Source: Balanoglossus misakiensis (taxonomy: Eukaryota; Animalia; Hemichordata). From it: a stretch of DNA of 64,000 nucleotides. Positions 1-64,000 of the stretch are shown here, in pieces. Location of the stretch: positions 9,553,403-9,617,402 of the forward strand of contig CM082587.2 of NCBI GenBank assembly GCA_040954595.2. The letters run 5' to 3'. The stretch's first letter is position 1. The number at the start of each line of letters is the position of its first letter. Below the pieces are notes generated by a model. That model saw only the letters and a list, made by a program, of their open reading frames with translations, was not told the origin of the DNA and ran no database searches. Made by a program: the position numbers and the translations under genes.

Positions 1-810
1 AATACGAGTCGGCAAGACAATTCTCGTTAGTGTGAGCCCCAACCTTTTAAAATTCACAACGGGGGAGGGGGCAGTTTTTCCTCATTTTATATTTGGCTCG
101 AGGTTTTTAACTGTCCCCAGGCGCGTAAAGTTAGTTAGTTAATCACACAGAATGTAATTATCTTGCTTGATTTAAAAAAACACTAAAATTGTATGGGGGA
201 GCTTCTTGCGATTTGCACTTAAGAAACTGATGGTTTTTACCCATAGATAATATTTAGTATTAAGCACATAATTGCCTAGAAATAAAAATTAACTCAAGGG
301 TAGAATGCAACAGTTAATTTTGTGCAATATCAACAGGAGCTATTTTGGCACATTATTTCAGTTTGATAAACACTGTTTTTGCTCATTGTTTCATTTCGAC
401 CACTTTTGTCACCTTGTTTGAAATTGAATGCAAGCATTGTTTCTGTTTGACCACTACTTGGGGTAATTGTTCCAAATTGGTATGCAAGATATTTTACATC
501 AGCAGTTAGCCATCTAGCCACACTTTAGCTGCACAGCATATGAAAAATAATGAAATTCATGCAAAAAGCAAAAAAGTATTATGGGTATAATGCCATTGCA
601 GCATTGGCGGTTCGACTCCGTCGATACTTACTTTGAAGCATAAGTCTTCATTATTTTTCATATGTTATAAATAAAACTATTCCAAATTCATATCTTTGTT
701 TTCAGTTTGTGCTTTTGCTTCACTTAGGGGGCCCACACTTACCAAACCTGTCTTGCCATCTTTTCACATTTCTTCAAATATGCAGCGCCAGCAGTAGGCA
801 GTATTTGATC

Positions 811-3800
811 AAATTGACCCACAAATCACTCAAAATTAATAGGCAGGATCATGTCCACTCTGGCCTGGTTACTGTCTGGCCTGGTTAATGTTGACGCGAA
901 GGTTGACCCCACCAAACACTCAAAATTAATGGGCAGGATACTGGCCACTCTGGCCTGGTTAATGTTGACGCAAAGGTTGACCCCACCAAACACTCGAAAT
1001 TAATGGGCAGAATACTGTCCACTCTGGCCTGGTTACTGTCTGGCCTGGTTAATGTTGACGCAAAGGTTGACCCCACCAAACACTCGAAATTAATGGGCAG
1101 AATACTGTCCACTCTGGCCTGGTTACTGTCTGGCCTGGTTAATGTTGACGCAAAGGTTGACCCCACCAGACACTCAAAATTAATGGGCAGCATACTGTCC
1201 ACTCTGGTCTGGTTACTGTGTGCTCTGGTTAATGTTGACGCAAAGGTTGACCCCACCAAACCTCAAAATTAATGGGTAGCATACTGTCCACTCTGGCCTG
1301 GTTACTGTGTGCTCTGGTTAATGTTGACGCAAAGGTTGACCCCACCAAACACTCAAAATTAATGGGTAGCATACTGTCCACTCTGGCCTGGTTACTGTGT
1401 GCTCTGGTTAATGTTGACGCAAAGGTTGACCCCACCAAACACTCAAAATTAATGGGCAGCATACTGTCCACTCTGGCCTGGTTACTGTGTGCTCTGGTTA
1501 ATGTTGACGCAAAGGTTGACCCCACCAAACAATCAAAATTAATGGGCAGCATACTGTCCACTCTGGCCTGGTTACTGTACGTGTGCTCTGGTTAATGTTG
1601 ACACACAGGTTGACCGCACCAAACACTCAAAATTAATGGGCAGCATACTGTCCACTCTGGCCTGGTTACTGTGTGCTCTGGTTAATGTTGACGCAAAGGT
1701 TGACCCCACCAAACACTCAAAATTAATGGGCAGCATACTGTACACTCTGGCCTGATTACTGTCTGGCCTGGTTGATGTTGACGCAAAGGTTGACCCCACC
1801 AAACACTCAAAATTAATGGGCAGCATACTGTCTACTCTGGCCTGGTTACTGTCTGGCCTGGTTAATGTTGATGCAAAGGTTGACCCCACCAAACACTCAA
1901 AATTAATGAGCAGCATACTGTCCACTCTGGCCTGATTACTGTCTGGCCTGGTTGATGTTGACGCAAAGGTTGACCCCACCAAACACTCAAAATTAATGGG
2001 CAGCATACTGTCCACTCTTGCCTGGTTACTGTGTGCTCTGGTTAATGTTGACTCAAAGGTTGACCCCACCAAACACTCAAAATTAATGGGCAGCATACTG
2101 TCCACTCTGGCCTGGTTACTGTGAGCTCTGGTTAATGTTGACGCAAAGGTTGACCCCACCAAACACTCGAAATTAATGGGCAGCATACTATCCACTCTGG
2201 CCTGGTTACTGTCTGGCCTGGTTAATGTTGACGCAAAGGTTGACCCCACCAAACACTCGAAATTAATGGGCAGAATACTGTCCACTCTGGCCTGGTTACT
2301 GTCTGGCCTGGTTAATGTTGACGCAAAGGTTGACCCCACCAGACACTCAAAATTAATGGGCAGCATACTGTCCACTCTGGTCTGGTTACTGTGTGCTCTG
2401 GTTAATGTTGACGCAAAGGTTGACCCCACCAAACACTCAAAATTAATGGGTAGCATACTGTCCACTCTGGCCTGGTTACAGTGTGCTCTGGTTAATGTTG
2501 ACGCAAAGGTTGACCCCACCAAACACTAAAAATTAATGGGTAGCATACTGTCCACTCTGGCCTGGTTACTGTGTGCTCTGGTTAATGTTGACGCAAAGGT
2601 TGACCCCACCAAACACTCAAAATTAATGGGCAGCATACTGTCCACTCTGGCCTGGTTACTGTGTGCTCTGGTTAATGTTGACGCAAAGGTTGACCCCACC
2701 AAACAATCAAAATTAATGGGCAGCATACTGTCCACTCTGGCCTGGTTACTGTACGTGTGCTCTGGTTAATGTTGACACACAGGTTGACCGCACCAAACAC
2801 TCAAAATTAATGGGCAGCATACTGTCCACTCTGGCCTGGTTACTGTGTGCTCTGGTTAATGTTGACGCAAAGGTTGACCCCACCAAACACTCAAAATTAA
2901 TGGGCAGCATACTGTACACTTTGGCCTGATTACTGTCTGGCCTGGTTGATGTTGACGCAAAGGTTGACCCCACCAAACACTCAAAATTAATGGGCAGCAT
3001 ACTGTCTACTCTGGCCTGGTTACTGTCTGGCCTGGTTAATGTTGATGCAAAGGTTGACCCCACCAAACACTCAAAATTAATGGGCAGCATACTGTCCACT
3101 CTTGCCTGGTTACTGTGTGCTCTGGTTAATGTTGACTCAAAGGTTGACCCCACCAAACACTCAAAATTAATGGGCAGCATACTGTCCACTCTGGCCTGGT
3201 TACTGTGAGCTCTGGTTAATGTTGACGCAAAGGTTGACCCCACCAAACACTCGAAATTAATGGGCAGCATACTATCCACTCTGGCCTGGTTACTGTCTGG
3301 CCTGGTTAATGTTGACGCAAAGGTTGACCCCACCAAACACTCGAAATTAATGGGCAGAATACTGTCCACTCTGGCCTGGTTACTGTCTGGCCTGGTTAAT
3401 GTTGACGCAAAGGTTGACCCCACCAGACACTCAAAATTAATGGGCAGCATACTGTCCACTCTGGTCTGGTTACTGTGTGCTCTGGTTAATGTTGACGCAA
3501 AGGTTGACCCCACCAAACACTCAAAATTAATGGGTAGCATACTGTCCACTCTGGCCTGGTTACTGTGTGCTCTGGTTAATGTTGACGCAAAGGTTGACCC
3601 CACCAAACACTCAAAATTAATGGGTAGCATACTGTCCACTCTGGCCTGGTTACTGTGTGCTCTGGTTAATGTTGACGCAAAGGTTGACCCCACCAAACAC
3701 TCAAAATTAATGGGCAGCATACTGTCCACTCTGGCCTGGTTACTGTGTGCTCTGGTTAATGTTGACGCAAAGGTTGACCCCACCAAACAATCAAAATTAA

Positions 3801-6490
3801 TGGGCAGCATACTGTCCACTCTGGCCTGGTTACTGTACGTGTGCTCTGGTTAATGTTGACACACAGGTTGACTGCACCAAACACTCAAAATTAATAGGCA
3901 GCATACTGTCCACTCTGGCCTGGTTACTGTGTGCTCTGGTTAATGTTGACGCAAAGGTTGACCCCACCAAACACTCAAAATTAATGGGCAGCATACTGTA
4001 CACTCTGGCCTGATTACTGTCTGGCCTGGTTGATGTTGACGCAAAGGTTGACCCCACCAAACACTCAAAATTAATGGGCAGCATACTGTCCACTCTTGCC
4101 TGGTTACTGTGTGCTCTGGTTAATGTTGACTCAAAGGTTGACCCCACCAAACACTCAAAATTAATGGGCAGCATACTGTCCACTCTGGCCTGGTTACGGT
4201 GAGCTCTGGTTGACATTGACGCAAAGGTTGACTCCACCAAACACTCAAAATTAATGGGCAGCATACTATCCACTCTGGCCTGGTTTCTGTCTGGCCTGGT
4301 TAATGTTGACGCAAAGGTTGACCCCACCAAACACTCAAAATTAATGGGCAGAATACTGTACACTCTGGCCTGGTTACTGTGTGCTCTGGTTAATGTTGAC
4401 GCAAAGGTTGACCCCACCAAACACTCAAAATTAATGGGCAGCATACTGTCCACTCTGGCCTGGTTACTGTCTGGCCTGGTTAATGTTGACGCACAGGTTG
4501 ACCCAACCAAACACTCAAAATTAATGGGCAGCATACTGTCCACTCTTGCCTGGTTACTGTGTGCTCTGGTTAATGTTGACTCAAAGGTTGACCCCACCAA
4601 ACACTCAAAATTAATGGGCAGCATACTGTCCACTCTGGTCTGGTTACTGTGTGCTCTGGTTAATGTTGACGCACAGGTTGACCCAACCAAACACTCAAAA
4701 TTAATGGGCAGCATACTGTCAGCTCTGGCCTGGTTACTGTGTGCTCTGGTTAATGTTGACGCAAAGGTTGACCCCACCAAACACTCAAAATTAATGGGCA
4801 GCATACTGTCCACTCTGGTATGGTTACTGTGTCTTCTGGTTAATGTTGACGCAAAGGTTGACCCCACCAAACACTCAAAATTAATGGGCAGCATACTGTC
4901 CACTCTTGCCTGGTTACTGTGTGCTCTGGTTAATGTTGACGCAAAGGTTGATCCCACCAAACACTCAAAATTAATGGGCAGCATACTGTACACTCTGGCC
5001 TGATTACTGTCTGGCCTGGTTGATGTTGACGCAAAGGTTGACCCCACCAAACACTCAAAATTAATGGGCAGCATACTGTCTACTCTGGCCTGGTTACTGT
5101 CTGGCCTGGTTAATGTTGACACACAGGTTGACCCCACCAAACACTCAAAATTAATGGGCAGCATACTGTCCACTCTTGCCTGGTTATTGTGTGCTGTGGT
5201 TAATATTGACACACAGGTTGACCCGACTAAACACTCAAAATAAATGGGCAGCATACTGTCCACTCTTGCCTGGTTACTGTCTGGCCTGGTTAATGTTGAC
5301 GCACAGGTTGACCCCACCAAACACTCAAAATTAATGGGCAGCATACTGTCCACTCTGGCCTGGTTATTGTGTGCTGTGGTTAATATTGACACACAGGTTG
5401 ACCCGACTAAACACTCAAAATTAATGGGCAGCATACTGTCCACTCTAGCCTGGTTACTGTGTGTTCTGGTTAATGTTGACACAAAGATTGACCCCACCAA
5501 ACAATCAAAATTAATGGGCAGCATACTGTCCACTCTGGCCTGGTTATTGTGTGCTCTGGTTAATGTTGACGCAAAGGTTGGCCCCACTAAACACTCAAAA
5601 TTAATGGGCAGCATACTGTCCACTCTAGCCTGGTTACTGTGTGTTCTGGTTAATGTTGACACAAAGATTGACCCCACCAAACAATCAAAATTAATGGGCA
5701 GCATACTGTCCACTCTGGCCTGGTTACTGTGTGCTCTGGTTAATGTTGACGCAAAGCTTGACCCCACCAAACACTCAAAATTAATGGGCAGCATACTGTC
5801 CACTCTGGCCTGGTTACTGTGTGCTCTGGTTAATGTTGACGCAAAGGTTGACCCCACCAAACACTCAAAATTAATGGGCAGCATAATGTCCACTCTGGCC
5901 TGGTTACTGTGTGCTCTGGTTAATGTTGACGCAAAGGTTGACCCCACCAAACACTCAAAATTAATGGGCAGCATACTGTCCACTCTGGCCTGGTTACTGT
6001 CTGGCCTGGTTAATGTTGACGCACAGGTTGACCCCACCAAACACTCAAAATTAATTGGCAGCATACTGTCCACTCTGGCCTGGTTACTGTCTGGCCTGGT
6101 TAATGTTGACGCACAGGTTGACCCCCACCAAACACTCAAAATTAATGGGCAGCATACTGTCCACTCTGGCCTGGTTGCTGTCTGGCCTGGTTAATGTTGA
6201 TGCAAAGGTTGACCCCACCAAACACTCAAAATTAATGGGCAGGATACTGGCCACTCTGGCCTGGTTAATGTTGAAGCAAAGGTTGACCCCACCAAACACT
6301 CGAAATTAATGGGCAGCATACTGTCCACTCTGGCCTGGTTACTGTGTGCTCTGGTTAATGTTGACGCAAAGGTTGACCCCACCAAACACTCAAAATTAAT
6401 GGGAAGCATACTGTCCACACTGGCCTGGTTACTGTCTGGCCTTGTTAATGTTGACGCAAAGGTTTACCGCAGCAAACACTGCAAATTAAA
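811..6490. repeat. 90-bp tandem repeat array (~63 units) with higher-order blocks
   Basis: Unit ~AAACACTCAAAATTAATGGGCAGCATACTGTCCACTCTGGCCTGGTTACTGTGTGCTCTGGTTAATGTTGACGCAAAGGTTGACCCCACC repeats every 90 bp. The 30-aa repeat ORFs on both strands follow from a unit length divisible by 3. Confidence 0.97.
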
Positions 6491-8938
6491 CGATTATTCT
6501 CCCTTATGTATTTACTGTCATCGTTTGAGTTGGAGTGGCAAGCACTCTGCCCCGGTACACTAGACAAACGAGCCAAAAATGAAATGTGGCTGAGAATGAA
6601 GGGGGTTGGTGTGGAGGGGGTGTTAGAAAATGTTGTAAAATAAAAGGGCATGAAACTGCAATTTTGTGGACTCAAAAGCAAAAGTTTGGTGGCAAAAGTA
6701 TGTGACCACTCTAAACGTTAAAAAACACAGATGACCCCACCCTTTTGGACTTCAAAATTTAAGTGACCCCCCTGGATTTTGCCGGCCCTTGGCCGTAAAA
6801 ACTGAACGGTCCCTTAGAGCCCTTGACAAGTGGTTTTCCCCTCTGCCTAGCACCCACCTTAGCAGGCTGCATTCAATATTACATGAGCAACATGCGCAGC
6901 ATTTCACCTTGTTCCTTTCACCCATATACGAAACAACTGTTCTCCAAACATATCTGCTCATCATCCACTACACACTGAGAGATCACCAAGTGTCCTTGAT
7001 GCTATTTTTTAGATATATCTCTCGTCACGCCAATCATATCCCGGACCCAGCATGATCCAGAACTTTTTGTATAGAGTATATCTACTGTTTGTGATTATTT
7101 ATGGTATCAGCAATTCGAATACGTTTCTTTATTATGGCATTTTCGACGAGCATCAACGCCCTGGCAAAAGTTACGTTGTCGACTTACGCTGCGACCGCGA
7201 TCTACTGTCTATGCCGCGATTAACATCTAAACAAAGCAGACATTTTCGCATGGTTCATTTACAGCTTGAATTGCTTTTTTTGGCTCTATGTGAATTTCTG
7301 TCGATCAGTATACTCGATGACCGGCGGGCTCAAGTTTAATCTACGTATATTTTGGGCAGCAGAACCCCTCCCAAGTTGGGTAGGGAAATTGCACCCGTCA
7401 CTAGCTAGCCAAGTCGGCCGCGTGTTACGGCTGTGTTGCTATCGGCGAGTCCAATCACACGCGGTTGAAGGCACAGTCCTGAATCGAGCGTCGAAGCTGT
7501 CAGAGCGATCGTCATCTCGCTGTCCTCTACACTTACTATACGTACCGGCAGTTCACTGTAACAACAGTGCTCTTATTCAATATAGATCGTTTTTCGTTTA
7601 TCTGGCTAGCACAAATTGGCGATCTGTTTATAGGATTAGTTAAGGTGGTAAACTGTTGCGATTCGTGTGTGTAGCCTATATAACGTACATCGCAACTAGT
7701 CCATTATAGTGTCATGTCTCCCAATTGTGGGTAGAACACGTTGTCGGGAGAGGGTGAAGGTGATGATGGTTGATGAAGAGACGGGAACACATGCGGAGTG
7801 TAGATTTAAACGCCGATGACTTTATTTAGAAAGGCCAGCCGTGGACACACACAGGACAAGCCTGCAGTCCCGGCTGGACCAGCGGAACGACCGCACTCCT
7901 AGAATTCTGGAACTGAACTACCATCACTAAGATACAGCATCATTTTATAACACATCAAACTGCCCGCGTGGGGTCTGTACAAAACACTATTGTTCTTCGC
8001 CCAAGCTGAGAACAAGACAAAGACATACTTTAACATTTACGGTACAATAATGATAGCCCAGGCTGAAGAATTATACAAAGACTCTACTTCACAGTTACAA
8101 TTCCGGACAAATGAAACTTGGAATGCGGGCTTTTGCATGGATGTAACTACATTTCCAAGGTGTGAACTCGCCAGCATGGTATGCTAAGTTTCTAACACTG
8201 TAGGTGTGTGACAATAGGGATTGAAAATGTTGCCTTTAAAAACACGTGTGGACGGTGTAGAGTGGTTCTGAAACGGCTTAGATTTGAGAGGGCCTGGCAG
8301 GTCAGAGCTGATCTGATCGATTAAAAATGCTTACAAAGAGGAATAAATAACCAGCAATAAAGAGAAATGACAAGACTTTCAATTTTACGAATATTCTCGC
8401 ATAAGTATTCTCGCGTACTTGCTCCGAGTCTATAGCATTTGTCACATTTTCAGACAAGTGAGCGAAATTCACTTTTCTGCTATAAACCACCTTTGGAAAT
8501 ATTTATATTGGCTTTCGCTGTGAAGCCATTATATAGTGTCACTGTTTATACTTTAGGGCTGTTTTTCACTACACTGAATAATGTTGGTGCTCAGCGAGTG
8601 CCCTCGAGCGATATGTTTTTCAGTCTTAGAATATCCAAACGTAAACACACCAAGTTTCCTACCAGGTGTTTGTATTTTAATTTTCTGGGGTTGAACACCG
8701 GTCGTGCAACATAGGCCTATACTATAGCTGCAATGACTGTGTGTTGCAGTTCGTTTGACTTGTACATAGCCTTTCTCGGACTGTATTTTGCAAGACAAAC
8801 ATGTTAAACTCGGTTGTCAGCATTGACAATCCCATAAATAATATGGCATTGACCAGTTCAGGCTCACGTTCCCGTCCGCAGTTCATTTTCAAGATTATTT
8901 TTTATAGTACAGTATTTTATTACATCCGGGGCATGCCC

Positions 8939-9386
8939 TTAAACCCCGGTGCGGGGTATAAAAGACCCCCCAAATCAGTGGCGAATCTTAATGCCGTTTG
9001 ACTGACAACAGACAACACCAACGATCTTGGCTCTATGAACATCGGCCCAAACAGGTCCAAGCATAAAGAATTACACCACACAACGACAGTAGTTGGCTTT
9101 ATAAACACACACAACATAAAGTTATCGACGAAAAAGTACACGAGCTTTTGAAACAACGATGATTTTGGGAGAAATCTGGTTTCAGTGCTTTTCAGAAGCG
9201 TCCCTGGGAAACAATAACCACGCCATTCAAACAGTTGTCAATCGCGTGGAAGTGTAAAGTGTTCAATTATTTTCTGTGTACATGAGAGCAATTACACAGT
9301 CATTATGCACGACGACCACTCCCAAATAAACAACTATACAAACACACGTTAATCCAAACCCCGGTACTTTCCGCACCGGGGTTTAA
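8939..9386. mobile_element. Possible degenerate MITE (16-bp inverted repeats)
   Basis: TTAAACCCCGGTGCGG at 8939-8954 and its exact reverse complement CCGCACCGGGGTTTAA at 9371-9386. No coding capacity; true ends uncertain. Confidence 0.45.
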
Positions 9387-9695
9387 CAGGGTTGACCTTT
9401 GGCCTTTCAAAAAAGTACTCTCCTCGAGCGCATCCCGCAAATCAGGGTCAGGCATAATTGAGGTCGTGATGATGAGACTCGGGTGTCGGTGCATCGACCA
9501 GAAGTAATATTTATATTGATTTATTGTGTTCTCCTCACGAGTCATATCGAGATGAATCAAGGAGTCGTGGTCCAAGCAATGATGAGACAGGTACAATGTA
9601 CACTACAGTTTTCAGTTTGCAACACCCACACGTTGGTTAAGCCAGTTTCTTCTATGACTGCATTCAATCGATGAAGTGGCCAAAAATGCTAATGG

Positions 9696-9905
9696 TGCAA
9701 GAACTGGGAAAATCAACGTGTCGTAATTTACTCAGACAATACACAGACAATTTCCTTTATTAACAAAGGCACATGTCACAATGCACTTGCAATGGAGTGG
9801 CTACGCGAGTTATTTTGGTTATCAGCCACCCATAATTTTCACATTACCGCCCGTCATATTAGGGGTGTTGACAATGTATTTGCTGATGCTCTCTCTCGCT
9901 TATGT
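9696..9905 (+). pseudogene. RNase H C-terminal fragment of a DIRS/Ngaro-type tyrosine-recombinase retrotransposon
   Basis: Manual translation gives WENQRVVIYSDNTQTISFINKGTCHNALAMEWLRELFWLSATHNFHITARHIRGVDNVFADALSRL, with the DN...INKG...HI.G..N..AD.LSR signature of DIRS-type RNase H. No RT upstream, so 5'-truncated. Confidence 0.85.
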
Positions 9906-10409
9906 GAACCAAAACAGTGGCAGCGTATTCAAACACTTACTATGTTGTCACGTTAAAGGCACATAAGCTGCAACTTTTGGGATAATTATCATAATTTTTG
10001 TTTCAAACTGTACTACCATTAGTCTATGCAGATGAAGGCAGAGAACTAAACACAAGCATTATAAACCCTAAATATGAATGCATATGCAAGTTCTAAGCAG
10101 ATAAATAATAAAGCTTTGCCGCAAGCGATTATGGCCGCCACCGTGGGAAAATGCAAAAAACAACAAAAATGTTGCATTTCCGGTTATGAAACTTTATAAA
10201 CAAAACATGATCTCATCCACTTGAGCTCATGAAAGTAAATGTACACCGCTGAGACATTATATTTTCCTTTTTCTTTCCAATATTGCACTTTTTTAAGAAT
10301 TGCAGAAATTTTCGTTTTTCTTCAATTTTTGGCTATTTTGTCATAAATAAGTGTTGAGCTTGATATATTATCATGAAATATCATTTAATAGACATGATTA
10401 AAAGCATAT

Positions 10410-11462
10410 ATGAGATTATTTAAAACTTTAATTTTTTGTCCAGTTGCAGCTCATGTGCCTTTAATTTGCTTAATTTCAGAGAGTTTCCGCAGAGAGCTCT
10501 ACCAAGAATGGATTACCTTTAGACAGAACGCTGATGCTCCGTCATCAACAATTACCCGAAAGTCTCAGTGGAAGTCTTTCCTTCTGTTTTGCGTTAGACT
10601 ACAACAAACTCCTCTTCCAGCCTCTGTGGAACTGGTTTGCCTGTACTTAGTATACCTTGCTAGGGACAAAAAGTACTCATCTATTATCAATTATCTGAGT
10701 GCTGTGCGTAAATTATACCTTGATTTTGGGTTTGCAGACCCACATTTTAATGATTCGTACCTTGTCAAGTGTACTCTGAAAGGAATTCGCCGGATTTTAG
10801 GTGATATTCCTTCCAGGAAACTGGCTATTACTCCGTGCATCCTTCAAAGTATGTATTCAGTTGTAAATGTCTTTTTGCCTACCAACTCAGGGTTTTGGGC
10901 TGCTATTTTGACGGGTTTCCACACATTTTTTCGGAAATCCAATCTCGTTCCCCCATCAGCGGGAAAGTACGATATTGACATACACTTGTCCAGAGGGGAT
11001 ATTTCCATTTTTGGATGGGGTATGGTAGTTCGAGCTAAATGGACCAAGACCATCCAATTTCATGAGCGTACCCTCCTGGTCCCTGTCGTCCGTACATCAG
11101 GGTCATCTCTATGTGCAGTGGCGGCTGTTGAATACCACTTTAAACAGTTTCCTGCAGATTCACAGTCGCCGGCCTTCCTCACTTTAGACGGGCGTCAAAC
11201 CAAAGTCATTAGCCATGCAATGTTTGCAAAGGTGCTCCATAAATGGGTCAGTTTATCAGGTTTTGATGCAACTCAATATTCTGGGCACAGTCTTCGTCGG
11301 GGAGGGGCTACCTTTGCATACAAGTGTGGAGCATCATTAGAAATGATCCAGCTGCAGGGGGATTGGTCGTTCATGGCAGCGCTTGTGTACTTGGCACGCC
11401 CTTTCCGCCAACGCACACAAGTAGCTCAAATGGTCTCCCATGGGCTGGGTACAATGGTTTAG
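10410..11462 (+). CDS. Tyrosine recombinase of a DIRS/Ngaro-type retrotransposon
   Basis: SAM-like N-domain (W.SFLLFC...YLVYLA...IINYLSAVR) and catalytic motifs FFRKSNL (R), KWTKT (K), HSLRRGGA (HxxR) and GDWS...VY (W/Y). Lies downstream of the RNase H fragment. The first ~25 aa probably derive from unrelated inserted DNA. Confidence 0.9.
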   Translation: MRLFKTLIFCPVAAHVPLICLISESFRRELYQEWITFRQNADAPSSTITRKSQWKSFLLFCVRLQQTPLPASVELVCLYLVYLARDKKYSSIINYLSAVRKLYLDFGFADPHFNDSYLVKCTLKGIRRILGDIPSRKLAITPCILQSMYSVVNVFLPTNSGFWAAILTGFHTFFRKSNLVPPSAGKYDIDIHLSRGDISIFGWGMVVRAKWTKTIQFHERTLLVPVVRTSGSSLCAVAAVEYHFKQFPADSQSPAFLTLDGRQTKVISHAMFAKVLHKWVSLSGFDATQYSGHSLRRGGATFAYKCGASLEMIQLQGDWSFMAALVYLARPFRQRTQVAQMVSHGLGTMV

Positions 11463-11552
11463 ATACTTGATAGTGTGAAATCTTGTTGGTTGTTTGTTGC
11501 TGCTTGATGTCCCCCCCCCCCTTTTGTTTTTTTTCGGGGGCTTTTTGCTTGG

Positions 11553-11593
11553 CGCCTGTAGTGGGGTATCCTTTTGTATCCCCACTACAGGTG
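11553..11593. other. GC-rich hairpin downstream of the recombinase ORF
   Basis: CCTGTAGTGGGG (11555-11566) pairs perfectly with CCCCACTACAGG (11580-11591). Confidence 0.6.
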
Positions 11594-12611
11594 ACCAGTG
11601 TTTTACTGCAACACGGTGTCTGTTTGTTGTGTTTATTTACTACCTTCAGCTTAGCTTCGAAAGGAGAATTATAAACATAACAAATGAAATATATTTATAT
11701 ATAATTGTGTCTTCATATTATCAATATCATGGTTATACTGTGGAGCAAATAATTATTTTAATGAAGAAGGGACAACGTTTGATTGACTGAATGAAGTTTA
11801 AAGTATATATGGCATTTCCTAATGGTTATAGCATTAATAATTAGTGCATCTTTGTATAGAGGCATATTGGCCTTTGGCATCAGGGTAGTGAGGTTTTAGA
11901 ATTACTTCATTTATAGAAGCACGTTTTACCTTGATCTCAAATAATGGAAGCATGTAATACGAGATGAGTATCAATTTAAATACATTCGTTTGGTTTTCAG
12001 GTGAATTAATCAGCATGTCAATGATATTTGAGAGTTAATGCCAGTTGTCTAATATGCAAAATGTATAATGGTGTATGTTATGAGGTTTGCTAGAGCAAAT
12101 GTTCAGCCGAGCTTCTGTTCTATATAAAGCAGGCCATTAATGTCCTTTGCAGGAAAATCTTATCAATTTGATGACATTGGTTCAACATTAATGAAATACA
12201 TAATTACTTCATACTAAATTGTACTGATCTAAAAATGAAAATTGGCTGAAATTTTATATTTATTTTATTTTATATATCATTACTTTTTTGGTATTTTTAC
12301 ATGGGTGTGTGGCAATAGTAAAGTGCACATAACAAACATGGTTTGTTTTGTGAGGTGAACTGTGTGTGAAGTTTTCTCATTTACAGGATGATGTGTAAGA
12401 ATTCTAATACTTTTACACACTATGTAGAGATGTATTTATTGCGTGTGATTTATGAATTTATTTAACATTCTTAAGAATGTACGATCAGTCAAATTGTCAT
12501 TTCTTTTAATTGTGGATTTCTGGTTTCTACTTTGTAAGCATAATAAACATCTGTCATAAATTACAAGGTAGTGAATTTATTTGACACATGTACTGGTAAC
12601 TGACATGAGTT

Positions 12612-13348
12612 TGCATGAAATACCTATTTAAGAACCTTGGTAATTTCTGAGGGATAAATTACGATGATTGTTAATTTGTAATGAGAAAATATCATCGCAT
12701 CGACTGAAAATAACTCTTTGTCAGCTAGAACCTTGAGTTGTTTTGACTTTATAGGGTGTAAAACGTAAGAACCACGAGTTTTCGGTAAGAAACACGGCTA
12801 TGCATGAAACTGCCTATTTTCATGCACAGCCGTGGTTCTTACCGAAAAATCGTGGTTCTTACGTTTTACACCCTACACAGTCAAAACAAGTCAGTGTTCT
12901 AGCTGACAAAGTCTTATTTTAGTCGATGCGATGATAATTTCTCATTAAAAATTAACAATTACCGCTCTATAGCTCTCTCATATCAGCAAGGTTCTTAGAT
13001 AGGCAGTTTCATGCATTGCCGTGGTTCTTACCGAAAAATCGTGGTTCTTACCGAAAAATCGGGGTTCTTACGTTATACAGCCTACAAAGTCAAACATTTT
13101 CAAGGTTCTAGCTTACAAAGTCTTAATTTTAGTCGATGCGATGATAATTTCTCATTAAAAATTATCAATTACCGCTCTATAGCTCTCTCATATCATCAAG
13201 GTTCTTAGATAGGCAGTTTCATGCATAGCCGTGGTTCTTACCGAAAAATCGTGGTTCTCACGTTATACAGTCTACAAAGTCAAAAGTTTTCAAGGTTCTA
13301 GCTCACGAAGTCTTAATTTTAGTCGATGGGATGATAATTTCTCATTAA
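12612..13348. repeat. ~200-bp repeat family: one inverted copy (palindrome centred ~12813) plus tandem copies; left part of an interrupted array
   Basis: 12612-12809 is the approximate reverse complement of 12818-13015. Further direct copies run to 13348, where the unit breaks at CTCATTAA and resumes at 31574. Confidence 0.9.
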
Positions 13349-13549
13349 CAGTTCGTGTTCAGTCTAAAATAAGACATCGTTTCTTCGCGGAAAGCGATGC
13401 GCAATAGGACATATTAATATTAATTAGCTAATGCGGAAGTATTGTACACAGAGTTATGTTCGGCTGTTTTCGGTCATTATTTAATCCCCATAAGCCGTTC
13501 ATTCGACTATTTTCGGATGTAACATCATCTAGAGAGGTCAGTGGACACA

Positions 13550-16500
13550 ATGGCGGAGTTTCAACGAGGTAAGTTCAAAACTTTGCCAGCTACGATCGAT
13601 CGAATTTTTGGTTGTTGTGGTCGCTGATGTCAACATATTTTGCTGCCTGACCAACAAGTAATACCTCTTTTTCTTGGTGCTTCTTTTGTATACTTGTACT
13701 CGTTCAATCGGCGTTTTTTTAGGTCCCATTGGTATAGGCATATATACCATGGGACCTTATGGGATCGGTTGCGTCTGTATGTATGTATGGATGTATGGAT
13801 GGATGGATGGATGGATGGATGTCTGTATGTCCGTCCACATCAAAAACTTGAAAACCGCTGCGCGTATCACCTCAATATTTGGTGTGTAGGTGCAGGCTGG
13901 GCTGTAGATGGGAGTTTGTCCAAACAAAGTTGCCAGGCCCAACAAATATGCAAATTAGCTGGAAAAATGTGAAATTTATCAAAACTCTGAAAGTCAACAA
14001 CTACTCGTCAGATTGCTTTAAAAATTGGTATGCATGTACCATATGTCAACCTCACATCGACCTGTAAGTGTTAAGTTAATATCATCGATGTTTTATTTTT
14101 TTATGAATTTTTTAGTCTTTTTATTAAATTTATACCTTTACTTATACCTCTATGGTTAAGCTATGTCCACATCTTATTGTGGAATTCTGGTCTGTGCAAT
14201 AGTCCTGTACAGTGACTGTCTATTGGTCAGTGAGCACAATGGGGCCAAAATAAAAGGCAAAATTTTGGGCTCACCTGTAACACCTGCTTAACACATTAAT
14301 TATGTGCATATCTAATTCCGGGCTAACTAATAGGGCTAGAGGTTTCGTTCTTGTGGGACATGGACCAGTATAGGGTCAAAATTTCTTGCCCAAATTTTGG
14401 GTGACCTCAGGTGACCTTTGACCTACTTTCCTATATCTCGGCATCCAGAGCAGGTACAGACTTGGCGTTTGGAGGGTTGGGACTAAAATTGAAAAGCCAA
14501 AATTGGGGGTCACCTGTGACACCTGCATATCTCATTAATTATGTGCATACCTAATTCCAGGCTAACCAATAGGGCTATAGGTTTGGTTTTTGTTGAACAT
14601 GGACCAGTATAGGGTCAAAATTTCTTGCCCAAATTTTGCATGACCTCAGGTGACCTTTGACCTACTTTATCATATCTTGACATCCAGAGCAGGTACAGAC
14701 TTGGCGTTTGGAGGGTTGGGACTAAAATTGAAAAGCCAAAATTGGGGGTCACCTGTGACACCTGCATATCTCATTAATTATGTGCATACCTAATTCCAGG
14801 CTAACCAATAGGGCTATAGGTTTGGTTTTTGTTGAACATGGACCAGTATAGGGTTAAAATTCCTTGCCCAAATTTTGCATAACCTCAGGTGACCTTTGAC
14901 CTACTTTTCCATATCTTGGCATCCAGAGCAGATATGCTTATTACTATGTTGCTATGTGCTATGTTGGCTTGGGCCCGATATTGCTGATTGCAGATCTGCT
15001 TGCAATGTCACCTGTAATTTTTATTCTGGTGTGTCACTGTTTCCGCATAATCCTCAAATGGGACCACAGTGTCCTTGACGCTATTTTTTCAATTTTCTGA
15101 CGAACAAGAAAGTAATCTTTCCATCGATGTATGACACGTGGTAACTGGTCATTGGGGAAAAATGGGGAAAACTTTTTAAAATTCCTTAGTCGTGTTGATC
15201 GTGACATGCATGTCAGTAATGAACCTCGTATGTGTAGTTCTAGTCAATTGTACATGTATATATCCTGTATTACGGCATTTGTTCTCTGCTTTGGCAAAGG
15301 CCTGTCATGAATGAATGAATACAGTAGTGACGACGTGCATGGCCATTGCAAATACACAATTTGTGACACTATTTTATGTAAATTGGAAATAAATTTCAGT
15401 CCTTTTCCAACAGCTGTTATCAAGTGTTGATGTTGTAACCACTGCATTTCATTTCTCAACAGAATCAGATATCCCTAAAGCTTCAGCCGCAGACATAAGC
15501 ATGATAAGGATTGAAAGTTCTGTTAGAGGGTAGGTAGTCTCATTGTTTTAAACAGTAACACTTATCAATCAATCACATGAATCAATGACTTGTGAATTAT
15601 CAAGTGGTTCCCATTTACTCAACAACCTCCAGTGTACTTGACTGAACTGATGTGTGCATTTTTTTCACAGCTATCATGTTTTCAGGGTAAAACCTCACCC
15701 AGATGTATGGTTGAGGGTGACACCTGAAGAGGGCAACCTATATGATGAAACAGCCATGGGGGTTTGGTACCCTGGTTTAGCTGACATACCTCCTGAGAAA
15801 CACAACATTATAGCTAGAGAGGCAAACAAACGAGGGCCTCAACAAATGGTGAAAGAAAATGCATCCAAACAGGTTGGCAGAGTGCCAGCGAACCTGTGTG
15901 GGAAGTTCAAAGAGTTACTGGAAAACAGGATGGTCACAAAGATTGAATGGTAAGATTTTCATTGTACTTTACAGTTAGCAAATAGAGCAGAAAGCATGCA
16001 TAATAGGTAAGGTAATTTCACAAAATGTATTTTTTCCATTTATTTTCTTTGTGCATTTCTTAATGACTAGTTTTTTGACTAACATATTATCTGTTGCAAG
16101 TGTATAGTGTCACAGTTTTCATGACAAGTAATTACTTCACTTGAACATCACTTGTAATGTAAATTGTAAAATACTTTCCCTAGGTACTCGGACGTGTTTC
16201 TATGAATTTGTTTTCTTTTCTTTTCTCTTTCAGTCAGTTCACTGGGGATGCTGGTCCAAGTAAAACCCCAGCACAACACCAACGCTTTAAGAAGAGCCGT
16301 GTGAATAGAGACCAGCCAGGGGGAGGAGCCATCCTGTCATGTATATATCACGTGCATACCAAAGCTGGCTGTGTAGAAGAAACCAAAGAGGCACTTGACA
16401 AAACCTTAAGACATATGGCAGGTATGGCCAAACGACTGCCATAGTTTCTTTGATTACTCAGATTGTTTCAGTTCACAGTTTCTGTGTCTAGTTTTAGTAC

Positions 16501-19500
16501 TTATTCTGTTGTGTTAGATACAAGTTTTAGTATTTATAGTTTTGTTTTCTACAGTTTTAGCATTTAAAATAACTGTGTTTTTTTGCATCCTAAATTTTAG
16601 ATTTTTACTGATGCTGTTCTGTTTCAACAATTCTGGTCATGGGTCTCAATTTCAGTCATCACAAAATGCATGCAACGACACCATGTCAAGCATTTGATAG
16701 TCTTGTCAATGTCCACATTTTACATCCTGTTTTTTTTTTCTTAAATTTTGTAGTTTTACAAATATTTACTAAATTTACAAGTCTGCCATTGTCCTGAAAA
16801 ATCACTAGAGTTAATATACACATGAAGTGTGTTGTTGTCAATTTGAAGAAAAATTGAAAAATGTCAAGAAAAGAAAAGTGCTGAACAACTTTACTCCAGA
16901 TAAATGTTTTATACGATGTTTTATACATATATGTTATATATTTTGTTGTTATAATTAAAAGTTAATATATTTATGATTACATTTATAATTGTTGGCTATG
17001 ATTTATTTGCATGCTTACAGATCTTGATGATGAAGTTACTTGCCATATCAGTGTGTTGTTGACTGTGTGCAGGATATGTGCAACACAAATAACAGACTTC
17101 ACCAGAGCCCGTCATGTATCTGACTTCACACCTGTGATTGATAATACATGGGGTATTGATGTCAGAAGTGACAAAGAAGAAATCCATCCGATGTATGTGT
17201 GTAATACATGTAGAAGAACCCTTGAGTACCATAAAACATGTATGGAAAAAAATAAGAAGTATAAAACTGACAAAGTCATGAAAAGTTTCTACCCTCATGA
17301 TGACACCTGTGTGCTTTGTTTCCCTGTGGACAAAGCTGACCATACATATGCTGAGACAAGCAGTGAGTTATGCAAATATGACAAATGCAGCATTAAATTA
17401 GTAAGTACAGGAACTCAAACCATCCCATCAGTAACAATACCAACAGAGACAGGTGATGTCACTCACCTTGACACAGAAATGAAGCAGAAAATCACAAAAA
17501 ATATCTTTCATCTTGAAGCCAAGGAAATAGCCCAGGACTTTAACTCCTTCGACCAAACGTACAAAGACCTATCAAACTGTGTAAACTTCAATCCTGATAT
17601 GTACTACAGGCAAAGGAATCCCATGGTCAGAAGTGTCATAGAAGGACTTGAAATGGGTTCAAATGTAGCTGCTACTATTGGAGTCAAAATGATGGCTGTA
17701 GAACAGTTATATCAGATTGTTTGCTCATGGCGGATTGCTCCATTCGCATTCCTAGTTTCACTACTTCTATATGCGGTGACTGGCAGTGCTTTGGTAATAT
17801 CTGTCATTAGTAGGCTAACTCCAAGTGGCAGTTGGACAACATTTAGGAGATGGCTCAATTCACTGACCAGTGAACCTATACAACTACCTGCTGCAGGGGA
17901 TCTCTCCATTGCCTTTGACAATGACCAGATTGTGCAGAAACAGTATGAGGTCAAAGCAGGTGGAAAACCAAGGGTTTCTATCCTCACTAGCATCTGTTAT
18001 TCAATACTGGGACATGAGGGACTTCAATTCAAACCAAACTTGGCTCCAAGGTAAGGCTTGTCATTTAGTGACGCAAGTCTGTGTAACTTTTGCATCGACA
18101 CCTCAACAAATGCTATTTGTGTATCACCATAAGTAGATTTGTATCATCTTGATGTCATACAAGGAACACACTCTATATCATGGTAAACACAGCAAGATTA
18201 TATAGAATGAAGTGGTCAAGAAGCACCAACTCTTGGACACAATGTTCTTCAATGCAAACTAATTTTATTTCTGACGTTTCGTGGGATTAATCCCACTTCA
18301 TCAGGGTAAAAATTGCCGATTATATGTATGTGTCAACATTATATGTATGTGTAAATTTTTAAGTGTCACGTTCAAAAGCATAGTCCACTGCAGCTGTAAA
18401 AATACATGCATGATCTTTCTTTAGAAACTGGATGAAATATTCGGAATCAGGAAACCAAGTGGAAGTGAAGACGATGCTCACTGCCAAGATATTAGATCAG
18501 ACAAAAATATCCAAGGGCTTCCAGATTGTTCGAGGAGAAGTAAGTATGCTGTAATATATATTTTAAAAAGAAAATATATTATATTTTTAGTTAGTGGTAC
18601 AATTGTATTTTCTGAGGACAAGTGAGATTTCAACAATACAATTACATTTTTTTTATTTGTGTTGCATGTAACAATAGGAACATGTCAAATTGACTTTGTC
18701 AGCTACTTCATTGATTCTAATGTGATGTTTTCTCAGTTGAAACGAATGACCCAGAAAGCTCTGGAAGATGTAGTACTGCAGCAGTTCAATGAGGGTGGCA
18801 GTTTCTTGGATGACATAGACCAACGTGTAGATGAGATAGAAAAAAAACAAAGAGAGAAAGCTATGTCCAGTGTGTGATACAGCCATGAAGAAAACAGCCA
18901 GGAAATGTCCTAATGAAAGTTGCAGGGCCAACTTCAAGGAAGCTACAGAAAAGTTGACAGGTGCCGACCACTGTTTTATTATTATTTTATTTTTTGATGA
19001 AATACTTGGCATAGAGAGACAATTGTAAGAAATATGACATCTAACCTAAATGTAAAATACATGTAGTATTGTCTCACAGGTACACCAAGATATAATTTAC
19101 GAATCATAAAGACATTAGATAAAAAGAAAATCTCCAGAGATGTTGCTAAAGCATTAATGATAACTGATTCCTAATCTTTTTTAATGCAGGCAAGGAGTCT
19201 CTTGGAACTATGCTTATCCGAACACCAAAGGAAAATTCCAAAATGAAAGCATTCATTGTAAGCATCTCTAAAACTGGGGAAGAAGCAAATGTTGAAACTG
19301 CAACTGATGATGTAGCTGCCAACTACAGCCACCTACAGTCAGGTCATCCTGGACACCCAGTACAGGTATTCTGTGGAGAACCTGTCTTCGTCAATCCCAA
19401 CTCTTACAAGACAGTTACAGCAGTCCTCCTGAAGATAGGGGAAGCAGGCAATGTTGCAAGAACTGGATTAAACAACTCTAATGTCGGTGATGGAAAACGA

Positions 19501-22024
19501 TGCTGGTTGAAAGTGACGATGGATGGTCTACCCTACATGATTGCGCGTAAGGTGGTTACAGAGTCTTTTCACTGTGACCTTTGTTCGGAAACTATTAGTG
19601 GAATGGCTGCATATGAAAGACATGTTCATACTAATCACCAGTACTGTCCCCTTCCAAAACCACAGCTTGAGTTTGGTTGGGTTGTACTCAGTCCAGGCAA
19701 ATTGCATATGGAAATGAATATGGTGAGAAATTTCCTTGCTGTTAACTGGGAGGTCTTCATGTCTGACTTAGCCCATGAAATGGGCTTTATATCAGAGAAA
19801 GCACAACAATATGCAAAGAGTGGAGGAGATCACCATATTGCTTGGCAGCTACTGAATGTGGCTGTCCAAGGCAACATTCGGGAATTATTGGTGCCCTATG
19901 TTCGTGATCGTTTGTTAAAGGAGCAGTCGGTGTCTGTGAACGATTTCATCCACTATGCTTCTGAAGCTAAAGATGCAAACTACACGTATATGTTTGAGCA
20001 AACCTACAGGTATGCAGGTGCCATTTTGGTATACAGGATGGGAGTTAGACTGAACAGGGCAGACCTCATATCTGGAGCATCTCTAGTGTTTTCTCCGCTT
20101 TGGAGCAGAAGCAAAGATTCAAAGTATCAACTCTTGGACCTATACAACAGGTACGTAACACTAAATTTATATTAAACTCTTTTAAGACTGTATTGTCCTA
20201 CCCGCACTCTTAGATCTATTGATCAACGTCATCTTACTCCAGTATTGGCAAATACCAAACCATCGGTCAGTGTATGTACTTTTTCGTACACGGCTCCTAA
20301 ACACTGGAATTTTCTACCCCTAGAATTTGGACTTTGCAAATCTATTGACACATTTAAAAGGCAGTTCAAGACTCATCTTTTTATGTAACTTGTTTTAAAA
20401 GAGATGTCACATCTTAATCCCCAGGGCGGACAGAGCAATGATGCCCAATGAACTACTGTCATTTTTGGAGACAAGTGAAAGTGTTTCTGTAACAGGAAGT
20501 TTATATCATGGAGAGGATATGGATGCTCGCCTTGAAGAAATCAACAAAGCCTCTAAACGGTGGTCTGCTGGGGCCATGTTTGTCAATGAATGGACACGAA
20601 CATTCAGGAATTTGGATAACCTGACAGAGGTAATGTACAATATTTTTCTGGTAAACTAGTACTTCTATGAAAACCTATAAATCTGAGTTAGTGCCCCTTG
20701 TAACTTTGTGGAGAGGTCATTCACCTCTGTTCAACTGCAACTTCAAGGAAGGCGACCTCCATTGTCTTTTTACACTTGATGAGAAAAAGGGGAAAAAACG
20801 AAACCCCTGACTTTAAAGCTCCAACACATGTGCTGAACCCAGGCTACACAGCTCTAAACTCCACATTCACAGACTTACATGGTCTTCAGCAGTGAGAAGT
20901 GAGTATCAGGGTCAGTAAGTTGAGCAGTAAGGGAGTGTCACTAATACTTCCTTTTATTCATCAAGTGTGCACAGATGATCAAGGTCGACTTCTTTGAAGT
21001 TGCTGTTGACCAGAGGTGTATCTCTACAAAGAGCTATGGTAAAATATCTCTTCTCTTTCAAATCTTACAGCTTAGAAAGAAAATGGAATCCACTTTGAAC
21101 ATAGCAGAAAGGTCTAGCTCAAGTAATCCATCAAGATTGAGGAAAGAGGGAGAAGTTACTGCTTGGCGTGTTAAACTCCGTAAAGAAAAGTAAGTTATTT
21201 TATTCATTGAAAAAACCTTCCTAAACCACACCTGAATGATAGTTTGTAAGGCTGATTCTTTGAAGTTTAAGTTGACTAGTATCAAGTATTTTCAGCAATC
21301 AAATCAACTTTTTATATTTTTGCCCACTTGAGCACTTTTGACAAGGAATATAGATCAACTGAATGATTTCAACACTTCTAATCTGTTTCTGTTTGTAGAA
21401 CTGTGTTCTTGAGGTGTGTGCCTCTGTAATCAATTAATTTTACTTCAATGAAATGTCATAGATTTCTCAAAAAATGTATTAGAGCCAAATCTTGATGCAG
21501 GAAATGAATGTTTCAGAGCAAGATTTCTGTAACCAATATATAATCAGTGGCATCTTTCATAACATTGTGTGTAACCATTTCTTTCCAGGTATCTCACGAC
21601 TCCATCAGAGGAAAGAGCCCATGTTGGTCTGGATGGTAAAGAACTGGATGCTGGCCTGAAAAATATCACAGCCATTTCTGAAGTTAATCAGAGAATAGTG
21701 CTAGACAAAGTTGTCTTGGGTGGGGCTTCAAAAGGCAGTGTTCGTCATGAGTTGACTCCTGTGTATGTTACCGTCGAGGAAAGGAACAAGCGTGAAGCTC
21801 TAGAAAATCAAACAAAGGCACAACTAATAAAACTTGTTCAGGCAGCTCTCGAGAAAGTCAGCGACAGTGACTTACAGTTCGAATTTTCCGAGACATTCAA
21901 AAGTGTAAGAAAGGCCAAAAAGGAGAAAGTCATTGAATTTTATAGGGAGCTTGAGGAAGTGAGTGTTTTACAAGCTGCAGAGGAGTTGGCAAAAGATGAC
22001 CTTGAGCCTGAAAATATTGAATAA
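13550..22024 (+). CDS. Spliced ~1035-aa DDE transposase with RAG1/Chapa-type N-terminal Zn domain (one +1 frameshift in an A8 run)
   Basis: Phase-compatible GT-AG exons: 13550-13568 (inferred first exon), 17021-18050, 18425-18539, 18737-18960, 19190-20150, 20425-20629, 21071-21189, 21589-22024. Total is 3108 nt after removing one A at 18840-18847. Motifs: HISVLLTVCRIC...DKEEIHPMYVCNTC...HDDTCVLC; AFDND; CPVC...CPNESC; MDGLPY...CDLC; PGKLHMEMN; DARLEEINK. Confidence 0.85.
13776..13835 (+). repeat. (GTAT)n/(GGAT)n microsatellite
   Basis: gtatgtatgtatggatgtatggatggatggatggatggatggatgtctgtatgtccgtcc. Confidence 0.9.
14255..14930. repeat. ~239-bp tandem repeat (~2.8 copies) inside the HINE-like element
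   Basis: GGGGTCACCTGTGACACCTGCATATCTCATTAATTATGTGC recurs at ~14506 and ~14745, with a diverged copy at ~14267. Confidence 0.85.
15463..16444 (+). CDS. Spliced HIRAN-like domain protein
   Basis: Exons 15463 (or ATG 15501)-15529, 15671-15949 and 16234-16444 join in phase. Product: MIRIESSVRG|YHVFRVKP...PEEGNLYDETAMGVW...VGRVPANL...IEC|QFTG...GGGAILSCIY, matching the VRGYH / EP.N.YD..A..V / VG.VP pattern of HIRAN folds. Confidence 0.75.
18262..18312 (-). ncRNA. Minimal type I hammerhead ribozyme (Penelope-like element remnant)
   Basis: Minus strand reads CC-CUGAUGA-A-GUGGGA-UUAA-UCCCAC-GAAA-CGUC-A: both core boxes, perfect stem II, and the palindromic ACGU in place of stem III. Confidence 0.7.
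20205..20385 (+). mobile_element. 3' end fragment of an L2/CR1-group LINE in a transposase intron
   Basis: Translates to ...FSYTAPKHWNFLP...KSIDTFKRQFKTHLF, the typical ORF2 C-terminal motif. Confidence 0.65.
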
Positions 22025-22049
22025 ACAAACCATCTATCTATCTACCTTA

Positions 22050-22735
22050 CATCAGCTTCAGATGTGATAGTGAGATATGCTATTGTATCATCAGCAAATA
22101 GTCTTACTGTGGAATTTAAACCTGTTTGAATATCATTGGTGTAGTATAAGAACAAAGATGGGCCCAATACAGAGCCTTGTGGGACTCCCGATTCATACAG
22201 TGTCTGATGATATACCGTCTATCGCTACTACTTGGGTACGTTGATGGAGGAAGGATTGTATCCAATTAAGGGTTTTACCCCTTATACCATAGTGATGTAG
22301 CTTGTGAACCAACAAATTGTGACAAACTCTATCAAAGGCTTTGGAAAAGTCCATGACTAGGACATCTGTTTGTTTACCATTTTCCATGTTTTGGGTCAAA
22401 TCGTCTATGAGCTCTAGTAGCTGAGTCTCACAGGATCTACGCTGTCTAAATCCATGTTGTAGTGGATAGAAAATATTATGCGTTTCTGCATGATTCATGA
22501 TGTGTTTTGTCACAATGTGTTCCATAAGTTTTCAACAAATACATGTAAGTGATATGGGTCTGTAGTTTTCTGCTTTATACTTCTGACCTTTCTTGAATAT
22601 AGGTGTCACAGTAGCTTTGCGCCAGTCTTGTGGAACTTCACCACTGTCATAGGACATACCGAATATAGTAGTTAGTATTGGTGTTAATTCAACTGCTAGT
22701 TGTTTCAGCACATATGGTTTGATATTATCAGGACT
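22050..22735 (-). pseudogene. Non-LTR retrotransposon (CR1/L2-group) reverse transcriptase fragment
   Basis: VPQDWRKATVTPIFKKG...NYRPISLTCIC, QHGFRQRRSCETQL, DFSKAFDRV, then SGVPQGSVLGP and LFADDT. Contains stops and a small deletion; truncated at both ends. Confidence 0.92.
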
Positions 22736-23295
22736 ATATGTAGTATTTGTAAACACAGATAATATATTTATTTGAACAAATAAATAACAAATATAAATTT
22801 AAAACTCTGTTATAAAGTGTGTCTAATATAAATATAATTTTTTTACACGGTACGAACATTTTGTTGTTGTTGTAAATATCACAATATTTCTGTCTCAAAT
22901 AGAAAAATATTGCTCGACCCTGAGTCCTTAGTAACACAAACCTACCCCCTGGTCATGATATGATGACAAGGCAATGAATCTATGAAGTATTAAATAAAGA
23001 ACACAAAAGGTTCCAGAGTCTACCAGTAAAATGGATCAGGAGGAGTCATTACACATGGAATGAGGCCAAAAGTAACATTTTTGCAGGGAATAATAGGAAA
23101 AAACAACAGAATTTGGTTCAAAAAAGTACTGAAAAAAGGACATTTCTCTGCTATAGTAACCAACAAACTAAGAACAAACTAAATGTTTCTATCGCCACTT
23201 AACAGACAACCTAAGCAAATTTTCTACTTTAACAAAATATTAAAAACTATAACAAACGTATCTTGAATCATGCAGAGTCTATGCTTAAACCCATA

Positions 23296-24583
23296 CTAAT
23301 GGTCCCGCGTGACATTGTGTTCAAACATCTGAACATGAGGCCCATGAACATCTGAAGACGTGACGTTCTTATTTGGTGTTGGTTCCAATGGTGTCACCAA
23401 ATTTGCTGTATCAGATGCACAAGGTACAATCTCCACATTTCCATTTGCCACTGACAGCTTTCCCCTCTGAAAATCCTCAAGGGCTTCATGACTACCATAC
23501 ACACGGGTTTTATCTTTACTTCGAATATACAGAAGAATTTCTTCTCCTGTACAGACATGGTAGTCATTCACCTAAAAGCAAATAAAATTGATAACATTAT
23601 TATAGGCTTATGATAATGAATACAACACAAAATTAAAATTTGGACAAATAATTTTCAAAAAATATCATATGAATGACAACAAAATTTCATTGTGAAAGAT
23701 CAGTTTTACTATAACAACAAAAGATACAACATAAAACTTTCTACAATATAAAACCTCATAGATTTGTTTATTTTTCTATCAGTAAGCAGGACAATTTATT
23801 ATTTAGTATCTGCCATATCATTTGTTGTTTGAAAAGTATAACAACGTATTGTACAAATGTAGCTGTCCCACAAGAATAAACTTACCTTCTTAAGGAATCC
23901 CTTCCTTTGCTTGCTGCCAAAACTACTCCGTCTATGTTTATCGGCCAGATATTCAATTTTTATCTTCTTCTTTCCATACTTCACTTTTCTGGAAACTTCT
24001 TTGTGCGCTTTCTTGTTTGGCGTTAGAAATTGGTCTGCAGACTGAAATGACAAAACTAATGTTGAAAGGCAAAGAAACTGCAAGCTCTATTTGAAGGTCG
24101 AATAGGCTGGTCTATTAAGTTCCAGAACGGAGACAAGCTTATTTGACGGTTACGTTCATAGGGTACGCTACCAATCACACTCCTATCTGGCTGGTGAGAC
24201 AAACACACAACCAACTTTAACTTTAGCACAAGCGAAGGAACAACGAACTATACGCTGAAATGTGCCTCAAAGTGACGAAATCGGTTGTCTGGTTATATAT
24301 AATGCGAATGACTTTTAACACGAGTTAGAATGCTATCGAAAATATACGGAAATGGTTCGATTGCTTTGTCTGTTCAATGGTCAACACAAGTACGCGTCAA
24401 GTGACAAGTACGCGCCAAGTGACATGCCAATGCCATTGCATGTCGCGTACTTACTTAAAAACTATACGTTTTTGCTAATGCTAATTTTTGCTAAAACATT
24501 AGTTTTTGCTAATGTTCAACACGTAAACTAAATTCAGGAGGTCGAACTGATATAGAAATGATACTCACAGTTGATGGATCCAT
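23296..24583 (-). CDS. Spliced ~148-aa SRF-type MADS-box-like protein, convergent with the transposase
   Basis: Phase-0 exons 24583-24569 (MDPST, inferred), 24041-23886 and 23571-23296. They give GKKKIKIEYLADKHRRSSFGSKQRKGFLKK|VNDYHVCTGEEILLYIRSKDKTRVYGS, colinear with the SRF MADS box (GRVKIKMEFIDNKLRRYTTFSKRKTGIMKKAYELSTLTGTQVLLLVAS). Confidence 0.75.
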
Positions 24584-25154
24584 TCCGACGGACCGAGACA
24601 CAGAAATCTGGAAACAATCGATACGAGGAACTCCCTTCGACCGCGACCTTCTACCATGTCTACATGCAATCGACACGAGGAACTCCCTTTGACCTTCTAC
24701 ATGACCTGACCCAATTCCATGTTCCGGTTCCTGTCGCACTTGCGCAGTACCATTTCATTGCATTGCGAATGCGCAGAAACGATGTCTTATTTTAGACTGA
24801 ACACGAACTGATTAAGGTGGCATTGCATGAAAACTAGTGATTTTTGCCAAATTTTACTTTTTTACATAAATCGGTAGGTCTAGTACTGACCCACATTCTG
24901 ACAAATGCGTCTTGGTGGAAATGGTACATAATCACCCAAAAATAGCACTTTTTTGAATGAGTCCGCAGCTGCACGCGTTCTTGTTTACCTACAGACGTAA
25001 TTTACGTTAAACGGTTTCACACCGAAGTCATGATTGACATGGATTATGCAAAATAGTTGCTAAAAGGCAGAGGTCAAATAAAGATCATTAACAATACATA
25101 TAGGTCTCAGCTGCATATCTTCATTACAAACATTACAAAGATCACAGTGCAAAG

Positions 25155-28100
25155 ATGGACATCCAAGTGCGTTCCCGTCGCAGAAAACGTAGGCGAGGAT
25201 TAAAAAAACAGAATTTCAAAAGATGGATCGCGAGCGACCTTGAACGTGTCCAAGCGCTAGCCAGCAAGCAAACTGGTTCTGACACAGAGTCCGACGCATT
25301 GGATATGGATGGCAGTTACGATTCGGACGACCACTTCGAAGGAGGGGATTTGCCTTCGCAGCCGGGTACGAGCGCTTCTTTTCAAAAAGTGGCACTGGAT
25401 GGATTTGCTGCGGCAGACACCACTGAAGACCAACTTGAAGAAACTTTACGTATAATAGATTTATCTATGCTGAACCACGTACTTGAGAAAGTTGCCCTGT
25501 GTAAACTTTGTACAAAAGGGACAGTCAAGATCGTTGAGACGTACTTTATTGCAGGGCTGGGAAGTAATTTCCGAGCGTCCTGTAACAATCCCGCCTGCCC
25601 AAGATCTATCGCTTCAATTGATCGAGAATTCTATTCATCCAAGAAGACGGGCAAAGTTTTCGATATCAACAGGAAAAAGTCCTTGCTATGCGTGCCGTCG
25701 GAAGTGGACGAAGGGGGTGCGTGAAATTATCAGCGTACCTGGGACTTCCGGCCCCTGTCTGGCACCACCCGTATCAGAAGCACGTCGCTGGCATGGCGGA
25801 TACCACTGAGCAGAAAATTGACCAAGAATTGGTGAAAGCTGCCCAAGAATTGAGAGAGCTCAAATTTGAAATTGGGGAGATTTCTTCGGTCGATGAAACC
25901 GCGAATGTAGCAGTTTCGGTCGACGGGTCTTGGAACACAAGAGGCTTTTCATCGATGTACGGCTTTGTTAGCTGCATTTCAATGGATACAGGTAAATTTC
26001 AAATTCTGTCATAAAATTTACTTGTAATCATTGTTATCTTTTCATCAGTGTTTATATATGTATATATTCAACGATATCACTCAGAAAACACGCCGATTAT
26101 CAATTTGGCTCCGCGTCTATAGCAGTGATCAACCACAAGGTAAATACATGTGAGCCAGCGATTGCAGGAAAGGACTAAAATAATGTAATGTGTATGCTGT
26201 CATAACTACCAGGAAATATTTTGTGTGTGTTTCAGGAGAATATTATCTTCAAAAGCACTGACTACATGTACATGTATATTGTTACAGGCTTCAAAGCTGT
26301 TTTTTGTTCGCCTGTATTAATGCAAAAGCCGAGCGTACAAAACCTATGCCGAGCTATTGTCCAATGTGTGAAAAAGGTCGTTAGGCTGGTCGTTGACATC
26401 ACCCAGCTGCTAACTTATCACCAGAGCAAATTCTGATGATTTTTGAACTACGAATTTAGGAAAGATTCGTCTTCCCCTTTCTTTATAAAGACAGTCACTG
26501 GCAATGAATGTGGAATGTGCAAAAGATTTATCAAATCTAGGAAGAGCCCAACTTCACGCATTTATAATTGTGGTTGTCGGTCTGAGACACCTTGAAGAAA
26601 ATCACGCAACGTCTTGCAAGATTGTCACAAAAGTCGAGTCAGTATTGATAAAGCGGCTTCTCTGACCTCAAGCTGATTTGCGATGACATGTTTTACTGTC
26701 ATTCTCTTTCAGGCAAGGTCTTGGACAGGCATATTTTGTCTGCAAGGTGCAGCCAATGTCAAAAATGGGAGCAGAAACCAAAGGACCATGTGTACATGGA
26801 ATGGTTTATCGAGCATGAACCCAATTGCGAGATAAACCATGACGGATCTGCCAAAAGCATGGAAGACGCTGGGGTTCGGATACTGTTCGAAAGGTCAATA
26901 GAAAAGCACAACTTTCGGTAAGAAAATATACATTATTACTTGTAAAAGTATCGACGATTTTTCATGATAAACTCTACCCTTATATTTGGCTCTGCAACTT
27001 TGGTAACAATCCATTTCTTTCGAAGACGGTTTACAGTTTCAGCAAGACAACTCTTCGGTGTTATTACAAATTTCACTTGTTATTGTCATTGTTTTTTTTT
27101 ACATAAATGTACAAAGTGAAAAGATAATCACATCTTTCCCCTTTATTTGTATACACAGGTACACCAAGTACATTGGAGATGGGGATAGTTCAGCGTACAC
27201 AAGTGTGAGAGACGTTTATGAAGGTGACGGCATAATTGTCGAGAAAGAAGATTGTGTCGGCCACATACAGAAGAGAATGGGAACGCATTTAAGAAAACTT
27301 GTGGATAAGAGTAAAGGTAAAAAAAACTACACAGATTTTAAAATTTATAAATGACTGCATGGACTCTTCATATGTTAGTACAACGTCATTCAATACTTCA
27401 TTAGTCCTGTTACGAGTACATCTATAGGATGGCCATTAAATTGATCGAAAATGTGTTTCTTTTTTCTAACAGGTGGAAAACTTGAAGATGGTAAAGGGTT
27501 GACAGGCCGAAACCGGTTGACAAACCAAATGATTAATGCCTTCCAGGTTTTCTATGGGATTGCCATTCGGAACAACAAAGGTAAGGCGAAACTTAAAATA
27601 AATATTTGACATGTGCTGACATGACAAAGTGGTAGACAACACAGAAAAATACGTGCATTTTTCTATGTCTTCTTGAAAATCTCTTCAGTATATGCCTAGG
27701 CTGAAAAATTGAAACAAGAAATGTGTCATCCAACTATCGTGGTCTCAGGATCATTTATTGACATTACATAACTTCAATTTTGATTCAGGTAACATAGTCG
27801 AGATGGGCAGGCAGACTCGGGCAATTCTGGAGCATTATTCAAGTACAAGTGAGTTGCCCCGTCATGACAACTGCGCCAAGGTTGCCAAAAGCTGGTGCAA
27901 ATGGCAGCAGGATCGAGTAACTGGAACGACTACGTATAGACCACTGAAACATCCACTCGCTCCAGCCATCGTCAATGCCGTTCAACCAATCATCAACAAA
28001 TTGTCAGATGAGACTCTTCTGAAGGGAGCAGAAAACTGCTATACGCAGAATCAGAATGAAAGTCTGCATAGCACGATGTGGAACTGGCTTCCCAAAGAAC

Positions 28101-28477
28101 AGTACCATGGTTGGAGCGAGATTCGGCTGGGAGTCAACATGGCAGTCGCTCACTTCAATTCGGGAATGGCCAGTTTCAACACCGACTTGTATTTGTCCTG
28201 TAAGTTCAATGTGAGTATGTCCTCTAGAAAATCGTGGTTAGGCCTAGACCACGGAAGAGTTTACCATGCAGAATACAAGTCCGACGCGTCTGTTAAACTA
28301 CAAAGAAAACGGCTAAAGAGAAGGCGTCTGCAGAAGTTGGATAAATTCCAGTACGCGGAGGGCGAGAATTACCAAGCCAGTGCATTCGACAAGGCCACGG
28401 TTACATCTGGACCCAGGCGCTGCAAATCATGTTTACAGCCCATGAGAGGACACCCACGAGGACAGTGTAGAGAGTGA
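25155..28477 (+). pseudogene. Spliced DDE transposase (Kolobok / 'Mutator-like' GDGDS family) with a frameshift near 25675
   Basis: Exons 25155-25991, 26713-26917, 27159-27316, 27473-27580 and 27789-28477. Motifs VSVDGSWNTRGFSSMYG, NHDGSAKSME, YIGDGDSS, EDCVGHIQKR, TQNQNES, and a C-terminal CxxC..H..C knuckle. FDINRK continues into VLAMRAVG only after a 1-nt shift. Confidence 0.88.
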
Positions 28478-28791
28478 CACTGACAAACCGAGAAATCAGC
28501 AACATTTGTGTAATGCATCAATGTAGATTGTATTACCAAGTATATACTGGGAATTTTAATGTATGGATGCTGATTGTGATCATTTGTTTATGTTTGACGG
28601 GATTCATAGATGATGTTCTGTGCTGATAAATCAGAGACAGCAGAATATTTGTATTGTGATGTTCAAATATTTATTAAAATCCACTTACAGTGCAGTGCAG
28701 TAAATGCAGTAAAATGTCAGTACATGTAATAGAAAAAAAAAATTTAGGGTTTATTTCATATCAATGGAAATAATGTAAATTCGGGTATCTT

Positions 28792-29742
28792 CTAAAGCTT
28801 GGCAGAAATGGCGTCAACAAACTCTTCCATGGTAACGTCGTAGGCACCCTGCAATTAAGAAAATACAAATGAATTCAGACCTATTACCTCAATGTATAAC
28901 CGTCATTTACTGTTTTCTATTCAAATCAGTCATTGTATAGGAAAAATATATGTGGTGTCTTTTTGTCATTGTTATGTGAAACCGGTTAACACCACCCATT
29001 TATTTGTTGATTTATTTTGCAATCTTCTTTTATTTCATAAAGGTACTTTGCTATAAACTGAAGCTGAATTTACTTTGTAGAGGTTTCAAACTACTGTTCT
29101 TGTACAAAACCCTTGACAATTAAATTAGATAGGAAATTCAAAATAGAGTGTACCTTTATTAACACATCTTTCTTGTCCACATCTTACAGTGTAATAAATT
29201 TCCTTCGTTTGAGATTCATGACAGTTGACACCCGAATATAGTTTTCACATACCTGCAACAGTTCCCCTTTTATATTCCTTGGCAATAGCTTGCGTAAATA
29301 GACCAGCACCACTGGAGGATAGCTATATTGCGCACCAACGGGTCCAACTTCTTTGGCCTACAATAAGTACAAGGAAAATAAGTGAATGAAAACCACAGAC
29401 TGCAACCGAATGGCTTCGTACGTATGCACACACAAAACACCACGTATAGCGCCGCTACATACCACTTTACGACACATACACTTTTACACGTCCCTACACT
29501 TCCCGAATGTCGTAAATGTCGCGAAAATATACACGTATTTTGCGATGTTTCTCTCCCCTGTACCGGATCCGGTCAAATACGATCGATCGTGTTTAGCGAT
29601 TTTCATGGGATACTTACGTAGAGAGCGTGGGCCCAGTGGCAGTATAATATCCATCGAATCCGTTTCTGCCCTATGCCCCTTTTCCTTCTCTCCGCGACCA
29701 TTTTTTTCAATAGCGTCACAGAACATGTCGCCGAGATTTGAT
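28792..29742 (-). CDS. KolX-like accessory protein (3' exons; 5' exon(s) probably near 30105-30190)
   Basis: In-phase exons 29742-29618, 29357-29253 and 28848-28792 give ...KRIRWILYCHWAHALY|AKEVGPVGAQYSYPPVVLVYLRKLLPRNIKGELLQ|GAYDVTMEEFVDAISAKL*. This resembles the R...Y...W and P..V...IR...P motifs of KolX, and the gene is tail-to-tail with the transposase. Not in the ORF track. Confidence 0.6.
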
Positions 29743-31573
29743 CTGAAAAAGATTATGCATAGCTTGAATCATTGACTCTGCAGTGCACACTTGGCCTTGG
29801 CTTTTACCTATGTGATTTCACACAGAAATTTCTATATAATTCTATTTTAACGTTTCGCCGACCACTGTCGTAATGCTTTTTGCATTTGTTGCCATTGCAT
29901 CAAATGGCCATTTCAGTGTCGTGTGAGACAAAAGTAGCATCACGCCTGTTTTGACGTGAAGTGTTTCTACAGTCGTAGAAAGGCACAGGTAAACAGGATA
30001 ACACGTGTAATAAACCATGCTGACTGGTTTTGCGTGTAAGTAGGGTACACAATTCATTAATACGTATATTACTGTGTAAATGAGCGAGGGAAATGTATAC
30101 TTACCGGCAATTCTGGAAGGCTCGAACTACAGCAGTTCTTGCACGGAAAATCGGATCCATAACAAAACGTGTTATTTGCAAGATGCTCGGTGTAAGAAAT
30201 AAACAGACTACGGCAAAATTGAGGTAAAAGCGACGCTTTCCTTTCTAGATAAACAACATGACGTCATCATTGAAGCCGATGTCTTGTTACCCTTCGCAGA
30301 AAGAAGCCACCCATCACAAAAGTTGTTTATTGTATGTGTGAAACGGGAAACGATGCGCGTGCATCTGTCCAGTTGGCACGCTTTTCTTCAGACAACTGTA
30401 ATATAAATGTCCGAGTTTTGGTTTTTTTTTGGCGGGTGCTACACCCCATATAATTGTTGAAAACGTGTTGAAGTAGTTTATGTCGCTGTTTCCTATTTTT
30501 CTATGGACTTTGTGACTGCAGTGCACTGCTCGTTTTCCGTTTTATTGGCCTGGAAAATCACTGCGTTGCTACTGCACTGCACTAGCTATAAGCGGTCTTC
30601 GATTTGTTGTGGAGATAGAACCCGTTTCATCCAAATAGCACTACTCTGTTGTCTCGAATACTGTTATCGCTTTCAAAACAATGATTATTTATTCTTTCCT
30701 TGCCGATAAACAGTTTGTTTGATAAGAGTGTCCAAGCTTCGGACTAATCTCTTGCCGTTGCCTTGTAAACACAATCCCGATGTAATGACCCGCCCATGTT
30801 TGCAGAGGAAATAGATTATGTCACATAGCGGGAGTGCCTGGGCGCGTTTACCTCAGAATCGGCGAAGTTTTTCAGCTTAATTTCCGTCGTTAGATTGGAT
30901 TTCATGTCCGATGCACATTCAAGTTATTTAATTACCCCTTGTCGATATATTTGTGGGGTTTTGTTTTTTTTGACGTCGATACTTTCGAGGCAGGAGGAGA
31001 AATAAGTGTCAACAATGCAAATTGCCGTTTTTCTCGGTTTGCATTTTCGCTGCTTTTGGCAACTTCGGACTAAAATAGCTTCGCCCTGCGTAGGCCGAAT
31101 TTGCTCAAATTTTGAGAGGGAATTGTGTATGACCCATCCAACAAAATGGTAGTTTTGTTTGTCGATAGAGTGTCCCTGGCGGGAATAAACTCTGATTCAA
31201 TACAACTCACCGTGAATTTGATCAAATTTTCTGAAAATCTAACTTTCAAACACTGTTACTCCTCAATGGAAGCAGATAACGCAAAACAAAATTACCGTTG
31301 TTTGCACGTGTACTCTAGTTTCGAATGACATATTAAGATGCATAATGCATGGTCAACTTTTTTACCTATTTTAAATTTCATGACATAATATCAAAAATGT
31401 TTTTTTTTTCACCCAAAATCGCCACCATTTCCGGGGATCAATAATATTTGCAACTCAAACAAAAGTTCAAAATCTCAGCTTCCAGAATATATATGGTTTA
31501 TGGGGGTTTTAACTTTGTCTTTGATGAGAAATAGGCCTCTGAAAAAGTCTCGACGGTTTCATGCAATGCCACC

Positions 31574-31975
31574 TTAAAAACTAACAATCACCGCTCTATA
31601 GCTCTCTCATATCATCAAGGTTCTTAGATAGACATTTTCATGCATAGCCGTGGTTCTTAGCCAAAAATCGTGGTTCTTACCGAAAGATCGTGGTTCTTAC
31701 GTTTTACACCAAAGTCAAAACAAGTCAGTGTTTTAGCTGACAAAGTCTTATTTTTAGTCGATGCGATGATAATTTCTCATTAAAAATTTATAATTATCGT
31801 AATTTATCTCTCTGAAATCACCAAGGTTCTTAAATTGGCATTTTCATGCATAGCCGTGGTTCTTACCGAAAAATCGTGGTTCTTACGTTTTACACCCTAC
31901 AAAGTCAAAACAAGTCAGTGTTCTAGCTGACAAAGTCTTATTGTTAGTCGATGCGATGATAATTTCTCATTAAAC
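31574..31975. repeat. Right part of the interrupted ~200-bp repeat array
   Basis: TTAAAAACTAACAATCACCGCTCTATAGCTCTCTCATATC continues exactly where the unit broke at 13348, followed by about two more copies. Confidence 0.9.
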
Positions 31976-32370
31976 ATTTCAGTAAAATGCAATTTCAGTA
32001 AAATGGGTTGATGTTTTTAAGTGGACAACGTGTTTGTTTTACTTTATAAGTAAATAAATTTAACATGAAAAAAATTGACCACCACAAATTTGTTTAGGCA
32101 CACCAATAAAAAACAAGCAAAACAAAGAATATTCTAAAATGTAGCTTCAACCAAGTTTCATTGAAATTAACTTGTTAAAAAATCAATTTGTGACAAGCAA
32201 TGATATATATGATTATAAAATGAAATAGTAATTCTTAACGTTTGTCAGTTGGAACTTGTAACTTATACATGTAGTATAAAGCAACTAAACACATATCCCC
32301 AGTACTCAATTCTGGATGCCATATTATGTATCCAATGCAAAGAAGGAAATCAAACTATGCAGGCACCATG

Positions 32371-34340
32371 TCATACTCTACCAAAATGTCTAGTGGTAAA
32401 TGCATAATCATACAACCCGTGCATCCTGTCTACTGACAATAGGTCATGCTCAAGAGTGGGTCTCGGTAGCTTTAATAAATTGATGCAAGTATCTGACGTT
32501 GGAATAAAAGATATTTCATATGGAATAAATTCAATACTTGGCGCAGTTCCAAACCCTAACACTGGTTCTTGCTCTGTTCCCGTTGTAAAGACAAGTAGTC
32601 CTGTTTCATAATGACCTACATTACACGTCCTATACACATGTATTGCATGTTCTGATTGGTTTATCCGATTCTCTAAGGTCCACTTGCGGCACGCTGATTG
32701 GAGGGACCTTGTAGGTTAGGTCTTATTACTATGTATTATTCACTAGACCTTGTAGGTTAGGTCTTATTACTATGCATTATTCACTAGACCTTGTAGGTTA
32801 GGTCTTATTACTATGCATTATTCACTTTACAGCTCCCCGATTGGTTAATGTGTAGGCCTGGTCCTCCAGTGTTCACTGCCTCATTATACAGGACCTTATA
32901 GGTTAGGTCTTATTAATATGTATTTATTCACCATACAGCTCCCTGATTGGTTAATGTGTCAGTCTGGTCCCCCATGTGTTCACTGCCTCATTGTGAAATG
33001 TCCAAAGTGCTTCCTGGCTACCGTTGTGGTAACACATTATTCGGGATGTCCGCAGATCGTTCATTGCTTTTCTAAGAAATAGCCTGACTGATATTATCTC
33101 CAACATAAACCGCACCCTGGAAAGATTAAATGATCTTTTAGGTGGACTTTGAAAATCTGATTAACTCATCTAAGCATTTTAGCTAACAGTTGTATATTTT
33201 TTTAATCACCCTCCTACTTCTCATCATCAATTTTATTATTGTTGTTATTACTATTTTAAAGTAAATTTGTTTTGACGAAGATGTTGTGATAAGGAGTACG
33301 TTGTCCGTTTATACATTCGTATATTGTTTTCGTAAAATGGAACTGTGACGGTGCAGCTTCGTGAAAGAAGTACAATAAAAGTAATCATACCTGTAAAGCA
33401 ACTAATGAGGTATCCCAAAGAAATGCAATGCTATTTTAAACATTTCTATTTTTGGTTTGCTCGAATGAATAGCACACACTTCGTATTCAGCCAGGTGTTA
33501 CACGAAGTGATGCGCTGAAAGGCATTACGTAACAAAACACTAGCCCATTTCAACAAACCGCCACTGGAAATAAAAAAAAATTCTCCTGGCAATTTTTATT
33601 TCGAGTATCTAGTTCACAGTATCACAAAAAAATACCATGAATAGTGTGAAGGAAAAGGTGAAATCCAATCATTATAGGCCTATAAGTGCCTTTCTTTATA
33701 CACTGGGATCGAGCTTCGACCACGCGCAGGCAGCATGCCAGACAGAATACGACAACTGTATTCAGAAAGTACAAAAGACTTTGCATAACGAGGCAGTGAA
33801 AACTGGAGACCTACACATTAACCAATCAGGGAGCTAATAGTTGAATAAATACATATTAATAAGACCTAACCTACAAGGTCCTGCATAATGAGGCAGTGAA
33901 CACTGGAGGACCAGACCTACACATTAACCAATCAGGGAGCTGTAAAGTGAATAATACATAATAATGAGACCTAACACGTAAGGTCCCTCCAATCAGCGTG
34001 CCGCAAGTGGACCGAAGATTACCAGATGGACCAATCACACTTGTCGGTACATATGTCATGGACCTGACTTATGAAACAGGACTAGTACATCTTCTAGTGT
34101 GACTGATCCTCTTCTATTACCTTTTAGACAAATAGAAAGTCAGGTAGAAAAGTAAGCACGGCTGCCATGAGAAAAATATGCATTGATGTCATGAATCATG
34201 CTGTTTGACGAAACATTGCTATAAACCATGAAAGTTATATTTTAACCCATTGATATAGCCAATACATTACTTACTTGCAACTTCACGAAGATATTTGTTG
34301 AATACTGCATATACTTGGCCTTCGTATGTTCTATTCTTCG
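32371..34340 (-). pseudogene. G2E3-like HECT ubiquitin-ligase C-terminal remnant, interrupted by a foldback element
   Basis: Exon ending 34275 (..VYAVFNKYLREVA) splices to 34120 (SNRRGSVTLEDV), then continues after the insertion as LVFTTGTEQEPVLGF...PTSDTCINLLKLP...FGRV*. PTSDTC corresponds to the HECT catalytic-Cys motif. No 5' part recognisable. Confidence 0.8.
32597..34083. mobile_element. 1.49-kb non-autonomous foldback/MITE with long modular inverted arms
   Basis: Termini AGTCCTGTTTCATAA / TTATGAAACAGGACT. Internal inverted blocks (32678-32995 versus ~33785-34012) with 41-bp subrepeats. Probable 3-bp AGT duplication at 32594-32596 and 34084-34086. Confidence 0.82.
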
Positions 34341-34792
34341 ATATCAAAATGACGTCAGACGCGCTCAAGCGGCAGTTACGTTCGCATTCACATTTCCAGA
34401 TGACGGACAACTTCAGCAACGTGGACTTACGTCGTGCAGACAAAGACTGTGCAGATGAAATGCAATGAGGCTGATGAGGCACCATACCTGATACATGTTA
34501 TGTGTTTGGCGGCTCTAAAGTAAAATCATACTCGGAAAATCTTTTTCTGGATGCCGAAATATTGCTTGCCCGTCATCTGAAAATGACAACGCCGTGGGTC
34601 ACATGGCCAGATCACGTGATTGATAGTAAAGAATTATTACACCCATTCTCACTGAACGATGGTGTTAGCATTGCTTTTAGCCTTGGCAAAGTGAGTTTAG
34701 AGGATGTATTTTCACGAAGAAGATGCTGGAATTTAGGCAGCTCTATACATATCTGTATTAAGTAATATACAGAATATATGTGTGTAATATTT

Positions 34793-34937
34793 AGGGGTTA
34801 TTGCACAAATTTTGGTCGATAACGCGTCGTATTTGAGTGATGTCCGTATTTTGACGAGTTGCACTTCGCAACGAGTCAAAATACGGACATCACGAGAATG
34901 CGTCGCGTTATCGACCAAAATTAGTGTAATAACCCCT
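34793..34937. repeat. ~145-bp near-perfect palindromic MITE-like hairpin
   Basis: AGGGGTTATTGCAC..AATTTTGGTCGATAACGCG..GTGATGTCCGTATTTTGAC is mirrored by GTCAAAATACGGACATCAC..CGCGTTATCGACCAAAATT..GTGTAATAACCCCT. Confidence 0.85.
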
Positions 34938-36162
34938 TATCATACATGCCTACCTATAAAACAGTACGATTTGCGAAAATGCGCCGAGAAAAACGATTTC
35001 AAATTTGAACCCGGCGCTGGGATCACGGCAGTAGCCATGTTGTGACGTATGACGTCTGGGCCGTAGTATCATTTTAAGGGGGTTGGCAGCTTTCATTACG
35101 ATGGGCACATCCGCATTCTAAATAAAATTGTCTACGTTCTCTTTCAAAATATCATGTTAACAATTATTTTGCATTGAGAATTTCGAAGAACTAAAAATGA
35201 TATATTCAACATGACAAAACTTTCCAGCTTTGAAAACTTTATTACAGCTTCTAATAACCGAATTTTACAACACCCCTCTCCACTAGAGTCCTATGCCCCG
35301 TGTGTCGCGCGCGCGCAGCGAACTGTCGCGCCGAGACGCGGATGCGATATTTCACATTGTGAAATACCGTAAAATATCTTCGGGGCGAGAACAATAAAAA
35401 GTGTTAAATACAGTCGCTGCATGTATGATAAATGTGTATTAATACATTTCTAGACTTCTCTTGTAGACACACGAAAAACATGACAATGGAAGCAAACCAT
35501 AGTGTGATTATAACTCAATAATCTATAAACAGTTGTTTAAACTCACCTTATGTATCCCTAATTTGTTTAGCCCTTCCTTTAATTTCTCCAGACATGGATT
35601 TAATGACACTAAGCCTGTAGAGCTCTGATAAGACATAGGCACCTAGGAATTGAGGCAATACTCCATTCTGCAATATGCTCACAGCCATAAGAATTAATAA
35701 TTTAAGTTGCATTTTGAAGAGCTCCTGTGTGAGTTGCGAGAAGTTCAGTCTAACGAGTCATATAACATGACCCCATGTGTATGTCTTGATTGCCATTCAT
35801 GAACTAATTTAACATGCAATTTGTCCACACAATACTCATAGAAAATCATTGGTCATGCATATTCCATGTTTGAATGGGTTTTGGCATTGGCATGAATCAA
35901 CTTTGAATCAAAGAAAGTTTAGAAAGAACTCCCGTGTTCTGAGGGAATTAAAGGCATGAAATAAATATAGAAAATATTGGAAATTAATCAACAATTTAAG
36001 AATAGCTCTTCTGTTTGAGAATCGCAATAGTGAAAGCAATTTGATCCACAGTATTGAAATTTACAATACAAACAGAAAACCCTACATAACCCCTACATAC
36101 CCTACATGGGCATAATCCCAGAATACCAATAAGTATACCAGTTAACAGCTGAAAATTGGCTA

Positions 36163-39100
36163 AGTCGCCTGTCTTAGGTCACCACTTCATAAGTGGTCTT
36201 ACCCGTCATTGGCACAAACAGTCTCAGGAAGTAAGCTTTCAGCCTACCAATGTAGCTATTGTATTTTCCACTTTTTTAAGTGAAGCCTGACTGTCGCCTG
36301 TCTTAGGTCACCACTTCATAAGCGGTCTTACCCGTCATTGGCACAAACAGTCTCAGGAAGTAAGCTTTCAGCCTACCAATGTAGCTATTATATTTTCCAC
36401 TTTTTGTAAGTGAAGCCTGACTGTCGCCTGTCTTTGGTCACCACTTCAGAAGCAGTCTTACCCGTCATTGGCACAAACAGTCTCAGGAAGTAAGCTTCCA
36501 GCCTACCAATGTAGCTATTATATTTTCCACTTTTTGTAAGTGAAGCCTGACTGTCGCCTGTCTTAGGTCACCACTTCATAAGCGGTCATACCCGTCATTG
36601 GCACAAACAGTCTCTGGAAGTAAGCTTTCAGCCTACCAATGTTGCTATTATATTTTCCACTTTTTGTAAGTGAAGCCTGACTGTCGCCTGTCTTAGGTCA
36701 CCACTTCATAAGCGGTCTTACCCGTCATTGGCACAAACAGTCTCAGGAAGAAAGCTTTCACCTTACCAATGTAGCTATTGCATTTTCCACTTTTTGTAAG
36801 TGAAGCCTGACTGTCGCCTCTCTTAGGTCACCACTTCATAAGCGGTCTTACTCGTCATTGGCACAAACAGTCTCAGGAAGTAAGCTTTCAGCCTACCAAT
36901 GTAGCTATTATATTTTCCACTTTTTGGTAAGTGAAGCCTGACTGTGGCCTGTCTTAGGTCACCACTTCATAAGCGGTCTTACCCGTCATTGGCACAAACA
37001 GTCTCAGGAAGTAAGCTTTCAGCTTACCAATGTAGCTATTACATTTTCCACTTTTTGTAAGTGAAGCCTGACTGTCGCCTGTCTTAGGTCACCACTTCAT
37101 AAGCGGTCTTACCCGTCATTGGCACAAACAGTCTCAGGAAGTAAGCTTTCAGCTTACCAATGTAGCTATTATATTTTCCACTTTTTGTAAGTGAAGCCTG
37201 ACTGTCGCCTGTCTTAGGTCACCACTTCATAAGCGGTCTTACCCGTCATTGGCACAAACAGTCTCAGGAAGAAAGCTTTCAGCCTACCAATGTAGCTATT
37301 GTATTTTCCACTTTTTGTAAGTGAAGCCTGACTGTCGCCTGTCTTAGGTCACCACTTCATAAGCGGTCTTACCCGTCATTGGCACAAACAGTCTCAGGAA
37401 GTAAGCTTTCAGCCTACCAATGTAGCTATTATATTTTCCACTTTTTGTAAGTGAAGCCGGACTGTCGCCTGTCTTAGGTCACCACTTCATAAGCGGTCTT
37501 ACCCGTCATTGGCACAAACAGTCTCAGGAAGTAAGCTTTCAGCTTACCAATGTAGCTATTACATTTTCCACTTTTTCTAAGTGAAGCCTGACTGTCGCCT
37601 GTCTTAGGTCACCACTTCATAAGCGGTCTTACCCGTCATTGGCACAAACAGTCTCAGGAAGTAAGCTTTCAGCTTACCAATGTAGCTATCATATTTTCCA
37701 CTTTTTGTAAGTGAAGCCTGACTGTCGCCTGTCTTAGGTCACCACTTCAAAAGCGGTCTTACCCGTCATTGGCACAAACAGTCTCAGGAAGTAAGCTTTC
37801 ACCTTACCAATGTAGCTATTACATTTTCCACTTTTTGTAAGTGAAGCCTGACTGTCGCCTGTCTTAGGTCACCACTTCATAAGCGGTCTTACCCACCAGT
37901 GGCACAAACAGTCTCAGGAAGTAAGCTTTCAGCCTACCAATGTAGCTATTATATTTTCCACTTTTTGTAAGTGAAGCCTGACTGTCGCCTGTCTTAGGTC
38001 ACCACTTCATAAGCGGTCTTACCCGTCATTGGCACAAACAGTCTCAGGAAGTAAGCTTTCAGCCTACCAATGTAGCTATTATATTTTCCACTTTTTGTAA
38101 GTGAAGCCGGACTGTCGCCTGTCTTAGGTCACCACTTCATAAGCGGTCTTACCCGTCATTGGCACAAACAGTCTCAGGAAGTAAGCTTTCAGCTTACCAA
38201 TGTAGCTATTACATTTTCCACTTTTTCTAAGTGAAGCCTGACTGTCGCCTGTCTTAGGTCACCACTTCATAAGCGGTCTTACCCGTCATTGGCACAAACA
38301 GTCTCAGGAAGTAAGCTTTCAGCTTACCAATGTAGCTATCATATTTTCCACTTTTTGTAAGTGAAGCCTGACTGTCGCCTGTCTTAGGTCACCACTTCAA
38401 AAGCGGTCTTACCCGTCATTGGCACAAACAGTCTCAGGAAGTAAGCTTTCACCTTACCAATGTAGCTATTACATTTTCCACTTTTTGTAAGTGAAGCCTG
38501 ACTGTCGCCTGTCTTAGGTCACCACTTCATAAGCGGTCTTACCCATCATTGGCACAAACAGTCTCAGGAAGTAAGCTTTCAGCCTACCAATGTAGCTATT
38601 GTATTTTCCACTTTTTGTAAGGGAAGCCTGACTGTCGCCTGTCTTAGGTCACCACTTCATAAGCGGTCTTACCCGTCATTGGCACAAACAGTCTCAGGAA
38701 GTAAGCTTTCAGCCTACCAATGTAGCTCTTGTATTTTCCACTTTTTGTAAGTGAAGCCTGACTGTCGCCTGTCTTAGGTCACCACTTCATAAGCGGTCTT
38801 ACCCATCATTGGCACAAACAGTCTCAGGAAGTAAGCTTTCAGCCTACCAATGTAGCTATTGTATTTTCCACTTTTTGTAAGGGAAGCCTGACTGTCGCCT
38901 GTCTTAGGTCACCACTTCATAAGCGGTCTTACCCGTCATTGGCACAAACAGTCTCAGGAAGTAAGCTTTCAGCCTACCAATGTAGCTATTGTATTTTCCA
39001 CTTTTTGTAAGTGAAGCCTGACTGTCGCCTGTCTTAGGTCACCACTTCATAAGCGGTCTTACCCGTCATTGGCACAAACAGTCTCAGGAAGTAAGCTTTC

Positions 39101-42100
39101 AGCCTACCAATGTAGCTATTGTATTTTCCACTTTTTGTAAGTGAAGCCTGACTGTCGCCTGTCTTTGGTCACCACTTCATAAGCGGTCTTACCCACCATT
39201 GGCACAAACAGTCTTAGGAAGTAAGCTTTCAGCCTACCAATGTAGCTATTATATTTTCCACTTTTTGTAAGTGAAGCCTGACTGTCGCCTGTCTTAGGTC
39301 ACCACTTCATAAGCAGTCTTACCCGTCATTGGCACAAACAGTCTCAGGAAGTAAGCTTTCAGCCTACCAATGTAGCTATTACATTTTCCACTTTTTGTAA
39401 GTGAAGCCTGACTGTCCCCTGTCTTAGGTCACCACTTCATAAGCGGTCTTACCCGTCATTGGCACAAACAGTCTCAGGAAGTAAGCTTTCAGCCTACCAA
39501 TGTAGCTATTGTATTTTCCACTTTTTGTAAGTGAAGCCTGACTGTCGCCTGTCTTAGGTCACCACTTCATAAGCGGTCTTACCCGTCATTGGCACAAACA
39601 GTCTCAGGAAGTAAGCATTCAGCCTACCAATGTAGCTATTGTATTTTCCACTTTTTGTAAGTGAAGCCTGACTGTCTCCTGTCTTAGGTCACCACTTCAT
39701 AAGCGGTCTTACCAGTCATTGGCACAAACAGTCTCAGGAAGTAAGCGTTCAGCCTACCAATGTAGCTATTATATTTTCCACTTTTTGTAAGTGAAGCCTG
39801 ACTGTCGCCTGTCTTAGGTCACCACTTCATAAGCGGTCTTACCCGTCATTGGCACAAACAGTCTCAGGAAATAAGCTTTCAGCCTACCAATGTAGCTATT
39901 GTATTTTCCACTTTTTGTAAGTGAAGCCTGACTGTCGCCTGTCTTAGGTCACCACTTCATAAGCGGTCTTACCCGTCATTGGCACAAACAGTCTCAGGAA
40001 GTAAGCTTTCAGCCTACCAATGTAGCTATTGTATTTTCCACTTTTTGTAAGTGAAGCCTGACTGTCGCCTGTCTTAGGTCACCACTTCATAAGCGGTCTT
40101 ACCTGTCATTGGCACAAACAGTCTCAGGAAGTAAGCATTCAGCCTACCAATGTAGCTATTGTATTTTCCACTTTTTGTAAGTGAAGCCTGACTGTCTCCT
40201 GTCTTAGGTCACCACTTCATAAGCGGTCTTACCAGTCATTGGCACAAACAGTCTCAGGAAGTAAGCGTTCAGCCTACCAATGTAGCTATTATATTTTCCA
40301 CTTTTTGTAAGTGAAGCCTGACTGTCGCTTGTCTTAGGTCACCACTTCATAAGCGGTCTTACCCGTCATTGGCACAAACAGTCTCAGGAAGTAAGCTTTC
40401 AGTCTAGCAATGTAGCTATTGTATTTTCCACTTTTTGTAAGTGAAGCCTGACTGTCGCCTGTCTTAGGTCACCACTTCATAAGCGGTCTTACCCGTCATT
40501 GGCACAAACAGTCTCAGGAAGTAAGCTTTCAGCCTACCAATGTAGCTATTGTATTTTCCACTTTTTGTAAGTGAAGCCTGACTGTCGCCCGTCTTAGGTC
40601 ACCACTTCATTAGAGGTCTTACACGTCATTGGCACAAACAGTCTCAGGAAGTAAGCTTTCAGCCTACCAATGTAGCTATTATATTTTCCACTTTTTGTAA
40701 ATGAAGCCTGACTGTCGCCTGTCTTTGGTCACCACTTCATAAGCGGTCTTACCCGTCATTGGCACAAACAGTCTCAGGAAGTAAGCTTTCAGCCTACCAA
40801 TGTAGCTATTGTATTTTCCACTTTTTGTAAGTGAAGCCTGACTGTCGCCCGTCTTAGGTCACCACTTCATTAGAGGTCTTACACGTCATTGGCACAAACA
40901 GTCTCAGGAAGTAAGCTTTCAGCCTACCAATGTAGCTATTATATTTTCCACTTTTTGTAAATGAAGCCTGACTGTCGCCTGTCTTTGGTCACCACTTCAT
41001 AAGCGGTCTTACCCGTCATTGGCACAAACAGTCTCAGGAAGTAAGCTTTCAGCCTACCAATGTAGCTATTGTATTTTCCACTTTTTGTAAGTGAAGCCTG
41101 ACTGTCGCCTGTCTTAGGTCACCACTTCATAAGCGGTCTTACCCGTCATTGGCACAAACAGTCTCAGGAAGTAAGCTTTCAGCCTACCAATGTAGCTATT
41201 ATATTTTCCACTTTTTGTAAGTGAAGCCGGACTGTCGCCTGTCTTAGGTCACCACTTCATAAGCGGTCTTACCCATCATTGGCACAAACAGTCTCAGGAA
41301 GTAAGCTTTCAGCTTACCAATGTAGCTATTACATTTTCCACTTTTTGTAAGTGAATCCTGACTGTCGCCTGTCTTAGGTCACCACTTCATAAGCGGTCTT
41401 ACCCGTCATTGGCACAAACAGTCTCAGGAAGTAAGCTTTCAGCTTACCAATGTAGCTATCATATTTTCCACTTTTTGTAAGTGAAGCCTGACTGTCGCCT
41501 GTCTTAGGTCACCACTTCATAAGCGGTCTTACCCGTCATTGGCACAAACAGTCTCAGGAAGTAAGCTTTCACCTTACCAATGTAGCTATTACATTTTCCA
41601 CTTTTTGTAAGTGAAGCCTGACTGTCGCCTGTCTTAGGTCACCACTTCATAAGCGGTCTTACCCATCATTGGCACAAACAGTCTCAGGAAGTAAGCTTTC
41701 AGCCTACCAATGTAGCTATTGTATTTTCCACTTTTTGTAAGGGAAGCCTGACTGTCGCCTGAATTGGGTCACCACTTCATAAGCGGTCTTACCCGTCATT
41801 GGCACAAACAGTCTCAGGAAGTAAGCTTTCAGCCTACCAATGTAGCTATTATATTTTCCACTTTTTGTAAGTGAAGCCTGACTGTCGCCTGTCTTTGGTC
41901 ACCACTTCATAAGCAGTCTTACCCGTCATTGGCACAAACAGTCTCAGGAAGTAAGCTTTCAGCCAACCAATGTAGCTATTATATTTTCCACTTTTTGTAA
42001 ATGAAGCCTGACTGTTGCCTGTCTTTGGTCACCACTTCATAAGCGGTCTTACCCGTCATTGGCATAAACAGTCTCAGGAAGTATGCTTTCAGCCTACCAA

Positions 42101-45100
42101 TGTAACTATTATATTTTCCACTTTTTGTAAGTGAAGCCTGACTGTTGCCTGTCTTTGGTCACCACTTCATAAGCGGTCTAACCCGTCATTGGCACAAACA
42201 GTCTCAGGAAGTAAGCTTTCAGCTTACCAATGTAGCTATTACATTTTCCACTTTTTGTAAGTGAAGCCTGACTGTCGCCTGTCTTAGGTCACCACTTCAT
42301 AAGCGGTCTTACCCATCATTGGCACAAACAGTCTCAGGAAGTAAGCTTTCGGCCTACCAATGTAGCTATTGTATTTTCCACTTTTTGTAAGGGAAGCCTG
42401 ACTGTCGCCTGTCTTAGGTCACCACTTCATAAGCGGTCTTACCCGTCATTGGCACAAACAGTCTCAGGAAGTAAGCTTTCAGCCTACCAATGTAGCTATT
42501 GTATTTTCCACTTTTTGTAAGTGAAGCCTGACTGTCGCCTGTCTTAGGTCACCACTTCATAAGCGGTCTTACCCGTGATTGGCACAAACAGTCTCAGGAA
42601 GTAAGCTTTCAGCCTACCAATGTAGCTATTATATTTTCCACTTTTTGTAAGTGAAGCCTGACTGTTGCCTGTCTTTGGTCACCACTTCATAAGCAGTCTT
42701 ACCCGTCATTGGCACAAACAGTCTCAAGAAGTAAGCTTTCAGCCTACCAATGTAGCTATTATATTTTCCACTTTTTGTAAATGAAGCCTGACTGTCGCCT
42801 GTCTTTGGTCACCACTTCATAAGCGGTCTTACCCGTCATTGGCACAAACAGTCTCAGGAAGTAAGCTTTCAGCTTACCAATGTAGCTATTACATTTTCCA
42901 CTTTTTGTAAGTGAAGCCTGACTGTCCCCTGTCTTAGGTCACCACTTCATAAGCGGTCTTACCCGTCATTGGCACAAACAGTCTCAGGAAGTAAGCTTTC
43001 AGCCTACCAATGTAGCTATTGTATTTTCCACTTTTTGTAAGTGAAGCCTGACTGTCGTCTTTCTTAGGTCACCACTTCATAAGAGGTCTTACCCGTCATT
43101 GGCACAAACAGTCTCAGGAAGTAAGCATTCAGCCTACCAATGTAGCTATTGTATTTTCCACTTTTTGTAAGTGAAGCCTGACTGTCTCCTGTCTTAGGTC
43201 ACCACTTCATAAGCGGTCTTACCAGTCATTGGCACAAACAGTCTCAGGAAGTAAGCGTTCAGCCTACCAATGTAGCTATTACATTTTCCACTTTTTGTAA
43301 GTGAAGCCTGACTGTCCCCTGTCTTAGGTCACCACTTCATAAGCGGTCTTACCCGTCATTGGCACAAACAGTCTCAGGAAGTAAGCTTTCAGCCTACCAA
43401 TGTAGCTATTGTATTTTCCACTTTTTGTAAGTGAAGCCTGACTGTCGCCTGTCTTAGGTCACCACTTCATAAGCGGTCTTACCCGTCATTGGCACAAACA
43501 GTCTCAGGAAGTAAGCTTTCAGCCTACCAATGTAGCTATTGTATTTTCCACTATTTGTAAGTGAAGCCTGACTGTCGCTCGTCTTAGGTCACCACTTCAT
43601 TAGAGGTCTTACCCGTCATTGGCACAAACAGTCTCAGGAAGTAAGCTTTCAGCCTACCAATGTAGCTATTGTATTTTCCACTTTTTGTAAGTGAAGCCTG
43701 ACTGTCGCCTGTCTTAGGTCACCACTTCATAAGCGGTCTTACCCGTCATTGGCACAAACAGTCTCAGGAAGTAAGCTTTCAGCCTACCAATGTAGCTATT
43801 GTATTTTCCACTATTTGTAAGTGAAGCCTGACTGTCGCCCGTCTTAGGTCACCACTTCATTAGAGGTCTTACCCGTCATTGGCACAAACAGTCTCAGGAA
43901 GTAAGCTTTCAGCTTACCAATGTAGCTATTACATTTTCCACTTTTTGTAAGTGAAGCCTGACTGTCGCCTGTCTTAGGTCACCACTTCATAAGCGGTCTT
44001 ACCCATCATTGGCACAAACAGTCTCAGGAAGTAAGCTTTCAGCCTACCAATGTAGCTATTGTATTTTCCACTTTTTGTAAGGGAAGCCTGACTGTCGCCT
44101 GTCTTAGGTCACCACTTCATAAGCGGTCTTACCCGTCATTGGCACAAACAGTCTCAGGAAGTAAGCTTTCAGCCTACCAATGTAGCTATTGTATTTTCCA
44201 CTATTTGTAAGTGAAGCCTGACTGTCGCCCGTCTTAGGTCACCACTTCATTAGAGGTCTTACCCGTCATTGGCACAAACAGTCTCAGGAAGTAAGCTTTC
44301 AGCCTACCAATGTAGCTATTATATTTTCCACTTTTTGTAAATGAAGCCTGACTGTCGCCTGTCTTTGGTCACCACTTCATTAGAGGTCTTACCCGTCATT
44401 GGCACAAACAGTCTCAGGAAGTAAGCTTTCAGCCTACCAATGTAGCTATTATATTTTCCACTTTTTGTAAGTGAAGCCTGACTGTCGCCTGTCTTTGGTC
44501 ACCACTTCATAAGCGGTCTTACCCATCATTGGCACAAACAGTCTCAGGAAGTAAGCTTTCAGCTTACCAATGTAGCTATTACATTTTCCACTTTTTGTAA
44601 GTGAAGCCTGACTGTCGCCTGTCTTAGGTCACCACTTCATAAGCGGTATTACCCGTCATTGGCACAAACAGTCTCAGGAAGTAAGCTTTCAGCTTACCAA
44701 TGTAGCTATCATATTTTCCACTTTTTGTAAGTGAAGCCTGACTGTCGCCTGTCTTAGGTCACCACTTCATAAGCGGTCTTACCCGTCATTGGCACAAACA
44801 GTCTCAGGAAGTAAGCTTTCACCTTACCAATGTAGCTATTACATTTTCCACTTTTTGTAAGTGAAGCCTGACTGTCGCCTGTCTTAGGTCACCACTTCAT
44901 AAGCGGTCTTACCCATCATTGGCACAAACAGTCTCAGGAAGTAAGCTTTCAGCCTACCAATGTAGCTATTGTATTTTCCACTTTTTGTAAGGGAAGCCTG
45001 ACTGTCGCCTGAATTAGGTCACCACTTCATAAGCGGTCTTACCCGTCATTGGCACAAACAGTCTCAGGAAGTAAGCTTTCAGCCTACCAATGTAGCTATT

Positions 45101-48100
45101 ATATTTTCCACTTTTTGTAAGTGAAGCCTGACTGTCGCCTGTCTTTGGTCACCACTTCATAAGCAGTCTTACCCGTCATTGGCACAAACAGTCTCAGGAA
45201 GTAAGCTTTCAGCCTACCAATGTAGCTATTGTATTTTCCACTTTTTGTAAGGGAAGCCTGACTGTCGCCTGTCTTAGGTCACCACTTCATAAGCGGTCTT
45301 ACCCGTCATTGGCACAAACAGTCTCAGGAAGTAAGCTTTCAGCCTACCAATGTAGCTATTGTATTTTCCACTTTTTGTAAGTGAAGCCTGACTGTCGCCT
45401 GTCTTAGGTCACCACTTCATAAGCGGTCTTACCCGTCATTGGCACAAACAGTCTCAGGAAGTAAGCTTTCAGCCTACCAATGTAGCTATTATATTTTCCA
45501 CTTTTTGTAAGTGAAGCCTGACTGTTGCCTGTCTTTGGTCACCACTTCATAAGCAGTCTTACCCGTCATTGGCACAAACAGTCTCAGGAAGTAAGCTTTC
45601 AGCCTACCAATGTAGCTATTATATTTTCCACTTTTTTGTAAATGAAGCCTGACTGTCGCCTGTCTTTGGTCACCACTTCATAAGCGGTCTTACCCGTCAT
45701 TGGCATAAACAGTCTCAGGAAGTAAGCTTTCAGCCTACCAATGTAGCTATTATATTTTCCACTTTTTGTAAGTGAAGCCTGACTGTCGCCTGTCTTTGGT
45801 CACCACTTCATAAGCGGTCTTACCCGTCATTGGCACAAACAGTCTCAGGAAGTAAGCTTTCAGCCTACCAATGTAGCTATTATATTTTCCACTTTTTGTA
45901 AGTGAAGCCTGACTGTCGCCTGTCTTTGGTCACCACTTCATAAGCGGTCTTACCCACCATTGGCACAAACAGTCTTAGGAAGTAAGCTTTCAGCCTACCA
46001 ATGTAGCTATTATATTTTCCACTTTTTGTAAGTGAAGCCTGACTGTCGCCTGTCTTAGGTCACCACTTCATAAGCAGTCTTACCCGTCATTGGCACAAAC
46101 AGTCTCAGGAAGTAAGCTTTCAGCCTACCAATGTAGCTATTACATTTTCCACTTTTTGTAAGTGAAGCCTTACTGTCCCCTGTCTTAGGTCACCACTTCA
46201 TAAGCGGTCTTACCCGTCATTGGCACAAACAGTCTCAGGAAGTAAGCTTTCAGCCTACCAATGTAGCTATTGTATTTTCCACTTTTGTAAGTGAAGCCTG
46301 ACTGTCGCCTGTCTTAGGTCACCACTTCATAAGCGGTCTTACCCGTCATTGGCACAAACAGTCTCAGGAAGTAAGCATTCAGCCTACCAATGTAGCTATT
46401 GTATTTTCCACTTTTTGTAAGTGAAGCCTGACTGTCTCCTGTCTTAGGTCACCACTTCATAAGCGGTCTTACCAGTCATTGGCACAAACAGTCTCAGGAA
46501 GTAAGCGTTCAGCCTACCAATGTAGCTATTATATTTTCCACTTTTGTAAGTGAAGCCTGACTGTCGCCTGTCTTAGGTCACCACTTCATAAGCGGTCTTA
46601 CCCGTCATTGGCACAAACAGTCTCAGGAAGTAAGCTTTCAGCCTACCAATGTAGCTATTGTATTTTCCACTTTTTGTAAGTGAAGCCTGACTGTCGCCTG
46701 TCTTAGGTCACCACTTCATAAGCGGTCTTACCCGTCATTGGCACAAACAGTCTCAGGAAGTAAGCTTTCAGCCTACCAATGTAGCTATTGTATTTTCCAC
46801 TTTTTGTAAGTGAAGCCTGACTGTCGCCCGTCTTAGGTCACCACTTCATTAGAGGTCTTACCCGTCATTGGCACAAACAGTCTCAGGAAGTAAGCTTTCA
46901 GCCTACCAATGTAGCTATTATATTTTCCACTTTTTGTAAGTGAAGCCTGACTGTCGCCTGTCTTAGGTCACCACTTCATAAGCGGTCTTACCCGTCATCG
47001 GCACAAACAGTCTCAGGAAGTAAGCTTTCAGCTTACCAATGTAGCTATTACATTTTCCACTTTTTGTAAGTGAAGCCTGACTGTCGCCTGTCTTAGGTCA
47101 CCACTTCATAAGCGGTCTTACCCACCATTGGCACAAACAGTCTCAGGAAGTAAGCTTTCAGCCTACCAATGTAGCTATTGTATTTTCCACTTTTTGTAAG
47201 GGAAGCCTGACTGTCGCCTGTCTTAGGTCACCACTGCATAAGCGGTCTTACCCGTCATTGCCACAAACAGTCTCAGGAAGTAAGCTTTCAGCCTACCAAT
47301 GTAGCTATTGTATTTTCCACTTTTTGTAAGTGAAGCCTGACTGTCGCCTGTCTTAGGTCACCACTTCATAAGCGGTCTTACCCGTCATTGGCACAAACAG
47401 TCTCAGGAAGTAAGCTTTCAGCCTACCAATGTAGCTATTGTATTTTCCACTTTTTGTAAGTGAAGCCTGACTGTCGCCCGTCTTAGGTCACCACTTCATT
47501 AGAGGTCTTACCCGTCATTGGCACAAACAGTCTCAGGAAGTAAGCTTTCAGCCTACCAATGTAGCTATTATATTTTCCACTTTTTGTAAGTGAAGCCTGA
47601 CTGTCGCCTGTCTTAGGTCACCACTTCATAAGCGGTCTTACCCATCATTGGCACAAACAGTCTCAGGAAGTAAGCTTTCAGCCTACCAATGTAGCTATTG
47701 TATTTTGCACTTTTTGTAAGTGAAGCCTGACTGTCGCCTGTCTTAGGTCACCACTGCATAAGCGGTCTTACCCACCATTGGCACAAACAGTCTCAGGAAG
47801 TAAGCTTTCAGCCTACCAATGTAGCTATTGTATTTTCCACTTTTTGTAAGGGAAGCCTGACTGTCGCCTGTCTTAGGTCACCACTTCATAAGCGGTCTTA
47901 CCCATCATTGGCACAAACAGTCTCAGGAAGTAAGCTTTCAGCCTACCAATGTAGCTATTGTATTTTCCACTTTTTGTAAGGGAAGCCTGACTGTCGCCTG
48001 TCTTAGGTCACCACTGCATAAGCGGTCTTACCCGTCATTGCCACAAACAGTCTCAGGAAGTAAGCTTTCAGCCTACCAATGTAGCTATTGTATTTTCCAC

Positions 48101-51100
48101 TTTTTGTAAGTGAAGCCTGACTGTCGCCTGTCTTAGGTCACCACTTCATAAGCGGTCTTACCCGTCATTGGCACAAACAGTCTCAGGAAGTAAGCTTTCA
48201 TCCTACCAATGTAGCTATTGTATTTTTCACTTTTTGTAAGTGAAGCCTGACTGTCGCCTGTCTTAGGTCACCACTTCATAAGCAGTCTTACCCGTCATTG
48301 GCACAAACAGTCTCAGGAAGTAAGCTTTCAGCCTACCAATGTAGCTATTGTATTTTCCACTTTTTGTAAGTGAAGCCTGACTGTCGCCTGTCTTAGGTCA
48401 CCACTTCATAAGCAGTCTTACCCGTCATTGGCACAAACAGTCTCAGGAAGTAAGCTTTCAGCCTACCAATGTAGCTATTGTATTTTCCACTTTTTGTAAG
48501 TGAAGCCTGACAGTCGCCTGTCTTAGGTCACCACTTCATAAGCGGTCTTACCCGTCATTGGCACAAACAGTCTCAGGACGTAAGCTTTCAGCCTACCAAT
48601 GTAGCTATTGTATTTTCCACTTTTTGTTAGTGAAGCCTGACTGTCGACTGTCTTAGGTCACCACTTCATAAGCGGTCTTACCCGTCATTGGCACAAACAG
48701 TCTCAGGATGTAAGCATTCAGCCTACCAATGTAGCTATTGTATTTTCCACTTTTTGTAAGTGAAGCCTGACTGTCGCCTGTCTTAGGTCACCACTTCATA
48801 AGCGGTCTTACCCGTCATTGGCACAAACAGTCTCAGGAAGTAAGCTTTCAGCCTACCAATGTAGCTATTGTATTTTCCACTTTTTGTAAGTGAAGCCTGA
48901 CAGTCGCCTGTCTTAGGTCACCACTTCATAAGCGGTCTTACCCGTCATTGGCACAAACAGTCTCAGGACGTAAGCTTTCAGCCTACCAATGTAGCTATTG
49001 TATTTTCCACTTTTTGTAAGTGAATCCTGACTGTCGCCTGTCTTAGGTCACCACTTCATCAGCGGTCTTACCCGTCATTGGCACAAACAGTCTCAGGAAG
49101 TAAGCTTTCATCCTACCAATGTAGCTATTGTATTTTTCACTTTTTGTAAGTGAAGCCTGACTGTCGCCTGTCTTAGGTCACCACTTCATAAGCAGTCTTA
49201 CCCGTCATTGGCACAAACAGTCTCAGGAAGTAAGCTTTCAGCCTACCAATGTAGCTATTGTATTTTCCACTTTTTGTAAGTGAAGCCTGACTGTCGCCTG
49301 TCTTAGGTCACCACTTCATAAGCAGTCTTACCCGTCATTGGCACAAACAGTCTCAGGAAGTAAGCTTTCAGCCTACCAATGTAGCTATTGTATTTTCCAC
49401 TTTTTGTAAGTGAAGCCTGACAGTCGCCTGTCTTAGGTCACCACTTCATAAGCGGTCTTACCCGTCATTGGCACAAACAGTCTCAGGACGTAAGCTTTCA
49501 GCCTACCAATGTAGCTATTGTATTTTCCACTTTTTGTTAGTGAAGCCTGACTGTCGACTGTCTTAGGTCACCACTTCATAAGCGGTCTTACCCGTCATTG
49601 GCACAAACAGTCTCAGGATGTAAGCATTCAGCCTACCAATGTAGCTATTGTATTTTCCACTTTTTGTAAGTGAAGCCTGACTGTCGCCTGTCTTAGGTCA
49701 CCACTTCATAAGCGGTCTTACCCGTCATTGGCACAAACAGTCTCAGGAAGTAAGCTTTCAGCCTACCAATGTAGCTATTGTATTTTCCACTTTTTGTAAG
49801 TGAAGCCTGACAGTCGCCTGTCTTAGGTCACCACTTCATAAGCGGTCTTACCCGTCATTGGCACAAACAGTCTCAGGACGTAAGCTTTCAGCCTACCAAT
49901 GTAGCTATTGTATTTTCCACTTTTTGTAAGTGAATCCTGACTGTCGCCTGTCTTAGGTCACCACTTCATCAGCGGTCTTACCCGTCATTGGCACAAACAG
50001 TCTCAGGAAGTAAGCTTTCAGCCTACCAACGTAGCAGCTATGTATTTTCCACTTTTTGTAAGTGAAGCCTGACTGTCGCCTGTCTTAGGTCACCACTTCA
50101 TAAGCGGTCTTACCCGTCATTGGCACAAACAGTCTCAGGAAGTAAGCTTTCAGCCTACCAATGTAGCTATTGTATTTTCCACTTTTTCTAAGTGAAGCCT
50201 GACTGTCGCCTGTCTTAGATCACCACTTCATAAGCGGTCTTACCCGTCATTGGCACAAACAGTCTCAGGAAGTAAGCTTTCAGCCTACCGATGTAGCTAT
50301 TGTATTTTCCACTTTTTGTAAGTGAAGCCTGACTGTCGCCTGTCTTAGGTCACCACTTCATAAGCGGTCTTACCCGTCATTGGCACAAACAGTCTCAGGA
50401 AGTAAGCTTTCAGCCTACCAATGTAGCTATTGTATTTTCCACTTTTTGTAAGTGAAGCCTGACTGTCGCCTCTCTTAGGTCACCACTTCATAAGCGGTCT
50501 TACCGTCATTGGCACAAAAAGTCTCAGGAAGTAAGCTTTCAGCCTGCCAATGTAGCTATTGTATTTTTCACTTTTTGTAAGTGAAGCCTGACTGTCGCCT
50601 GTCTTAGGTCACCACTTCATAAGCGGTCTTACCCGTCATTGGCACAAACAGTCTCAGGACGTAAGCTTTTAGCCTACCACTGTAGCTATTGTATTTTCCA
50701 CTTTTTGTAAGTGAAGCTTGACTGTCGCCTGTCTTAGGTCACCACTTCATAAGCGGTCTTACCCGTCATTGGCACAAACAGTCTCAGGAAGTAAGCTTTC
50801 AGCCTACCAATGTAGCTATTATATTTTCCACTTTTTGTAAGTGAAGCCTGACTGTCGCCTTTCTTAGGTCACCACTTCATAAGCGGTCTTACCCGTTATT
50901 GGCACAAACAGTCTCAGGAAGTAAGCTTTCAGCCTACCAATGTAGCTATAGAATTTTCCACTTTTTGTAAGTGAAGCCTGACTGTCGCCTGTCTTAGGTC
51001 ACCACTGCATAAGCGGTCTTACCCGTCATTGGCACAAACAGTCTCAGGATTTAAGCTTTCAGCCTACCAATGTAGCTATTGTATTTTCCACTTTTTGTAA

Positions 51101-54100
51101 GTGAAGCCTGACTGTCGCCTGTCTTAGGTCACCACTTCATAAGCGGTGTTACCCGTCATTGGCACAAACAGTCTCAGGAAGTAAGCTTTCAGCCTACCAA
51201 TGTAGCTATTGTATTTTCCACTTTTTGTAAGTGAAGCCTGACTGTCGCCTCTCTTAGGTCACCACTTCATAAGCGGTCTTACCGTCATTGGCACAAACAG
51301 TCTCAGGACGTAAGCTTTCAGCCTATACCAATGTAGCTATTTTATTTTCCACTTTTTGTAAGTGAAGCCTGACTGTCGACTGTCTTAGGTCACCACTTCA
51401 TAAGCGGTCTTACCCGTCATTGGCACAAACAGTCTCAGGATGTAAGCATTTAGCCTACCAATGTAGCTATTGTATTTTCCACTTTTTGTAAGTGAAGCGT
51501 GACTGTCGCCTGTCTTAGGTCACCACTTCATAAGCGGTCTTACCCGTCATTGGCACAAACAGTCTCAGGAAGTAAGCTTTCAGCCTACCAATGTAGCTAT
51601 TGTATTTTCCACTTTTTGTAAGTGAAGCCTGACTGTCGCCTGTCTTAGGTCACCACTTCATAAGCGGTCTTACCCGTCATTGGCACAAACAGTCTCAGGA
51701 AGTAAGCTTTCAGCCTACCAATGTAGCTATTGTATTTTCCACCTTTTGTAAGTGAATCCTGACTGTCGCCTGTCTTAGGTCACCACTTCATCAGCGGTCT
51801 TACCCGTCATTGGCACAAACAGTCTCAGGAAGTAAGCTTTCAGCCTACCAATGTAGCAGCTATGTATTTTCCACTTTTTGTAAGTGAAGCCTGACTGTCG
51901 CCTGTCTTAGGTCACCACTTCATAAGCGGTCTTACCCGTCATTGGCACAAACAGTCTCAGGAAGTAAGCTTTCAGCCTACCAATGTAGCTATTGTATTTT
52001 CCACTTTTTGTAAGTGAAGCCTGACTGTCGCCTGTCTTAGGTCACCACTTCATAAGCGGTCTTACCCGTCATTGGCACAAACAGTCTCAGGAAGTAAGCT
52101 TTCAGCCTACCGATGTAGCTATTGTATTTTCCACTTTTTGTAAGTGAAGCCTGACTGTCGCCTCTCTTAGGTCACCACTTCATAAGCGGTCTTACCCGTC
52201 ATTGGCACAAACAGTCTCAGGAAGTAAGCTTTCAGCCTACCAATGTAGCTATTGTATTTTCCACTTTTTGTAAGTGAAGCCTGACTGTCGCCTCTCTTAG
52301 GTCACCACTTCATAAGCGGTCTTACCGTCATTGGCACAAAAAGTCTCAGGAAGTAAGCTTTCAGCCTACCAATGTAGCTATTGTATTTTTCACTTTTTGT
52401 AAGTGAAGCCTGACTGTCGCCTGTCTTAGGTCACCACTTCATAAGCGGTCTTACCCGTCATTGGCACAAACAGTCTCAGGACGTAAGCTTTCAGCCTACC
52501 ACTGTAGCTATTGTATTTTCCACTTTTTGTAAGTGAAGCCTGACTGTCGCCTGTCTTAGGTCACCACTTCATAAGCGGTCTTACCCGTCATTGGCACAAA
52601 CAGTCTCAGGAAGTAAGCTTTCAGCCTACCAATGTAGCTATTATATTTTCCACTTTTTGTAAGTGAAGCCTGACTGTCGCCTTTCTTAGGTCACCACTTC
52701 ATAAGCGGTCTTACCCGTTATTGGCACAAACAGTCTCAGGAAGTAAGCTTTCAGCTAACCAATGTAGCTATAGAATTTTCCACTTTTTGTAAGTGAAGCC
52801 TGACTGTCGCCTGTCTTAGGTCACCACTGCATAAGCGGTCTTACCCGTAATTGGCACAAACAGTCTCAGGATTTAAGCTTTCAGCCTACCAATGTAGCTA
52901 TTGTATTTTCCACTTTTTGTAAGTGAAGCCTGACTGTCGCCTGTCTTAGGTCACCACTTCATAAGCGGTCTTACCCGTCATTGGCACAAACAGTCTGAGG
53001 AAGTAAGCTTTCAGCCTACCAATGTAGCTATTGTATTTTCCACTTTTTGTAAGTGAAGCCTGACTGTCGCCTCTCTTAGGTCACCACTTCATAAGCGGTC
53101 TTACCGTCATTGGCACAAACAGTCTCAGGAAGTAAGCTTTCAGACTACCAATGTAGCTATTGTATTTTCCACTTTTTGTAAGTGAAGCCTGACTGTCGCC
53201 TGTCTTAGGTCACCACTTCATAAGCGGTCTTAACCGTCATTGGCACAAACAGTCTCAGGACGTAAGCTTTCAGCCTACCACTGTAGATATTGTATTTTCC
53301 ACTTTTTATAAGTGAAGCCTGACTGTCGCCTGTCTTAGGTCACCACTTCATAAGTGGTCTTACCCATTATTGGCACAAACAGTCTCAGGAAGTAAGATTT
53401 CAGCCTACCAATGTAGCTATAGAATTTTCCACTTTTTGTAAGTGAAGCCTGACTGTCGCCTGTCTTAGGTCACCACTGCATAAGCGCTCTTACCCGTCAT
53501 TGGCACAAACAGTCTCAGGATTTAAGCTTTCAGCCTACCGATGTAGCTATTGTATTTTCCACTTTTTGTAAGTGAAGCCTGACTGTCGCCTGTCTTAGGT
53601 CACCACTTCATAAGCGGTCTTACCCGTCATTGGCACAAACAGTCTCAGGAAGTAAGCATTCAGCCTACCAATGTAGCTATTGTATTTTCCACTTTTTGTA
53701 AGTGAAGCCTGACTGTCGCCTGTCTTAGGTCACCACTTCATAAGCGGTCTTACCCGTCATTGGCACAAACTGTCTCAGGATGTAAGCATTCAGCCTACCA
53801 ATGTAGCTATTGTATTTTTCACTTTTTGTAAGTGAAGCCTGACTGTCGCCTGTCTTAGGTCACCACTTCATAAGCGGTCTTACCCGTCATTGGCACAAAC
53901 AGTCTCAGGACGTAAGCTTTCAGCCTACCACTGTAGCTATTGTATTTTCCACTTTTTGTAAGTGAAGCCTGACTGTCGCCTGTCTTAGGTCACCACTTCA
54001 TAAGCGGTCTTACCCGTCATTGGCACAAACAGTCTCAGGAAGTAAGCTTTCAGCCTACCAATGTAGCTATTATATTTTCCACTTTTTGTAAGTGAAGCCT

Positions 54101-57100
54101 GACTGTCGCCTTTCTTAGGTCACCACTTCATAAGCGGTCTTACCCGTTATTGGCACAAACAGTCTCAGGAAGTAAGCTTTCAGCTAACCAATGTAGCTAT
54201 AGAATTTTCCACTTTTTGTAAGTGAAGCCTGACTGTCGCCTGTCTTAGGTCACCACTGCATAAGCGGTCTTACCCGTAATTGGCACAAACAGTCTCAGGA
54301 TTTAAGCTTTCAGCCTACCAATGTAGCTATTGTATTTTCCACTTTTTGTAAGTGAAGCCTGACTGTCGCCTGTCTTAGGTCACCACTTCATAAGCGGTCT
54401 TACCCGTCATTGGCACAAACAGTCTGAGGAAGTAAGCTTTCAGCCTACCAATGTAGCTATTGTATTTTCCACTTTTTGTAAGTGAAGCCTGACTGTCGCC
54501 TCTCTTAGGTCACCACTTCATAAGCGGTCTTACCGTCATTGGCACAAACAGTCTCAGGAAGTAAGCTTTCAGACTACCAATGTAGCTATTGTATTTTCCA
54601 CTTTTTGTAAGTGAAGCCTGACTGTCGCCTGTCTTAGGTCACCACTTCATAAGCGGTCTTAACCGTCATTGGCACAAACAGTCTCAGGACGTAAGCTTTC
54701 AGCCTACCACTGTAGATATTGTATTTTCCACTTTTTATAAGTGAAGCCTGACTGTCGCCTGTCTTAGGTCACCACTTCATAAGTGGTCTTACCCATTATT
54801 GGCACAAACAGTCTCAGGAAGTAAGATTTCAGCCTACCAATGTAGCTATAGAATTTTCCACTTTTTGTAAGTGAAGCCTGACTGTCGCCTGTCTTAGGTC
54901 ACCACTGCATAAGCGCTCTTACCCGTCATTGGCACAAACAGTCTCAGGATTTAAGCTTTCAGCCTACCGATGTAGCTATTGTATTTTCCACTTTTTGTAA
55001 GTGAAGCCTGACTGTCGCCTGTCTTAGGTCACCACTTCATAAGCGGTCTTACCCGTCATTGGCACAAACAGTCTCAGGAAGTAAGCATTCAGCCTACCAA
55101 TGTAGCTATTGTATTTTCCACTTTTTGTAAGTGAAGCCTGACTGTCGCCTGTCTTAGGTCACCACTTCATAAGCGGTCTTACCCGTCATTGGCACAAACT
55201 GTCTCAGGATGTAAGCATTCAGCCTACCAATGTAGCTATTGTATTTTCCACTTTTTGTAAGTGAAGCCTGACTGTCGCCTGTCTTAGGTCACCACTTCAT
55301 AAGCGGTCTTACCCGTCATTGGCACAAACAGTCTCAGGAAGTAAGCTTTCAGCCTACCAATGTAGCTATTGTATTTTCCACTTTTTGTAAGTGAAGCCTG
55401 ACTGTCGCCTGTCTTAGGTCACCACTTCATAAGCGGTCTTACACGTCATTGGCACAAACAGTCTCAGGAAGTAAGCTTTCAGCCTACCAATGTAGCTATT
55501 GTATTTTCCACTTTTTGTAAGTGAAGCCTGACTGTCGCCTGTCTTAGGTCACCACTTCATCAGCGGTCTTACCCGTCATTGGCACAAACAGTCTCAGGAA
55601 GTAAGCTTTCAGCCTACCAATGTAGCTATTGTATTTTCCACTTTTTGTAAGTGAAGCCTGACTGTCGCCTGTCTTAGGTCACCACTTCATAAGCGGTCTT
55701 ACCCGTCATTGGCACAAACAGTCTCAGGAAGTAAGCTTTCAGCCTACCGATGTAGCTATTGTATTTTCCACTTTTTGTAAGTGAAGCCTGACTGTCGCCT
55801 GTCTTAGGTCACCACTTCATAAGCGGTCTTACCCGTCATTGGCACAAACAGTCTCAGGAAGTAAGCTTTCAGCCTACCAATGTAGCTATTGTATTTTCCA
55901 CTTTTTGTAAGTGAAGCCTGACTGTCGCCTCTCTTAGGTCACCACTTCATAAGCGGTCTTACCCGTCATTGGCACAAACAGTCTCAGGAAGTAAGCTTTC
56001 AGCCTACCAATGTAGCTATTGTATTTTCCACTTTTTGTAAGTGAAGCCTGACTGTCGCCTGTCTTAGGTCACCACTTCATAAGCGGTCTTACCCGTCATT
56101 GGCACAAACAGTCTCAGGACGTAAGCTTTCAGCCTACCAATATAGCTATTGTATTTTCCACTTTTTGTAAGTGAAGCCTGACTGTCGCCTGTCTTAGGTC
56201 ACAACTTCATAAGCGGTCTTACCCGTCATTGGCACAAACAGTCTCAGGAAGTAAGCTTTCAGCCTACCAATGTAGCTATAGAATTTTTCACTTTTTGTAA
56301 GTGAAGCCTGACTGTCGCCTGTCTTAGGTCACCACTTCATAAGCGGTCTTACCCGTCATTGGCACAAACAGTCTCAGAAAGTAAGCTTTCAGCCTACCAA
56401 TGTAGCTATTATATTTTCCACTTTTTGTAAGTGAAGCCTGACTGTCGCCTGTCTTAGGTCACCACTTCATAAGCGGTCTTACCCGTCATTGGCACAAACA
56501 GTCTCAGGAAGTAAGCTTTCAGCCTACCAATGTAGCTATTGTATTTTCCACTTTTTGTAAGTGAAGCCTGACTGTCGCCTCTCTTAGGTCACCACTTCAT
56601 AAGCGGTCTTACCCGTCATTGGCACAAACAGTCTCAGGACGTAAGCTTTCAGCCTACCAATGTAGCTATTGTATTTTCCACTTTTTGTAAGTGAAGCCTG
56701 ACTGTCGCCTGTCTTAGGTCACCACTTCATAAGCGGTCTTACCCGTCATTGGCACAAACAGTCTCAGGAAGTAAGCTTTCAGCCTACCAATGTAGCTATT
56801 GTATTTTCCACTTTTTGTAAGTGAAGCCTGACTGTCGCCTCTCTTAGGTCACCACTTCATAAGCGGTCTTACCCGTCATTGGCACAAACAGTCTCAGGAA
56901 GAAAGCTTTCAGCCTACCAATGTAGCTATTGTATTTTTCACATTTTGTAAGTGAAGCCTGACTGTCGCCTGTCTTAGGTCACCACTTCATAAGCGGTCTT
57001 ACCCGTCATTGGCACAAACAGTCTCAGGAAGTAAGCTTTCAGCCTACCAATGTAGCTATTGTATTTTCCACTTTTTGTAAGTGAAGCCTGACTGTCGCCT

Positions 57101-60100
57101 CTCTTAGGTCACCACTTCATAAGCGGTCTTACCCGTCATTGGCACAAACAGTCTCAGGAAGAAAGCTTTCAGCCTACCAATGTAGCTATTGTATTTTTCA
57201 CTTTTTGTAAGTGAAGCCTGACTGTCGCCTGTCTTAGGTCACCACTTCATAAGCGGTCTTACCCGTCATTGGCACAAACAGTCTCAGGAAGAAAGCTTTC
57301 AGCCTACCAATGTAGCTATTGTATTTTTCACTTTTTGTAAGTGAAGCCTGACTGTCGCCTGTCTTAGGTCACCACTTCATAAGCGGTCTTACCCGTCATT
57401 GGCACAAACAGTCTCAGGAAGTAAGCTTTCAGCCTACCAAACAGTCTCTGGAAGTAAGCTTTCAGCCTACCAATGTAGCTATTGTATTTTCCACTTTTTG
57501 TTAGTGAAGCCTGACTGTCGCCTGTCTTAGGTCACCACTTCATAAGCGGTCTTACCCGTCATTGGCACAAACAGTCTCAGGAAGAAAGCTTTCAGCCTAC
57601 CAATGTAGCTATTGTATTTTTCACTTTTTGTAAGTGAAGCCTGACTGTCGCCTGTCTTAGGTCACCACTTCATAAGCGGTCTTACCCGTCATTGGCACAA
57701 ACAGTCTCAGGAAGTAAGCTTTCAGCCTACCAAACAGTCTCTGGAAGTAAGCTTTCAGCCTACCAATGTATAGCTATTGTATTTTCCACTTTTTATAAGT
57801 GAAGCCTGACTGTCTCCTGTCTTAGGTCACCACTTCATAAGCGGTCTTACCCGTCATTGGCACAAACAGTCTCAGGAAGTAAGCTTTCAGCCTACCAATG
57901 TAGCTATAGAATTTTCCACTTTTTGTAAGTGAAGCCTGACTGTCGCCTGTCTTAGGTCACCACTTCATAAGTGGTCTTACCCGTCATTGGCACAAACAGT
58001 CTCAGGATTTAAGCTTTCAGCCTACCAATGTAGCTATTGTATTTTCCACTTTTTGTAAGTGAAGCCTGACTGTCGCCTGTCTTAGGTCACCACTTCATAA
58101 GCGGTCTTACCCGTCATTGGCACAAATAGTCTCAGGAAGTAAGCTTTCAGCCTACCAATGTAGCTATTGTATTTTCCACTTTTTGTAAGTGAAGCCTGAC
58201 TGTCGCCTGTCTTAGGTCACCACTTCATAAGCGGTCTTACCCGTCATTGGCACAAACAGTCTCGGGAGTAAGCTTTCAGCCTACCAATGTAGCTATTGTA
58301 TTTTCCACTTTTTGTAAGTGAAGCCTGACTGTCGCCTGTCTTAGGTCACCACTTCATAAGCGGTCTTACCCGTCATTGGCACAAACTGTCTCAGGATGTA
58401 AGCATTCAGCCTACCAATGTAGCTATTGTATTTTCCACTTTTTGTAAGTGAAGCCTGACTGTCGCCTGTCTTAGGTCACCACTTCATAAGCGGTCTTACC
58501 CGTCATTGGCACAAACAGTCTCAGGAAGTAAGCTTTCAGCCTACCAATGTTGCTATTGTATTTTCCACTTTTTGTAAGTGAAGCCTGACTGTCGCCTGTC
58601 TTAGGTCACCACTTCATAAGCGGTCTTACACGTCATTGGCACAAACAGTCTCAGGAAGTAAGCTTTCAGCCTACCAATGTAGCTATTGTATTTTCCACTT
58701 TTTGTAAGTGAAGCCTGACTGTCGCCTGTCTTAGGTCACCACTTCATCAGCGGTCTTACCCGTCATTGGCACAAACAGTCTCAGGAAGTAAGCTTTCAGC
58801 CTACCAATGTAGCACCTATTGTATTTTCCACTTTTTGTAAGTGAAGCCTGACTGTCACCTGTCTTAGGTCACCACTTCATAAGCGGTCTTACCCGTCATT
58901 GGCACAAACAGTCTCAGGAAGTAAGCTTTCAGCCTACCAATGTAGCTATTGTATTTTCCACTTTTTGTAAGTGAAGCCTGACTGTCGCCTGTCTTAGGTC
59001 ACCACTTCATAAGCGGTCTTACCCGTCATTGGCACAAACAGTCTCAGGAAGTAAGCTTTCAGCCTACCGATGTAGCTATTGTATTTTCCACTTTTTGTAA
59101 GTGAAGCCTGACTGTCGCCTGTCTTAGGTCACCACTTCATAAGCGGTCTTACCCGTCATTGGCACAAACAGTCTCAGGAAGTAAGCTTTCAGCCTACCAA
59201 TGTAGCTATTGTATTTTCCACTTTTTGTAAGTGAAGCCTGACTGTCGCCTCTCTTAGGTCACCACTTCATAAGCGGTCTTACCGTCATTGGCACAAACAG
59301 TCTCAGGAAGTAAGCTTTCAGCCTACCAATGTAGCTATTGTATTTTCCACTTTTTGTAAGTGAAGCCTGACTGTCGCCTGTCTTAGGTCACCACTTCATA
59401 AGCGGTCTTACCCGTCATTGGCACAAACAGTCTCAGGACGTAAGCTTTCAGCCTACCAATGTAGCTATTGTATTTTCCACTTTTTGTAAGTGAAGCCTGA
59501 CTGTCGCCTGTCTTAGGTCACAACTTCATAAGCGGTCTTACCCGTCATTGGCACAAACAGTCTCAGGAAGTAAGCTTTCAGCCTACCAATGTAGCTATAG
59601 AATTTTCCACTTTTTGTAAGTGAAGCCTGACTGTCGCCTGTCTTAGGTCATCACTGCATAAGAGGTCTTACCCGTCATTGGCACAAACAGTTTCAGGATT
59701 TAAGCTTTCAGCCTACCAATGTAGCTATTGTATTTTCCACTTTTTGTAAGTGAAACCTGACTGTCGCCTGTCTTAGGTCACCACTTCATAAGCGGTCTTA
59801 CCCGTCATTGGCACAAACAGTCTCAGGAAGTAAGCTTTCAGCCTACCAATGTAGCTATAGTATTTTCCACTTTTTGTAAGTGAAGCCTGACTGTCGCCTG
59901 TCTTAGGTCACCACTTCATAAGCGGTCTTACCCGTCATTGGCACAAACAGTCTCAGGACGTAAGCTTTCAGCCTACCAATATAGCTATTGTATTTTCCAC
60001 TTTTTGTAAGTGAAGCCTGACTGTCGCCTGTCTTAGGTCACCACTTCATAAGCGGTCTTACCCGTCATTGGCACAAACAGTCTCAGGAAGTAAGCTTTCA

Positions 60101-63100
60101 GCCTACCGATGTAGCTATTGTATTTTCCACTTTTTGTAAGTGAAGCCTGACTGTCGCCTGTCTTAGGTCACCACTTCATAAGCGGTCTTACCCGTCATTG
60201 GCACAAACAGTCTCAGGAAGTAAGCTTTCAGCCTACCAATGTAGCTATTGTATTTTCCACTTTTTGTAAGTGAAGCCTGACTGTCGCCTCTCTTAGGTCA
60301 CCACTTCATAAGCGGTCTTACCGTCATTGGCACAAACAGTCTCAGGAAGTAAGCTTTCAGCCTACCAATGTAGCTATTGTATTTTCCACTTTTTGTAAGT
60401 GAAGCCTGACTGTCGCCTGTCTTAGGTCACCACTTCATAAGCGGTCTTACCCGTCATTGGCACAAACAGTCTCAGGACGTAAGCTTTCAGCCTACCAATG
60501 TAGCTATTGTATTTTCCACTTTTTGTAAGTGAAGCCTGACTGTCGCCTGTCTTAGGTCACAACTTCATAAGCGGTCTTACCCGTCATTGGCACAAACAGT
60601 CTCAGGAAGTAAGCTTTCAGCCTACCAATGTAGCTATAGAATTTTCCACTTTTTGTAAGTGAAGCCTGACTGTCGCCTGTCTTAGGTCATCACTGCATAA
60701 GAGGTCTTACCCGTCATTGGCACAAACAGTTTCAGGATTTAAGCTTTCAGCCTACCAATGTAGCTATTGTATTTTCCACTTTTTGTAAGTGAAACCTGAC
60801 TGTCGCCTGTCTTAGGTCACCACTTCATAAGCGGTCTTACCCGTCATTGGCACAAACAGTCTCAGGAAGTAAGCTTTCAGCCTACCAATGTAGCTATAGT
60901 ATTTTCCACTTTTTGTAAGTGAAGCCTGACTGTCGCCTGTCTTAGGTCACCACTTCATAAGCGGTCTTACCCGTCATTGGCACAAACAGTCTCAGGACGT
61001 AAGCTTTCAGCCTACCAATATAGCTATTGTATTTTCCACTTTTTGTAAGTGAAGCCTGACTGTCGCCTGTCTTAGGTCACAACTTCATAAGCGGTCTTAC
61101 CCGTCATTGGCACAAACAGTCTCAGGAAGTAAGCTTTCAGCCTACCAATGTAGCTATAGAATTTTTCACTTTTTGTAAGTGAAGCCTGACTGTCGCCTGT
61201 CTTAGGTCACCACTGCATAAGAGGTCTTACCCGTCATTGGCACAAACAGTCTCAGGATTTAAGCTTTCAGCCTACCAATGTAGCTATTGTATTTTCCACT
61301 TTTTGTAAGTGAAACCTGACTGTCGCCTGTCTTAGGTCACCACTTCATAAGCGGTCTTACCCGTCATTGGCACAAACAGTATCAGGAAGTAAGCTTTCAG
61401 CCTACCAATGTAGCTATTGTATTTTCCACTTTTTGTAAGGGAAGGCTGACTGTCGCCTGTCTTAGGTCACCACTTCATAAGCGGTCTTACCCGTCATTGG
61501 CACAAACAGTCTCAGGAAGTAAGCTTTCAGCCTACCAATGTAGCTATTGTATTTTCCACTTTTTGTAAGTGAAGCCTGACTGTCGCCTGTCTTAGGTCAC
61601 CACTTCATAAGCGGTCTTACCCGTCATTGGCACAAACAGTCTGAGAAAGTAAGCTTTCAGCCTACCAATGTAGCTATTATATTTTCCACTTTTTGTAAGT
61701 GAAGCCTGACTGTCGCCTGTCTTAGGTCACCACTTCATAAGCGGTCTTACCCGTCATTGGCACAAACAGTCTCAGGAAGTAAGCTTTCAGCCTACCAATG
61801 TAGCTTTTGTATTTTCCACTTTTTGTAAGTGAAGCCTGACTGTCGCCTCTCTTAGGTCACCACTTCATAAGCGGTCTTACCCGTCATTGGCACAAACAGT
61901 CTCAGGACGTAAGCTTTCAGCCTACCAATATAGCTATTGTATTTTCCACTTTTTGTAAGTGAAGCCTGACTGTCGCCTGTCTTAGGTCACCACTTCATAA
62001 GCGGTCTTACCCGTCATTGGCACAAACAGTCTCAGGAAGTAAGCTTTCAGCCTACCAATGTAGCTATTGTATTTTCCACTTTTTGTAAGTGAAGCCTGAC
62101 TGTCGCCTCTCTTAGGTCACCACTTCATAAGCGGTCTTACCCGTCATTGGCACAAACAGTCTCAGGAAGAAAGCTTTCAGCCTACCAATGTAGCTATTGT
62201 ATTTTTCACATTTTGTAAGTGAAGCCTGACTGTCGCCTGTCTTAGGTCACCACTTCATAAGCGGTCTTACCCGTCATTGGCACAAACAGTCTCAGGAAGT
62301 AAGCTTTCAGCCTACCAATGTAGCTATTGTATTTTCCACTTTTTGTAAGTGAAGCCTGACTGTCGCCTCTCTTAGGTCACCACTTCATAAGCGGTCTTAC
62401 CCGTCATTGGCACAAACAGTCTCAGGAAGAAAGCTTTCAGCCTACCAATGTAGCTATTGTATTTTTCACTTTTTGTAAGTGAAGCCTGACTGTCGCCTGT
62501 CTTAGGTCACCACTTCATAAGCGGTCTTACCCGTCATTGGCACAAACAGTCTCAGGAAGAAAGCTTTCAGCCTACCAATGTAGCTATTGTATTTTTCACT
62601 TTTTGTAAGTGAAGCCTGACTGTCGCCTGTCTTAGGTCACCACTTCATAAGCGGTCTTACCCGTCATTGGCACAAACAGTCTCAGGAAGTAAGCTTTCAG
62701 CCTACCAAACAGTCTCAGGAAGTAAGCTTTCAGCCTACCAATGTAGCTATTGTATTTTCCACTTTTTGTTAGTGAAGCCTGACTGTCGCCTGTCTTAGGT
62801 CACCACTTCATAAGCGGTCTTACCCGTCATTGGCACAAACAGTCTCAGGAAGTAAGCTTTCAGCCTACCAATGTAGCTATTGTATTTTTCACTTTTTGTA
62901 AGTGAAGCCTGACTGTCGCCTGTCTTAGGTCACCACTTCATAAGCGGTCTTACCCGTCATTGGCACAAACAGTCTCAGGAAGTAAGCTTTCAGCCTACCA
63001 AACAGTCTCTGGAAGTAAGCTTTCAGCCTACCAATGTAGCTATTGTATTTTCCACTTTTTATAAGTGAAGCCTGACTGTCGCCTGTCTTAGGTCACCACT

Positions 63101-64000
63101 TCATAAGCGGTCTTACCCGTCATTGGCACAAACAGTCTCAGGAAGTAAGCTTTCAGCCTACCAATGTAGCTATAGAATTTTCCACTTTTTGTAAGTGAAG
63201 CCTGACTGTCGCCTGTCTTAGGTCACCACTTCATAAGTGGTCTTACCCGTCATTGGCACAAACAGTCTCAGGATTTAAGCTTTCAGCCTACCAATGTAGC
63301 TATTGTATTTTCCACTTTTTGTAAGTGAAGCCTGACTGTCGCCTGTCTTAGGTCACCACTTCATAAGCGGTCTTACCCGTCATTGGCACAAATAGTCTCA
63401 GGAAGTAAGCTTTCAGCCTACCAATGTAGCTATTGTATTTTCCACTTTTTGTAAGTGAAGCCTGACTGTCGCCTGTCTTAGGTCACCACTTCATAAGCGG
63501 TCTTACCCGTCATTGGCACAAACAGTCTCGGGAGTAAGCTTTCAGCCTACCAATGTAGCTATTGTATTTTCCACTTTTTGTAAGTGAAGCCTGACTGTCG
63601 CCTGTCTTAGGTCACCACTTCATAAGCGGTCTTACCCGTCATTGGCACAAACAGTCTCAGGACGTAAGCTTTCAGCCTACCAATGTAGCTATTGTATTTT
63701 CCACTTTTTGTAAGTGAAGCCTGACTGTCGCCTGTCTTAGGTCACAACTTTATAAGCGGTCTTACCCGTCATTGGCACAAACAGTCTCAGGAAGTAAGCT
63801 TTCAGCCTACCAATGTAGCTATAGAATTTTCCACTTTTTGTAAGTGAAGCCTGACTGTCGCCTGTCTTAGGTCATCACTGCATAAGAGGTCTTACCCGTC
63901 ATTGGCACAAACAGTTTCAGGATTTAAGCTTTCAGCCTACCAATGTAGCTATTGTATTTTCCACTTTTTGTAAGTGAAACCTGACTGTCGCCTGTCTTAG
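36163..64000. repeat. 130-bp satellite DNA array (~214 units, runs off the window end)
   Basis: Unit GTCGCCTGTCTTAGGTCACCACTTCATAAGCGGTCTTACCCGTCATTGGCACAAACAGTCTCAGGAAGTAAGCTTTCAGCCTACCAATGTAGCTATTGTATTTTCCACTTTTTGTAAGTGAAGCCTGACT, with one HindIII site in most units and no long ORFs. Confidence 0.98.

Follow-up and report, generated by a model that had tools for sequence, protein, structure and literature searches.

An inverted-repeat DNA transposon of Balanoglossus misakiensis, likely of an undescribed lineage, with a RAG1/Chapaev-type finger and a DUF6589-related core

The hemichordate Balanoglossus misakiensis harbors a DNA transposon of about 11.5 kb with terminal inverted repeats (TIRs) and a flanking duplication of 5 bp, which likely represents an undescribed lineage combining a RAG1/Chapaev finger with a DUF6589-related core. 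We give this reading a probability of roughly two in three. The element spans positions 13349-24810 of the window, by which we mean the whole stretch of 64,000 nucleotides of contig CM082587.2 that was analyzed. It likely stands for a DDE lineage of marine invertebrates that is a third carrier of this finger, and it is set apart from Academ and Chapaev by their descriptions. Among papers represented mostly by titles and listings, none was found that describes the combination of finger, core and cargo.

The ends of the transposon are perfect TIRs of 36 bp, as recognized in the first-pass annotation. The left TIR (13349-13384, forward strand) begins with CAG and the right one (24775-24810, reverse strand) finishes with CTG; a comparison of both gives 36 identities in 36 positions and, when extended to 13388 and 24771, 39 in 40. 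The outer 20-mer occurs twice within the window, with 0.02 occurrences expected. ATTAA is found on either side (13344-13348 and 24811-24815). This duplication had been derived earlier by reconstructing the host repeat, which works but needs two steps, since the right flank is not the host repeat. It is the left end of a second, Kolobok-like element (24816-31573), not named in the first-pass annotation, with a 17-bp TIR (GG..CC), TTAA on both sides and a match to PF20700 (E 2e-13), and the TTAA of the right duplication doubles as the left duplication of this neighbor. This finding ruled out that the right flank is an inverted end belonging to the host repeat itself. Excision of the transposon together with ATTAA, and of the Kolobok-like element together with TTAA, restores the host tandem unit with no gap. 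The restored junction aligns gap-free to three other host units, with scores of 175, 182 and 122 under a 5-bp duplication, compared with 170, 177 and 117 under a duplication of 4 bp that leaves an A behind in the host and 162, 169 and 109 under no duplication. A target duplication of 5 bp, ATTAA, is the simplest reading of this one paired copy; a duplication of 4 bp (TTAA), which would make the right end asymmetric (..CTGA), may be the alternative, but is less simple. In 40 metagenome loci of homologs, the 12 longer of which were scanned more finely, neither a TIR of the family nor a convincing TIR/TSD pair was found.

Gene models with GT..AG introns can be built for all three genes that had been proposed between the TIRs, so that their splicing is predicted from sequence. 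A shared first coding exon of phase 1 is predicted at 13550-13568 (forward strand), in frame with exon 2 of the HIRAN-like gene and with the transposase exon alike. The predicted HIRAN-like gene (15463-16444, forward strand; exons 15463-15529, 15671-15949 and 16234-16444) comprises 191 aa including the first exon. The predicted transposase (17021-22024, forward strand), supported by domain and fold comparisons, has about 1036 aa and is modelled in the exons 17021-18050, 18425-18539, 18737-18960, 19190-20150, 20425-20629, 21071-21189 and 21589-22024; four of its intron positions recur in genomic homologs. Convergent with it lies a predicted MADS-box-like gene of 148 aa (23296-24583, reverse strand; exons 24569-24583, 23886-24041 and 23296-23571). 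The first ATGs are located 201 bp and 227 bp inside the transposon ends and face inward, in agreement with the first exons inferred previously at about 200-230 bp. The reported absence of other enzymes was likewise confirmed: Pfam XPG gave no match in the ORFs of the transposon or in 42 long relatives, and neither helicase nor RAG2-like kelch genes were found in Pfam searches of these ORFs.

The transposase consists of an NZD/Chapa finger, a treble-clef finger and a DDE core with an inserted C2H2 finger. Its RAG1-like N-terminus, noticed in the first pass, is borne out by a match to Pfam RAG1_imp_bd above the cut-off (E 1.3e-5) and by a match to PDB 21WB, for which the window exon gives E 8.8e-7 and the family profile 4.5e-12. 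The residues H15, C23, C26, C67, H99, C103 and C106 are invariant in all 12 full-length members, and those of the finger follow the His + His-Cys-Cys ligand pattern termed type I in the NZD preprint. Among family proteins of at least 880 aa, 16 of 36 carry the NZD. In a tree from which 14 of 48 rows were dropped (the full set was also run), 18 NZD rows and one other row form a branch with 98% support, and a single clade is not rejected (p-AU 0.134). According to two papers, RAG1/RAG1L and Chapaev alone possess the Chapa/NZD domain: one, from 2015, describes the Chapa domain as absent from all further transposons known, and the other, a preprint of 2026, names Chapaev as the only lineage consistently retaining an NZD-like domain. 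The “sporadic” hits of the NZD preprint may include members of the present family. Another mobile element described as having a sequence similar to the RAG1 N-terminus is N-RAG-TP of Aplysia.

At a threshold of E≤1e-3, relatives of the transposase form 2701 clusters. Among the hosts identified by name are Ptychodera (61% to the window), Saccoglossus, Branchiostoma, Amphiura, Lytechinus, Holothuria, Owenia and Crassostrea as well as the fungus Gigaspora, and no relatives were found on viral and prokaryote contigs. The catalytic residues of the window transposase (D306, D575 and E821) are intact, with a family conservation of 94%, 100% and 98%, respectively, and dN/dS values of 0.13 and 0.09 were obtained for two pairs.

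The sole family match of the core is DUF6589, which is weak for the window exon (E 4.5e-4) and exceeds the curated cut-off for 7 of the 42 long relatives; the second-ranked Atlas clusters are 93% DUF6589. The Academ-like nature of the core proposed in the first pass depends on this weak similarity. We take DUF6589 to cover Academ transposases, and by this link the strongest alternative is a sub-lineage inside Academ, possibly present in Repbase or Dfam (e.g. as Academ-2), that lost XPG or helicase and gained other cargo. This is a serious possibility, to which we give somewhat less than even odds. Academ, too, is a DDE transposon with TIRs that occurs in animals and fungi; a family of such size may already be in Repbase under another name, the label “Academ-2” is present in the literature, and bivalves are described as rich in Academ. 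However, AcademH is described as combining a 9-10-bp TSD with a helicase and AcademX a 3-4-bp TSD with a nuclease, whereas the transposon described here has a duplication most simply read as 5 bp and neither enzyme, and carries MADS-like and HIRAN-like genes together with an NZD, a domain that the two papers mentioned above assign to RAG1/RAG1L and Chapaev alone.

The cargo bears on a second alternative. Exon 2 of the MADS-like gene alone matches only SRF (E 0.5); with a profile from which it had been left out, the spliced model reaches 36.5 bits, against 9.0 for the best of 500 shuffles. The homolog of its protein at metagenome locus L001 is above the Pfam SRF-TF cut-off (E 8.8e-11), the one at locus L007 matches that of the window with E 8.5e-8, and the profile matches MCM1, SRF and MEF2 at E 3e-11 to 6e-6, so the MADS-box gene of the first-pass annotation is upheld as MADS-like. 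For the HIRAN gene the outcome is divided: Pfam HIRAN on one window exon remains below the cut-off (E 0.024), but the top three Atlas matches of the protein are HIRAN clusters (0.87-0.88), and judged by sequence the second cargo gene is likely a HIRAN gene. Co-occurrence of the cargo elsewhere was seen in part. Convergent MADS-like genes lie beside transposase homologs in two of the 40 metagenome loci (L001 and L007), most loci being too short, and a HIRAN-like ORF accompanies the homolog in one of the 40 (L007), in a gene order different from that of the window and with a weak link (tblastn E 0.054; 8.8 bits, with the best of 1000 shuffles reaching 6.1). No MADS-like match was found in 2.8-5.7 kb downstream in L020, L023, L010 and L030, and no HIRAN in 10 kb upstream in L026 and L027. 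An ORF downstream in L020, judged by eye to be MADS-like, matched nothing and was ruled out.

Both TIRs contain a palindrome with a 6-bp A/T core (13362-13375 and 24784-24797), a relaxed CArG-like box that was picked post hoc as a candidate MADS site and is one mismatch away from the MEF2 consensus and two from that of SRF. Among shuffles of the TIR, 1.7% contain the relaxed box and 0.5% the palindrome; the relaxed box is expected in about 2% of 36-mers. These results could also be read as a real transposon in which the HIRAN and MADS-like genes are mere passengers, captured or nested, with the palindrome being a transposase site or due to chance. The small number of loci with cargo, the differing gene order in L007, the unrelated ORF in L020 and the post hoc nature of the motif favor this reading, but we consider it rather unlikely in view of the location of both first exons about 200 bp inside the TIRs and of the convergent MADS-like gene in three elements, the transposases of which are about 33-35% identical and the MADS-like proteins of which are alike outside the MADS box too.

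The core of homolog L001, modelled from 129 sequences (pLDDT 92.1, pTM 0.88), is predicted to adopt an RNase H-like DDE fold with a large helical insertion, which together with the conserved D/D/E substantiates the DDE core recognized at first. A full-length fold from 6 sequences was poor (pLDDT 46.8), making Foldseek on it meaningless. Structure searches with the good L001 core model were successful in part: Foldseek gave no match at E≤1e-3, but the P element was matched best with Z 11.2 (319 aligned, rmsd 5.8), followed by ISCth4 (8.7), Hermes (8.6), RAG1 (7.2; 357 aligned, rmsd 6.8), BbRAGL (6.5) and HzTransib (4.5), VIA Z values under about 8 being common. The P element, hAT (Hermes) and IS256/Mutator (ISCth4) thus share the RNase H-like core with a large helical insertion, but show 8-9% identity, C/DxxH instead of the G-x-G/L-H-x-E found here, and TSD lengths other than 5 bp. 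In RAG1, the His pair stands far downstream, near the E, whereas the C(2)C and H(3-4)H pairs of the present core are 13 residues apart in a local beta-beta-alpha C2H2 finger. Against the PDB, the family profile found RAG1 through the N-terminal finger alone, and chains of Transib and ProtoRAG were absent from its matches at E≤10.

Known groups with similar termini or fingers differ in further traits. Chapaev has CAC ends and a 3-4-bp TSD. With Chapaev/Chapaev3 (CMC) the transposon shares the type I Chapa/NZD finger and CA..TG ends, but by description it is set apart by the missing RING, the CAG ends, the 5-bp TSD and the DUF6589-like core. RAGL elements (ProtoRAG, TransibSU) and Transib are alike in the NZD, the 5-bp TSD, a second gene in convergent orientation to the transposase and overlapping hosts; here, no core sequence similarity is detectable with the family profile, a RAG2 kelch gene is lacking and the ends are CAG instead of RSS-like CAC. 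Kolobok, hAT, P, MuDR and Dada are described with a C/DxxH signature, and Kolobok with RR..YY ends and a TTAA TSD, whereas the present family has G-x-G/L-H, CA..TG ends and, in sequencing reads, one TIR flank that is not TTAA. The CMCT clade (EnSpm, Mirage, Chapaev, Transib) is characterized in the literature by CA..TG termini, a 2-5-bp TSD and C(2)C + H(3-4)H located after the second D and before the E. The undescribed lineage suggested in the first pass is backed by the ends, the finger, the DDE core, the cargo and the lack of XPG, helicase and kelch genes, but the CA..TG ends and the 5-bp duplication also fit CMCT. Nevertheless, a divergent CMCT member akin to Chapaev along the whole protein is improbable, as the shared Chapa domain and the longest structural alignment, that with RAG1, are outweighed by the local spacing of the C and H pairs, by the restriction of the profile match to the N-terminal finger, and by the better scores of the P element, ISCth4 and Hermes.

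The copy in the window is probably dead or decaying. At an A8 run (18840-18847, forward strand), which the first-pass annotation does not mention, the transposase frame shifts, by mutation or assembly error. Intron 1 holds a nested high-copy repeat of 239-bp tandem units (13718-15083), which is missing from other copies in the reads (joint 13717->15084); a MITE-like insertion (20719-21021), the 72-bp inverted ends of which are imperfect, lies in a transposase intron, and a LINE reverse-transcriptase fragment (reverse strand, RVT_1 E 1.2e-12) with the approximate limits 22030-22798 in the space that separates the two convergent stop codons. Given the frameshift and these three nested insertions, the recent activity suggested earlier was overstated, notwithstanding a non-autonomous derivative of about 1.2 kb left by the family: in reads from one sample, the former joint and a second one (15240->24149) define a 1200-bp deletion derivative with the same ends. 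The same reads contain the left junction of the window and, in addition, two TIR flanks of other sequence that are rich in A and T; such flanks and the derivative are indirect signs of mobility. Read depth at the transposon ends is several-fold higher than in the interior, which is not a copy number.

For the transposon as we read it, the transposase would cleave at the CAG ends by means of D306, D575 and E821 and join them with a 5-bp stagger into AT-rich sites. By analogy with the second gene of other two-gene transposons, a dimer of the MADS-like protein might bind TIR positions 14-27, where the palindrome with the A/T core lies, and bend the ends or bring them together. The HIRAN protein, in analogy to the HIRAN domain of HLTF/Rad5, could hold free 3′-OH ends during excision or gap repair, and a single left-end promoter would give rise to both HIRAN and transposase by alternative splicing. 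A still wider proposal is doubtful as a whole: a new DDE group at superfamily level, in which the MADS-box protein on the CArG-like box serves as end-pairing cofactor in the place of RAG2L, HIRAN is spliced from the transposase promoter, and the NZD clade is the third partner and a candidate source of the RAG1 finger.

In a widespread clade this finger is joined to another DDE core, which indicates that the finger passed from one transposase to an unrelated one at least one further time, and modelling of the origin of the RAG1 N-terminus must therefore change. DUF6589-like proteins gain a transposon context and a predicted structure. Finally, a MADS-box protein that is a constant part of the cargo of an animal transposon, and for which the TIR offers a candidate site, would mean that a transcription-factor fold is used in transposition, which is directly testable.

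The element spans 11,462 bp (window 13349-24810) and carries predicted genes for a transposase, a HIRAN-like and a MADS-box-like protein. With a probability of roughly two in three, we read it as a member of an undescribed lineage combining a RAG1/Chapaev-type N-terminal zinc finger (NZD, the Chapa domain) with a DUF6589-related core. Its terminal inverted repeats (TIRs) are identical over 36 bp, as the first-pass annotation had reported, and match at 39 of 40 positions when extended; the window holds two copies of the outer 20-mer, whereas 0.02 would be expected. ATTAA is present at both flanks. The left flank is one unit of a 190-210-bp host tandem repeat (12618-13348, partly inverted at its left end, and 31574-31978), which is interrupted by this transposon and by a second, Kolobok-like element (24816-31573) whose end forms the right flank. 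Excision of both elements with one copy of each duplication restored the host unit free of gaps, and in comparison with three other host units this removal outscored the alternatives, so that a 5-bp duplication is well supported for the window copy. The earlier claim of an ATTAA duplication from host-repeat reconstruction thus holds for the rebuild, but the right flank proved to be the second element and not host repeat. The flanks may also be read as a 4-bp TTAA duplication with a right end asymmetric by one base, which scores below the 5-bp reconstruction against the three host units.

Paired target site duplications (TSDs) were read at one copy, that of the window. Among three DNA runs from one sample, which may be the source of the window, two contained the left junction without differences, and two further TIR flanks were recovered, one ending in TTAA and the other in AATAT; therefore, the element is present at several AT-rich sites and has no strict preference for TTAA. 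Read joints from 13717 to 15084 and from 15240 to 24149 imply a gene-free 1200-bp derivative with both ends kept.

The Kolobok-like neighbour has spliced exons of a PF20700 transposase on the plus strand and 17-bp GG..CC inverted ends with TTAA on both sides, in agreement with Kolobok as defined in PMC9587614. The two elements adjoin at one common target site within the host tandem repeat. Elsewhere in the window, a 354-aa ORF (10398-11462, plus strand) with a weak tyrosine-recombinase match (Phage_integrase, E 0.006) likely represents an element of the DIRS/Ngaro or Crypton type. A 90-bp unit repeated about 59 times, with copies 93% alike and a frame open for up to 786 codons, occupies 955-6489, and a 130-bp satellite with more than 200 copies and a 390-bp higher-order period extends over 36164-64000.

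The three spliced genes noticed at first could be modelled with GT..AG introns, splicing being predicted. Genomic homologs share four of the transposase intron positions, and at several loci the homolog is a single intron-free frame. Because the first exon (13550-13568) has a phase-1 end, it can be joined in frame either to the HIRAN exon at 15463 or to the transposase exon at 17021, so that the two proteins may arise from it by alternative splicing; the alternative start would be the in-frame ATG at 17011. The transposase is frameshifted at an A8 run (18840-18847), and the interior holds three insertions. One is a LINE fragment; another, MITE-like, lies in an intron of the transposase gene; the third, in intron 1 (13718-15083), is a repeat of very high copy number with 239-bp tandem units, short subterminal inverted repeats and T-rich flanks, and is similar to non-autonomous Helentron-type elements. 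The proposed recent activity is weakened for this copy by the frameshift and the nested insertions; the copy is real and probably decaying.

The RAG1-like N-terminus was borne out by a Pfam RAG1_imp_bd match above cut-off and by the RAG1 NZD structure 21WB (E 8.8e-7 for the window exon, 4.5e-12 for the family profile). Its ligands are unchanged in 12 of 12 full-length members and correspond to the type I pattern of the NZD preprint. For the core, the sole family match was a weak one to DUF6589. This family is presumably tied to Academ transposases. The core of L001, one of 40 metagenome loci with transposase homologs, was predicted from 129 sequences with a pLDDT of 92.1. Compared with 48,161 chains, it reached Z>=8 for three only, P element (11.2), ISCth4 (8.7) and Hermes (8.6), followed by integrases and RAG1 (7.2), BbRAGL (6.5) and HzTransib (4.5); Foldseek gave no significant match for this model. 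The candidate catalytic residues D, D and E are conserved in 94%, 100% and 98% of the rows covering each site and are kept in the window as D306, D575 and E821, in line with the DDE core first proposed. Two homolog pairs showed dN/dS of 0.13 and 0.09.

Of the 40 loci, most of which are short, few have cargo genes beside the homologs: MADS-like genes at 2/40 and a HIRAN-like one, weakly, at 1/40. L007 carries a convergent MADS-like gene (E 8.5e-8 against the window's spliced protein) and, past it, a HIRAN-like ORF (E 0.054) barely exceeding all 1000 shuffles; in L001 the convergent gene lies above the Pfam SRF-TF cut-off. The window MADS-like protein scored 36.5 bits on a profile made without it (500 shuffles peak at 9.0), and the cargo profile matches MCM1, SRF and MEF2. 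The window HIRAN-like protein matched Pfam HIRAN weakly (E 0.024) and three Atlas clusters at 0.87-0.88. No cargo match was obtained at four loci that extend 2.8-5.7 kb downstream, nor at two that extend 10 kb upstream. Since a TIR search of the loci recovered no element ends, the window is the only place where the genes are shown to lie together between TIRs. At L010, a Harbinger-type DDE_Tnp_4 transposase (4523-5770, minus strand) adjoins a partial homolog.

The profile search yielded 2701 clusters (50% identity) at E<=1e-3 and 449 at 1e-30; the best 150 of the 2701 were inspected. Among the 30 clusters looked up, the named hosts are the fungus Gigaspora and, on the animal side, hemichordates, amphioxus, echinoderms, an annelid and an oyster; a Ptychodera homolog is 61% identical over the largest exon. 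Among 156 proteins examined, the NZD was found in 16 of the 36 with at least 880 aa; it is present at 16/40 loci, 7 of which contributed to the profile. In a 48-row tree, NZD rows form two strongly supported groups inside one 90% branch. Once 14 rows had been removed because they lacked part of the N-terminus, were near-copies or sat on long branches, the tree showed a 98% branch of 18 NZD rows plus one other, and a single NZD clade was not rejected (p-AU 0.134). In the NZD-less relatives P0073, P0088, P0092, P0096, P0099, P0100 and P0182, a different Cys/His-rich N-terminus replaces the NZD, suggesting that N-terminal fingers may have been exchanged within the family. Downstream of a relative from the other NZD group, L020 has a 193-aa ORF (5883-6461, plus strand) with no family match, possibly a different cargo.

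In PMC12730594, the CMCT clade is characterised by CA..TG ends, a TSD of 2-5 bp, and the pairs C(2)C and H(3-4)H; the element's ends agree with this, whereas its C and H pairs make a local C2H2 finger. The family profile found no sequence match between the core and RAG1 or Transib chains. According to PMC4411706, the Chapa domain is absent from other known transposons, and according to the NZD preprint Chapaev alone retains the NZD, sporadic proteins in a supplement excepted; N-RAG-TP of Aplysia, a mobile element with a sequence like the RAG1 N-terminus, is mentioned at second hand in PMC8355894. Neither AcademH (helicase, 9-10-bp TSD) nor AcademX (nuclease, 3-4-bp TSD) fits by the definitions in PMC10045372, although the lower-scoring 4-bp reading of the TSD would agree with AcademX; searches of the element's ORFs and of 42 long relatives turned up neither an XPG nor a helicase domain, which for the element agrees with the first-pass annotation. 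Passages in PMC10799480, PMC5718144, PMC10294476, PMC8290104 and two preprints held nothing defining for the comparison. Among the papers listed by the literature search, none was found that describes this feature combination. By the features tested, the lineage is not AcademX, AcademH or RAGL.

Judged by fold, motifs and flanks, the transposase would most likely cut the element out at its CAG ends and integrate it into AT-rich DNA through a cut staggered by 5 bp. Each TIR contains a 14-bp palindrome that has a 6-bp A/T core and constitutes a relaxed CArG-like box (box in 1.7% and palindrome in 0.5% of TIR shuffles), a lead spotted post hoc. A MADS-like dimer would bind this candidate site and bend the ends; a working role of the protein is less likely than not. 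By analogy with the HIRAN domains of HLTF and Rad5, 3'-OH ends would be held by the HIRAN-like protein. The lineage is widespread and of DDE type, is predicted to act like a cut-and-paste element, and is likely undescribed in print.

Follow-up and report, generated by a model that had tools for sequence, protein, structure and literature searches.

We find that an 11.5-kb transposon that has terminal inverted repeats (TIRs), at positions 13349-24810 of a 64,000-nucleotide stretch of Balanoglossus misakiensis DNA (hereafter the window), carries a MADS-box gene. Judged by its sequence, the gene is a divergent member of an SRF-type MADS family, and it is very probably an old, transposon-borne partner gene. 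Animal MADS-box genes are regarded as a small conserved set consisting of SRF and MEF2; a third, fast-evolving family, borne by transposons in cnidarians and deuterostomes, would change these gene counts and would be a case of a mobile element recruiting the fold of a transcription factor. A full-text literature search found, in the portion of the literature it covered, no published account of an animal DNA transposon that carries a MADS gene. The same portion describes a two- or three-gene plan for DDE transposons and leaves the MADS kind of partner undescribed.

The borders of the element were defined by a left target-site duplication (TSD) ATTAA at 13344-13348, a left TIR on the plus strand at 13349-13384 (36 bp perfect, 39/40, starting 5'-CAGTTCG), a right TIR on the minus strand at 24775-24810 and a right TSD ATTAA at 24811-24815. 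The inverted pair of 40 bp begins at 13349 and 24810, and its 36 terminal bases are identical (36/36), which together with the perfect TSD indicates that the insertion is recent. Excision in silico of the element and of a later, TTAA-targeting transposon rebuilds one unit of the host 210-bp array, and this reconstructed empty site makes the element borders and the 5-bp TSD secure. A 4-bp TTAA TSD was considered for the MADS-carrying element and rejected, since it is to the later insertion (24816) that this TTAA belongs.

That second transposon (24816-31573) sits in the right TSD, whose TTAA it used and duplicated; it contains pieces of a PF20700 'Mutator-like' transposase (E 2.3e-13), its TIRs begin GGTGGCATTGCATGAAAAC, and we take it to be a 'Kolobok'. 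The stretch 28500-31500 within it holds no long ORF. Both insertions were taken up by a host array of ~210-bp units in both orientations, found at 12600-13348 and 31574-31980, whose units contain GTCTTA..TTAGTC. An Rfam scan of 12000-37000 gave no match.

The MADS gene is predicted to consist of three minus-strand exons: exon 1 (24583-24569), which encodes MDPST and is the least certain; exon 2 (24041-23886), which encodes the basic N-terminal arm and the DNA-recognition helix; and exon 3 (23571-23296), which encodes the beta-hairpin half of the MADS domain, a family helix motif, a PLEPTP tail motif and the stop codon. Predicted splicing removes two GT-AG phase-0 introns (527 and 314 nt) and leaves an ORF of 447 nt (148 codons and a stop, no internal stops), in agreement with the phase-0 joining of minus-strand ORFs that the sequence-only reading had proposed from the letters. 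Pfam scans of exon 2 alone and exon 3 alone gave no match. Searched against the PDB at E ≤ 10, exon 2 had as its sole matches two SRF chains (E 0.5 and 0.65), both aligned without gaps; the colinearity with the SRF MADS domain claimed earlier thus holds, and FGSKQR and TFSKRK do stand opposite each other in this alignment. In an Atlas search, the three nearest neighbors listed for exon 3 were all MADS clusters (0.80-0.82, below the 0.9 line), and exon 2 gave no usable match. Word-index protein searches with exon 3 and with exon 2 returned no homologue, and it was solely by way of the transposase loci described below that we arrived at the family.

The joined window product scored 62.9 bits on a profile built from 36 relatives with the window protein excluded. 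The best of 2000 shuffled products reached 11.2 bits, and six other AG acceptors near 23571 yielded 12.5-17.0 bits; a chance joining of ORFs is excluded by these values. With this family score, and with the gene lying inside the TIR element, the earlier identification of a MADS-box gene within a transposon is borne out. The proposed tail-to-tail layout is likewise correct, the MADS gene being convergent with a transposase whose stop lies at 22024.

Scanning metagenomes for related transposases yielded 40 loci, two of which (L006 and L009) have an opposite-strand MADS gene downstream of the transposase. Over 122 aa, the L006 and window MADS proteins share 27% identity (E 9e-9; alignment score 104, best of 2000 shuffles 61). 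The L006 protein matches PF00319 at E 5e-4, and its gene starts with ATG-GAT-TC at a position similar to that of window exon 1. The L009 MADS protein matches PF00319 with 41.7 bits (cut-off 26), and its gene adjoins an intact transposase of 1055 aa; L009, whose transposase and MADS pair is intact and free of introns, lends itself to direct tests. The L006 and L009 transposases are about 32-46% identical to that of the window, and the same convergent MADS gene beside transposases so far apart argues for an old partner gene over a fresh capture. The suggestion that the gene is a captured copy of host SRF therefore lacks support as far as a one-off capture is concerned: the pairing is already present in these elements, and the proteins form a distinct family with C-terminal motifs of its own.

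The pairing is not found at every locus, although most of the 40 are too short to judge. Ten loci extend 1 kb or more past the last transposase match, and 2/10 have a MADS gene. Five of the ten have a near-complete transposase C-terminus followed by 1 kb or more of sequence, and two of these have the gene; the other five, where 1 kb or more follows an incomplete transposase, have none. The near-complete loci that lack it are L023 and L024 (both 27% identical to L009) and L010; the last is ~80% identical to L009 and has no MADS gene in 1.1 kb downstream, which suggests that the MADS partner may be dispensable. A TIR pair was sought in 13 related contigs, most of them too short, and none was found. 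Intronless, long open transposase frames occur in L009 (220-3387), L001, L004, L010, L023 and L024. In L025 and L026 (~95% identical to L009) the transposase is interrupted where the window gene has introns, and the uninterrupted frames may stem either from transcripts that were spliced or from copies that lack introns.

A full HMMER search with the L006 MADS protein as query gave a family set of 34 proteins at E ≤ 0.001. PF00319 (SRF-TF) was matched at E ≤ 0.05 by 24 of the 34, and the Pfam cut-off of 26 bits was passed by 15; most of the 10 without a match are fragments that begin inside the domain. Species names were attached to 3 of the 28 members looked up (Nematostella vectensis, Porites evermanni and Branchiostoma belcheri); P. 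evermanni has two family copies, one of them automatically labelled MADS-box domain-containing by UniRef. All three family cases with DNA context sit inside transposons. Searched against the PDB, the family profile matched MCM1/SRF at E 4-6e-12 (49 bits) and MEF2 at E 4e-7 or weaker (≤33 bits), and by these sequence scores the family is nearer to SRF/MCM1 than to MEF2. As the family tree includes no host SRF or MEF2 row, an SRF origin is argued from profile scores only.

The family and the SRF/MCM1 factors (PF00319; PDB 1HBX, 1K6O, 1MNM) have in common a colinear MADS domain, in which a basic arm and a recognition helix are accompanied by hydrophobic strands. The family differs in having its own downstream motifs (GS..L...Y..G.L and PLExTP), in being multi-copy and in the core word, the canonical TF[ST]KR being present in 0/34 proteins; a P[LM]xx[TA]P tail is common to the window protein and 22 of its 34 relatives. 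The recognition helix varies widely between members. It is basic throughout the family, with arginine in 24/24 relatives at one column and in 23/24 at another, which we take to be equivalent to SRF R164 and R157, respectively. The window protein, unlike SRF/MCM1, is without the invariant arginine: it has glutamine at the 24/24 column, with the flanking lysine and arginine retained, and glycine where 21/24 relatives have leucine, a conserved hydrophobic position three residues before the lost arginine. The lysines it retains presumably correspond to SRF K154 and K163. It is 23-32% identical to any relative and forms the longest terminal branch of the family tree (2.36), outside any supported group.

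These substitutions bear on the state of the window copy, and whether it is still functional we consider about evenly balanced. One explanation holds that the MADS partner functions in the lineage while the window copy is decaying and no longer binds DNA. The loss of both the invariant arginine and the hydrophobic residue before it would fit such decay, as would the long branch, the frameshifted transposase and the two nested insertions described below. We nonetheless think it unlikely, as the frame of 148 codons is open and its splice sites are intact, the lysines at the K154 and K163 positions remain, and the identical TIRs and perfect TSD mark a recent insertion. A recent insertion, taken together with such low identity of the protein to its relatives, points to old divergence and not to recent decay.

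The DDE transposase gene (17021-22024, plus strand) has a RAG1-type N-terminal zinc finger and seven predicted exons (17021-18050, 18425-18539, 18737-18960, 19190-20150, 20425-20629, 21071-21189 and 21589-22024). A single frameshift interrupts it within the A8 run at 18840-18847; this may be a genuine lesion or an error of sequencing. With an X placed at the break, the protein aligns over 561 aa with one from Ptychodera flava at 55% identity; against the Branchiostoma and L009 proteins, both full-length, identity is 32%. Its candidate catalytic triad lies in FDNDQ, MDGLP and EEINK; across the family the D, D and E columns are invariant within DNDQ, DGxP and ExxN (D149, D416 (29/29) and E663 in family-alignment numbering), and CxxC and H(4)H motifs are near-invariant. 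Searches of viral contigs with the transposase alignment and with the protein P0037 found no relative, and neither did a search of prokaryote genomes.

The N-terminus matches PF12560 (RAG1 zinc finger) at E 1.3e-5, and the transposase-family profile matches RAG1 residues 102-288 in the PDB at E 2e-10; the rest of the 1018-position profile gave no RAG1, RAG1L or Transib match among its 6 PDB hits at E ≤ 10, and a single-sequence PDB search matched RAG1 only in the N-terminal region. The structure of the L009 transposase core was modelled from a 38-row alignment (pLDDT 83.5, pTM 0.80). Foldseek returned no PDB match for this model at E ≤ 0.001, which alone excludes nothing; in a wide structural search the best 30 rows were integrases and transposases (Z 6.7-10.8). 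The model aligned with foamy-virus integrase at Z 10.8 (128 residues), with P-element transposase at Z 9.9 (349 residues, rmsd 6.0), with Hermes at Z 9.9 (270 residues, rmsd 7.6) and with RAG1 at Z 5.8 (367 residues, rmsd 6.9). On this predicted structure the family has an RNase H-type fold, and the element thus combines the features of DDE cut-and-paste transposons: an RNase H-like core in the model, invariant D/D/E residues, TIRs and a TSD.

The sequence-only reading had placed the MADS gene in the RAG2 position of a ProtoRAG-like element. As far as ProtoRAG/RAGL is described in the part of the source consulted (PMC7204232), the layout agrees in the 5-bp TSD, the convergent transposase and partner gene, the RAG1-type N-terminal finger and a DDE core with a large insertion domain. 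The identity fails in other respects: the same account gives an invariant 5'-CAC at the start of RAGL TIRs and a kelch-PHD partner (PMC7204232), whereas the element ends in CAG, has a MADS partner and includes HIRAN as a third gene. A Pfam scan of the element ORFs found no kelch domain. The core, unlike that of ProtoRAG/RAGL, is not recognisably RAG1/Transib in sequence, any RAG1 sequence match being limited to the finger region, and its model is nearer to P-element transposase and Hermes than to RAG1. We therefore rejected ProtoRAG identity. The explanation that follows from it, namely that the element is a ProtoRAG (RAGL) in which a host SRF gene, captured recently, took the place of RAG2L, could appeal to the TSD, the convergent two-gene layout, the finger matches and the 367 residues over which RAG1 aligns structurally, but against it stand the CAG termini, a core without match to RAG1, RAG1L or Transib chains at E ≤ 10, the empty Foldseek search and the membership of the MADS gene in an old and widespread family. 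We regard this reading as largely refuted and give it hardly any credence. The element bears on whether a convergent transposase and partner layout arose more than once.

Other groups were compared in the same way. The DUF6589 domain, which we take to be linked to Academ, matched the transposase core weakly, at E 4.5e-4 to 0.05, below the cut-off. As described in the portion of PMC10045372 consulted, AcademH has a 9-10-bp TSD and a helicase and AcademX a 3-4-bp TSD and a nuclease, and the 5-bp TSD of the element fits neither. Neither a helicase nor an XPG nuclease turned up among those ORFs of the element that were scanned, nor in the L009 and P0003 transposases, both of which are intact, and the N-terminal RAG1-type finger and the MADS and HIRAN partners further distinguish the element from Academ. 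The CMCT clade comprises EnSpm, Mirage, Chapaev and Transib, and in the parts of the descriptions consulted (PMC12730594; 10.64898/2026.01.24.700457) its ends and TSD fit those of the element. The CxxC and H(4)H motifs of the element differ from the CMCT arrangement in being adjacent, as one compact C2H2-like unit directly after the second D, and Pfam gave no CMC transposase match. Chapaev is, in the part of the source consulted, the only other lineage that consistently keeps a RAG1-type finger (10.64898/2026.01.24.700457), and a MADS partner is absent from its descriptions as far as consulted (PMC12730594; 10.64898/2026.01.24.700457). The transposase family here is a further carrier of this finger, and the element thus bears on the origin of the RAG1 N-terminus.

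We file the element as an unassigned DDE lineage between Academ-like and CMCT-like groups. Its marks are a 5-bp TSD, CAG ends, a RAG1-type N-terminal finger, a non-RAG core and MADS and HIRAN partners. In the portion of the literature covered, the lineage fits no published group; Repbase, the AcademH paper and subscription journals may list it.

The HIRAN-like gene (13550-16444, plus strand) has four predicted exons (13550-13568, 15463-15529, 15671-15949 and 16234-16444) and an open product of 191 aa. Its match to Pfam HIRAN is below the cut-off (E 0.024), and a PDB search with the window HIRAN exon gave no relevant match; a homologue in L006 scored 68, against 52 for the best of 2000 shuffles. 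The L006 gene (7632-8350) lies beyond the MADS gene, head to head with it, and L006 thus holds the three genes of the window (transposase, MADS and HIRAN) in a different order. Within 16414-17021, a donor at 16421 in the last HIRAN exon would splice in frame to transposase exon 1 (17021). Two products are conceivable: HIRAN fused to the transposase, with 612 open codons before the frameshift is reached, or a transposase whose short leader, ATG-GCA-G, provides a Met-Ala-Asp start such as that of L009.

Two later insertions, with approximate borders, interrupt the element. The first (13720-15020, in HIRAN intron 1) has short inverted repeats together with a TGGA/TGTA microsatellite, and a 239-bp unit occurs in it as 2.8 tandem copies; it is presumably of the 'Helentron-associated' type. 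The second (22030-22800, minus strand) is a broken LINE reverse-transcriptase fragment between the convergent genes (RVT_1 E 1.2e-12 for 22196-22531).

MADS domains dimerise, bind a 10-bp dyad with an A/T core and bend DNA. The earlier reading had reported no CArG box at the termini, which is right for the canonical form, CC(A/T)6GG being absent there, and incomplete otherwise: each TIR contains CTAAAATAAG, a C(A/T)8G box, inside a perfect 14-bp dyad GTCT-AAAATA-AGAC at TIR positions 14-27 (13362-13375 on the left, 24784-24797 on the right). A C(A/T)8G box alone occurs in 1.8% of 11988 window 36-mers and in 2.5% of shuffled TIRs; for a dyad with 4-bp arms like the one seen here, the rate is about 0.12-0.13% (0.13% of the 11988 window 36-mers). 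Having been noticed post hoc and in one element, the dyad serves as a lead. The L009 contig end (start CCAGTCAG), which may be a terminus, is without such an A/T box.

In the mechanism we propose, the predicted MADS protein would form a homodimer, and this dimer would bind the GTCT-(A/T)6-AGAC dyad in each terminal repeat, would bend the DNA there and, once bound, would help the transposase to pair and cut the element ends. Expression, dimer formation, DNA binding, the bound site and a role in transposition are all steps that we infer. An end-binding, DNA-bending accessory of the transposase appears on sequence grounds the likeliest role, one we favor tentatively and a little short of an even chance; an accessory role as such is plausible. 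Precedent for a separate DNA-binding partner gene is provided by PIF/Harbinger (Nuwa), where, in the part of the source consulted, a transposase is likewise accompanied by a separate small DNA-binding protein gene (PMC12730594); there the partner is Myb/SANT, the TSD is 3 bp and the transposase is unrelated.

The same TIR position admits a second role. Both outer genes begin within about 230 bp of a TIR, which makes the TIR dyad promoter-proximal as well, and for this reason promoter regulation is inseparable from end-binding by sequence. The MADS protein might accordingly be the element's transcription regulator, acting near the transposase, HIRAN and MADS promoters to time the element's expression, with no direct part in cutting, a reading in favor of which all solved relatives are transcription factors, the L006 MADS and HIRAN genes diverge from a shared short upstream region, and the low-complexity tail conserved in relatives of the window protein could be an activation or repression region. 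A comparison of five upstream regions found no CC-N6-GG box, and beyond the TIR their shared 9-mers were A/T-rich chance words only; we consider this reading possible but somewhat unlikely.

Action on the host, by heterodimerisation with SRF or by competition for CArG boxes, shifting host expression to the benefit of the element, would be compatible with the closeness to SRF/MCM1 over MEF2 and with the hydrophobic dimerisation-strand pattern kept in the family. The low identity to SRF argues against it, and the wide variation of the recognition helix would be more in keeping with a protein that co-evolves with the DNA of each element than with one tied to a conserved partner in the host. We consider such action very unlikely.

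Returning to the accessory role, the ends of the element also resemble its target. The host 210-bp units hold in GTCTTA..TTAGTC nearly the TIR dyad, a 12-bp TIR word (GTCTTATTTTAG) recurs in the host repeat, and a one-base variant of this word lies in the host repeat ~20-35 bp before the insertion point. At least 12 bp in common with the host repeat was seen for 10/5000 shuffled TIRs and 14/4859 window 36-mers. That a MADS dimer would read both the TIR dyad and similar target words and so steer insertion, in a lineage that may have donated the RAG1 N-terminal finger, is left by the recurring word as a bold reading, and we hold it to be improbable.

Several features lie elsewhere in the window. 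A 90-bp tandem array (955-6489, ~59 copies) has long open frames on both strands, and the Pfam matches there, without a passing stretch, look like repeat artefacts. A tyrosine-recombinase-like ORF (10398-11462, Phage_integrase E 0.006) follows RT/RNase H-like fragments at 9286-11462, the whole being by appearance what we take to be a DIRS-type retroelement remnant. An isolated C-terminal fragment of a HECT domain lies on the minus strand at 32371-32715 (E 1.9e-6), and 36142-64000 is occupied by a 130-bp satellite of more than 210 copies, mostly 96-99% identical.
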